Below, in pieces: positions 1 to 45,491 of a stretch of 45,491 nt of DNA. The stretch is taken from the IMG/VR virus record IMGVR_UViG_3300018083_000049, positions 1 to 45,491 of that record. One strand, given 5' to 3'. Origin of the DNA: a virus. Its lineage: Duplodnaviria > Caudoviricetes. The notes under the pieces are model-generated. The model saw only the letters and a program-made list of their open reading frames with translations. It did no database searches and was not told the DNA's origin. Each line of letters opens with the position of its first letter. The stretch's first letter is position 1. The position numbers and the translations under genes were made by a program.

Positions 1-457
1 CAAGCACCGTGCACGGCATGACATGCGACAACGCATACATCACATGCACATGGCCTTATTACATAACATCATATATCATATAGCATGCTATTACATGCAT
101 ATTGCAATGATATGCATATCCCATAGCAGCACTCAGACCTAGGCTACACAGGCTCTATCATAGCATAGGGTTTGCTATGTAGTGCTGACACTGCCTGTCC
201 TGGCCATGCCTGAGCCTTGCCATGCATGGGACACGTTAGTTGATTAGCGTTATCTAGCTAAACAATTGCCATGCATTCCTAGCATGTATGCAATGTTCAT
301 GGCATGATGTCATATGCATAGGAATGCTAAAAGACAAAAGGCTTTACGCAGGGTGACGAGGGCATCTCATAGTGTCTCACTATTCTCCATGCATGAGACT
401 AGCATGCCGATTGTCTCACATCCAGCCTGACACTGCTGTGTGGCATTCCGTGAGACA

Positions 458-498
458 CTGCGTTGCATTGCATTGCGTTGCGTTGCATTATGCATTGC
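458..498. repeat. Tandem pentamer repeat (TTGCR)n upstream of the first promoter
   Basis: ctgcg-ttgca-ttgca-ttgcg-ttgcg-ttgca-ttatgcattgc, read directly. Confidence 0.75.
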
Positions 499-516
499 TG
501 TTATGCGCTAGCCGAG

Positions 517-545
517 TTGACACAAGCGTTGCATACCGCTATAAT
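517..545 (+). promoter_or_regulatory. Early sigma70 promoter P1
   Basis: TTGACA (517-522), 17-nt spacer, TATAAT (540-545): perfect consensus ~60 nt before the ATG at 608. Confidence 0.92.
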
Positions 546-607
546 GATGAAAGTAAGCAGACGACAGGGATTGTCCATTGCCGCTGACTTACGAAAGGAC
601 TAACCAA

Positions 608-1573
608 ATGGCTTCGAGAACCAAAGCTAAGGCAACCGCTCCCGTTGCTCCAATCGAGACCATCATGGCTAAGGACAGCATGCCGATGCTGCTTCCGCCG
701 AACGTTGTAACCGAGTTGATGAACTCGGCATATGACGATACCGCAACAGGTAGCAAGCTTACAGAACGCGGTTCGCAACGTGCGGTGTGCGCTGTCATGT
801 ACCACATGTATCAGGTGATCAGTGACGGCAAATGCAACCATGCATTGCGTGACTGTGCACTGGCCAGCAACCATGGCAAGGACACACGCGAGGCTATCAA
901 CGCAATCATGGTTGCGCATTTCGTCCCTGCTGCTGAGACAAATAGCGACATGGGCGATGATGAAGTGGGATCGATCAAAGACACACGTGATAAGCACGTT
1001 CGCTTGATCAAGCGCAGTGTCACGACTGCGGGTGTGCTCGAAGCAAGTGGCGTAGTTGCTGCCGACTTCAATCATACCACTGGTATGTTCACCGTCCCGA
1101 GTAAGATCATGTATCCGGCCGATGCTGCTGCACTGGACCGACTGCTTGATAATGCTTTCATTGACCTTGACGGTCAGACCATCTCGTTTCATGGTCGTAC
1201 GAGCAAAGGCAAAACGCGTGTCATCAACGCACGCGCTAGCATTGCACAAGTCTATGAGATCAACGCGCCTAAGCTTGGCAACGGTAAGCGTAAGGCTGTT
1301 GTGCCAGGAACACCACCGGTCACGCAATCGAATGCTCCTGCTACTGATACGAGTGTGAAGTTCACAAACGTAGAGGACGTGGCCGCACGCGTACCAGTGA
1401 TAATAATGATCGAAGCATTGCATTCAATCATCATTGAGAGCGGTCCAGCCGAACCAATCGCACGTGACACGTATGATGCAAAGACGTGGAACATGATAAG
1501 CGCATTGATGATGCGCTTTGATGAAAGCTTCAAGGCATGGGATGCTAAGCCCGTGCAAGCCAAAGCCGCATAA
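608..1573 (+). CDS. First early protein (321 aa), unknown function
   Basis: ORF 578..1573; ATG at 608 preceded by AAGGA; has its own promoter and terminator. Confidence 0.85.
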   Translation: MASRTKAKATAPVAPIETIMAKDSMPMLLPPNVVTELMNSAYDDTATGSKLTERGSQRAVCAVMYHMYQVISDGKCNHALRDCALASNHGKDTREAINAIMVAHFVPAAETNSDMGDDEVGSIKDTRDKHVRLIKRSVTTAGVLEASGVVAADFNHTTGMFTVPSKIMYPADAAALDRLLDNAFIDLDGQTISFHGRTSKGKTRVINARASIAQVYEINAPKLGNGKRKAVVPGTPPVTQSNAPATDTSVKFTNVEDVAARVPVIIMIEALHSIIIESGPAEPIARDTYDAKTWNMISALMMRFDESFKAWDAKPVQAKAA

Positions 1574-1590
1574 CCTAGCCTAGCCTAACC

Positions 1591-1620
1591 AAGCCCCGTT
1601 CCGAAAGGAGCGGGGCTTTT
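1591..1620 (+). terminator. Rho-independent terminator
   Basis: AGCCCCGTTCC-GAAA-GGAGCGGGGCT stem with GNRA loop, followed by T run, 17 nt after the stop at 1573. Confidence 0.92.
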
Positions 1621-1950
1621 CTGCGTCTGCGCTATGCCCATCCGTAGCACGCGCCCGAGCGTGAGCGAGGGCGCGGGTGGAGGGCGAGACTAGGTAAGAT
1701 GAATATACATATCGCCACCGGCGCACAGCACGCACGAGGCTGCGAATAATATACCTAACCTAACCTCGAACCATGACACCAACCTATACTCCTGTAAGCC
1801 ATACAACACAACAACTTGATTATACAACATAATCCCTCCCCACTTATGGACCAACCCCCAGCCAAAAGGCCCGTGGACCCGTGGATATTCTGCGTGCGAG
1901 ACGATTGCCCCCTTGCCCCAACCAACTATTTCGTGCCAAATGCAAATCAG

Positions 1951-2156
1951 GTGTGGACATTTGATCCGCTGTGTGCAGACTACTCATAGTTGCCGCAACG
2001 AGGCTGATCCCCTCATCCGTGCAGACAGCTAGAGTGTGGGCACTGCCCAAACTCAAAACGATCAAGTGTCCACACTCACAGAGGCTTTGCAAATCATGCA
2101 TTGCCCTGGGTAGAGGCATGTCTGCTGATCATACCCATCAGCGAAGCAGCAGACAT
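1951..2156 (+). ncRNA. Candidate structured RNA (or structured ssDNA origin element)
   Basis: Nested inverted repeats 1951-1966/2060-2075, 1968-1977/2020-2029, 2032-2054 and 2118-2127/2147-2156; loop-loop complementarity 2107-2112/2132-2137; no credible ORF; G-U wobbles favour the + strand. Confidence 0.45.
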
Positions 2157-2246
2157 CCACTACATAATACTTACTTAATCATTATATGATTACATCAACA
2201 TGATATGCATAGCATACCATGAGCGCAGCTATGTGTTACAGAGTAC

Positions 2247-2275
2247 TTGACACAAGCGTAATAATGTGCTATTAT
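2247..2275 (+). promoter_or_regulatory. Early sigma70 promoter P2
   Basis: TTGACA (2247-2252), N17, TATTAT (2270-2275) with TGn extended -10; shares TTGACACAAGCG with P1. Confidence 0.88.
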
Positions 2276-2361
2276 ACAAGAACAATTGGAGAGGGGAAGA
2301 GGAACTGCTAAATAGTCAGTATGTCTATGCAATATGCATATCACATGAAGGAACAAGACAA

Positions 2362-2544
2362 ATGCAACACAAGTCCACAGACACATTCGTATACGTAGTG
2401 CAGAACACAGCCGATGCACGCATGGATTATTATCTAACAGAACGCAGAGCCAAGGAAGTCGGTCTGCCAACAATACATGTGTATAACACAGGCGTGCAAT
2501 ACTACGATCCACATGGCAAGTACTTCCCAGAACGCGTGATGTAA
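2362..2544 (+). CDS. Hypothetical protein (60 aa)
   Basis: ORF 2266..2544; ATG at 2362 follows GAAGGA and lies downstream of P2. Confidence 0.6.
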   Translation: MQHKSTDTFVYVVQNTADARMDYYLTERRAKEVGLPTIHVYNTGVQYYDPHGKYFPERVM

Positions 2545-2545
2545 C

Positions 2546-2740
2546 ATGATCACAGGACGACTGAGCGGCAAACAAGTATCACGCATCATCGACATGTGGG
2601 ATGAAGGCCGCTCAGTCGGCTCTATCGCTGCTGAACTACGCGTATCGAAGAACATCATCACTGGACACCTGAACCGACTCCGTAAGCGTGGTGTCCCATT
2701 GGCGTCACGCAAATCACCTATAATAAGGAAGACGAAATGA
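2546..2740 (+). CDS. GcrA-like helix-turn-helix protein (N-terminal DNA-binding domain only)
   Basis: MWDEGRSVGSIAAELRVSKNIITGHLNRL matches the GcrA pattern LWxEGxSxxxIAxxLxxxSRNAVIGKxxRL; only 64 aa. Confidence 0.72.
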   Translation: MITGRLSGKQVSRIIDMWDEGRSVGSIAAELRVSKNIITGHLNRLRKRGVPLASRKSPIIRKTK

Positions 2741-3018
2741 GTACATTCGAACAGGCATACCGTGATCCATGCATGGCAATACCACGTGAACGCTTGGTTA
2801 TTACCGCGCCAGAGGCGCGACCGGCCGTGCTTGGCGATACGCAAGACGTGCTTGAACCTATACTTGAACAAAGCAAAGCAGCATCACCAACATCATGGCC
2901 AACTAGCATCAACCCACGTGAATGCGATCACCACTACCAACCACTACGTGAAGGACTCGTATGCTGTAGCATCTGCGGATGGTGGTGGGATGCGGACTTC
3001 GAGAGTAGTGTGCGATGA
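2737..3018 (+). CDS. Hypothetical protein with C-terminal Cys/His cluster (possible Zn ribbon)
   Basis: ATGA overlap with the upstream gene; CDHH...CCSICGWWW. Confidence 0.6.
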   Translation: MSTFEQAYRDPCMAIPRERLVITAPEARPAVLGDTQDVLEPILEQSKAASPTSWPTSINPRECDHHYQPLREGLVCCSICGWWWDADFESSVR

Positions 3019-3119
3019 ATGCCTTATTGAACTTCTGCGCCATAATCGTCGGTGCAATACACTTCCTCTGGTTACCAGCCCTACTCGTGTTCCTGATCTA
3101 CTACTGGTTCACACACTGA
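3015..3119 (+). CDS. Small membrane peptide (34 aa), paralog of 3300..3479
   Basis: Hand translation MNALLNFCAIIVGAIHFLWLPALLVFLIYYWFTH; ATGA overlap; shares N.CA...WLPAL with 3300..3479; below the ORF-track cutoff. Confidence 0.65.
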   Translation: MNALLNFCAIIVGAIHFLWLPALLVFLIYYWFTH

Positions 3120-3132
3120 AGGAGACAACCAC

Positions 3133-3303
3133 ATGATGACCAAGAAGGACTACATCCTAATCAGCACAGCCATACGCAGTATAGACAATGACCTGATACG
3201 TGTTAGCTGTGCACGTGTGCTTGCGTATGCATTGCGTGAGGACAACAGGAGATTTGATATAGACAAATTCATCAATGCATGTGGGAAGGAGCATGTGAAA
3301 TGA
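3133..3303 (+). CDS. Small protein (56 aa), paralog of 3760..3975
   Basis: Hand translation MMTKKDYILISTAIRSIDNDLIRVSCARVLAYALREDNRRFDIDKFINACGKEHVK; strong AAGGAG RBS. Confidence 0.8.
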   Translation: MMTKKDYILISTAIRSIDNDLIRVSCARVLAYALREDNRRFDIDKFINACGKEHVK

Positions 3304-3479
3304 TTGCATTCATACGAAACATATGCGCATGGTGCTTTGTCATTGTGATATACATCGGTTGGCTACCTGCACTTGCTATAGCATGCACGTTTATATTTGG
3401 TGTAGATGAGCCAACACCACAGGTCACATGTGTAACCACATCACGTGGTAACATCGTATGTGGAGAGAAGGTGCCATGA
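3300..3479 (+). CDS. Small membrane protein (59 aa)
   Basis: ATG at 3300 overlaps the upstream stop (ATGA); AAGGAG RBS; hydrophobic N-terminal half. Confidence 0.7.
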   Translation: MIAFIRNICAWCFVIVIYIGWLPALAIACTFIFGVDEPTPQVTCVTTSRGNIVCGEKVP

Positions 3480-3760
3480 CCAGCAACTTGATCAGTGGCT
3501 TTGCTGCGTTGCCATATAAGACACTAACACTTGAGCAATGCCTGATCGGCGTGCCCACTGGAACACGACTGCATCGCATCATCCGACTGGAGCATGGATG
3601 GCGATTGTGGTTGTCTACAAATGACTATATCCACGGCACCTACCTGGAGTGCCACAACAGTGGTATAGTCACACGCACAACAGTACGAGAGGATGAAGGA
3701 GACGAGACAATACCGATACGACCAGCCGATAACACAATCCGATATGGATGGAATAAGTAA
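3476..3760 (+). CDS. Hypothetical protein (94 aa)
   Basis: ATGA-coupled start within ORF 3458..3760. Confidence 0.7.
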   Translation: MTSNLISGFAALPYKTLTLEQCLIGVPTGTRLHRIIRLEHGWRLWLSTNDYIHGTYLECHNSGIVTRTTVREDEGDETIPIRPADNTIRYGWNK

Positions 3761-3975
3761 TGCATCGCAAGGACTACATGCTGCTCGCATCCATCATATG
3801 TGACATGGAGGATGCACACATGCGACGTGCATGTGCTAAGGAGATAGCATATGGTCTACAGAAGGCAGACAGATCATTCCAAATTGATCTGTTCCTAAGC
3901 GTATGCCTTGACGCTAGTAAACCGAGGACACTGATACTCAACATGAGTAAACAACCAGCCGATGGACGGCAATAA
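3760..3975 (+). CDS. Small protein (71 aa), paralog of 3133..3303
   Basis: MHRKDYMLLASII...RRACAKEIAYGLQKADRSFQIDLFLSVC; TAATG overlap. Confidence 0.75.
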   Translation: MHRKDYMLLASIICDMEDAHMRRACAKEIAYGLQKADRSFQIDLFLSVCLDASKPRTLILNMSKQPADGRQ

Positions 3976-3981
3976 CACAAG

Positions 3982-4365
3982 GTGAATGATATGACAATCA
4001 ATGCGACCCTCAAAGGTGCTGAGCTTGCCAACTACTTGGCTATCACACTCAGTGACCTGGAATTCGAATTGCTCGTGCGTAATCGAATCAAGAATGAATT
4101 CGCACGGCTGCATAGGCATGAGCCAAATCTCAGTGAGTCATACAACACATGTCGTTTCGGTATGTCGTGGAGTGATGAAAGTGAATGGCATGTGCGTGTT
4201 GGTGAGAACTACAACAAATCCGCAGAGGTAGATGGACAGGTGTTGTCACGTTGCTGTAGTGATGTGGCCAAGTTGTATGAGATGAAGAATGGCAACAAGT
4301 TGAGTTTGTTGTTGCCTGCTCCTGAGGTTGATGTGGATGTGGGTAGCGAAGACAAGAAGTGGTGA
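3982..4365 (+). CDS. Hypothetical protein (~125 aa)
   Basis: ORF in the operon chain; start is either GTG 3982 or ATG 3991. Confidence 0.7.
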   Translation: MNDMTINATLKGAELANYLAITLSDLEFELLVRNRIKNEFARLHRHEPNLSESYNTCRFGMSWSDESEWHVRVGENYNKSAEVDGQVLSRCCSDVAKLYEMKNGNKLSLLLPAPEVDVDVGSEDKKW

Positions 4366-4457
4366 GTCAGATCGTCGGCGCGAAGGGGATATGCTATGCA
4401 TAGGTGGCGATACGTGCATTCGTGCAATCGTCGTTATCATTAATCCCCTGGGGTTTA

Positions 4458-4480
4458 GGGGGCACGCTTTGCGTGCCCCC
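4458..4480. promoter_or_regulatory. Perfect GC-rich hairpin just upstream of the HNH gene
   Basis: GGGGGCACGC-TTT-GCGTGCCCCC, 12 nt before ATG 4493; no U-tract. Confidence 0.55.
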
Positions 4481-4492
4481 GTTCTATAGGAT

Positions 4493-4978
4493 ATGGCCAT
4501 GCCAATAACCAACGAACCAAAGGACGTGTTCAAGTTATATTCCATGAACGTAGCTCCAGACGAATGCTGGCAATGGCATGGTGCATGGGGCGGTCAACCA
4601 CGTGAGAAGCGTCCTTACTTCATGTGTGGTGGCGTGCGAACAGCGGCATATCGTTGGGTGTATGAGCTGGTCCATGGTGTGCGGTTGCGACATGATCAAC
4701 TCGTACTCCATAGCTGTGATCGAGGTGGATATCCATGTGGCTGTGGTAATCCCGCACACCTCCGTCTTGGCACACGCACAGACAATACCAACGACGCAAT
4801 GGAACGCGAACGACATGGTATGCCTAAACACGTGGTGCGTGCTATCCGCAAACTCCTCAGTGAGGGCCGAACACAAGAGGAAGTGGGCAAACTCTATGGC
4901 CTCTCGCGCACAGGCATTGGACGTATCGCACGAGGCGAAATCCACTCGCACGTAGGAGATGAGCCCCCCGCGTGCTAA
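4493..4978 (+). CDS. HNH endonuclease with C-terminal HTH (homing-endonuclease-like)
   Basis: CWQWHG...AYRWVYELVHG...VLHSCD...CGNPAHLRLGTRTDN, then TQEEVGKLYGLSRTGIGRI HTH. Confidence 0.9.
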   Translation: MAMPITNEPKDVFKLYSMNVAPDECWQWHGAWGGQPREKRPYFMCGGVRTAAYRWVYELVHGVRLRHDQLVLHSCDRGGYPCGCGNPAHLRLGTRTDNTNDAMERERHGMPKHVVRAIRKLLSEGRTQEEVGKLYGLSRTGIGRIARGEIHSHVGDEPPAC

Positions 4979-5199
4979 CCTTCCATGTGGACGCTCCGAG
5001 TTCACCAATGACCCTGATCACATCCCTCGCCAATGTGGGCACCCAAATCCTCGCTAGCCTCACACCACAACTGCTTGCCATCATACTACTCAACATCGTG
5101 TTCATTGGCTTGTTCATCTGGTTCATCGATGCACGAGCCAACCATACCGTCATGGTCATGCAACAACTGCTTGACGCTTGCATACTGAAAGGGAAATGA
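4972..5199 (+). CDS. Small single-pass membrane protein
   Basis: LLAIILLNIVFIGLFIWFI TM segment; start GTG 4972 or ATG 5008. Confidence 0.65.
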   Translation: MLTFHVDAPSSPMTLITSLANVGTQILASLTPQLLAIILLNIVFIGLFIWFIDARANHTVMVMQQLLDACILKGK

Positions 5200-5409
5200 A
5201 TGAATTGGATAGAACCAACCGAGGAACAAATGATACTTGCCTGTCATGCCTACCTGGAGGCACTGCATGAGGACATGCACAACGACCGGCCAGTGGATTG
5301 GTCCGATGCCAGATGGAACCAACATGTGCATGACCAAATGGAATTCACGCGCCAACTTATGCGACCAGTGGTCGGTGCGATCATCAACCAACGTAAGACA
5401 GTGGAATGA
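5200..5409 (+). CDS. Hypothetical protein (69 aa)
   Basis: Abuts the upstream stop; part of the operon chain. Confidence 0.65.
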   Translation: MNWIEPTEEQMILACHAYLEALHEDMHNDRPVDWSDARWNQHVHDQMEFTRQLMRPVVGAIINQRKTVE

Positions 5410-5413
5410 ATGA

Positions 5414-5647
5414 ATGCAGAATGCACAATCAATCGAACGGGCAATACAACTCATCGCACGGCAAATAGAACACGTCCATGCCCGTGTGGATGATCTGCAA
5501 GCTATGGTCACGACCCTCCAAGCCACCAGTGCACAGCACGAGTACAAACTAGAGGAGCTAACCAACCGTGTCCGGAATCAAACCTATCAAACCAATCCAA
5601 ACGACACTCCCAACAGTGACAAACTCAGTCACACCGAAATCACTTAA
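5414..5647 (+). CDS. Hypothetical coiled-coil protein (77 aa)
   Basis: Heptad-like helical sequence; part of the operon chain. Confidence 0.55.
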   Translation: MQNAQSIERAIQLIARQIEHVHARVDDLQAMVTTLQATSAQHEYKLEELTNRVRNQTYQTNPNDTPNSDKLSHTEIT

Positions 5648-5760
5648 ACAACCAGATGTGCCTAAATTCCATGGCCCATCTGCTAAACGACTGCAAACAA
5701 TCACGCCACGACGTGTGGCCGGTGCCATAATCGCTGGCAAACCCAAACTGAGTATCTAAC

Positions 5761-5985
5761 ATGACACGCTTCAGCAAACTAATACTTGATGCACAAGGTA
5801 AACCAGTCGAAACTGATATACGTGACATCCAGCAATCAGTTATAATGAATTGCCCAAACTGTATCCTCTTGGCTAAACATTACCGTGCAGATGGTAGTTG
5901 CATGTGTGATGATCCGCTCAACCATGATATGACTGCGTGGGGATATACGTGGGATACTAAAACCAACATGTGGACAGGAGAATAA
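5761..5985 (+). CDS. Hypothetical protein with CxxC/CxC motifs (74 aa)
   Basis: CPNC...H...CMCDD; ends 1 nt before the next gene. Confidence 0.65.
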   Translation: MTRFSKLILDAQGKPVETDIRDIQQSVIMNCPNCILLAKHYRADGSCMCDDPLNHDMTAWGYTWDTKTNMWTGE

Positions 5986-5986
5986 C

Positions 5987-6937
5987 ATGCCACTCGATGC
6001 AACCTGGGATAACGTCAGCCCTATCCCACCCGAACACGATCCGTTCGCTGAACACAATGCCAAACCATCGTCCATCATGTTCCCAGTAGGTGAACGCAGA
6101 GTAGGATGGCAAACGCGTGCTGGTGGATACCAACGTATCAACACACATAAGGCCATCATCCGTGTTCCAGATGTGGATGATACAATGACACTCAATGAGG
6201 AGAGTGTGCATGTGCTGGGTGTGGTGGGCACTGGCTATCAACTCATCCACAACAAGGAACTGTTTGGGCGTGTGGAGCAAACCATGCGCAAGGTAATGCC
6301 TGCACATACCTTGGATGGAGTTCAAATTAAGGACAGGGTGTCAGGATATGGACGTATGTGCTACCGCGAATACATCTTCCCCAACATCAAGTGCAACCTG
6401 GGACGTGATGCAAAGTCAGACATTGCGTTCCGAACCATCGTGCAGAATGGCTATGGCGGTTCCGCACTACGCATCCACAGTGGAGCAATCGATTTCTTCT
6501 GCACCAATGGCATCATCAGTGGTGAACACCAGTCAACATACAACAAGCACACGAGTGGCCTCGTGATCACAGGCGTGGATCGTATCATCGAACGTGCACT
6601 GGAGACGTTCGCGAATAACCAAACCAAGTGGGCAAAGTGGACGCAAACACCTGTGAAACATGCAGCTGCGATGGATTTGTTCAAGGAATTGGCCGCGAGT
6701 GACAAACTATGCGAGAACCTGGGCATGCAATACCTGCGTGAACAGGAAGAACGTGGACCGAACTTGTGGTCGGTGTATAGTGCAATGACATACTACGCAT
6801 CACATGCGGAGGGTGAGTTCAAGTTGCGTGCTACAACTGAAGCACAGGATAGTGTTGCCGCGACTATGCTAAAGCGTGAACTCAATGTGGCGCGTTGGGT
6901 TGAGACACCAGCGTGGAGACGACTAGAGTTGGCGTAG
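5987..6937 (+). CDS. DUF932/DUF945-family phage/plasmid protein
   Basis: VLGVVGTGYQLIHN, NGYGGSAL...FFCTNG, KHT and NLWSVYSAMTYYASH motifs; GGAG RBS. Confidence 0.8.
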   Translation: MPLDATWDNVSPIPPEHDPFAEHNAKPSSIMFPVGERRVGWQTRAGGYQRINTHKAIIRVPDVDDTMTLNEESVHVLGVVGTGYQLIHNKELFGRVEQTMRKVMPAHTLDGVQIKDRVSGYGRMCYREYIFPNIKCNLGRDAKSDIAFRTIVQNGYGGSALRIHSGAIDFFCTNGIISGEHQSTYNKHTSGLVITGVDRIIERALETFANNQTKWAKWTQTPVKHAAAMDLFKELAASDKLCENLGMQYLREQEERGPNLWSVYSAMTYYASHAEGEFKLRATTEAQDSVAATMLKRELNVARWVETPAWRRLELA

Positions 6938-6939
6938 AC

Positions 6940-6968
6940 TTGACACAAGCACATGGTTGTGCTATACT
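6940..6968 (+). promoter_or_regulatory. Sigma70 promoter P3
   Basis: TTGACA (6940-6945), N17, TATACT (6963-6968) with TGn extension; TTGACACAAGC shared with P1 and P2. Confidence 0.88.
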
Positions 6969-6997
6969 ATAGGTATAATGAAGAAAGGAAAGGACAA

Positions 6998-7186
6998 GTG
7001 AATATCTACATATCCACTTCACTGCGTAGCCAGATGAAGGAGTATGGTGATACGATCAACTGGTCAAAGGTTGCAGCAGATGCATTCGTATCCGCAATGC
7101 AACAGGAGAAGGATCGTATCGATCAACGCCATGCACGTAGGCGTCTAACACAACGAGCATATTCATGGATCAACGAAGGGACCTAG
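6998..7186 (+). CDS. Ribbon-helix-helix (CcdA/VapB-antitoxin-like) DNA-binding protein
   Basis: GTG start after AAGGA; beta strand NIYIS, a helix, then INWSKVAADAF, as in RHH antitoxin-like repressors. Confidence 0.6.
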   Translation: MNIYISTSLRSQMKEYGDTINWSKVAADAFVSAMQQEKDRIDQRHARRRLTQRAYSWINEGT

Positions 7187-7189
7187 CAG

Positions 7190-7636
7190 ATGCTATCGTC
7201 AGACAAGAACAAACTCGTGGACAAAGTGAATACCGCCTTTGCCAGTATCGGCAAGGGCAATGGCACCAAGATGCCACCATCCACCAACAACGCAGACAGC
7301 TATGCGTATGACCTATGGGTATCACACCAACTCGTGTCACTTGCAAACAAACGAAAGGAGTTAGCTGAGAAGGCATGTATCAAAGCCGGTATCATGCTGG
7401 ATAAAGAGAAGGACCCACGTCCTGAAGGCACGAAGGAAGTGCTGTTCAGTGGCGATAACGTAGCCATTAGCTTGAATGTGAGTGGTGCGGCTACTCGTAT
7501 CAACACTGAGAAGCTGCTTGCTTATCTGGTTGAGCATGGTGTGCCAAACAAGACACTGGACGAAGCCATTGCAAGTGCATCGTCTAAGTCCCGTCCTGCT
7601 CACGTGTTCTCTACCTACCTACTGACCAACGATTGA
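7190..7636 (+). CDS. Hypothetical protein (148 aa)
   Basis: Clean ORF with AAGGGA RBS. Confidence 0.8.
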   Translation: MLSSDKNKLVDKVNTAFASIGKGNGTKMPPSTNNADSYAYDLWVSHQLVSLANKRKELAEKACIKAGIMLDKEKDPRPEGTKEVLFSGDNVAISLNVSGAATRINTEKLLAYLVEHGVPNKTLDEAIASASSKSRPAHVFSTYLLTND

Positions 7637-7654
7637 CGTAGGCCAAGCATAAGT

Positions 7655-7682
7655 GCACCATGTCCTCACAAGGGCATGGTGC
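7655..7682 (+). terminator. Intergenic hairpin, possible terminator or processing site
   Basis: GCACCATGTCC-TCACAA-GGGCATGGTGC followed by tgcttgtgtt. Confidence 0.5.
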
Positions 7683-7705
7683 TGCTTGTGTTAAGGAGTA
7701 ACAAC

Positions 7706-7963
7706 GTGGGTAAGGTAATACACATGAGTGAACGCAAACCAATACCGCCTAAGTCACAGACATTCGAGCACGGTGGACAGAAGTATACGTGCACGTTCGA
7801 TCCACGTGCGCCTAAGTCTGAGCAATGGGTGTGGACAGTAAACTATAAGCGCACATACCCATACATGGGCTCGGCTCCTACACTGGAGAGTGCCAGTGTC
7901 AAGGCACGCAAGCAAATCCATGCGCTGAACAAGCACATCATCGCAATGGAGGAGAACGAATGA
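7706..7963 (+). CDS. Hypothetical protein (85 aa)
   Basis: GTG 7706 after TAAGGAG within ORF 7676..7963. Confidence 0.7.
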   Translation: MGKVIHMSERKPIPPKSQTFEHGGQKYTCTFDPRAPKSEQWVWTVNYKRTYPYMGSAPTLESASVKARKQIHALNKHIIAMEENE

Positions 7964-8136
7964 GTATATCTCCTGTAGTAATCGAACAACTTAGGCAAGC
8001 CATCAAGGAATTGGAGCCTCCATTCTTGGCCTTGCCAGAGGCAGGAGGAAACCCTGTGATCCTTGCTTATCGGCGAGGTGCACGTGACGCATACCAACGT
8101 GTGCTAGACACATTGCTGGAAGAACAAGATGAATGA
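7960..8136 (+). CDS. Hypothetical protein (58 aa)
   Basis: Hand translation MSISPVVIEQLRQAIKELEPPF...DTLLEEQDE; ATGA overlap, GGAGGAG RBS; fills the gap. Confidence 0.7.
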   Translation: MSISPVVIEQLRQAIKELEPPFLALPEAGGNPVILAYRRGARDAYQRVLDTLLEEQDE

Positions 8137-8410
8137 TACACCAACCGAACGTGCTGCTATCAATCAGCTATCAGTTGATGAACTTGATGCCATGCTCGCA
8201 GCTATACGTGAGCGGCGACTGGCACGTGTGCAGAAGCTAGAAGCTATAGCCAAGGTCAAGGCTGACGACGCTCGCCTCGTTGATTGGTTGTCGTATGAGA
8301 AAGCATACAAGGTAGCTAAGCGTGCACTCGATAAGCTGGAAGTAGAAGAAGCCAAGGTGGAGAAGCTGATCCACAAGGTTCGACTGAAGGTGTTCGAGTT
8401 ACAAGCATAG
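8129..8410 (+). CDS. Hypothetical coiled-coil protein (93 aa)
   Basis: Helical, charged; part of the operon chain. Confidence 0.75.
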   Translation: MNDTPTERAAINQLSVDELDAMLAAIRERRLARVQKLEAIAKVKADDARLVDWLSYEKAYKVAKRALDKLEVEEAKVEKLIHKVRLKVFELQA

Positions 8411-8420
8411 GAACAAGCAC

Positions 8421-8594
8421 ATGACAATAGAAACAGACAAGGCATGGGATGCACTTGTGAAATCTTGTATAGAGTGGGCCAATCACATGGATCAATGGGA
8501 GAAGTTCAAGTTCAACACAGAGTTCGGAACCGTCTATGTTTCCATTATGTTGGAGACAGAATATCCAGACAGTTTCGATCTTATAAATAAATAG
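8421..8594 (+). CDS. Hypothetical protein (57 aa)
   Basis: Hand translation MTIETDKAWDALVKSCIEWANH...PDSFDLINK; AGGA RBS; fills the gap. Confidence 0.65.
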   Translation: MTIETDKAWDALVKSCIEWANHMDQWEKFKFNTEFGTVYVSIMLETEYPDSFDLINK

Positions 8595-8606
8595 AAGGCC
8601 AAGCAC

Positions 8607-9020
8607 ATGGAACTGAACAAGACAAGCACACTCGTAGTCAAGAAGTGGATAGAAGATAAGCGTATCGCATTGGTCAACGAGATGACTGCGATCAAGGCAC
8701 GCATTGATGTGTATACACAGATGCTCAAGGAGTTGGAGCAACAGCAACCAGTTGTTGTGTCCGTGAAACGTCCAAACAAAAGAGGACGACCAGCAACCAG
8801 TAAGACAGACAACGCGATTGCTCTTGCACTAGAAGCTGCGGGTAGTAAAGGTCTTACAGCCAGAGAACTAGCAGAGGTTGCACATCTACCAATCGGCACA
8901 GCAGGCAGCCGTCTTACACATTGGAACAAAGCAGGTAAGGTGAAACACATAACACCTAAGTACTTCATCGTGCATAGCACACAGGAGGATAACAACGTGG
9001 AACAAGGAGGTATGCAATGA
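8607..9020 (+). CDS. DNA-binding protein: N-terminal coiled coil, KRGRP hook, C-terminal winged HTH
   Basis: GLTARELAEVAHLPIGTAGSRLTHWNKAGKV wHTH pattern. Confidence 0.7.
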   Translation: MELNKTSTLVVKKWIEDKRIALVNEMTAIKARIDVYTQMLKELEQQQPVVVSVKRPNKRGRPATSKTDNAIALALEAAGSKGLTARELAEVAHLPIGTAGSRLTHWNKAGKVKHITPKYFIVHSTQEDNNVEQGGMQ

Positions 9021-9262
9021 GCATCAAGGCACGTGATGTGCGAACGAACATCGCAGCCAATGGCTTCGAGCGTGGCGTTGTCATCACGCTTGAGTCTATA
9101 TGCGAAGACCTCAGTGCATTGCGAACCAACATGCAGGATGCTGCTGAGTTGATCGTTGGTATCAGTGAACAGACAGAACGCTTCCTAATCATCGGTAATG
9201 GCATACAAGCCAAGCTGGATATGTTGGAGAGGAATGTACGGGATGATGAACCACAAGGCTAG
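9017..9262 (+). CDS. Hypothetical protein (81 aa)
   Basis: ATGA overlap, AAGGAGG RBS. Confidence 0.75.
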   Translation: MSIKARDVRTNIAANGFERGVVITLESICEDLSALRTNMQDAAELIVGISEQTERFLIIGNGIQAKLDMLERNVRDDEPQG

Positions 9263-10343
9263 CTTCCGTATGGCAACTGCCGATGATGTGCATCTGGAGA
9301 CGTATGATCACACCAAGTTGAGCGCGGTCAACACATGTCCCACGTATGGGATACTCAGGTATCAATTGCATAAGCAGATGCCGTCCGAAGGCAGAGCCAT
9401 GGCACTGGAGGCTGGCAGCGCAATGCATGAATGCTTCTCGTTCATCCGGCTGGTGTCGTTGATGCAACAGCATGATGCCAGACCTGCATTCCAGGATGCG
9501 TTATGGGACCACCAGATGATGCGCCTGTTTGGTGCGGAGCGTATGGTATATATCAACAATGCACTGGAGATGTGTATCGATAAGATAGACGTGGCCAAGA
9601 CAGGTGGTCTGGCTGTGTTGGAGACATCTGGGTTCTACGATGATCCACGTGATAAGCGACGCACGCTGAGCAACCTGGAGGAATGCCTGTATGCGTATGT
9701 CAATCGATGGCGGTGGGATCATCCCGTGTGGATGCGTGATGTAGACAACCCGCTATCGGATGTGGGTATCGAGATACCGTTCGATCTTGTGGTAGATATC
9801 AGTGGCCTGCCTATCATACCGAAAGCACACATGGAGTTCCGCTTAACGGGTCGGATCGATGGCATCCATTACAACACACGCAATGAGTTGAGTATCCATG
9901 ACAACAAGACAGCAAGCAGGCTAGGTGATGCGTGGTCTAACTCATTCCTGCTCAGTCATCAGATCACGGGCTACTGTATTGCTGCTGCTACGTTCATCCA
10001 GGAACCTGTCAACAAGGCAGAGGTACTTGGCTTGGCTATCCCTCTACCTCGCACTTATGACCTTGGTGGTTATGTGCGCGAGGTGGTTCCACGATACGAC
10101 TACCACTATGCCAGATGGATAGACTGGTTAGTGCATACCATCCAGTTGACCAGACAGTATGCTGGTAATCCATTCGATGCACCGAAGTATACACACAGTT
10201 GCAATCGCTACTTCCGGCCATGCTCAATGATCCCATTCTGCGATGCGGATGACGAGGAACAACATCGTATCGTGAATGATATGGTGGACAATGAATGGTC
10301 GCCACTGAACAAACCAATCCTGGATGGGATTGGCAACGAGTGA
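9243..10343 (+). CDS. PD-(D/E)XK exonuclease, Cas4/AddB-like with probable Fe-S staple
   Basis: GSAMH, TGRIDG...IHDNKT, QITGY; N-terminal CP plus C-terminal C-x6-C-x5-C; start trimmed to ATG 9243. Confidence 0.85.
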   Translation: MMNHKASFRMATADDVHLETYDHTKLSAVNTCPTYGILRYQLHKQMPSEGRAMALEAGSAMHECFSFIRLVSLMQQHDARPAFQDALWDHQMMRLFGAERMVYINNALEMCIDKIDVAKTGGLAVLETSGFYDDPRDKRRTLSNLEECLYAYVNRWRWDHPVWMRDVDNPLSDVGIEIPFDLVVDISGLPIIPKAHMEFRLTGRIDGIHYNTRNELSIHDNKTASRLGDAWSNSFLLSHQITGYCIAAATFIQEPVNKAEVLGLAIPLPRTYDLGGYVREVVPRYDYHYARWIDWLVHTIQLTRQYAGNPFDAPKYTHSCNRYFRPCSMIPFCDADDEEQHRIVNDMVDNEWSPLNKPILDGIGNE

Positions 10344-10418
10344 CCACATGTTGTGTGTAGTTGACTAATCGCGATACCACATGTTGTGGTATTGACACAT
10401 GCAAAACAGGAGCCGAAC

Positions 10419-10580
10419 ATGGATGAAGTCGTAATTGCAAGAACACTCAAAGCATTGGCTGTGTTAGCTGAGAAGATCAGTGACGTTGATACGAAGGAGG
10501 CATTGATACTCGTCTGTGCCGTGTTGATCGAACACAATAAATCCATCCAGGAGTTGGTTGAGGCAGGAGATGATTACTAA
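10419..10580 (+). CDS. Hypothetical protein (53 aa)
   Basis: ATG 10419 after AGGAG; TAATG overlap with the next gene. Confidence 0.65.
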   Translation: MDEVVIARTLKALAVLAEKISDVDTKEALILVCAVLIEHNKSIQELVEAGDDY

Positions 10581-11416
10581 TGGATGATGAACCGCCATTG
10601 ATGGGTGGAGGCATACCGATAACGTCTCCACGTGTGGACAACGTGCAACTACAGATGCTGCTATGGGGTGATAGTGGTAGTGGTAAGACAACGCTCGCCG
10701 CGACCGCACCTGGAGTCAAGCTGTTCCTCATGCTGGACCCCGGTGGTGAACTATCACTGGCTGATCGTAATGATATAGCTGTGCTCAATCTGGCAAGTGA
10801 GTCACCGATCAGGTTGATCACTCAACTTGGTTTGCCTGATCCGTATGGTATTGGTAAGATACTGCTTGCCCGTCCCGACATCGAGACCGTGGTGGTTGAT
10901 AGCATGACCACGCTTGCGTATGCGGCATTGCAGAACAGCGTGATATTCAACAAGTCAACGATCGAACGGCCGGGTATGCATGGATACACGTTTCGCAATG
11001 CCAGTGTGCTGCGTGCGACCATTGCAATCATGCGGATATGTGCGGAACACAAACGCCACCTGATCCTCATCACGCATGAGGGTGCGGCGGATCGTAATAG
11101 CGAGGGTGTGCCTATCAGTGTGACCATGGCACTGAGCGAGGGCACAGCTAACCAAGTTGGTCTGCGCTTCAATGAGGTGTGGAACCTAAGTGATACAGGC
11201 ACGGAACGTCGTATCGCCATACGTCCGTGCCGATTGCGTAAGCCTATGAAGTCTCGCTTGTTTGTATCCGACAAGCCTGAGTTTGTATGGCACTATGATG
11301 CTGATACACAACAAGGCGAAGGCATAGCCGAGTGGTATCACGCATGGCAAGCTGGTGGTGGGAAGAAGCTAGCGTTGCCTGTCGCAACCCCAAGTAGAGG
11401 AGTAATAAAAAAGTAA
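10580..11416 (+). CDS. AAA_24/Sak4-like RecA-fold ATPase (recombinase)
   Basis: Walker A GDSGSGKTT, Walker B VVVDS, LILITH; lies between the exonuclease and the SSB-like gene. Confidence 0.82.
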   Translation: MDDEPPLMGGGIPITSPRVDNVQLQMLLWGDSGSGKTTLAATAPGVKLFLMLDPGGELSLADRNDIAVLNLASESPIRLITQLGLPDPYGIGKILLARPDIETVVVDSMTTLAYAALQNSVIFNKSTIERPGMHGYTFRNASVLRATIAIMRICAEHKRHLILITHEGAADRNSEGVPISVTMALSEGTANQVGLRFNEVWNLSDTGTERRIAIRPCRLRKPMKSRLFVSDKPEFVWHYDADTQQGEGIAEWYHAWQAGGGKKLALPVATPSRGVIKK

Positions 11417-11539
11417 GGCCATCATGCCAAGCACGATGACCTTAATAGTTGCACAAGTGTGAACAAGACAAACCACATGCATCCCACAGGTGGAAGTCTT
11501 CTCCACATATAATCCACATCCATATGAGGATCAACCCCC

Positions 11540-11953
11540 ATGTCAGAATCTATCCTGAGTTTCAGCAACGACATCACCAACGCACCACCGCCTCCGCTTC
11601 TACCCGTAGGTCCATACCCTGCGGAAATCATCGGTGCGATTAAGAAGCAAGGCAATGCTGGTGAGTTCGCACAGATCACGTTCCGTATCAATGCGGAGTC
11701 CTATCCTGCCGACTTCCAGGATGGTGATCCTGATGGTATCATTCTTCAGTACAACTTCCTGAAGACTGCTGACACTCCCACCAACATGCATCGCTGGCGT
11801 GTATTCCTTGAGAAAATCGGTGGTCCGCTCGGTCGGTCCATTGATCTCAACTCACTCATTGGCCTGACGGCTACGGTTGATCTGACGCATCGTGCGCCAG
11901 ACGCATTCCGTGATGAGGCAAGCGTGCAGATTTCGCGTATCCTCGCAGCATAA
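11540..11953 (+). CDS. Putative ssDNA-binding protein (DUF669-like)
   Basis: PLLPVGPYPAEI...DLNSLIGLTATVDL OB-fold-like pattern; position after Sak4 is typical. Confidence 0.6.
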   Translation: MSESILSFSNDITNAPPPPLLPVGPYPAEIIGAIKKQGNAGEFAQITFRINAESYPADFQDGDPDGIILQYNFLKTADTPTNMHRWRVFLEKIGGPLGRSIDLNSLIGLTATVDLTHRAPDAFRDEASVQISRILAA

Positions 11954-11979
11954 GTTGTGCATAAGTGTGGTCACATGGC

Positions 11980-12008
11980 TTGCGTTGTGTGATCACATGA
12001 CCTATTAT
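11980..12008 (+). promoter_or_regulatory. Putative promoter P4 with a palindromic operator in the spacer
   Basis: TTGCGT, N17, TATTAT; spacer contains TGTGATCACA; ~30 nt before ATG 12040. Confidence 0.6.
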
Positions 12009-12039
12009 CTGGGCGTTACCAAACCAACAGGAGTTGAAT

Positions 12040-12330
12040 ATGTCTGCTACCCAAACGGCTGCGTCTACCAATGGTGAGACCCCAGCCAAGCGTAAGCGTA
12101 AGCGCAGTGCGAGCGTGGCCAAGCCTGCGTTCTTCGTCATCCAGGTGTTGGATGACAATGGTGAGCCTACGCACTTCGACAAGTCACGTATCCGTCTCGT
12201 GAAGGTGGAGCGTAATGCTGAAGCCATCATGGAACTGATGGATAATGAGGACTATCCTCATGCATTCTACCTGCGTGGCATCGTTCCAGTGTCACGTCCG
12301 GGCCAGCCGATGAGGGCTGCTGCGGAGTAA
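12040..12330 (+). CDS. Hypothetical protein with basic KRKRKR patch (96 aa)
   Basis: AGGAG RBS; flanked by its own promoter and a hairpin. Confidence 0.8.
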   Translation: MSATQTAASTNGETPAKRKRKRSASVAKPAFFVIQVLDDNGEPTHFDKSRIRLVKVERNAEAIMELMDNEDYPHAFYLRGIVPVSRPGQPMRAAAE

Positions 12331-12336
12331 TATAAC

Positions 12337-12368
12337 AACGCACCGCTGTCTCTTGGCAGCGGTGCGTT
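12337..12368 (+). terminator. Strong hairpin, probable terminator/attenuator
   Basis: AACGCACCGCTG-N8-CAGCGGTGCGTT, 12-bp perfect stem 6 nt after the stop; weak U-tract. Confidence 0.65.
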
Positions 12369-12407
12369 CCTCTCCCTGCGGTTTGGTATACAAGAAGTGG
12401 AACAACC

Positions 12408-13706
12408 ATGGACATCGTGTATGATGACAAGCAGCATGCTGCTATAGATGCATGCTGTGATGTGCGTAAGCGTATCGTTGCTGTGACTGGCAAAGCCGGA
12501 ACAGGCAAGACACTGATTATGAAGGAGGTATCCGACAGGCTAAGTGAGGCTGGCTATGGTGTGCAGACCAGTGCACCAACAGGCAAGGCAGCCAAGCGCA
12601 TACGTGAGGTGACTGGCCTCGATGCGATGACCAACCATCGTATGCTTGGCTACGGTATGCCAGTAGACCTGGAGGTTGAAGACGAGAAGAAAGGTGGAAC
12701 CAAGATGGTACAGGTGTCCACTGGTCCACGATATGATCGTGCCAAGCCATTGCAATACGACACCATACTGTGTGATGAATATGCCATGGTGAACCAGGAC
12801 ATACACCGCGCACTGATCAATGCACTGAAGTCAGGCGCACGACTGTGCATGTTTGGTGACGTAAACCAGCTACGTCCTATCGAAGAGGATAAGAGATTAG
12901 ATGGTCAACCTTCTGCCTTCATGGCGGCGCTTGAGAAGTTTGGTGGGCTTGTGCTGGACACGATCCATCGGCACGATGAGGGGTCCGGTATCGCAAGTAA
13001 TGGTGCACTTATCCTGCAAGGACGCATGCCCCGCAACAGTAACGACTTCGCGTTACGGCAAACGGACAACCCTGTCCGTGCAGTGCAGGAATTTGTCGAG
13101 TTGTCCCTTGCGTCTGGACACGACTACTCAGATAATGATCATCAAATCATCACGTGTATGAACAAGAGTTGGATCGGCACGCAGAAGCTAAACATCGTAT
13201 TGCAATCCATGTTCTGGGATCGTGCTCGTCCATTCATTGAGTTACCACGTTACCGCATGGGCAATGTGCAGCAGCCACCTATCCGCGTGCAGGTAGGCAG
13301 CAAGGTGGTGTATACCGCGAACACATATGATCTGGGCCACGACGATGGTAGCTTCGCGTTCAATGGTGAAGTTGGCAAGGTCATCAACATCAACTACGAG
13401 GAGGGTAGTGTCGAGATAGACTTTGGTGATCGTACCGTGATCATCCCGCCGCTGTTGGTGGTTGTGTATAGTGATGGGCGTGCAGTGGAACAGGACCCAC
13501 GCAGGAACATAGACCATGCGTATGTGCTGACGACACACAAGTGCCAAGGCAGTGAGTATAAGCACGTGGCGTACGTGTTGAACAAGGCAACCATATGGGC
13601 GCAGTCTCGTCGTAACTTCTATACAGCAGTGACACGTGCACGTGAGTATTGCACTGTGTTCACCGACATGATGTCGTTGAGCAAGTCAACCAAGCATGTA
13701 GGATAG
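12408..13706 (+). CDS. RecD/Dda-like SF1B DNA helicase
   Basis: GKAGTGKT, APTGKAA, DEYAMV, GDVNQLRPI, AYVLTTHKCQGSEY, YTAVTRAR. Confidence 0.93.
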   Translation: MDIVYDDKQHAAIDACCDVRKRIVAVTGKAGTGKTLIMKEVSDRLSEAGYGVQTSAPTGKAAKRIREVTGLDAMTNHRMLGYGMPVDLEVEDEKKGGTKMVQVSTGPRYDRAKPLQYDTILCDEYAMVNQDIHRALINALKSGARLCMFGDVNQLRPIEEDKRLDGQPSAFMAALEKFGGLVLDTIHRHDEGSGIASNGALILQGRMPRNSNDFALRQTDNPVRAVQEFVELSLASGHDYSDNDHQIITCMNKSWIGTQKLNIVLQSMFWDRARPFIELPRYRMGNVQQPPIRVQVGSKVVYTANTYDLGHDDGSFAFNGEVGKVININYEEGSVEIDFGDRTVIIPPLLVVVYSDGRAVEQDPRRNIDHAYVLTTHKCQGSEYKHVAYVLNKATIWAQSRRNFYTAVTRAREYCTVFTDMMSLSKSTKHVG

Positions 13707-13711
13707 AAGCC

Positions 13712-16213
13712 ATGATGCTTGAACCATTCAAGTCCATAGCCGAGGCTAACACTGAGTTGCGTGCACTGTGTCATGGTGCGGGCATGGAATTCGACTGTGG
13801 TAGTGGTGGCAACCTCAACTCCACGATTGCCGTGGTTGCCGAAGCTCCAGGTGAACGTGAGTTGCAGCAACACATGCCACTGATAGGAGGCAGTGGTCAT
13901 TACTTGTGGAACATCCTACGCAAGGACAAGCTGGGACGCAATGATGTCTACATCACCAATGTGGTCAAGCGCAAACTCGTGAGTAGTGCTGAAGCACATG
14001 AGTTGAAGCCACGACGTGAGAAGCAAACACTGCCCAAGCAGGAGCGTGTGATATGGCAACACATTCTACACGAGGAACTGAGTCGGCTGCCGAACTTGAA
14101 ATATGTGGTCGCACTTGGGAACTACGCACTCGAAGCATTGGTAGGGATTACTGGTATAACCGACAAACGAGGCAGCGTGTTCCCGTTAGTGATCTCTGGA
14201 CGAGTAATACAGGTGCTGTGCACATTCAATCCTGCACATGTCATGCGCGAACCACGAATGGAGGTGGTGTTTCGCATGGACTTGGGCAAGTTACAGAAGC
14301 TAATCAAGGGGACGTTTAGTGTTCCACGTATCGAGTGTCTCATCAATCCAAGCTATACAGAAGCTCTCGACTTCCTACGATATGCCCACACACTACAATC
14401 ACCGATTGCTTACGACATCGAGACCATGGCTGGTGAGACAGCATGTATTGGTTTTGCTCCATCGAACGACATGGGAATTTGTATTAACTTCCGTAGCCAA
14501 GGAGAGAACCACTACACTACAACACAGGAGCGTGACATCAGGCTTGCGGCTCAGTCGCTACTGGCTAGCCCGGGAACGAGGTTTGTGGCACAGAACGGTC
14601 ACTATGATGCGACGTGGTTATGGTATAAGGACCGCATTCGTGTCAACCCGCATTGGTTCGACACAATGCTTGCACATCATTTTCTATATCCAGGCTTGCC
14701 GCACGACCTCGGCTTCATCACTGCGCAATATACTGATCATCCTCACTACAAGGATGAAGGCAAACTATGGAAGGAGGAAGGCGACATCGATGCATTCTGG
14801 GAATACAATGTGAAGGACTGTTGTATTACGCGTATCGCTGCTGAGAAGATGGAACAGGAACTACTGGACAGTGGCCAACATGATCGCTTCCACAATCATG
14901 TGATGCGGCTACAGCCCGAACTCGTGGAGATGACAATCAATGGAGTGCAAGTAGATGAGCGACTCAAATCCGAACTCAGTGAACGACTTGAGCGAGGACT
15001 CGTTAAAGCAAACGAACTATGCCAAAGCAAGGCACGTGCGGCACTTGGCGATGGCAGCTATGAGTTTAATCCACGAAGTCACCAACAGCTTGCTAAACTC
15101 TTCTTCTCAGACCTACATGTGGTCGGACGAGGAACAAGCACAGATAAGGAGAATAGAGATCGTATTAGAAAACATCCGCGAACAAGCCCAGCAGTTGGCA
15201 GTCTTATCGAAGCTATTGATGACTACTTATCCCAATCCAAATTCGTCTCCACCTACATCAATGCCAAGCCAGACGACGACGGTAGGTGGCGCTGCGCATA
15301 CAAGCAAACAGGAGTTGCCTCTGCGCCCGGGCGGCTCAGCAGCAGTCAAACAGCCTGGGGTAGTGGACTGAACATGCAGAACATACCTGAGCAGGCAAAG
15401 AACATGTTCATTGCTCCTCCAGGTTGGGAGTTTAGCTACTATGACATGTCCCAGATCGAGGCTCGTATTGTGGCATACTTAGCACACATACCCAAATGGA
15501 TTGACCAATTCGAACAAGCTCGTTTACATCCTGGAACTTATGATGCACATTGTGCATTAGCTTCAGAGATGTTCAAGGTGCCATATGACCAAGTTCCGAT
15601 CTACGACCGAGATGGAGGAGGTCTACCTACCATCCGCTTTGTGGCAAAGCGATGCCGACACGGACTCAACTACCGTATGGCCGCAGATAAGCTCGCCACC
15701 GTCACTGGCCTCGCAGCTATCGAAGCTGAACAAGCGTATCGGCTATACCACATGGCAACTCCAGAAATCCACATGTGGTGGGATGACTTGGCTAACCTCG
15801 TCCGCAGGGACCGTGCTATTACAACATGCCTCGGACGACGATGGCTCCTGATGGAGCGGTGGGACGAGGCTGCGCTTGAGGCAATCGTCGCATTCGAACC
15901 ACAGTCGATCAATGGTGATCATACATCGTCGGTAATCTACGCCTGTCATCACGATCCCGAATGGCCACCGACCGCGCGCATTATGATCAATGTCCATGAT
16001 GCGAACATTGCATTGAATAAGCATGAGGATGGTGACGCGGTGCGGCACATCATGCGCAAGCACGCCGAGAAGCCACTCTATATCAATTCGGTCCAGAACC
16101 GATTGCGGGGTGTGGATGATCCTGGTATGCTGATTGTGCCAGCGGAACTTGGTGTGTCCGTGGCAGATGAGCAGGGAGTGCACAGGTGGAGCAGGATTTC
16201 GAAAGTGAAGTAA
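13712..16213 (+). CDS. Family A DNA polymerase with N-terminal family-4 UDG-like domain and 3'-5' exonuclease
   Basis: UDG-like AEAPG..E...PLIGGSG...VYITNVVK...TFNPA; Exo I YDIET, Exo II NGHYD, Exo III YNVKD; GRLSS; motif A DMSQIEAR, motif B RFVAKRCRHGLNY, motif C VHDA; start trimmed to ATG 13712. Confidence 0.93.
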   Translation: MMLEPFKSIAEANTELRALCHGAGMEFDCGSGGNLNSTIAVVAEAPGERELQQHMPLIGGSGHYLWNILRKDKLGRNDVYITNVVKRKLVSSAEAHELKPRREKQTLPKQERVIWQHILHEELSRLPNLKYVVALGNYALEALVGITGITDKRGSVFPLVISGRVIQVLCTFNPAHVMREPRMEVVFRMDLGKLQKLIKGTFSVPRIECLINPSYTEALDFLRYAHTLQSPIAYDIETMAGETACIGFAPSNDMGICINFRSQGENHYTTTQERDIRLAAQSLLASPGTRFVAQNGHYDATWLWYKDRIRVNPHWFDTMLAHHFLYPGLPHDLGFITAQYTDHPHYKDEGKLWKEEGDIDAFWEYNVKDCCITRIAAEKMEQELLDSGQHDRFHNHVMRLQPELVEMTINGVQVDERLKSELSERLERGLVKANELCQSKARAALGDGSYEFNPRSHQQLAKLFFSDLHVVGRGTSTDKENRDRIRKHPRTSPAVGSLIEAIDDYLSQSKFVSTYINAKPDDDGRWRCAYKQTGVASAPGRLSSSQTAWGSGLNMQNIPEQAKNMFIAPPGWEFSYYDMSQIEARIVAYLAHIPKWIDQFEQARLHPGTYDAHCALASEMFKVPYDQVPIYDRDGGGLPTIRFVAKRCRHGLNYRMAADKLATVTGLAAIEAEQAYRLYHMATPEIHMWWDDLANLVRRDRAITTCLGRRWLLMERWDEAALEAIVAFEPQSINGDHTSSVIYACHHDPEWPPTARIMINVHDANIALNKHEDGDAVRHIMRKHAEKPLYINSVQNRLRGVDDPGMLIVPAELGVSVADEQGVHRWSRISKVK

Positions 16214-16392
16214 CACTTCACCACATCAGACTAACACATGGACTTAGTAAATCTGTTCCTTTGCCTGAGGATGCAGATGGTATCAATGGTATATGTCGTT
16301 TCCGCAATCTGTTACTGATTACAACGACCTGTGGTAGATTATTCTCATGGGATGGTGAGTCTGATACCGTCGATGAGATCAAGTTGCCATGA
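16186..16392 (+). CDS. Hypothetical protein (68 aa)
   Basis: Bridges the polymerase and the next gene (ATGA overlap). Confidence 0.5.
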   Translation: MEQDFESEVTLHHIRLTHGLSKSVPLPEDADGINGICRFRNLLLITTTCGRLFSWDGESDTVDEIKLP

Positions 16393-17636
16393 ATCCATAC
16401 TATAACAGTGTGCCTGTGGACTCATTCATCGCACGCTACTTGCGGTTCATGTCTACGCAAGAGACAGCGCATGCATACGATCTATGGGGTGCACTGTGGT
16501 GTCTGGCATGTGCATGTGGTCGTGCTACTTATGTAGCGCGGCCACGTGCGCCTGTCTACCTCAACATGTATCTCATACTGGTAGGTGACAGCGGTATACC
16601 ACGCAAGACCACCAGTGTGAACATGGCATTGGGCCTAATACGCGACCTGTATGCGGGTGATGACACGCTCGGTATCATCGATGCCAAGCTGACCAGTGAA
16701 CACCTTGATCACATAATCCATGAGCGGTCTAAGCTGCATGGCAGTGGTCAGGTTGCCATCGGTGTGCCTGAGTTGGCCGTATTCATGGGCAGTGAAGCCT
16801 ACTTGGTCAACATGCCCGCTACACTCACGGATCTGTACGATTGTCCAGCAAGTAGACAAGGTGGAACCATATCACGTGGCCTGTCTGAGCAACGTGATGT
16901 GTGGGTATCATTGATCAGTGGTAGCACACCGATCTGGTTGCTGAAGACAGTCAACCCGAAGGTCGTGGAGGGCGGTTTCTCATCACGCTGCATGTTTGTC
17001 GTATCGAATGAGCCTAAGCAGAGCATACCATGGCCCATGGAGGAGGACAATGCGAATGCCAGAGATGATCTTGTCGATACTCTGCATTACACTCGTCGCC
17101 GTGCTACTGAATGTGATCCTATTCGTATTATAGACTCAGCACTTGGCCTGTTCAGTGAATGGTATGCAACACGTGATCACAGTACTGATCCATTCAAGCA
17201 ATCGTTCGAAGCGCGTGAGGACTCACACGTATTGCGCATTGCCGCACTGCTTGGGATCAATGACGATAGTTGGGAGATTCAACACAAGCATGTTGCGCTT
17301 GCCATCAAGCTGATTGATGCTATCAAGATGTCGAGCGGTGCCATGTTCGAGTATGGCATATCACGAAGCAAGTATGCTGCTGCATTCGATGTGATACGTA
17401 GCCTGTTGATCAGCAAAGGTATGGACCCCATACCCAGACACATATTGCAACGCAAGTGTAGGTATTGGATACACAGCAGTGAGTTATCGGTGCTTATGGA
17501 ATGTATGCATGAGTTCAAGGTGGTGCAGCGGTTCCAGTCCATGCCGGATCGAGGACGGCCTACGGAATATTTCAGGGGGACCGAGAAGCTGCTGGACCGG
17601 GGGATCGGTGAGAAGATATTAGATCATTTCACTTAG
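16389..17636 (+). CDS. DUF3987-like AAA+ ATPase / replicative helicase-like protein with C-terminal wHTH; no primase domain
   Basis: NMYLILVGDSGIPRKTT P-loop, LTDLYDC, SLISGSTP, GGFSSRCMFV, HVLRIAALL, C-terminal GRPTEY. Confidence 0.7.
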   Translation: MNPYYNSVPVDSFIARYLRFMSTQETAHAYDLWGALWCLACACGRATYVARPRAPVYLNMYLILVGDSGIPRKTTSVNMALGLIRDLYAGDDTLGIIDAKLTSEHLDHIIHERSKLHGSGQVAIGVPELAVFMGSEAYLVNMPATLTDLYDCPASRQGGTISRGLSEQRDVWVSLISGSTPIWLLKTVNPKVVEGGFSSRCMFVVSNEPKQSIPWPMEEDNANARDDLVDTLHYTRRRATECDPIRIIDSALGLFSEWYATRDHSTDPFKQSFEAREDSHVLRIAALLGINDDSWEIQHKHVALAIKLIDAIKMSSGAMFEYGISRSKYAAAFDVIRSLLISKGMDPIPRHILQRKCRYWIHSSELSVLMECMHEFKVVQRFQSMPDRGRPTEYFRGTEKLLDRGIGEKILDHFT

Positions 17637-20600
17637 CAAATTGCTCACGGCCCTCATTCCAACGTATATCGCTTAGCTTGTTTATATCTTTGCCCGCCAG
17701 CTTACTTAAGTTCCAATACATATCCTGTACATATGCATCCACCAGCTTGTATTTATCAGTCATCACACGTGTCTGATCATTCAGCCATGCAGTGCGTCTG
17801 GCTGGGTCCATGCCTTGCTTCTCTACACCATGCATCTGTGTCTTGATTTGTTTAATTGGTTCCATGGCTTTATCAATTCTATTCTTCCAGCCATTAGCAA
17901 CTATCAGCATGTGTTGCATGTATGGGTCATTGCTAACTGCTTTGTTTACTGTCTCAGGCACAGGCAATGGCATTTTGCCTGATGTAAATCCTTCACGCGA
18001 TGGCTGAGATTTGGTTGGTAACTTGATAAGATCATCGAGCGTTGGTCTGAGTGCTGCTGCAATTGGTGGATTGAGTGATAAACGCATCTGCGTTTCCATA
18101 ACCACGTTGTTGAACGGCAGATTTGCCTGACGTGTATTGTGTAACCAATCACGTCCTGCCATACCTGCACTATCCAACCAGCCATGACCTTGTGTATGAT
18201 AACGGTATGTGTTATTGGGCATATCCACTAGGGCATGTGCAACCGATCCGATCACAGTTGATAGCATGTCCTCGAATATCTTTCCATTCTTGCTGTCAAG
18301 CGGCGCATCGGCTCCTTCCCCTGGCACACCTTTGCCATAACCACCACCGGCAGGTGGACGGTATGCGTCTATGATGCCCTTACCATGCACGATACCATTG
18401 TAATCAATGCTTCCCAGATATGGTGGTAGATTAACAACACCATATTGGTCTATGGTAGCATGTGTCATGGCATCTGCATTGCTATTGGTTATATGGCCGC
18501 CAAGGAAGTTGGTTAAGCCTTCCCATATAGCCTTGAACACATCAGGATCATGCTTTGCTGCTGCGATGTTGATTGTCTTGGACATGAGATCGAGCATGTA
18601 TGCAAATGATAGCCGTAAGTCTTGCTCAAGTGGTAACATGGTTGGCTTGGTTGGATCATCATTCAATGACAATGGCACATTGGCTTCACGTTGTTGCAAC
18701 GAGAGTTGATTTTGTAACCAATCCATATGTTCAGGTGAACGCATAGCAGTAAGCAATACCGCTGCTGCCATAGAGCCAAGTCCCATAGCCAGTGTAACTG
18801 GTGTGCCTATAGGACGCTCACCCTTAGCACGCCATGCACGTCCTATGCCCTGTGCGGATATGTTCAGCCATGGCAGTGCTGTATTGAGTCCACCCATCAG
18901 CTTGCCGCTACCCTTGCGTCCTGGATTACCAGCTATGTTACGCATCTCATACGTGAGGCGTTCTGGTCCAAGGTTTGGATTGCGTCTGTTGATATCAGCG
19001 AAGAAGTTGACGCCAGCGTCATTCATATTACCATATGCTTCACCAATCATGTTGTGAAGTTGTATGGCCTTGGGCTTGAAGCCTAACCAATTCTTTGCAA
19101 AGTATGATTGCGGAACAAGGCGTGCCATCTCGGAGCGGTATCCGATATCTGCATTCCTGTTGAAGTTCAAACGTCCCTTACCAGCGACAATACCTGGAGC
19201 ATCCACCTTCACAGGTGAACCATGCCCTTCCAAGTACTGGCTTTGTCGCCATGCTGCGTTGCTATTCTGCCAACGTGTCATCATGGCATTGTGGATAGAG
19301 TTTGCAGTTGCGGGATCAAGCATCGACCGCATATATTGGTTCCATATGCTGGGCGATGATGGATGTGTTAGTTCTGCCATACGTCTGGTGAACTGTCTGT
19401 TCGCAACATCCACTGCATAGTGTGCCATGGTAGCAGGTGGATTGATCCACATATCAGCAGCACGTGCCAAGCTACTATCAATACCAAGTCGCTGCTTCAC
19501 GAACCGATCGGTATATCCTGCATAGCCTTCTCGTGTCATGTTCACGGCACCAGCCATAGGTGTGTAGAACATATTGCGTATTGGAGTTGCACGTCCAGTA
19601 GCAAGCGATGCAATGCCTGTCGTGCCTTTGGTATATGCTTGTCGTAGCTTGCCTATGACATCAAGCCGTACACGTGCTGCACTATCGCCTTTCGAGTTGA
19701 AGATATGGTAGCCGTCTGGATCATCGATACGATATTGCTTGGCTCCGTTCTTGCGAATAGTGATAATAGGATCACGTGGTTGACCGCCTATCTCATTGAA
19801 TGGCGATGCGTAGTATGATGCATGATGACCTGTCGGTGCATTCACTGGAGTGATAAACTTAGGCGCACCAGGAGACCGCTGCCAATCCAGCATGTGGTCC
19901 ATGAGTTGGGCCTTAATCCTGGCCTCAGTGAATAGTGGATATAACCGCTCAATGTGATTACCCATCGCATGTGCTGGGCTAATGCTCATCTGCGCTTGAC
20001 CAGTGAGTGCGCTGGTATCGCGTGGACCAAGCGGATGCATGAGCCTACCATGCAGATCATGCTCTGCTACATAATTTGGTCGCTGTGACTTGAGATTGCC
20101 GACTTCTCCTGCGTCGAAGAAGCCATATGCAGAATGACCACCAATGTCTATGATGCCATTGTGTATGGCCTTGTAGCGTTCTTCCATCTCACGGAGTTGT
20201 GGATCACTCCGCATGGCCGCAACCATACCATTGAGGTCGGCATCTGTCTTACCAATCAGATCATGTCTAGTGTCTGCATTTGTTGGTGTTCTGCCTGGAT
20301 TTGCTGCGGCGAATGCTCTCCTGTTGCGGACACGGTTGTCCTGTTCATTCAATGCTTGTAAGCCTTGATCTATTACACTCTGCCTTGCTACAGGCAAAGT
20401 AGCATGATCAGCTACCCACTTAGCAGGACTTGGAATCTGTATTCCTGTATCTCGATCAAAGCCAGTACGCATGAATTGGCGCACCTTGGTGTCTGACAAC
20501 TGCGTGTCATACATGTTACCGACGGCAGCAGCCAGTCGCTCAGCCGTGTTGGGATTATCACTCGTGAGCTTGATATAGTTCTGATCACGTGCAGCCTCAT

Positions 20601-21807
20601 TCACCAGCTTGTCTGCTGTGTATACCGCACCACGCCGCACCACGTTGCCTTGTGGAACTAATCCAGTTACTGGTTCACCACCAGGAGGAATGGCTGGCGT
20701 GCCAGGACCGCGTGCTATGACTTCAGCATTGTAGTCATTCACTCTGGCTGCGAAATCAGGATCAGCTATGCGTGCATCACGTGCGGCTTGTGTATACTCT
20801 GCACCTTTGCGATACAACTTCCTGCCACCGATAATGCCAAGCACGCCAGCAGCGACTTCAGCAAGTGATTGCCATACCGGCGTTCCTGTTACACCTTGTT
20901 GTGTGAATGTGGCTGTGACAGGCTCCTGGAATGTATCACTGATAGAGTTGGTTGATGTAGGCGCTGGTGCCTGGAATGTATCACTGATTGATGCAGGTGC
21001 AGGTTGTTTTGGTGTTGCTGCTTCAGCCGATGATATGAATGGATTAGAGATTGATGGTAATGTCAGCGCAGCTTCTTCCTTAGCAGGAGAAGGCGGAGGA
21101 ATAACAGCAGGTGGTATTGGTGGCACAGGCAATTCTGTTCCAGCAGGAACAGGCTGCATCTCCGTTACTGCTTCGGGCTGTGGATCAACTATGTTGCTGA
21201 TAGCTTCCTGTGCACCACCAACACCCAGGTTGATGGCAGCTAGTCGTGGCAACATCTCAGGCTGTGTAGATAGCGGTGCTACGAGTGCACCTGCGATTGT
21301 CTTGGTCCCATATGGTGCAAGTCTTGTCACCGCTCGCGCAAGTGCAGGCGGTCCAACACCAACACCACTGGCCAATGATGTGCCAAGCACATCTGCGAAC
21401 GTGCCCTCCAACGTATTCATGTTTGGCTCAGGCAGCACGCCGCCTGAGTAGTTGGCAATGCCTTCCTTTATATCAGCACGTGTTTCCTCGAAGTGTTCAC
21501 CCGCATTCTTCAGGAACTCAGGAGGATTAGGAATGTTGAGACCAAATGTCTTGTTTAGAATGTTTGCGCCATGCGTGCCAAGGAAGTTGAGCATACCACC
21601 ATATGCTTCGGCCACTCCCATAGCTGGAATGTTATTCAGAATTGGTCCTGGTAAGTTTCGATCAGGGAACGCCAATGCAAGAGGCATGGACAATGCTGCA
21701 TTGGGCGCTGGTATGAGCGACTTGACTGTTCGCTCATTCGCAGCCATGATTTCTTCAGGCGTGCGAGCCTGTTCACCACTGAGTAACGATAGGAGTTGTC
21801 CGCTCAT
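17629..21807 (-). CDS. Large internal virion/ejection protein (1392 aa) with LPD38-like C-terminal region
   Basis: Last and largest late gene; LPWLNISAQGIGRAWR, a hydrophobic helix, then W...LP pattern resembling LPD38. Confidence 0.7.
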   Translation of the reverse strand: MSGQLLSLLSGEQARTPEEIMAANERTVKSLIPAPNAALSMPLALAFPDRNLPGPILNNIPAMGVAEAYGGMLNFLGTHGANILNKTFGLNIPNPPEFLKNAGEHFEETRADIKEGIANYSGGVLPEPNMNTLEGTFADVLGTSLASGVGVGPPALARAVTRLAPYGTKTIAGALVAPLSTQPEMLPRLAAINLGVGGAQEAISNIVDPQPEAVTEMQPVPAGTELPVPPIPPAVIPPPSPAKEEAALTLPSISNPFISSAEAATPKQPAPASISDTFQAPAPTSTNSISDTFQEPVTATFTQQGVTGTPVWQSLAEVAAGVLGIIGGRKLYRKGAEYTQAARDARIADPDFAARVNDYNAEVIARGPGTPAIPPGGEPVTGLVPQGNVVRRGAVYTADKLVNEAARDQNYIKLTSDNPNTAERLAAAVGNMYDTQLSDTKVRQFMRTGFDRDTGIQIPSPAKWVADHATLPVARQSVIDQGLQALNEQDNRVRNRRAFAAANPGRTPTNADTRHDLIGKTDADLNGMVAAMRSDPQLREMEERYKAIHNGIIDIGGHSAYGFFDAGEVGNLKSQRPNYVAEHDLHGRLMHPLGPRDTSALTGQAQMSISPAHAMGNHIERLYPLFTEARIKAQLMDHMLDWQRSPGAPKFITPVNAPTGHHASYYASPFNEIGGQPRDPIITIRKNGAKQYRIDDPDGYHIFNSKGDSAARVRLDVIGKLRQAYTKGTTGIASLATGRATPIRNMFYTPMAGAVNMTREGYAGYTDRFVKQRLGIDSSLARAADMWINPPATMAHYAVDVANRQFTRRMAELTHPSSPSIWNQYMRSMLDPATANSIHNAMMTRWQNSNAAWRQSQYLEGHGSPVKVDAPGIVAGKGRLNFNRNADIGYRSEMARLVPQSYFAKNWLGFKPKAIQLHNMIGEAYGNMNDAGVNFFADINRRNPNLGPERLTYEMRNIAGNPGRKGSGKLMGGLNTALPWLNISAQGIGRAWRAKGERPIGTPVTLAMGLGSMAAAVLLTAMRSPEHMDWLQNQLSLQQREANVPLSLNDDPTKPTMLPLEQDLRLSFAYMLDLMSKTINIAAAKHDPDVFKAIWEGLTNFLGGHITNSNADAMTHATIDQYGVVNLPPYLGSIDYNGIVHGKGIIDAYRPPAGGGYGKGVPGEGADAPLDSKNGKIFEDMLSTVIGSVAHALVDMPNNTYRYHTQGHGWLDSAGMAGRDWLHNTRQANLPFNNVVMETQMRLSLNPPIAAALRPTLDDLIKLPTKSQPSREGFTSGKMPLPVPETVNKAVSNDPYMQHMLIVANGWKNRIDKAMEPIKQIKTQMHGVEKQGMDPARRTAWLNDQTRVMTDKYKLVDAYVQDMYWNLSKLAGKDINKLSDIRWNEGREQFAK

Positions 21808-22793
21808 TGGTATCTCTTACCAGTTGCTCCTATGTATTGGTTCGTCTGTGGATCGACTTGTGGCCTACCACCATTTGTCTTTGCGCCTGCTACAATGTCA
21901 GCATAGCCTGGATGTGCTTGCGTGCGTGGATTGTTTAGGTTGTTCATGAATACTTGTTGTTTTGCTCTAACTCCTGGCGATTCGTTAGCTGCTACTGCTG
22001 GTGCTTGCCTACGATTTGGGTTCTCTTGTAAACGTGTTTTGCTGGATGCAGCTGGGCTTGTTGTTGGTGCACTATCCTTAGATGGTAATGGTTTAGGAGT
22101 TTCTGTTTGTTCAACACGTGGGACACCACGTCTTTCCAAATCCTGAAAGACACGCTCAGTTGGTATCTTGCTCCCATAGCTAAGGTGTGATGGACCAAAT
22201 GGAGTCATTACATCAAAGCCTTGTGATGGGCCACGTGTGTCTGCACCTCCACCTGCATGTCGTGCGTTTGCGCCAGCTTCCCTGAGCATGATATTGCGTG
22301 TTGATAATGGTATGCCGAATGGTCCAAGCAAACCATTCGATGCACGAGCAGCTTGCTCATCAGTTATATCACGTCCTGCTTCCGCTGCACTCTTTGCTCC
22401 TGATCCTGCTTGCTCAAGTATTTTGGCATTCTGCAAACCAGTGAGCCCACCTTCGACACTACTTGTAAGATCGGCGCTAAGAGCACGTCCTGGTCCAACA
22501 ATTTGGTTGTATGCTGATGCACCGCCACGGTGTTGTATTGCCGTCATGGCTTCTTTGAGATATGTCTCCTGCAATTGCTGAGCAAGTTGTTGCTTAGCAA
22601 AGTCATGCTGTATGCCCATCTCGTGGCCATAGTTGGCCGCATCAGTCGTGCGCTGCAACTGGTATAGGTCGAGCAGGTTGGCTGCGTTCTCAGGACTGTT
22701 GCCAACTGCAAGCTTGGCCAGATCAGTTTCGATTGGATACGGATCAACCGCTGCTGGATTGTATGCACCGTAGCCAGATGTTGAGGATGGCAT
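21804..22793 (-). CDS. Internal virion/ejection protein (329 aa)
   Basis: Gln/Ala-rich and helical; ATGA-coupled to the large core gene. Confidence 0.65.
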   Translation of the reverse strand: MPSSTSGYGAYNPAAVDPYPIETDLAKLAVGNSPENAANLLDLYQLQRTTDAANYGHEMGIQHDFAKQQLAQQLQETYLKEAMTAIQHRGGASAYNQIVGPGRALSADLTSSVEGGLTGLQNAKILEQAGSGAKSAAEAGRDITDEQAARASNGLLGPFGIPLSTRNIMLREAGANARHAGGGADTRGPSQGFDVMTPFGPSHLSYGSKIPTERVFQDLERRGVPRVEQTETPKPLPSKDSAPTTSPAASSKTRLQENPNRRQAPAVAANESPGVRAKQQVFMNNLNNPRTQAHPGYADIVAGAKTNGGRPQVDPQTNQYIGATGKRYQ

Positions 22794-22795
22794 TG

Positions 22796-23914
22796 TTATG
22801 AACTCCCAAATCCACCTTCAAGCGGCTTGTAGAAACCCAGATCAGTCAACGTCTGAGCGCCTGCACCACCAGCGGTATAGCCAAGTTTCGCTGGATCATA
22901 CGCACTACTTTCTCCAGGACTGAACAAGCCCTTGTATGCAGCAGACAAGTTATCACCAACACTCTTATTCGTCAGTGCCGTGCCAATCTCCTTACCAGCC
23001 GTCTGCAATGCATTGCTCGGTGTTGCTAGACTACCGATCAGGTTCTTATACGCATTCTGTGTTTGGCCCGCACCTGTGTTCACACCACCCATGCCATAGG
23101 CTGCACCAACACCACCTTGCTGTGCACGTGCCGCAACCGCGCTGGCCAATGCATCCTTGTTACCGGATGGAGTAATGCCTGGGTATTGGAACTGTGGTGT
23201 GGCAAGCGCATTTGTGTTCACCGCCGTGCTTTCCAAACTCCGTCGTCGATTAGCATTTATCTCATCCACACCAGTCAATGCTTTGATCTGCGAGTCAGCG
23301 AGTGTATCGCGTAATGACTCAAACTGTTGTTTGCCAAGTGCAGCCATCACTGGTGCAGCCGCTGTGCCTGTGCGTTGATACGACCTTAGCGTGTCAGCCG
23401 TCAGTGGGTCGAATGTGGCACGTGCTGCATCGGTTGCACGCTGCTGTAGTAGACCAGCGAGTGTGCTGGATGGCATATCGCGATTATCGCGCAGGTTGCG
23501 TTGTGCGGTGTCCGCTACAGGTCCAGCATTGGTTGCACGTATCGCGGCTTGTTCATTAGCAGCCTGTGCTTGTCGCAAGTCTGTGGTGTTGCGTGATATG
23601 GCCGCGAGATCAGCGGCATCCTGCACCTGCTTAGGCTGTTCGCCTAGTTTACTGACCCATTGATTGGTCGCGGGATCGTATTGCAACGCACTGCCATATG
23701 TATCCGTGCTACCAGCGATGCTACGCTGGTTGATGAGCGTGGCTAACGCACGTTGGTATTGGTCATTGTTGCGTGCATCCTGTAGCTGTGCGGCAGCAAT
23801 GGCTTGACCACGATCCGCTGTCGTGTTGCCACGACCAAGTGTGCCAGCAATGGTGCTGCCAACACCAACGGTTGTGCCAATAAGTGAGGCAATGGCAGCG
23901 GCTGTTGCGACCAT
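22796..23914 (-). CDS. Internal virion/ejection protein (372 aa)
   Basis: Gly/Ala hydrophobic N-terminus (MVATAAAIASLIGTTVGVG) and Q/A-rich helices, typical of podovirus DNA-transfer proteins. Confidence 0.7.
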   Translation of the reverse strand: MVATAAAIASLIGTTVGVGSTIAGTLGRGNTTADRGQAIAAAQLQDARNNDQYQRALATLINQRSIAGSTDTYGSALQYDPATNQWVSKLGEQPKQVQDAADLAAISRNTTDLRQAQAANEQAAIRATNAGPVADTAQRNLRDNRDMPSSTLAGLLQQRATDAARATFDPLTADTLRSYQRTGTAAAPVMAALGKQQFESLRDTLADSQIKALTGVDEINANRRRSLESTAVNTNALATPQFQYPGITPSGNKDALASAVAARAQQGGVGAAYGMGGVNTGAGQTQNAYKNLIGSLATPSNALQTAGKEIGTALTNKSVGDNLSAAYKGLFSPGESSAYDPAKLGYTAGGAGAQTLTDLGFYKPLEGGFGSS

Positions 23915-23915
23915 G

Positions 23916-24362
23916 TTATATAGCCTTCATGTATTGCATCTCGGTTAGCGTGTAGCCGTGTTTGGGGAATATCGGCTCCACGTTGTAAAGTGTCCGATAT
24001 CCGTGTATGATCATCTTCACGTCATACATCTTCAGCAGTGGTTCAGCAGCATGCAGTAGCTTCTTGGCTATGCCCTTGCCACGATGCTCCAACTTCACTG
24101 CGAGTGTGCCACACGATGCGAATATTGTGGTCTTGTGGAATGGATGCAGATTGATGAAGTATGTGACGAAGCCATGCAGCTTGTCGTGGTCCCGATAGGT
24201 GACGACCACGAACTTGTCTTGTGCTTCTAGCTTTGCCATCTGATCCCAGTCCATATCGAGTGGTGGCATGAATTCATGTGCTATCGTCTTCTCGTAGTAC
24301 TCGACCACGATCGCATTCAGCAAGTGTGAACACTTCTTGAGTGGTTCTACTTGTATGCTCAA
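23916..24362 (-). CDS. GNAT-family acetyltransferase
   Basis: LAVKLEHRGKGIAKKLL acetyl-CoA motif A; C-terminal KHGY. Confidence 0.88.
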   Translation of the reverse strand: MSIQVEPLKKCSHLLNAIVVEYYEKTIAHEFMPPLDMDWDQMAKLEAQDKFVVVTYRDHDKLHGFVTYFINLHPFHKTTIFASCGTLAVKLEHRGKGIAKKLLHAAEPLLKMYDVKMIIHGYRTLYNVEPIFPKHGYTLTEMQYMKAI

Positions 24363-25450
24363 AACGCACCTGTGTTACCGAGACCGCGCCGCAGGTTCGG
24401 ATCATCAGCAACTATGGCCGCACCGAGTCCTCCAAGCGGATTAGTCGCACTCGGATTGGTTGCACCTTGCACCGCACCACCGGCATTGATCAACTCACTG
24501 ATGTCAGCGAACTTAGTTCCACCGACCGCATTGCGTAATGCACCACCGAAGTTAGCCACGTCAGTGTCTACGAGGTTACGCGCACCACGCTCGTATGTGC
24601 CTGGGTCGAATATGGTTGACAACGATGCCGCGTTTGCATCCTTGCGTGCATTGCCGATGTAGTCGTTGACCTCGCCACGATCTCTACCGATAATGGTCTT
24701 GCCGAGATCACCAATCGTGGATCGTCCCGTGGATAGCTTCTGGCCTAGTGTGCCAAGCGCGGCGTTGTAGCCCACATCCGTGAGTGTACCACGCTTCTGT
24801 GCGTTGGTAAGCTGTGCACGCAGTGGGTCGAATTGCTCATTGAGCAGCGTGTCCGAGTATTGACCTGTGAGGCTATCAGGTATGTTGGTCTCGGCATACG
24901 ATGGCGAGAATATCTTATTCAGTTGATCGCCATAGCCTGTACGCTTACCTTCTGTAAGGCTATTGATGATACTTGTACCCAGATCAGCGCCATACGCAGC
25001 CGATGGATTTGGGTCTAAGTCTCTGATCGTGTTCTGTGTTCTGTTCAGCAGTGGTTTGATGTCCGACTCCAGGTATGGATTGGCATCGATGCCCTTCTGC
25101 TGGAACTGATGAATGATGCTATTCAGTGCATCGTTGTAGGCATTGGTCTTGCTCGTGCCGAACTTGTTTAGTGCATCAGCCTTATCCTGCTCAACCTTCG
25201 CGGCAGCAGTATCACTTGCTGTCTTCTCTTCAGTCTTGCGTTGTTCAATGCCAGCATTCAATTGGTCCTGTGCGGAATCACCAAACGGTTGACCATTCAT
25301 GTCAACCTGTTGCACATATGACTTACCAGTTACTGGATCAGTCAACACGATAGGAGCAGGTGGTGTATAACCACCGCCACCACCACCTTTGCTACCACCA
25401 TACGCCGCACGATTGAGTCGATCAGGCTGACCACCAGGAGTGAACATCAC
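24359..25450 (-). CDS. Internal virion/ejection protein (363 aa)
   Basis: Gly-rich N-terminus (GGSKGGGGGG) and helical body; lies between the two GNATs with 4-nt overlaps. Confidence 0.65.
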   Translation of the reverse strand: MMFTPGGQPDRLNRAAYGGSKGGGGGGYTPPAPIVLTDPVTGKSYVQQVDMNGQPFGDSAQDQLNAGIEQRKTEEKTASDTAAAKVEQDKADALNKFGTSKTNAYNDALNSIIHQFQQKGIDANPYLESDIKPLLNRTQNTIRDLDPNPSAAYGADLGTSIINSLTEGKRTGYGDQLNKIFSPSYAETNIPDSLTGQYSDTLLNEQFDPLRAQLTNAQKRGTLTDVGYNAALGTLGQKLSTGRSTIGDLGKTIIGRDRGEVNDYIGNARKDANAASLSTIFDPGTYERGARNLVDTDVANFGGALRNAVGGTKFADISELINAGGAVQGATNPSATNPLGGLGAAIVADDPNLRRGLGNTGAF

Positions 25451-25914
25451 GCTTCCCTCATATATCTGTAGATCGCTCCATAGCGTGTGAAGCCCATACG
25501 CCTATACAACGCATCGACACCAATCGTACGTATGCCTGCAACGTCACCAGATTGCACCATCACCGCACGCTTCGTAACCAAACACCATTCTACGAATCCA
25601 TACATGAGTCGCATGCCGATGGATGCACGATATCGTGTGCCATCACGCACATACCATGCCTCCTCGACACCAAGCATGTCTGGGCTGAAGTAGAATGGCG
25701 TAACGTGTCCGCATACCGCACCGACATACACTCCATCATCCATTGCCAGTGTGAAGTAGTAATCAGGATGGTTCATCGCGTAGAGCATCGTGGCCTTACA
25801 GTGTCCCCAGTTGAATGCGGGACCACTATCCGCGAACGTGCTCAACTTGTGCATCTCCTCAGCCAGTCCAACAGCATAACTAATGTTATTCGCGTCCAGT
25901 GGAACTATTTCCAC
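25447..25914 (-). CDS. GNAT-family acetyltransferase (divergent)
   Basis: VGAVCG, EEAWYV...RASIGMRLM...EW, LYRRMGF. Confidence 0.8.
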   Translation of the reverse strand: MEIVPLDANNISYAVGLAEEMHKLSTFADSGPAFNWGHCKATMLYAMNHPDYYFTLAMDDGVYVGAVCGHVTPFYFSPDMLGVEEAWYVRDGTRYRASIGMRLMYGFVEWCLVTKRAVMVQSGDVAGIRTIGVDALYRRMGFTRYGAIYRYMREA

Positions 25915-26062
25915 GCTCCACCCCTGTCATGCATTGTGCAACGATGACCTGAATGGCACCTGCTACTTGTTCGTATGGAGCTTTGCGCAGTACACTGATC
26001 ACATTCTCCCATTCCGCAGCCGTCATGGTCACGGCCAGTGGTGTGGTTGGTTGCGTATTCAT
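25886..26062 (-). CDS. Small tail-fibre-associated protein (58 aa), paralog of 31427..31624
   Basis: Hand translation MNTQPTTPLAVTMTAAEWENVISVLRKAPYEQVAGAIQVIVAQCMTGVERGNSSTGRE; ATGA overlap with the fibre stop. Confidence 0.75.
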   Translation of the reverse strand: MNTQPTTPLAVTMTAAEWENVISVLRKAPYEQVAGAIQVIVAQCMTGVERGNSSTGRE

Positions 26063-27756
26063 TTGTCCTCCAATGCGGACATGCGCGTTGCCAATTCTTT
26101 CATGCCATTCACCAGTGCCACGACGATGGGATCAAGTGATACGCCCAGCATTGGGTCTTCTTCCTCTTGTCCGTATACGGATACTGCTTCTGGCAATACC
26201 TTCTGCACTTGCTGTGCTGAGAAGCCATGCTCTATGCGATCAGGTGTGTACAAGCGACTAAACTCAATCGGTGCTAACTGCATGACTGCATCCAGGCCAT
26301 ACGGAGACGAACGAATGTTCAGCTTGATGCGTTCATCGGACGCGTTGATGTATGCGCCTACACCATACATCGCATTGATATTGTTGCCACACAATCCATC
26401 CGACGCACGCATCTCGAAGAAGTTTAGTCCACCGCCAACCCATACCACATTGCCATTGGATATGTTCCAACTCCAGTGCCAACCACCACCACCAGGATCG
26501 AGTTGCAGGATGCGTCCAGCAGCACCATTACCAATCAGGATGTTTGAGGCAACCGTTAGATTTCCACCAGTTGCGGTATGACCACTAGGATCAATTGTGA
26601 ATACACCAGTGCCATCGAATCGCTCCCATGCAAGCAGACCAGTGGCCCAATTCAGGTGCCATCCATAAAGGTCCAACATGCGTAGGTATGTGAAGGTGGA
26701 GTTGTCACTGTACAAATGCGAACGATCACCTGCACCCCAGTAGACATTGCCACCACGTGCATATACATTCGCTGCGGCAGCTACCGATCCACCTGTGCTC
26801 ATACCACCAAGAAAATAACCACCACCTGATCCATTTATCGAGAATAGCTGCGTAACCCCAGCAGCGAGGTATTCAAGTACTCCACTTGCACGTGTATAAC
26901 GTAGTTTCCAACCAGCCGCATCCCATTGGATGTGTGAGTAGGATGCATCAGAGGAAAATGCTGCCCCACTACCTGTGATGGCATAGGTGCTTGCCGTATT
27001 CATCTGACCATTGACGGTCAGTGCACCAGTGATAGTTCCACCACTAATCGGTAGGAAGCTACCGCTGACATATGCCTGTGTGGCAAGGTTGCCCGTGGCT
27101 ACACCATCTACAAGCGTGGTATGTGCACTGCCATTCCACCCAAATGACATGACATGCTTATTCGCTGCCTGATTGGTATAGGAGACACCATTGCCACCAA
27201 CCTCCAGGTTACCCGTCAGTATGCCGCCTGTGGATGGCAAGAAGCCCACGCCGCCAACACGTGCATCCACATACTGTTTGGTCGATGCATGCATGTTAGC
27301 AGTTGGATCGGAGTGCAGTGTAAGGAAGCCGGTCATTGTGTCACCGGCCTTCAACACGACACCAGTTACCGACCCAGCGCTTGCTGCCGCAGCCGCAGCA
27401 CTGGCCGCAGCATCAGCAGCACTTGTCGCTGCCTGTGCCGCATAGAATGAAGCGCCATTCGTTATGAGTCCCCAACGCGCGGGGAACGAAATGCGTTCAT
27501 TCGCGAACGACAGTGGCGCTGGACTACTCAGATGTGTCTGCACACATGTCCATATGCTACTATCCGCACTGTCGATCACGGTTTGGCCATATGTGTATGA
27601 CGTGGCGTTCTTCCAAACACCAACCAGATTGGGTATGGCAGTAACCATCCCAATGGTGGCATCAAGCAGTGCCCAGTTGGTGTTTACATCCTCGTCCCAT
27701 GGCATTTGATCGAAGAGCGGAACATTGAGCCGTAGATGCGGTGTTAGCGTGGTCAT
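26059..27756 (-). CDS. Tail fibre with C-terminal peptidase S74 intramolecular chaperone
   Basis: AAASA coil, KAGDTMTG, TKQYVD, LPxxGG repeats; SDERIKLNI...GFSAQQV...P. Confidence 0.88.
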   Translation of the reverse strand: MTTLTPHLRLNVPLFDQMPWDEDVNTNWALLDATIGMVTAIPNLVGVWKNATSYTYGQTVIDSADSSIWTCVQTHLSSPAPLSFANERISFPARWGLITNGASFYAAQAATSAADAAASAAAAAASAGSVTGVVLKAGDTMTGFLTLHSDPTANMHASTKQYVDARVGGVGFLPSTGGILTGNLEVGGNGVSYTNQAANKHVMSFGWNGSAHTTLVDGVATGNLATQAYVSGSFLPISGGTITGALTVNGQMNTASTYAITGSGAAFSSDASYSHIQWDAAGWKLRYTRASGVLEYLAAGVTQLFSINGSGGGYFLGGMSTGGSVAAAANVYARGGNVYWGAGDRSHLYSDNSTFTYLRMLDLYGWHLNWATGLLAWERFDGTGVFTIDPSGHTATGGNLTVASNILIGNGAAGRILQLDPGGGGWHWSWNISNGNVVWVGGGLNFFEMRASDGLCGNNINAMYGVGAYINASDERIKLNIRSSPYGLDAVMQLAPIEFSRLYTPDRIEHGFSAQQVQKVLPEAVSVYGQEEEDPMLGVSLDPIVVALVNGMKELATRMSALEDK

Positions 27757-27759
27757 TGT

Positions 27760-29448
27760 CTATCTCCTGATCCCGCCATGGATATATGCGATAGACACGC
27801 TGATGAATTTCAGCTTCTTGGTTGTCGTGCCGAACAGACGCAGCTTGAGCAACTTGAACTTGGTCGTCCATGCGAACAATCGCTCATCGGATGTGCGTCT
27901 ACCACCACCATATGGCGCATTACCATATGGCGAATTGCCATAACCACCCGAGTTGCCGCCTACGAAATGCATGGATAGCATCGGTGCGGGTGTGCCATGG
28001 TAATTGAATATGTTATCGACATATCCCTCGACTGTGAAGTTGCCTGTGCCTTGCGTATCGAGTCCAATATAGCGTGATATCTTGATATCCATGCGATGCT
28101 TGAAGTCAGCCCATGGCAGTTCCCAGTCGAACGTGATTGGCACACCATCACCACCTGCTATCGCTGGGTCATTACGGAAGTCAAGCGCACCGACTTCATC
28201 ATCGAAGTCATATGCATACAGCTTGTTGGCTTGTGCGAATATCACATTCTGCAATGATGTGCGACATGCGGCTTGCCACTTCCAACCACGTAGACGTGAC
28301 CATGCTGATATCTTCAGTGATGGGATATGCATGTAGCTGAAACCAATCGTTTCCACCAACACACCAGCCTCGAACCGTGGCACGAATAGCATGTAGCGGA
28401 AGTTACGCAAGTCGTAGATGGCAAACACATACTGGCTGATCTGTGCCATTGTCAGTGGTTGGATCAACTCAGTGGTCAGCGGATCGATCAGATGCGATGT
28501 GCGTATGGGCCGCAATGTGTTGAACACATTCACACGTGATATGGAGTTCACACCCACGTTGTCTGCGTAATACGTATCATCACCAACACTGATAAGTGAT
28601 CGATGGGTGAGGCAACCGAATTCCTCAATGAATCCATCATCCGTAGGTGCGTGAACACCCGGTGTGCCTGTGTATATGCCCAGGTTGATTGGCAACACGC
28701 CACGTTCGAACGTCACGAGTAGCTTATCGCGATATGCTACTAAGCCCGTAATAGTCGCAGAACCAAGAGATACACGAGGACCAAGATCAAGCTGTATAGC
28801 ATCGTTCGGAGCAGGATCACCGAAGTATGTCCCACTTGTGCCTTTAGCACTCACGTAGATTGAACTTGGTTCGCTTGGCACGCCTGCGATGATCGTGTAT
28901 TGTGAATGTGCGATCACGAACTTGCCTATAGGCATATTCACGTTCGTGGATGTAGCCAGATCAACCAGGAATTCGACTTCCATATATCGAGCATTGACTG
29001 GATCACCGCTGACAATGATTGGTTTGTCTCGGCCATTGACGATAATCAGGTCGCTGTTGAAGATGGTGAAGTTGACTTCGACGCTACCGGCTGGCCACAG
29101 GTTCGCACCTGTCTTCTGCATCAATGTGACAACACCAGCACCATTGGTCTTGGTGATGTCGCCATTGAACTGCACCGAGATGACAAAGCCATTGAAGTAA
29201 TAACAGTTCACGATGTTGCTTGGATCAGACAGTTGGGCAATGAACAACGTGCCTGGACGCACACTCAATGATCCATCAATGGCACGCTCGATGTTGTCCA
29301 ATACCTTCGCATATTTGGGCGACATGTTGAGATCAGTATCGGAGACGTTCAATCCGCCTTCGAATGAACGCACCGTGCTAATCTGCAAGTTGGATTGTGG
29401 CTGTTCACCACGCGGGTTGAGATTAGCGGATGTCTTCTTGAGATACAT
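27760..29448 (-). CDS. Tail nozzle / tail tubular protein B-like stabilisation protein
   Basis: SFEGGLN...NI...DGSLSVRPG N-terminus; beta-propeller-like 562 aa; genomic position. Confidence 0.75.
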   Translation of the reverse strand: MYLKKTSANLNPRGEQPQSNLQISTVRSFEGGLNVSDTDLNMSPKYAKVLDNIERAIDGSLSVRPGTLFIAQLSDPSNIVNCYYFNGFVISVQFNGDITKTNGAGVVTLMQKTGANLWPAGSVEVNFTIFNSDLIIVNGRDKPIIVSGDPVNARYMEVEFLVDLATSTNVNMPIGKFVIAHSQYTIIAGVPSEPSSIYVSAKGTSGTYFGDPAPNDAIQLDLGPRVSLGSATITGLVAYRDKLLVTFERGVLPINLGIYTGTPGVHAPTDDGFIEEFGCLTHRSLISVGDDTYYADNVGVNSISRVNVFNTLRPIRTSHLIDPLTTELIQPLTMAQISQYVFAIYDLRNFRYMLFVPRFEAGVLVETIGFSYMHIPSLKISAWSRLRGWKWQAACRTSLQNVIFAQANKLYAYDFDDEVGALDFRNDPAIAGGDGVPITFDWELPWADFKHRMDIKISRYIGLDTQGTGNFTVEGYVDNIFNYHGTPAPMLSMHFVGGNSGGYGNSPYGNAPYGGGRRTSDERLFAWTTKFKLLKLRLFGTTTKKLKFISVSIAYIHGGIRR

Positions 29449-31424
29449 TATGCACCAATCAGTCCGTATGCGGTGAGGTCATCGATCAGTGCTTTGACGT
29501 GTTCCGCCAACACCGGCAGTGTGACCGATCCGGTAACGAACGTGGAACGTGTCGCCGTGCCAGTCGGCGCGCCATAGCCGGTGCGCTTGGTGATCGGCGC
29601 TATACCGTTGAACCCGGTAACACCCGTGACCGCCAACCCACCAACGGGAATGCTCACTACCCCGGTCGAGCGTTTGATCGTCAGGAACGCGCCGTAAGGA
29701 CCGCCGCCGTCTTGAAATCCGTATATCTGGAAATCCGAACCAGCATTGGCACCGCCTTCCGCTGTCGCGTCAGCACCAACGCGCCAACGGTCAACACCGT
29801 TGGTCTGCAAACGGAACCCTCGATTGCCAACGGCACTGTTGGCGGTGGCTTCAGCACCACCCGCACCACTGAAACCGAGTGTCACACCTTGCCACGCCGC
29901 GAAACTGCTTTGCGCGAGGAAACCACCGGTTACATACAGCGGTCCATCGATCGTACCGCCGGTCAACGGCAACGCGTTCCCGCCCGCGTTCGACCACTGA
30001 GAATGCCGGAATAACGCGCCGTAAACGCGCTGCTGACCAATGGATGACATATGTAACCCAGCCGATCCCCCGTAGGGGAAGACGTTACCGTTCACGTCGC
30101 CATAGAGATCGGCATCGGACGCCTGGGTCTGGTAGCGCGCGGGGACACCAATGGCGGTCTGCATGTAGCCGTTACCGCCAGACGCGAAACCCAACGTGGG
30201 CGTGAACGTGCCGCCGATCTTATCAAACCACGCATCGACGATCTTCACGCCAAAGTTTGGATATGTCGCCGTTGTCATCGTGAAGGTGACATGACTACCC
30301 TTCACGCAGAACTCGAACGAGGCATCGCCACTGGTCGGGCAGGCAATGGTCGTCACCGTGTAATTGGTGGTGAACGTGCCCGTTTTGGTCTGGATCTGGT
30401 AAGCGAAGTTGCCGCCGCCATCCTGGGCGATCTGCAACGTATTGCCGGGGTCCGCGCCAATCTGCGCGGTGAACGTGTTGAACTGGAATATCCCCGCCGC
30501 CGCGCCCGCATACCAACGGAAACTGTAATCAAGCAGTGGCGTGGGGAATGTGTAGGGGAAGTTCTGGGTGACACCGGTCAATCCCACTTGCATCGTGGTT
30601 TGCAGCGGGTCGTAACCATCACGCAGCACGGTTAACCAGCGGTTCGCGTCGATCAGGCCAAGCCGATTGCGGATCGCGAAGGAGCGCACGAACGAAGCGG
30701 AGTAGTCGAATGTGTTCTGCAACGCCGCGCCCGCCGTGCCGCTGTAGACGGAACTGCCACGGGGGTTTGTCACCAGAATGATATCACACGGCTTCGACCA
30801 CGCGCGCACCTTGGCGATGACGCTGGCGACCTTGGCGATGTCCAGACTGTTCCGGTCGTTGGTGCCCATCGCGATGATCAGGCAATCACACCCGACGCTC
30901 GTTCCGACCGTGTAATTCTTGGGGTAATCGAGCCATGGCGTGGCATGGTTGGTGTACCAGTAGTCGAAGCCGGACGGGATACCATCCAGCGTCGTCCATG
31001 TCTGACCACCGATGCCAAAGTTAAAGATGGAAACGAATGCACCGGCACCGAACTGCTCGGTAATCGCCTGCCGCAAATGCTCCGTCATGCCTTCCGATCC
31101 AGCGGACGATGACGTGGCGACGGATGTGCTGTCACCAATGATGCCGATCAGCGCGGGCGCTCCCGACGTGGCGTTGGCGATGGCGGTATTCAGGCGAGGA
31201 ACGTGCTGCGCCGTGATGCCGTTGAACAGTGACGGCTCGGGTATCCAGGCGGCGATCGGTTGTGTGAACGTGACAGGTCCCGTCACCGTCCCGCCAGCTA
31301 ATGGCAGGAACGGTCCACCACTACTCAACACACTATTCCACTTCACACCATCCCAACGCCATGTCACACCAGCACCATTGAACAAATCACCAGTCGTTGG
31401 GCTATTTGGGAAATCCAATGGCAT
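29448..31424 (-). CDS. Tail spike/receptor-binding protein with SGNH (GDSL) esterase domain
   Basis: IGDS (block I), NFGIGG (II), MGTND (III), GLH (V); fibre motifs LPLxGGT flank the domain. Confidence 0.8.
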   Translation of the reverse strand: MPLDFPNSPTTGDLFNGAGVTWRWDGVKWNSVLSSGGPFLPLAGGTVTGPVTFTQPIAAWIPEPSLFNGITAQHVPRLNTAIANATSGAPALIGIIGDSTSVATSSSAGSEGMTEHLRQAITEQFGAGAFVSIFNFGIGGQTWTTLDGIPSGFDYWYTNHATPWLDYPKNYTVGTSVGCDCLIIAMGTNDRNSLDIAKVASVIAKVRAWSKPCDIILVTNPRGSSVYSGTAGAALQNTFDYSASFVRSFAIRNRLGLIDANRWLTVLRDGYDPLQTTMQVGLTGVTQNFPYTFPTPLLDYSFRWYAGAAAGIFQFNTFTAQIGADPGNTLQIAQDGGGNFAYQIQTKTGTFTTNYTVTTIACPTSGDASFEFCVKGSHVTFTMTTATYPNFGVKIVDAWFDKIGGTFTPTLGFASGGNGYMQTAIGVPARYQTQASDADLYGDVNGNVFPYGGSAGLHMSSIGQQRVYGALFRHSQWSNAGGNALPLTGGTIDGPLYVTGGFLAQSSFAAWQGVTLGFSGAGGAEATANSAVGNRGFRLQTNGVDRWRVGADATAEGGANAGSDFQIYGFQDGGGPYGAFLTIKRSTGVVSIPVGGLAVTGVTGFNGIAPITKRTGYGAPTGTATRSTFVTGSVTLPVLAEHVKALIDDLTAYGLIGA

Positions 31425-31426
31425 GG

Positions 31427-31624
31427 TTATGACTCCGCTTCGTTATCGCGTGGCACCAAACCAAGTGGTGGTCGTTCCTCGGCATGGTTAGCGCATTGCT
31501 GTTGTATTGCGGCGATGAGCGGCGCGGTGACCGCGTAGGCGACGGGTGCCTGCGCGATGACGCGTAGGATGGTTTCCCAGGTCTGGGCTTCGAGGACGAT
31601 AGAGATGCGATCTGTGGGGTTCAT
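31427..31624 (-). CDS. Small tail-fibre-associated protein (65 aa)
   Basis: ATGA-coupled to the upstream fibre; similar to 25886..26062. Confidence 0.75.
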   Translation of the reverse strand: MNPTDRISIVLEAQTWETILRVIAQAPVAYAVTAPLIAAIQQQCANHAEERPPLGLVPRDNEAES

Positions 31625-33471
31625 GGCGCGATCAATCCGTATGAAACAAGCGCCGCGTGGATGGCGGCGGCGGTAACAGCGACGCCCGTTCGTTTCGGGA
31701 TGGCGGCGGTGCCGAAGAAGCCGATGTTGCCGCTGAAATACGTCGGCGCTATGATACTGAAACCGCCACTATTGATAAGCGCCTGCATCGTGCCAGCGAC
31801 ATAGAAAACGTGCGAACCACCGCTGTCCATGTTGTAGTTGAGATTGCCTCCACTGGAGTTGAAGCCAATCGTCGTACCGGATAGCGCGATGTGTTTCGAC
31901 AAGTCACCAGCACCGGAGGCGGCGGTAAGAAAACTGATCCCGGCGGCGAACTGCATGGCGGTATAGCACTGGCTGTTCGGCATATTCAGATTGAGCATCG
32001 AATTAGCTGCCGTGGCCGTATCGCCATACGCGGGCATCTTACTTAAACTTAGTGTGCCGTTGTAGTTAACGATGCCCACGACATTGGCGCCAGCCGCGTC
32101 GGTCATGGCGATACCGGCGAAGCTGGACCCCCCGGCGGGGCGGATCTTTAGCCCCACGGACACGAAGGCATTTGTCCATTGATTGGCGACCGAGTCCACG
32201 GACATCAGCCCGCCGTCCGTGATCGAGAAGACCTCGCTGGCACCGGCCATGTAGCGCAGCCGGGGGGCGATCCCGGCGGTAGCATATTGCAGATAGTTGC
32301 CGCCGACGCTGTTGAGGTTTGGTCCGCCCTTGAAATCAACCACCTGACCAGCCTGCATCCGCACGGCGGCGAACGGATCGGCGTAACCCGTGGGCACGAT
32401 GGCGCCGCGCGTATCGAGTGCCTGATACGCCTGCGTGTTCATGGCGACGCCAAGGAAACTCTTATAGTTGATGTAGGGGTCACCGTTCCCGGCGGGCAGA
32501 TGCGTTGACTGCGTGAACCATACCCCAACGGATACTTCCGTTCTCGGCGTGGTTATGCTGGCGTTGTTGCGGATCGCTACGATATCAATACCAACTCTGC
32601 CACCCGTGCCGCCCCACATCGCGGCGTTGAGGCTGTTGTCCGCGTTCTGCGCCGCGCAATCCACCTCAAGCCCGACCGCGCCCTGGTTGCTGTTGGTGTT
32701 GTCGGCGGCGACGATGACCGCGCCAATGATGCCGCCTGTCCCGCCTGGGTTCCGCGTCACACCGACATCAAGCGCGACATTAAGGCCGGTCCCGGTTGTC
32801 TGAACGAAAGACGTTAGGTTCCAGTTGTCGGACGCATCGTTTGGACCAATGGTGGCGGTTGCCTGTAAGCAACTGTTGATGTTGCCCGCCCCGCCGGTCG
32901 CGCCTGTCGAGTTCCGGCGAAACTGAAAGTCAACGTAGTCATTGCTATGCGTCGCCGCTGGCGCGCGGCTGAACGTCATCGGGTTGCCCTGTATCTCAAT
33001 CCCCGGCCAGGGCGTGCCCTCGAAATCAGCGACGAAGTTGATACCGTTCGTCAACGTCATGACCGTGTGGCCTGGTTCGGTCAGGTGCAACACGCCAGAG
33101 ACCGTCCCGCCCGTCAGCGGCAGAAAACTCCCCTCAAGCGTGCTCGCGTCGATGCTATTCGCACTTACCCATTGCACACTCGAACCATCATCATATTGAA
33201 TAAACAACTGACCACTATTCGTATCCCACCATAGTGGACCAAGCACATTCCCAGGAGGTGCCGCGCCGATATACGCACCAGCCGGCACACCCATACTGGT
33301 AAAGCGATCCACATATTGTTTGGTAGCTGCATCGAATGCAGCAACAGGATCAGCAGCTAAACGCAACATACCCTGCATGGTATCACCAGCACGTGATACA
33401 CGCTCAGCGAATGCACTATTCAGCTTATCCGCCTTGAGTGGATTCTCGCCACGACTGAATATCGTACTCAT
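31621..33471 (-). CDS. Tail fibre/spike protein (616 aa)
   Basis: RAGDTMQG...DAATKQYVD, LWWDTNSGQLFIQYDDG, FLPLTGGT, Gly-rich beta body. Confidence 0.82.
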   Translation of the reverse strand: MSTIFSRGENPLKADKLNSAFAERVSRAGDTMQGMLRLAADPVAAFDAATKQYVDRFTSMGVPAGAYIGAAPPGNVLGPLWWDTNSGQLFIQYDDGSSVQWVSANSIDASTLEGSFLPLTGGTVSGVLHLTEPGHTVMTLTNGINFVADFEGTPWPGIEIQGNPMTFSRAPAATHSNDYVDFQFRRNSTGATGGAGNINSCLQATATIGPNDASDNWNLTSFVQTTGTGLNVALDVGVTRNPGGTGGIIGAVIVAADNTNSNQGAVGLEVDCAAQNADNSLNAAMWGGTGGRVGIDIVAIRNNASITTPRTEVSVGVWFTQSTHLPAGNGDPYINYKSFLGVAMNTQAYQALDTRGAIVPTGYADPFAAVRMQAGQVVDFKGGPNLNSVGGNYLQYATAGIAPRLRYMAGASEVFSITDGGLMSVDSVANQWTNAFVSVGLKIRPAGGSSFAGIAMTDAAGANVVGIVNYNGTLSLSKMPAYGDTATAANSMLNLNMPNSQCYTAMQFAAGISFLTAASGAGDLSKHIALSGTTIGFNSSGGNLNYNMDSGGSHVFYVAGTMQALINSGGFSIIAPTYFSGNIGFFGTAAIPKRTGVAVTAAAIHAALVSYGLIAP

Positions 33472-34175
33472 GCCAATGGGTCCTGATCCAACACGAAGTA
33501 ACTACTATCTATTCCATTCATAACGTCGTCAGTCGGATAACGCGAATCGAGTTCAAGCGGATGCTGTGCATAGCTTGCCTTCACCATCCGTCTCCTGTTC
33601 TGTGCAAGCACCTGGAACTTGTTAACCTGTGCGGGTATCGTGCCATCATCGACGCAATACATCCAACACGCATCGAACTGCAACAACAATTGGTCGATAT
33701 ACACCCTATCGGTCAACGCAAGTGGCAACTTAGGTCGTTGTCTACACCACGCCACGACACCGATTGTGCTATCACTAGGATACACCTTGAACGGCCGTGC
33801 TGGCGTACCATAATCAGGTGCGATATACCACGCGTTCGCACCACCACGTAACGACAGTGGATTAATGCTCTGTGGCAATTCACGCAGCTTGCGATTGCTG
33901 TTCTCAGGGAACACCGCAGCCACATCGCGATACTCGGTAATAGTAGCGAGCGGTCCTACAAGGTCCTGCGTCAAGCTACCAGTTGATCCATCAAGTGGTA
34001 TCGGCCCAATGTATGTCATATAATCGGGCCACCACATCTCCTCCAACTCAAGCAGTAACGCATCCTGCACATGTTGCTGAATACGGCCACTTGCATATAT
34101 CTGCGTGGCTATGCCAGGAACCTGAGACAATTCATTGATGACAGTAGATACAATATCACTGACCAATGCTGGCAT
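33468..34175 (-). CDS. Head-tail adaptor (tail tubular protein A-like)
   Basis: 235 aa; first gene after the head cluster; helical N-terminus DIVSTVINEL. Confidence 0.55.
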   Translation of the reverse strand: MPALVSDIVSTVINELSQVPGIATQIYASGRIQQHVQDALLLELEEMWWPDYMTYIGPIPLDGSTGSLTQDLVGPLATITEYRDVAAVFPENSNRKLRELPQSINPLSLRGGANAWYIAPDYGTPARPFKVYPSDSTIGVVAWCRQRPKLPLALTDRVYIDQLLLQFDACWMYCVDDGTIPAQVNKFQVLAQNRRRMVKASYAQHPLELDSRYPTDDVMNGIDSSYFVLDQDPLA

Positions 34176-34192
34176 GATAATCTCCTATGCGA

Positions 34193-34222
34193 AGACGGCA
34201 CACTGGGGCATGTGTGCCGTCT
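34193..34222 (-). terminator. Hairpin between head and tail gene blocks (terminator/attenuator)
   Basis: AGACGGCACAC-N8-GTGTGCCGTCT, 11-bp stem in the 80-nt gap; short T-tract on the - strand. Confidence 0.65.
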
Positions 34223-34255
34223 CCTACCCGACAAGCTGGTTAGCGTAGTGCTGAC

Positions 34256-34930
34256 CTATGCCGCAGCTTGCCGAATCCCATGCAATCCACCATTGTTCGC
34301 GGTATTCACATCATTCAGCATGTTGAATGCCGCACTGATGATATTCGCACCATTCATGGTCGTGGTGGTCGTATACAATCCCCGTGGATCGGTCGTCGTC
34401 GTCGTCGCGGGATCAACTACACTCGGTGCTTGCAGTGTACCAGCAGCAACGAGTGCGCCATTCGCGATTTCATACACAACGCGGATAGCTTTGTATGGCA
34501 GTCCCAGTTTGACACCAGTGCCAATGCTCAGCGTAGTAGCAGCAGCCGTGAACGTCACGTTGCTAAACCACTTGAACGCCTTATTCCCAATCACAGGCGT
34601 CGCACCATTCAGCGTAAGTGCTTCAGCAATCGGCTGGCCAAGATAATCCCAGCCATTGACCGTAATCACGGTAGCATTCGCACCACTCGCAGCAACCTGA
34701 ATGCAACGACCATATGCCTCAGGCAGAACTGCTACACCACTCAAGTCGGTGCTGGTAATACCAGTCATAGTGCCAACATTGAGGATGCTGGTCGTTACCG
34801 CAGCAAGCGGTGCACCGAAGTTCACCCTGGTTTCGCCATTGTAGTTCACATCAGCACTGTATGCCATCGCGGGCACATACATGTTGATACGACGAGGGAA
34901 GTTAGTCGCATTAGCCATCAAGTTGGGCAT
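34256..34930 (-). CDS. Probable capsid decoration/minor structural protein (224 aa)
   Basis: Ala/Thr/Gly-rich beta protein (VNGWDYLGQPIAE), co-transcribed with the MCP before the hairpin. Confidence 0.6.
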   Translation of the reverse strand: MPNLMANATNFPRRINMYVPAMAYSADVNYNGETRVNFGAPLAAVTTSILNVGTMTGITSTDLSGVAVLPEAYGRCIQVAASGANATVITVNGWDYLGQPIAEALTLNGATPVIGNKAFKWFSNVTFTAAATTLSIGTGVKLGLPYKAIRVVYEIANGALVAAGTLQAPSVVDPATTTTTDPRGLYTTTTTMNGANIISAAFNMLNDVNTANNGGLHGIRQAAA

Positions 34931-35334
34931 TACTCAATTCCTCCTTCCAGTATGGCAGTCAATCCACCTGTGCTATTCGCACGTGGCCGATTGAATTGCT
35001 TACGTTCAACGATCTCCTTGGGAGTAAGCGCCAAGTCACTTGGCACCTCCTCACCTGAGTTCATATCCACAAGCCGTGGTTGCTCTAGCACACCGATCCT
35101 ACGCAACTGCTCCTCATCATCCGCAGCCACGAACAGGCTATGACCTTGTGGAAAATAGATCATGTAACCATCCTCAAACTCCTCCTTCTTAGGAACAAGC
35201 TTGCGTGTGATCACTTCCTTATTTCCCAATGGTCCAACCTTACGCACATCCTCCTCGATGTGTATGACCATGCGCCAGTGTTTACCAACGACCTTCTCAG
35301 CCTGGAACGCAGGCTTGTAATCAGTCGGTGGCAT
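34930..35334 (-). CDS. Hypothetical head-cluster protein (134 aa)
   Basis: TAATG overlaps on both sides. Confidence 0.75.
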   Translation of the reverse strand: MPPTDYKPAFQAEKVVGKHWRMVIHIEEDVRKVGPLGNKEVITRKLVPKKEEFEDGYMIYFPQGHSLFVAADDEEQLRRIGVLEQPRLVDMNSGEEVPSDLALTPKEIVERKQFNRPRANSTGGLTAILEGGIE

Positions 35335-35588
35335 TACCGCTTGTCCTCCTTCTTATCCGACCTAGCATCGTGTTTCGTATCTATAACTGGCGTGCGTGCA
35401 GCAGCGCCACTCAATGTCTCAGGCGGCGGTGGTTCTTCAACAGGCGGCAACACTACATTTACATCTGGTCCATAGCTCGTAGCATTTGGATAAGCCTTCA
35501 ACACCTGTTGATGCTCAACGCTACCAGCTTCGACTTCGGTTTGGCCGGGTTTGGTTTCTTCTTCACCCGCGTTCTTAAACTCGGACAT
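35334..35588 (-). CDS. Hypothetical acidic/disordered protein (84 aa)
   Basis: AGGAG RBS right after the MCP stop. Confidence 0.7.
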   Translation of the reverse strand: MSEFKNAGEEETKPGQTEVEAGSVEHQQVLKAYPNATSYGPDVNVVLPPVEEPPPPETLSGAAARTPVIDTKHDARSDKKEDKR

Positions 35589-35597
35589 GATTTGCTC

Positions 35598-36566
35598 CTA
35601 GTTGGTCAGCACAGCATGTGTCCTAAAGGCTCGCCACATACACCATTGCCCCTGCCACAGGACACGACTACCCACGGCGTCAACATTCCATGGAGCAACC
35701 AATTCCTTCACCTTCATGTTCACACCACGCAGCATGTGCAGACGCAGATACGTATCGTTGATGAAGTATGCGTAGTTGACCGGACAGTCCTCATCATACA
35801 TCATGGGTATGCCATTATGCATGACACCTTCGAAGCCAAGGTCGAACATACGCTTGCCCGCCTTACCCTCACTGAGCGGAATGGTCATCTTGTCACGCAC
35901 TGCTTGGCGATACATGCGATAGATGTTGCGTCCACACAGAATGATGCTAGGCCGATCACCTTTCAGCGTAAGGTCCATCAGCACGTCATCGAATACCTCC
36001 TCGATGTTCGTGCTATCCATACCACCGCCAAAGTTGTAAGCAGATGTCCGCCACTGAGGCTGAGTAGCGCGGTTGATACCGCCAAGAGTTCCCACGAGGG
36101 GATTGGTTGGAATAAGGCTTCCCAGACCAAGTGGATCAGTGCCGCCACCAACAGCATACAGATACTGACTAAACTTATCCTTGATACTCTCCTCAAGGAC
36201 ATTCATCTTCTCCTTCATCAGCTTGAAGATGGCAGCCGCGCCATTGTTCTCATCTTGTTCCTGATCAGAGATGATAACGGTTCCCGCCACACGACTATAT
36301 CCATACTCGACCGTATCGAACTCATCCGTTTGGTTAACGGGAAGGGGACTATAGTAGCTGTAGCTGGTAATGTTCGGGTTACGACCGACCGTGAGCGGAT
36401 TGGTAATGTTATAACCACCATCCTCATACTCCACGCGATCATTCGCAAACACCCACGCCATCAACGCATTCGACTTGATCGAAGCCATGACTAGCTTGCG
36501 TCTACTCTTAGTCAACGTGCTGTGCAGAACATCTGCGACAGCGGGGATAATGGTTCCAACAGGCAT
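35598..36566 (-). CDS. Major capsid protein
   Basis: 322 aa after the scaffold; GG..I..PL, E..EN.G...I..L..EKM...EES, GTLGGINRAT...WR, GF.G....GIPM..D..CP patterns of podovirus-type HK97-fold MCPs; GAGGT RBS. Confidence 0.9.
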   Translation of the reverse strand: MPVGTIIPAVADVLHSTLTKSRRKLVMASIKSNALMAWVFANDRVEYEDGGYNITNPLTVGRNPNITSYSYYSPLPVNQTDEFDTVEYGYSRVAGTVIISDQEQDENNGAAAIFKLMKEKMNVLEESIKDKFSQYLYAVGGGTDPLGLGSLIPTNPLVGTLGGINRATQPQWRTSAYNFGGGMDSTNIEEVFDDVLMDLTLKGDRPSIILCGRNIYRMYRQAVRDKMTIPLSEGKAGKRMFDLGFEGVMHNGIPMMYDEDCPVNYAYFINDTYLRLHMLRGVNMKVKELVAPWNVDAVGSRVLWQGQWCMWRAFRTHAVLTN

Positions 36567-36577
36567 AGCCTACCTCA

Positions 36578-37600
36578 TCAGTTTAAGTTAACACCATGTT
36601 CTTGCATCGACTGCCTGATTATATCAGCCCAGGATGCATTCTCGTTATGTTGTGTGACCGCACCATTACCTACTGGCGTGGTCTGCTGTTGCACACTGCG
36701 GCCACCGGGTAGTGGACGTGTTGGTGCTGGTTGCTGCTGCTGAGGAGGCTGCTGCCGTTGTGCAGCGATTTGCTGCTTCAACGGTTGTGTCCAATCCAAT
36801 TGATTACTATGTGCCCATCTAATCATCTTAGTATAGGCATTCTGGAGGGACAATCCTGGCTGAGCCTGCAACATTTCAGCCAGAACGTCAAGGTTCGAAT
36901 GGGCATCTTCGTTATCACCGAGGAACGCATCGAGATCGACCTGCGCTCGCTGCTGTGCCTCTTGCTGTGCACGAGCCTGCTCACGTTGTTCCGTGATAGG
37001 CATCATCTTGTTATCAATCATACGCTGAATAGCACTCATATCAATGCCAGGACTAATACCTTGCTCCAGGAACGGTATCGGATAACCCTTACCCTTCACT
37101 TCCGCGACCAGCGTCTCCAGCGTCCTCACTGGATCACGCATGAACTCACTCATGATCCTGATCGCAACCACTTGGTCTTGTGGTGAAACATTCAATCGCG
37201 CAGCTTCCTGCAACACTTCATTGTTGCTACCGGCCTGACGCTGTGCGGCTTGCAATTGCTGCTTTAGCGAATTGTTCTCACGCGCATGTCGTTGGCCTTC
37301 CTCATACACACGCCGCTCAATACCACCTTGCGCAACCACACGACCAGTAATCGGATCAACCAGATCACGCGTGTTTGGGTTCTGTTGGTTAGGAACCTCA
37401 ACCAAACCATCATGGCGACGACGCACCTGTGGTTGCGCACCTTGCGTTGGCGGTGCACTACTCGTGCCGCCACCTTCTTGCCCACCATGCGTAGGCTGTG
37501 CACTACCACCTACATCACTCGTATCCGTGCTGGCATCTTCACCATCATCATGGATGTCTGGTATGCCATCGAGAATACCGTCTTCTGTCGATCCGCTCAT
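36578..37600 (-). CDS. Capsid scaffolding protein
   Basis: Acidic disordered N-terminus and Q-rich coiled coil; between portal and MCP. Confidence 0.75.
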   Translation of the reverse strand: MSGSTEDGILDGIPDIHDDGEDASTDTSDVGGSAQPTHGGQEGGGTSSAPPTQGAQPQVRRRHDGLVEVPNQQNPNTRDLVDPITGRVVAQGGIERRVYEEGQRHARENNSLKQQLQAAQRQAGSNNEVLQEAARLNVSPQDQVVAIRIMSEFMRDPVRTLETLVAEVKGKGYPIPFLEQGISPGIDMSAIQRMIDNKMMPITEQREQARAQQEAQQRAQVDLDAFLGDNEDAHSNLDVLAEMLQAQPGLSLQNAYTKMIRWAHSNQLDWTQPLKQQIAAQRQQPPQQQQPAPTRPLPGGRSVQQQTTPVGNGAVTQHNENASWADIIRQSMQEHGVNLN

Positions 37601-39864
37601 GCTACTTCCCCTTGCTGTGTGCTACCTTGCGATTGCAGCATCTGTCTGAATATCTCGGCTGGTGGAACACCTTGCTGTAGTGCACTACCTATGGCTTGTA
37701 ATACAGGCGGTGGTAGCTGCTGCAATGCCTGAACAACCTGCGCCGCAACTTGCATACCACCACCTGCTTGTGGTGCACCGGGTGGTGAAGTGGACGCCGA
37801 TCCATCACCGCCAACAGGAGGTTGCCCAGGTGCACTACCTTGTCCTGGCGCTCCACCTTGTTGTGATGTCGCCATCATCTGCACTTCAGCAGCTATGCTC
37901 TCCCAGTCCTCTTTGCTAACCACGAAGTTATCGAACGCTTCACTCATCATCTTGAGTGAAACCTTCAGTGCACTGGCAGGTGCTGCCCTTACGTATTGGG
38001 CCATGACCTGACCAATCTGCACGGCTTCTTGTTTCTTCTGTTGCGTGGTCAACTTCTGGGTTGATCCGCCAACCACCTGAACAGAAAATGCAGCAAAATC
38101 ACGTAGATTATCCAGAGGACGCCAAAACTCAGTAACGTCCAAGCCAGTAAGTTCATTAACTGTTTGAGGGTCCATGAACTTGAGGCACATCTGCGCCAAC
38201 TTCCATCCAACATCACCAAGTGCGTCCTCGATCGCATCCAGGCGCATGTCCATACGCATGTTGCCTTGCGTGCTATAGTAGTCGATGGCCTTGTTGGTCG
38301 TATTAGTCTTAAATTCACCACCACGTTCTACTTCATTCGTCGCGGCGATGCGGTCCACGCTCTGATACAGGTCCTTCTTGTCAAACAACGGCGCAAACGC
38401 TGTGCTAGGCGGGGGAATGCTAAAGATAATCTCCTCATGCTTCACACCTTCGGGAATCTTGATTGGCGTAGCGGTTCCATCTGGTCCCTTGAGTATGCGA
38501 TCAGCGATCTCCTGTGTAATCCCACTCTCGGGGTTGTAGAAGATATTGCGTCTGGCCCAGAGCAATGCTCTTCGCTTCTCGTCGTTGATCTCATTGATCT
38601 GATCTTGCTGATCGAGATAGTAACTCACCTCTCCCTTGGCATACATAGCCACGGGATTCTCATGGAACCACATTGGTGTTAGTGGAAAGAAGCCTTGCAG
38701 TCCATACGGATCATCCCATACCCATATGGGCCACTTCCAATCATTATCCGCATACATCTCCAACCGGCGTGTAACACGGTCCCACACATACCAGACCTTG
38801 GTCATGCACGCTTTATCAAACTGATCCGTACTGTCGAAGCCATATGCGCTATACGCATTGTCCTTCTTAGTGAACAGACTAAATTCTTTATCATCACCAG
38901 GACCACCACCACCAGTCAACACATGTGATGGTTCGAATATGCTTGTCACCTCATCCTTATCAGGGTCCTTCTCACCATATATCGCATTGATATATTCAGT
39001 CGGTAACATGTCCTCTACCATCATCCAATTAGCATCGCCACCACCTGGATCGCTGCTATTCGGATCAACTATTACCTGATGTGGAAGTCGGATTCTAACA
39101 AACGGCCCACTCGGCTGGAGAAACTCAATCTTCTCTTCTAATGCAACCAGTGCCGACTCAACTTCGCGAATCTCTTTATCATCCTTCGCTTGTGCCAGTT
39201 TATCAGATAACGCCTGTAGATCAGCAGCAGCTTGCTCACTGCTCTTGTCCTTCTGCGTATAACCAACTTCGAACCATGACCGATTAGTCAACAATGTAAC
39301 AATCACATTGCGTTTAGCCTTAGGCTTGATGTTCACTCCAGGTGCATACTTCATCCTGAACAGTGCATCGACCAGCTTCTCCACCGCACGCGCGAACGCA
39401 TCGCCCTTCTCATCCGCAAGCGCATCAGCACTTGGTCTGGCTGTTACCGATACAATTGGGTTCTTCGCATACAACTCAGGAAGTTGCGCATTCACATTGG
39501 AATACACAATGTTCTCGGTTGACGAGAAGCGTTCATTCAACCGCCTTGCGACATGACGATTACCAGCCACGTTAGCGTCGGTGCCATCACGATGATCAGA
39601 CTGATCATGGTTATAATAGCGAATAGCCTCATCCCACGCATCGATCAGGTCCTTCATGCCCTTCTGGCCTGTATCACGCCGACTACGCCACACACCACCA
39701 CGCTTACTACTCACGGGTATGCGTGAGTCAGGCATTGCCTTGTAAACAGCAGGTGGTTCTGCTTCAGCAGGCAGACCAACGTCAGCTTGGACAAGCGATT
39801 GCTCTAGTGGATCAACACCCGTATCGAGTTCAAGTTGTGGGTCGTCTTGTTCTGTTCCACTCAT
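37597..39864 (-). CDS. Portal protein
   Basis: 755 aa; ENIVYSNV...PELYAKNP...V, long Q/P-rich C-terminal tail; downstream of TerL. Confidence 0.85.
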   Translation of the reverse strand: MSGTEQDDPQLELDTGVDPLEQSLVQADVGLPAEAEPPAVYKAMPDSRIPVSSKRGGVWRSRRDTGQKGMKDLIDAWDEAIRYYNHDQSDHRDGTDANVAGNRHVARRLNERFSSTENIVYSNVNAQLPELYAKNPIVSVTARPSADALADEKGDAFARAVEKLVDALFRMKYAPGVNIKPKAKRNVIVTLLTNRSWFEVGYTQKDKSSEQAAADLQALSDKLAQAKDDKEIREVESALVALEEKIEFLQPSGPFVRIRLPHQVIVDPNSSDPGGGDANWMMVEDMLPTEYINAIYGEKDPDKDEVTSIFEPSHVLTGGGGPGDDKEFSLFTKKDNAYSAYGFDSTDQFDKACMTKVWYVWDRVTRRLEMYADNDWKWPIWVWDDPYGLQGFFPLTPMWFHENPVAMYAKGEVSYYLDQQDQINEINDEKRRALLWARRNIFYNPESGITQEIADRILKGPDGTATPIKIPEGVKHEEIIFSIPPPSTAFAPLFDKKDLYQSVDRIAATNEVERGGEFKTNTTNKAIDYYSTQGNMRMDMRLDAIEDALGDVGWKLAQMCLKFMDPQTVNELTGLDVTEFWRPLDNLRDFAAFSVQVVGGSTQKLTTQQKKQEAVQIGQVMAQYVRAAPASALKVSLKMMSEAFDNFVVSKEDWESIAAEVQMMATSQQGGAPGQGSAPGQPPVGGDGSASTSPPGAPQAGGGMQVAAQVVQALQQLPPPVLQAIGSALQQGVPPAEIFRQMLQSQGSTQQGEVA

Positions 39865-40862
39865 TGCACTTGATCCTGTTGTCCTGGTAACGCAGCAGCA
39901 GCGGCACCACCACCTACCATGCCCGCGATGCCATAACGACGCATGAGATCAATCAGCTTGTCGTTATACATCACGATGTTGTATGATGGGTTCGCACTTA
40001 CACCGCGTGATCCCGCATCGAGATAGCGCACACCTGGAATGCCTGCATCATTGAGTTGAGAGACTGCTTTCGCTGCGGATTGGTCACGTGAGAACCGCCC
40101 ACTGCCTTGAACAAGAACTGATCGTGCAATGTCTCCAGGTATTGCGCTCCCCATCATGTTTGGATCAACAATACCAAGATCACTGAGTGAATTTCGCACA
40201 CCACTTGGTTGTGCACGCAACGGCTTGTTCCAATCCAACAATTGCTCAGGTTCAACATTCAGCTTGACCTCATACATATGACCTCCCACACGAGGCAATT
40301 CAAATATCCTATCATTGATGTCTGACATCTTCGCGACGAGATCATAATATGTCTTCAACTTCTGTGGATGAAACGCACCACCCTGCGATGCATCAAGTTG
40401 CTTTTGTAACAGATCATGTTGTGCATTCAAATCATTGAACTCTTGAACAGAATCAGGATGGAGCACACGTTTCGATAACGTGTCACGATACGATCGTGCG
40501 GTTTTTTCATTCTCTGCAAAATACAAACCACGCGAAAATATCTGGTTGCCCTCACCACTACCAATCTTGCTCATATCAAACCGATCAAACCAATGTGGTG
40601 AACCATGGTATGCACGTATCGAACCAACACCACCCGTATCAAATCCCATCATGGGATTGTCCATCCGCGCCCAGCCCTGCTCAGTCATCTGCCCAGTGTT
40701 TGGATCAATGAAGTCAGCAGTTGGCGATGGTTTACTCCCAGGAGCAATCTCACGCCTCAGCGGTGTCGCGTTACGCAATTCTGGAACGACGGGATCACGC
40801 GCGGGTGCGTCCAACCCAAGTTGAGTCATCGCACCACGAATAATATCGTCATACTCAGCCAT
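39861..40862 (-). CDS. Stand-alone ADP-ribosyltransferase-like protein (ART-PolyVal type)
   Basis: AYHGSPHWFDRFDMSKIGSGEGNQIFSRGLYFAE...ARSY, GHMYEV, LLDWNKPL, AGIPGVRYLD...NIVMY: motif series of ART domains found in large polyvalent proteins. Confidence 0.72.
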   Translation of the reverse strand: MAEYDDIIRGAMTQLGLDAPARDPVVPELRNATPLRREIAPGSKPSPTADFIDPNTGQMTEQGWARMDNPMMGFDTGGVGSIRAYHGSPHWFDRFDMSKIGSGEGNQIFSRGLYFAENEKTARSYRDTLSKRVLHPDSVQEFNDLNAQHDLLQKQLDASQGGAFHPQKLKTYYDLVAKMSDINDRIFELPRVGGHMYEVKLNVEPEQLLDWNKPLRAQPSGVRNSLSDLGIVDPNMMGSAIPGDIARSVLVQGSGRFSRDQSAAKAVSQLNDAGIPGVRYLDAGSRGVSANPSYNIVMYNDKLIDLMRRYGIAGMVGGGAAAAALPGQQDQVQ

Positions 40863-41051
40863 CTATCGCAACACCCCAAGTGGACGAACACCACCAAGCA
40901 GCAAGCTAAGCAATATGATCAACAGGATCACGGCAAGTATGACTTGTGCGATCACCGCGAATGGTGGTGGCAATGGTATGAGCGTGATCACATACCAAAC
41001 CAGACCGAAGATGATAATGAGGATAAGCAGTGATACGAGCAGGTCGATCAT
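40863..41051 (-). CDS. Small two-TM membrane protein (holin-like; resembles the Thivi_2564 family)
   Basis: Two hydrophobic helices linked by IPLPPP; 62 aa. Confidence 0.7.
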   Translation of the reverse strand: MIDLLVSLLILIIIFGLVWYVITLIPLPPPFAVIAQVILAVILLIILLSLLLGGVRPLGVLR

Positions 41052-41260
41052 CGCGTGCGTCTCCTACTGTAGCCAGGGGAGCTTGGATAACTTGGCGTAG
41101 ACCAGAGCTTCAACCGCTCAGTTTCCAACATGTCGCGTTGCAATCGCAAACTCTCCAGTTGATACAACTTCTGATCAAGGTCACGTTGCTGCGTCACGAC
41201 TATTGCCTCTCGACTAATGCATGCCGATAACGGTAGCATCACGAGAAGCAACAATCTCAT
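41048..41260 (-). CDS. Small lipoprotein (70 aa)
   Basis: MRLLLLVMLPLSAC lipobox followed by a short coiled coil; ATGA overlaps. Confidence 0.65.
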   Translation of the reverse strand: MRLLLLVMLPLSACISREAIVVTQQRDLDQKLYQLESLRLQRDMLETERLKLWSTPSYPSSPGYSRRRTR

Positions 41261-42804
41261 TTGTGTCTTGCCTTCGGACCACGTTGCTGCGCACGCTCAA
41301 TCTCATGCCACGCCATCCATGCAGGCACAGCATCTGGCTTGCCAGTGTAGCGTGCCAACCGTGGTCGGTTGCTCATCGCATACTTCCACATGTCCATGGC
41401 ATGGTCATTACGATCAACGGGCTTATCGGTTGTCTCGTCACTACCATCACGTTGGAAGTAATACTCGGTGATCTCATCAATGAACCACTGACACGAATCA
41501 CTCACGTAGAAGTGAGGAGCCTGATGCAATCCATTGATTGGATTCTCATGCAGCGGCAACGGTGTCAGATATTGCCAGTTCTTACTAATGCCCGCATTGA
41601 TGTCATTGTTGCCACGTTGCATCCTGATGCCTTCTTCAGCAAACATGTTCGCGACCGTCTCACCAACCGTGCGTGCATTACCAGCCTTACGCCTAAACAC
41701 ATCGGGATCGGCATATATCGCATCCAATTCATTGTCCTCAATGCGATACTCAGCACGTGTCGTGGCAATCAGCTTGGCAGCAGCCGCGATTGGGAATTCA
41801 GCAATGCGAAATCCATCCAACAGGATCACATTCGCGTCATCATCCACGAAGAACAGTCCATAGCAACTATGCCTGGACAAACCGTGGTCATAACCTTCTA
41901 TGAATGTGGGTTGATAACCCATCATCCGCATCTGCTTCAGATATAGCTTGACATCATCATGCTTTAGCGTATGCACACTCTCATCGAATTGCGGATAAAT
42001 CAATCCACTTAGAGCACCCCATTTACCATACACGAAACGATCGCGCATACTACCTGTGTAGGTGGAAAGCATTCCACGAATGTAATCCTCACCTACATTC
42101 TCCACATTCTCATACGTTGTTCCTTCGAACAACTCGATCAGCGGTATAGGTTTGCCATCAACCAACAACGGTTGACCATTTGCATCAACTTCACACAACA
42201 ACTTGGGACTTACCAAACCACGCTCGATGAAATCGTGCAATGGCTTCACGATCTCGCGATAACACCAATTCCTGGTCGGGTTGAGCGTGGCCATGAACCA
42301 ACGTGGTCCAACACGTGGCATATCTGGCTCATCACCAACATATTCGGTATTACCACGCAACCGACCCATCAAATCCATGAAATCCTTATGGCTAAACTCA
42401 GGATCTTCTAATTGGTCTACAACGATCCAATCGTATGTTGCGGATAGCAAGTTCGACTTGGAGTCCTCCGTCTGCTTGCCTTGTTGCGCTACATACCTGA
42501 AATTTATTGTGCTGCCATTCTTCAGCAACAACGTGTTTTCGTCCCGGCTCGGCATACGCTTGATCCAGGACGTTGGACACCATTGCAAGAATTCTCGCCT
42601 TATAGTGTCGTTCAGCTTCGGATATGTCGAGCGTGCTATCAACCCATTGCATCCTGGGTAATCCTTACATAACTTCAGCGCCTTGATACATGTCGCGGCG
42701 GTCTTGCCATTGCCGAAGCCGCCCCCTATGAACTGGACCTTCTTCCTCGACTGGTGAAAGCGGTCATGCATACCGCCTTCTACGATCTTATAACGTTTGC
42801 TCAA
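41257..42804 (-). CDS. terL: Terminase large subunit
   Basis: Walker A GGFGNGKT, Walker B WIVVDQ, ATLNP motif, RNase H-like GYDHG, YADPD, NDHAMD; TTG start coupled to the upstream stop. Confidence 0.93.
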   Translation of the reverse strand: MSKRYKIVEGGMHDRFHQSRKKVQFIGGGFGNGKTAATCIKALKLCKDYPGCNGLIARSTYPKLNDTIRREFLQWCPTSWIKRMPSRDENTLLLKNGSTINFRYVAQQGKQTEDSKSNLLSATYDWIVVDQLEDPEFSHKDFMDLMGRLRGNTEYVGDEPDMPRVGPRWFMATLNPTRNWCYREIVKPLHDFIERGLVSPKLLCEVDANGQPLLVDGKPIPLIELFEGTTYENVENVGEDYIRGMLSTYTGSMRDRFVYGKWGALSGLIYPQFDESVHTLKHDDVKLYLKQMRMMGYQPTFIEGYDHGLSRHSCYGLFFVDDDANVILLDGFRIAEFPIAAAAKLIATTRAEYRIEDNELDAIYADPDVFRRKAGNARTVGETVANMFAEEGIRMQRGNNDINAGISKNWQYLTPLPLHENPINGLHQAPHFYVSDSCQWFIDEITEYYFQRDGSDETTDKPVDRNDHAMDMWKYAMSNRPRLARYTGKPDAVPAWMAWHEIERAQQRGPKARHK

Positions 42805-43064
42805 AGTGATTGACCCAACTGCGCAGTGCTTGCAGCAGTTGCAACAATAGATGTGGCACTGACCGGAATGGCAACCACTGTGTCGGTAGTAGCCGGAACC
42901 ACATGAACCACTCCATTATCGAACGTATAGGTCGTTCCACCCGGTAATCGCATATGACTATACATGGTAAAACTGGGACTGATACCAGCGACATCGACAC
43001 CCATCGGTATTGGCACAACCACACCGGCACCGAGCACCAAACTACGACCAGCAACGAATGCCAT
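42801..43064 (-). CDS. Small beta-rich hypothetical protein (87 aa) between TerS and TerL
   Basis: Overlapping start/stop on both sides; GGAG RBS. Confidence 0.7.
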   Translation of the reverse strand: MAFVAGRSLVLGAGVVVPIPMGVDVAGISPSFTMYSHMRLPGGTTYTFDNGVVHVVPATTDTVVAIPVSATSIVATAASTAQLGQSL

Positions 43065-43648
43065 TACTCACTCTCCATCTCGATGATAGGCATTGTAGAG
43101 ATTTCTTTCCTTACAATCTCGATAACGAGTCCACCATCCAGCTTGTGGCGATGTTCGATCACATCGCTAGGACGATGACCGCTACGATCAAGGATATCCT
43201 TCGCAGCAGCCATACGATCAGCACGTGTGCCTTCTTCCATCGCACGCACGATCACACCAGCGGCATTCTTGGCTTGTTTCACGAACAAATCACGAACCAC
43301 GTTCGTTTCACTGTCCAATACACTACGGACAACCGTATCATGCATCTGCTGATACGCATCACTCTTCCTGATACGCGTAATCTGATCAATCGTCAGGCCA
43401 GTTGCAATCGCGATCTCCTCGATATCCAAACCAAACAGCGAATAGCTGAGAATGACGCTCACGGCGTTCATTGTCTTAGGAACTTCAGGTAGCTCACTCA
43501 GCTTGCGTCGTGCCGCTACAACGATACGCACGGCATCGTCTGGCGTTGGCACTTCTACTCTTACATTCTCAGCTTGTGCCTGCCCATCTGGATAAATGAT
43601 ACTGCCATCAGCTAATCGCAGCGGTTCATTCATACGCGGCATAGACAT
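43064..43648 (-). CDS. terS: Probable terminase small subunit
   Basis: HTH EEIAIATGLTIDQI, helical core, AAAKDILDRSG motif; upstream of TerL. Confidence 0.7.
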   Translation of the reverse strand: MSMPRMNEPLRLADGSIIYPDGQAQAENVRVEVPTPDDAVRIVVAARRKLSELPEVPKTMNAVSVILSYSLFGLDIEEIAIATGLTIDQITRIRKSDAYQQMHDTVVRSVLDSETNVVRDLFVKQAKNAAGVIVRAMEEGTRADRMAAAKDILDRSGHRPSDVIEHRHKLDGGLVIEIVRKEISTMPIIEMESE

Positions 43649-44595
43649 TAGACACGTACCTTAGGAATACGTGCACGTGCACGAGTCTTAGCACGCTTAG
43701 GCGCGGGTTCATCAGCGGGAACTGCTTTATCAATCGCTGCCTTAGCAGGCTCTACACGCGATCCATATTCTGCTTCAAACCCAGCACCACTTGGTGCGGC
43801 TGGCGGTGTTCGTGAGCCATACTCAGGACTAAATCCCGCACCAGTTGGAGCAGTTCCTCTTGCTCCTGGTAACGGACCATATTCAGCACTAAATCCAGGC
43901 CCACTTGGTGGCTTTGGGCGAGGACCGGTTGGATACTCAGGATCAAATCCAGGACCACTTGGTGGACGTGGCGCTGTTGGCGACGGTGTTGGTGTAGTTG
44001 GTGGAACAACAGGTGGAACACTGGGAGTAGGAGAACCGCCGCCCATTAACATGCGTAGAATAAGCGCACCTAATCCACCCGCGCCAACAGCAGCAGCAGC
44101 ACCTCCACCTCCCATACCAGTTGGATCATTGCTACCATCCAGAATAGGAATACCATCTGGACTCATCATAGGCATACCACTCGATGTGGGCGGCGCTGGC
44201 GCAACAGCAGGCGGCATCGTAGCACTATCGCTTGCCGCATTCGGCGCTGTTCCTTGTGGAGGAGGAATTGGTGGTGTCGGCAATCGTGTCGCACCACGTG
44301 ATGGTGACGGTTGCGCACTTGTTCTGCCACCGTTATTGGTAACTGACGGCATCGCAACAGATGTGGTCGGCGAGGCACGCGGCGGAATAACATACGACCC
44401 AGGTTGTCCGCCATCTCCACCACCACTACCATCACCACCAACATTGGTTCCGGGCGGATAACTTGCGGCATCACCAAGCAAGTTCATAGGTGGTAACGGT
44501 TGCGCATTGGATTGATTGCCGCTTCGTTCCAACATCATGAGCATGGACCGCTCACCAGGAGACAATCGGCTCATTTGTTCAGCTGTGATCGGCAT
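43648..44595 (-). CDS. Pro/Gly-rich disordered protein (315 aa) with four GxGFxxEY repeats and a basic tail
   Basis: GGAGG RBS; PSGPGFDPEY / PSGPGFSAEY / PTGAGFSPEY / PSGAGFEAEY; central GAAAAVGAGGLGALIL segment. Confidence 0.7.
   Translation of the reverse strand: MPITAEQMSRLSPGERSMLMMLERSGNQSNAQPLPPMNLLGDAASYPPGTNVGGDGSGGGDGGQPGSYVIPPRASPTTSVAMPSVTNNGGRTSAQPSPSRGATRLPTPPIPPPQGTAPNAASDSATMPPAVAPAPPTSSGMPMMSPDGIPILDGSNDPTGMGGGGAAAAVGAGGLGALILRMLMGGGSPTPSVPPVVPPTTPTPSPTAPRPPSGPGFDPEYPTGPRPKPPSGPGFSAEYGPLPGARGTAPTGAGFSPEYGSRTPPAAPSGAGFEAEYGSRVEPAKAAIDKAVPADEPAPKRAKTRARARIPKVRV
43763..43962 (-). repeat. Four ~32-nt imperfect coding repeats
   Basis: Units begin at 43763, 43817, 43877 and 43931 (periods 54/60/54, all in frame). 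Confidence 0.8.
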
Positions 44596-44597
44596 AT

Positions 44598-45029
44598 TCA
44601 GAAACCTCCCTTACCACCACCACCATTACCACTTAAATCAGGCGGATACGTGGACGGTTGCACAACCCTGGATATCAGGGACTGCCACGCGACCAGATCA
44701 CTTGCATTGGTGTTGCGATTCACGATGTTAATCGTTTCGATTGGGATCACGCCACCGGGAGAACCCTGTTCCCACTTGATTTGCTTCTTGGTTTGTGTCG
44801 CATTCGCACCAACAGCGGCACCCAACAGCGTGTAGAGGATGCGTGTCGAGGCAATCGTGCCTCCACCATTGCGTAGCATCTTGACAATTCGGTCATCACC
44901 CTGTTGGATGCCATTGACTTGCACCTGACCCGTCGTCACACCGTTAGCAGCCGACCCAGCACCGAGCGTATTGCTATAGCCAGTGAATGATAAGTATCCA
45001 GGCGTCCCACCAAGACCATAGGTAGCCAT
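44598..45029 (-). CDS. First late-arm protein (143 aa), Gly-rich, possibly structural
   Basis: ATG 45029 with GGAG RBS inside ORF 44598..45089; C-terminal YPPDLSGNGGG. Confidence 0.75.
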   Translation of the reverse strand: MATYGLGGTPGYLSFTGYSNTLGAGSAANGVTTGQVQVNGIQQGDDRIVKMLRNGGGTIASTRILYTLLGAAVGANATQTKKQIKWEQGSPGGVIPIETINIVNRNTNASDLVAWQSLISRVVQPSTYPPDLSGNGGGGKGGF

Positions 45030-45491
45030 GCGCATCTCCATAATTTGGGTAAACCTCCATGGAGCCTTCCACTTGCTTGATAAAAGCACAAGCCCTCATG
45101 TCTACAACCAGACACAAAGTACGGATCTACCCGTAGATACTAAATCGACCGATAATTATCCCATATATGCCATTATACAATAGCATATAGTATATAACAC
45201 ATGCTGCTATATGTTATATAATAGGGATACGACATACTATGCATGGCAATGCACTGCAACACACGCTAAACACACGCACAGGAGTACAATGGACGTGATC
45301 CGTGGTGACACAGGTGCTATACGTCTGTCCAGCCCATATAGTATACCCCTATTTGGGAATTGTAGGGGGGACACGGGGGGTATGGCCTTGTTGCGCACAC
45401 GCATGTATACGCTAGCATACCAATAGCATTGCTCATCATGTGGTGGATTATCATATCAGATGATGGGTATGTGAGACTGACAGGCGCGGAC

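Follow-up and report, generated by a model that had tools for sequence, protein, structure and literature searches.

A covariation-backed two-state structured element downstream of gene 1 in an uncultured tailed phage genome

Introduction

Non-coding DNA of a tailed phage (Duplodnaviria; Caudoviricetes) was found to contain a large set of nested inverted repeats, which raises the question of whether the repeats are a functional structure and, if so, whether they act as RNA, as folded single-stranded DNA or as a duplex. The repeats lie in IMG/VR record IMGVR_UViG_3300018083_000049, positions 1 to 45,491; this whole stretch of 45,491 nucleotides is called the window here. An initial annotation, made from the letters alone, described two mutually exclusive folds and proposed either an undescribed phage RNA or a replication primer similar to ColE1 RNA II. 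Folding analysis, comparison with homologs and analysis of the genomic setting showed that the observation is real: the element is a two-state motif, backed by covariation and catalogued nowhere among the resources searched.

Results

Genomic setting of the element

The source record (G000) is a whole virus contig rated 100% complete, and another contig of the same phage bridges both window ends with 13 extra bases between them. Early and replication genes occupy 608-17636 of the + strand and encode, among others, a Sak4-like annealing protein, an exonuclease, a Dda-like helicase, a family A polymerase and a DUF3987 protein; structural genes are on the - strand. The GC skew tracks gene orientation and does not locate the origin. 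Two acetyltransferase-like genes were seen in the tail region (23916-24362 and 25447-25914), and a late gene between portal and terminase (39861-40862) showed a sub-threshold match to ART-PolyVal (ADP-ribosyltransferase).

Gene 1 stands alone behind a perfect consensus promoter (Table 1) and is a candidate for a first-expressed host-takeover or anti-defence protein. Its positional counterparts in 11 relatives share 13-24% identity, while the terminases of the same phages share 73-90%. It matched nothing significantly in Pfam, in the PDB or among viral folds, and its structural model is confident (pLDDT 71).

The element is situated between the terminator of gene 1 and the second early promoter. 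No consensus promoter was found from the terminator to the element and no terminator 3' of it. The block preceding the element is invariant over 1803-1820 and includes, at 1809-1821 on the - strand, a match to the IHF consensus; this consensus occurs 3 times against 1.3 expected (15 of 100 shuffles), and a looser form is present in 8 of the 12 relatives whose sequence extends to the second promoter. A weak + strand promoter candidate (1805-1833, with a -10-like hexamer at 1828-1833) scores 8/12 in five of the six distinct sequences of the element described below. Between block and element, the second copy of the GTGG box is a perfect DnaA box in three of the six, the window copy being two mismatches off, and the domain 1850-1940 shows no significant folding in any of them (z +1.0 to -1.0). 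Many palindromic repeats of the TATGCA/TAGCAT type were observed in the divergent promoter region (45090-45491 and 1-516) and again at 2200-2216 and 2325-2346. In one relative (L083:1800-3200), a palindromic DnaA-box-like repeat is present in several copies on both sides of gene 1.

Table 1. Features of the window discussed in the text
Feature	Position	Strand	Basis
Sigma-70-type consensus promoter of gene 1	517-545	+	12/12
Gene 1, 321 aa, function not assigned	608-1573	+	ORF call, comparison with relatives
Intrinsic terminator-like hairpin, GAAA loop	1591-1622	+	Terminator scan
DNA-type mini-hairpin, GCGNNAGC cap, tandem GA mismatches; pas/ssi-like site	1650-1675	+	Motif class from PMC13037366 (available part)
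Conserved block with IHF consensus match and weak promoter candidate	1803-1833		Kept in L256 too
Double GTGG box	1870-1889	+	Alignment of homologs, DnaA-box scan
Box A, containing the 5' arm of outer stem P1 (1951-1966)	1946-1966	+	Inverted repeat, folding
Stem P2 (1968-1977/2020-2029), closing a junction	1968-2029	+	Folding, covariation
Box D: forms local hairpin P4 (fold 1) or the 5' strand of the alternative helix (fold 2)	2032-2054	+	Folding
Box E: partner of A (fold 1) or D (fold 2)	2060-2077	+	Folding, covariation
Covarying hairpin P5 (2079-2108) and hairpin P6 (2110-2163), the latter conserved in this form in 3/6	2079-2163	+	Folding
AT-rich tract	2164-2230		67% AT over 2156-2230
Second early promoter	2247-2275	+	11/12; kept in all homologs
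Family A DNA polymerase, N-terminal UDG-like domain	13649-16213	+	Profile match
Stand-alone DUF3987 helicase of SF6 type; a fused primase domain was not recognised	16389-17636	+	Profile match; PMC4889955 (available part)

Fold of the element in the window

The 16-bp outer stem of the initial annotation (1951-1966/2060-2075, one G-T pair) was recovered as an inverted repeat. The inner stem 1968-1977/2020-2029, the hairpin 2032-2054 and the 13-bp alternative helix 2032-2044/2065-2077 were likewise present, the inner stem with one G-G mismatch that had not been recorded. Two small hairpins had been placed inside this stem, and only GAGG/CCTC stood, as a 4-bp stem with a 7-base loop (2000-2014); GACTA/TAGTT did not, the partner of the invariant GACTA being found in the window only, and the homologs back a palindrome at 1989-1999 in its place. 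The junction closed by P2 contains the invariant unpaired GACTA (1978-1982), the variable, near-perfect palindrome and the 4-bp stem. In the comparison with shuffled sequences that had been suggested, 1945-2082 folded at -58.4 kcal/mol on the + strand (z -5.84, reached by 0 of 200 shuffles) and with z -3.30 on the - strand. The folded unit exceeds the domain described at first: it covers about 215 non-coding bases of the + strand (approximately 1946-2163), including the hairpins 2079-2108 and 2110-2163 and a local hairpin, 1946-1965, into which box A folds when box E is absent or taken.

The tRNA identity denied earlier was not found by ARAGORN either, which detected no tRNA or tmRNA. The Rfam search of the window gave no match at gathering score; five matches at E up to 10 were far under gathering, the best one near the element scoring 15.6 bits against 95. 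No GNRA or UNCG loop is present in the element. Motifs of hammerhead, HDV-like and twister ribozymes, SRP RNA and CsrA sponges were considered and none was seen. Judged by eye, the 7-base loop could form a pseudoknot with the 3' arm of P1 in just three of the six sequences, and this pairing was dropped. The region was also rightly described as having no credible ORF: the overlapping frames 1971-2189 (+) and 1844-2119 (-) have no Pfam match, and a conserved ORF was rejected because the spacing of the anchor motifs does not preserve the frame from homolog to homolog, and in one of them no frame is open across the element.

Homologs of the element

No close relative was found among isolated phages (terminase identity at most 26%). 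Terminase relatives in IMG/VR amounted to 150 stretches, of which the best 80 loci (73-100% identity) were used as the set of relatives. The element was detected by blastn in one of these 80 loci, many of which stop short of the spacer (L035, 70.6% identity over 293 bases). A metagenome scan with a pattern in which boxes D and E were fixed yielded at least 119 loci from 43 of 64 parts. Loci from such scans were mostly unrelated (27/28, 11/13, 9/11 and 113/119 in separate scans), and the true homologs by blastn among the listed loci were L142, L166, L181, L208, L216 and L245. L208 is the window sequence and L216 repeats L181; with these duplicates removed, and with the window and L035 counted in, the distinct set comprises six sequences. 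Since the pattern fixed both boxes, D and E are necessarily invariant in four of the six; L035 carries both boxes though it was found through its terminase.

A covariance model scored the homologs at 123-155 bits and everything else at 32 bits or less in 100 sources and 92 of the 119 metagenome loci, giving no remote homolog in either set; the 27 loci left out share one unrelated 30-base match. The spacer gave only four short chance matches by blastn in 50,697 phages, none of them at the element, and no match in 72,556 plasmids. Bacterial and archaeal genomes contained no motif match and no confirmed terminase relative, and therefore no host was assigned. The 64-aa helix-turn-helix protein at 2546-2740 matches GcrA weakly (E 0.0019, under the cut-off), which only hints at an alphaproteobacterial host.

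Nested inverted repeats built on the same GTGTGGACA core were seen in unrelated viral and metagenome contigs (L111, L115, L116, L122 and many of L137-L251). They are often accompanied by DnaA-like boxes and are far more common than simple chance hairpins suggest. These repeats are possibly a widespread origin- or mobile-element motif.

Covariation supports both folds

Analysis of the six distinct sequences revealed that compensatory changes preserve the inner and outer stems as well as the 4-bp hairpin. For fold 1 (A with E, and the D hairpin; alignment A3), 94.3% of the cells are paired, compared with at most 58.5% in slid controls. Double changes occur in 13 cells against 5.6 in shuffled alignments, a value reached by 0 of 500 shuffles, and the count of doubly changed pairs stands out less (35 of 500), all these covariation counts being inflated by relatedness in a small set (n=6, roughly two subgroups). 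Both sides are changed in 5 of the 10 pairs of P2, A-U is exchanged for C-G in the 4-bp stem, and the inner part of P1 exists as four different complementary sequences. P5 covaries too, and the 88 bases 3' of E fold with z -2.4 to -6.0 in all six sequences. The distance from A to GACTA is constant (20 bases in 6/6) and other spacings vary; the palindrome that separates GACTA from the 4-bp stem is different in each homolog, being 9-11 bases long with a single central base or none.

Fold 2 (D with E) is preserved as 13-18 contiguous pairs in all six sequences and is longer than the A:E pairing in four homologs, so the two exclusive folds of the initial annotation are a kept feature. Two columns just beyond the search pattern are paired in 6/6 with three pair types each. 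With the RNA model, fold 1 is favoured over fold 2 by 11.4 kcal/mol in the window, by 0.3-2.8 in three homologs and by 7.7-8.6 in two. Before E exists, local self-folding is predicted at -3.3 to -7.7 kcal/mol for A and -9.1 to -13.2 for D. The wobbles are G-U on the + strand as reported at first: the anchored helices, counted without P2 of L245 (gap), contain 21 G-T and 1 A-C, which fixes the + strand but not the chemistry (RNA or DNA). The pairings are under selection on the + strand, and both folds are kept.

A bare local duplication-inversion had been named as an alternative source of the repeats. Boxes A and D do share descent, and perfect palindromes can come from template switching. That the element is the neutral outcome of such an event is nevertheless hardly credible and largely refuted already, as the stems covary well above the shuffled alignments and the element folds significantly in all six sequences.

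Replication genes and DNA-type mini-hairpins

The missing primase noted at first was confirmed at the level of recognisable domains: none of five primase families was found in the genome with positive controls run, the RepB control being weak. A divergent primase may still be encoded among the small ORFs of the phage. A PHROG label of 'DNA primase' on 16389-17636 was rejected, as it belongs to the stand-alone 415-aa DUF3987 helicase. DUF3987 is an SF6-type helicase usually accompanied by a separate or fused primase, according to the available parts of PMC4889955 and PMC11724360. None of the best 150 relatives of the phage protein is longer than 492 aa, and hence none looks primase-fused.

A pas-like site had been placed near the element, and it corresponds to the mini-hairpin at 1650-1675, about 270 bases upstream on the same strand. 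Of 17 spacers, 9 have + strand stems of at least 4 pairs with a C(GNA)G cap, against a mean of 0.5 and a maximum of 4 in 200 approximate dinucleotide shuffles, and 2 have them on the - strand; the 17 spacers leave out near-duplicates and loci with no called gene 1. The four-base GCGNNAGC cap type adds three further spacers, the window included. A hairpin capped by GCGNAGC or GCGNNAGC on the template strand is thus seen in 12/17 spacers and beside the element, and the element itself has none. GNRA loops in spacer stems number 11 on the + strand and 0 on the - strand. The mini-hairpin caps mark the primase origins of G4, St-1 and alpha3 and RSF1010 ssiA, and are stable as DNA and much less so as RNA, in the part of PMC13037366 available.

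Boxes A, D and E contain no DnaA box at one mismatch or fewer and are at least two mismatches from the consensus. TGTGGRCA is not enriched genome-wide (8 against 7.4).

The element as a possible single-strand priming site

The reading ranked first, because it is the most specific single mechanism, is that the element, as folded single-stranded DNA, would assist a host enzyme in priming the second strand. We assign it a probability of about 0.38; as classes, single-stranded DNA and RNA of any kind stand about even. The context tilts slightly toward DNA through the absence of a primase, the mini-hairpins, the IHF site and the lack of an own consensus promoter or terminator.

We infer that the phage polymerase and helicases would displace the + strand 5' to 3' and so expose the element. 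Boxes A and D would first make local hairpins, and box E would then pair either with D or with A, the latter being the ground state predicted for the window. Fold 1 would be a long duplex ending in an open junction. The element contains invariant TGGACA and CAGACT 16 bases apart, a -35-like hexamer (5/6 match) lying in P1 and a -10-like hexamer (3/6 match) at the edge of the open junction. The hexamer pair scores in all six homologs at a relaxed cut-off of 8/12, which also yields many other matches, and the -35-like hexamer is indistinguishable from the repeated box core. Because the hexamers are spaced like -35 and -10 elements, as at sso and Frpo, host RNA polymerase could prime at fold 1; by this analogy the spacing is a weak hint to that enzyme. 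Alternatively, DnaA or DnaG might be loaded. The element would in either case be an accessory site beside the family-wide mini-hairpin and not an essential origin.

The lack of a conserved GNA mini-hairpin in the element and its absence from one close relative (L256) are points against a priming site. Folding is significant with both RNA and DNA energy models, which do not discriminate. About 10% of the pairs are wobbles, and this level together with a kept switch is typical of RNA, against DNA. Single-stranded DNA and RNA motifs are hard to separate computationally, comparative methods included, as stated in the available part of PMC5737381. A switchable promoter mimic, in which the -35-like duplex and open junction capture host RNA polymerase and the second fold releases or silences it, could operate either as a single-stranded priming site or as a 6S-like RNA; we regard it as rather unlikely.

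Another origin-related reading, a primer similar to ColE1 RNA II, was put forward in the initial annotation with extension by the phage PolA. The transcript would fold in one of the two states, form an R-loop near the AT-rich tract and serve the phage polymerase as a primer; the two alternative partners of a single strand, the tract downstream of the element, the family A polymerase and the missing primase agree with it. In ColE1, extension of the primer by Pol I exposes pas (available part of PMC3167613), and pas must therefore sit downstream of the primer, whereas the pas-like hairpin here is upstream. The element also has no strong promoter of its own and no antisense promoter conserved at consensus level, and it is absent from a close relative, so that this proposal is now very unlikely.

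Relatives without the element

One relative, L256, which was found by the upstream block alone, keeps the terminator, mini-hairpin, IHF block and promoter and has no element. Its gene 1 matches that of L039, whose terminase is 90% identical to that of the window, so L256 is as closely related as the phages that do carry the element. At L256:3102-3332 a 76-aa cysteine-rich ORF with a ribosome-binding site and no Pfam match takes its place. In L070, L083 and L084 ORFs follow the first terminator, and in L088, L089 and L091 only about 65 bases are present where the element would be. In L057 (2400-2560, reverse strand, after gene 1) a different element was observed: a hairpin whose loop contains a DnaA-like box comes first, followed by an 11-bp hairpin with a 3' arm that could instead pair with a segment immediately downstream.

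A small ORF in the place of the element in an equally close relative favours an accessory RNA gene. The element may specify a small RNA of about 130-215 bases from the early strand, acting in trans and most likely a decoy of a host protein, a reading nearly as probable as the priming site. Its transcription could start at the weak promoter at 1805-1833 or continue past the terminator of gene 1, with trimming at P1; a specific guess is a 6S-like decoy of RNA polymerase, the two folds being precursor and mature or off and on states. The covariation applies equally here, the G-T excess comes with C-G/U-G/U-A series, and conserved unpaired bases lie at the multibranch junction. The local A and D hairpins suit co-transcriptional folding, and fully palindromic variable hairpins could promote RNA dimers. 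ORFs at the same place in relatives and the weak promoter candidate also agree, and the element remains about 70% identical while gene 1 drops to 24%, which points to a host partner. Against a small RNA stand the lack of a consensus promoter, a terminator, GNRA/UNCG loops and an Rfam family. No cis-regulatory output is visible: the folds do not form a terminator or mask a ribosome-binding site, and the element is separated from the next gene by a strong promoter.

Contig ends of relatives were seen to cluster in two places, at window 1620-1800 and some 300-700 bases beyond the first late gene, which may reflect a genome terminus or a hairpin that is hard to assemble. Among 35 of the 80 loci examined, 9 of 23 contigs with a whole gene 1 stop 51-573 bases past it, before the IHF-like site, and L142 and L166 start at one homologous base near window 1720. 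These ends and the recurrence of the IHF-like site would suit an array of duplex DNA sites near a genome end, with an IHF site and boxes for terminase, DnaA or an injection pause and with folding secondary. In T5 a comparable region contains DnaA boxes in inverted repeats within non-coding DNA (10.1101/866236, available part). Such an array is unlikely, since duplex binding predicts neither compensatory changes in P1, P2, P3 and P5 nor a wobble bias on one strand; moreover, other intact contigs pass through the region, and hairpins alone can break assemblies.

Discussion

The element is a compact motif supported by covariation, with no counterpart in Rfam, isolated phages or plasmids. It was not described in Rfam or in the literature found, including the available parts of PMC6127211 and PMC5714925. 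It is absent from supplementary files 3-6 of a viral structured RNA survey (PMC10690425), whose remaining files may hold the motif. Its setting is a large uncultured phage group, and the genome in the window has a polymerase and two helicases and no recognisable primase. If it acts as DNA, a tailed phage would have borrowed from plasmids and small ssDNA phages their use of single-strand origins and added a switch; if as RNA, it would be a new two-state phage small RNA, exchangeable for a protein gene. With six natural variants and two defined folds at hand, it could be tested on synthetic oligonucleotides using host enzymes, with no need for phage culture.

Comparison with known systems

The element shares features with several known systems and falls wholly within none of the named families. 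Like the injection-stop region of T5, it is non-coding, follows the first transcription unit and has inverted repeats with DnaA-like boxes (10.1101/866236, available part). The same part of that source describes eight paired DnaA boxes, a terminal repeat and family-wide occurrence in T5; the boxes of the element are far fewer and poorer. Unlike the T5 region, the element is a covarying single-strand fold and is not family-wide.

In 6S RNA, P4 CI and P1 C4 the ends are closed by a long stem, with an open junction and an alternative fold. The element differs from these in being branched, not a rod or cloverleaf, and gives no useful Rfam score. ColE1 RNA II has one segment with two alternative partners. 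The element likewise has one such segment and occurs with a family A polymerase; unlike in ColE1, the pas is on the wrong side and the element is dispensable in relatives. No RNA I-like partner of it was found, and no consensus promoter on either strand.

The neighbouring hairpin at 1650-1675 and its counterparts bear the same caps as G4, St-1, alpha3 and RSF1010 ssiA (PMC13037366, available part), and box-like sequence within a stem is also seen in the A site of the ABC primosome (PMC6127211, available part). Unlike these primase and primosome hairpins, among which the ColE1 pas also counts, the element has no cap, and its stem boxes are two mismatches from the DnaA consensus.

From sso of rolling-circle plasmids and ICEBs1 and from Frpo of F, the element differs in residing in a tailed dsDNA phage, in which no rolling-circle Rep or relaxase was found, and in having two kept folds, a weak -10 match and no match in the plasmids searched. 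As in sso and Frpo, described in the available parts of PMC4595007 and PMC11541004, it is a multi-stem non-coding unit within the 150-340-base range, specific to one strand, in which structure is kept over sequence; candidate promoter-like hexamers are also situated in the predicted fold.
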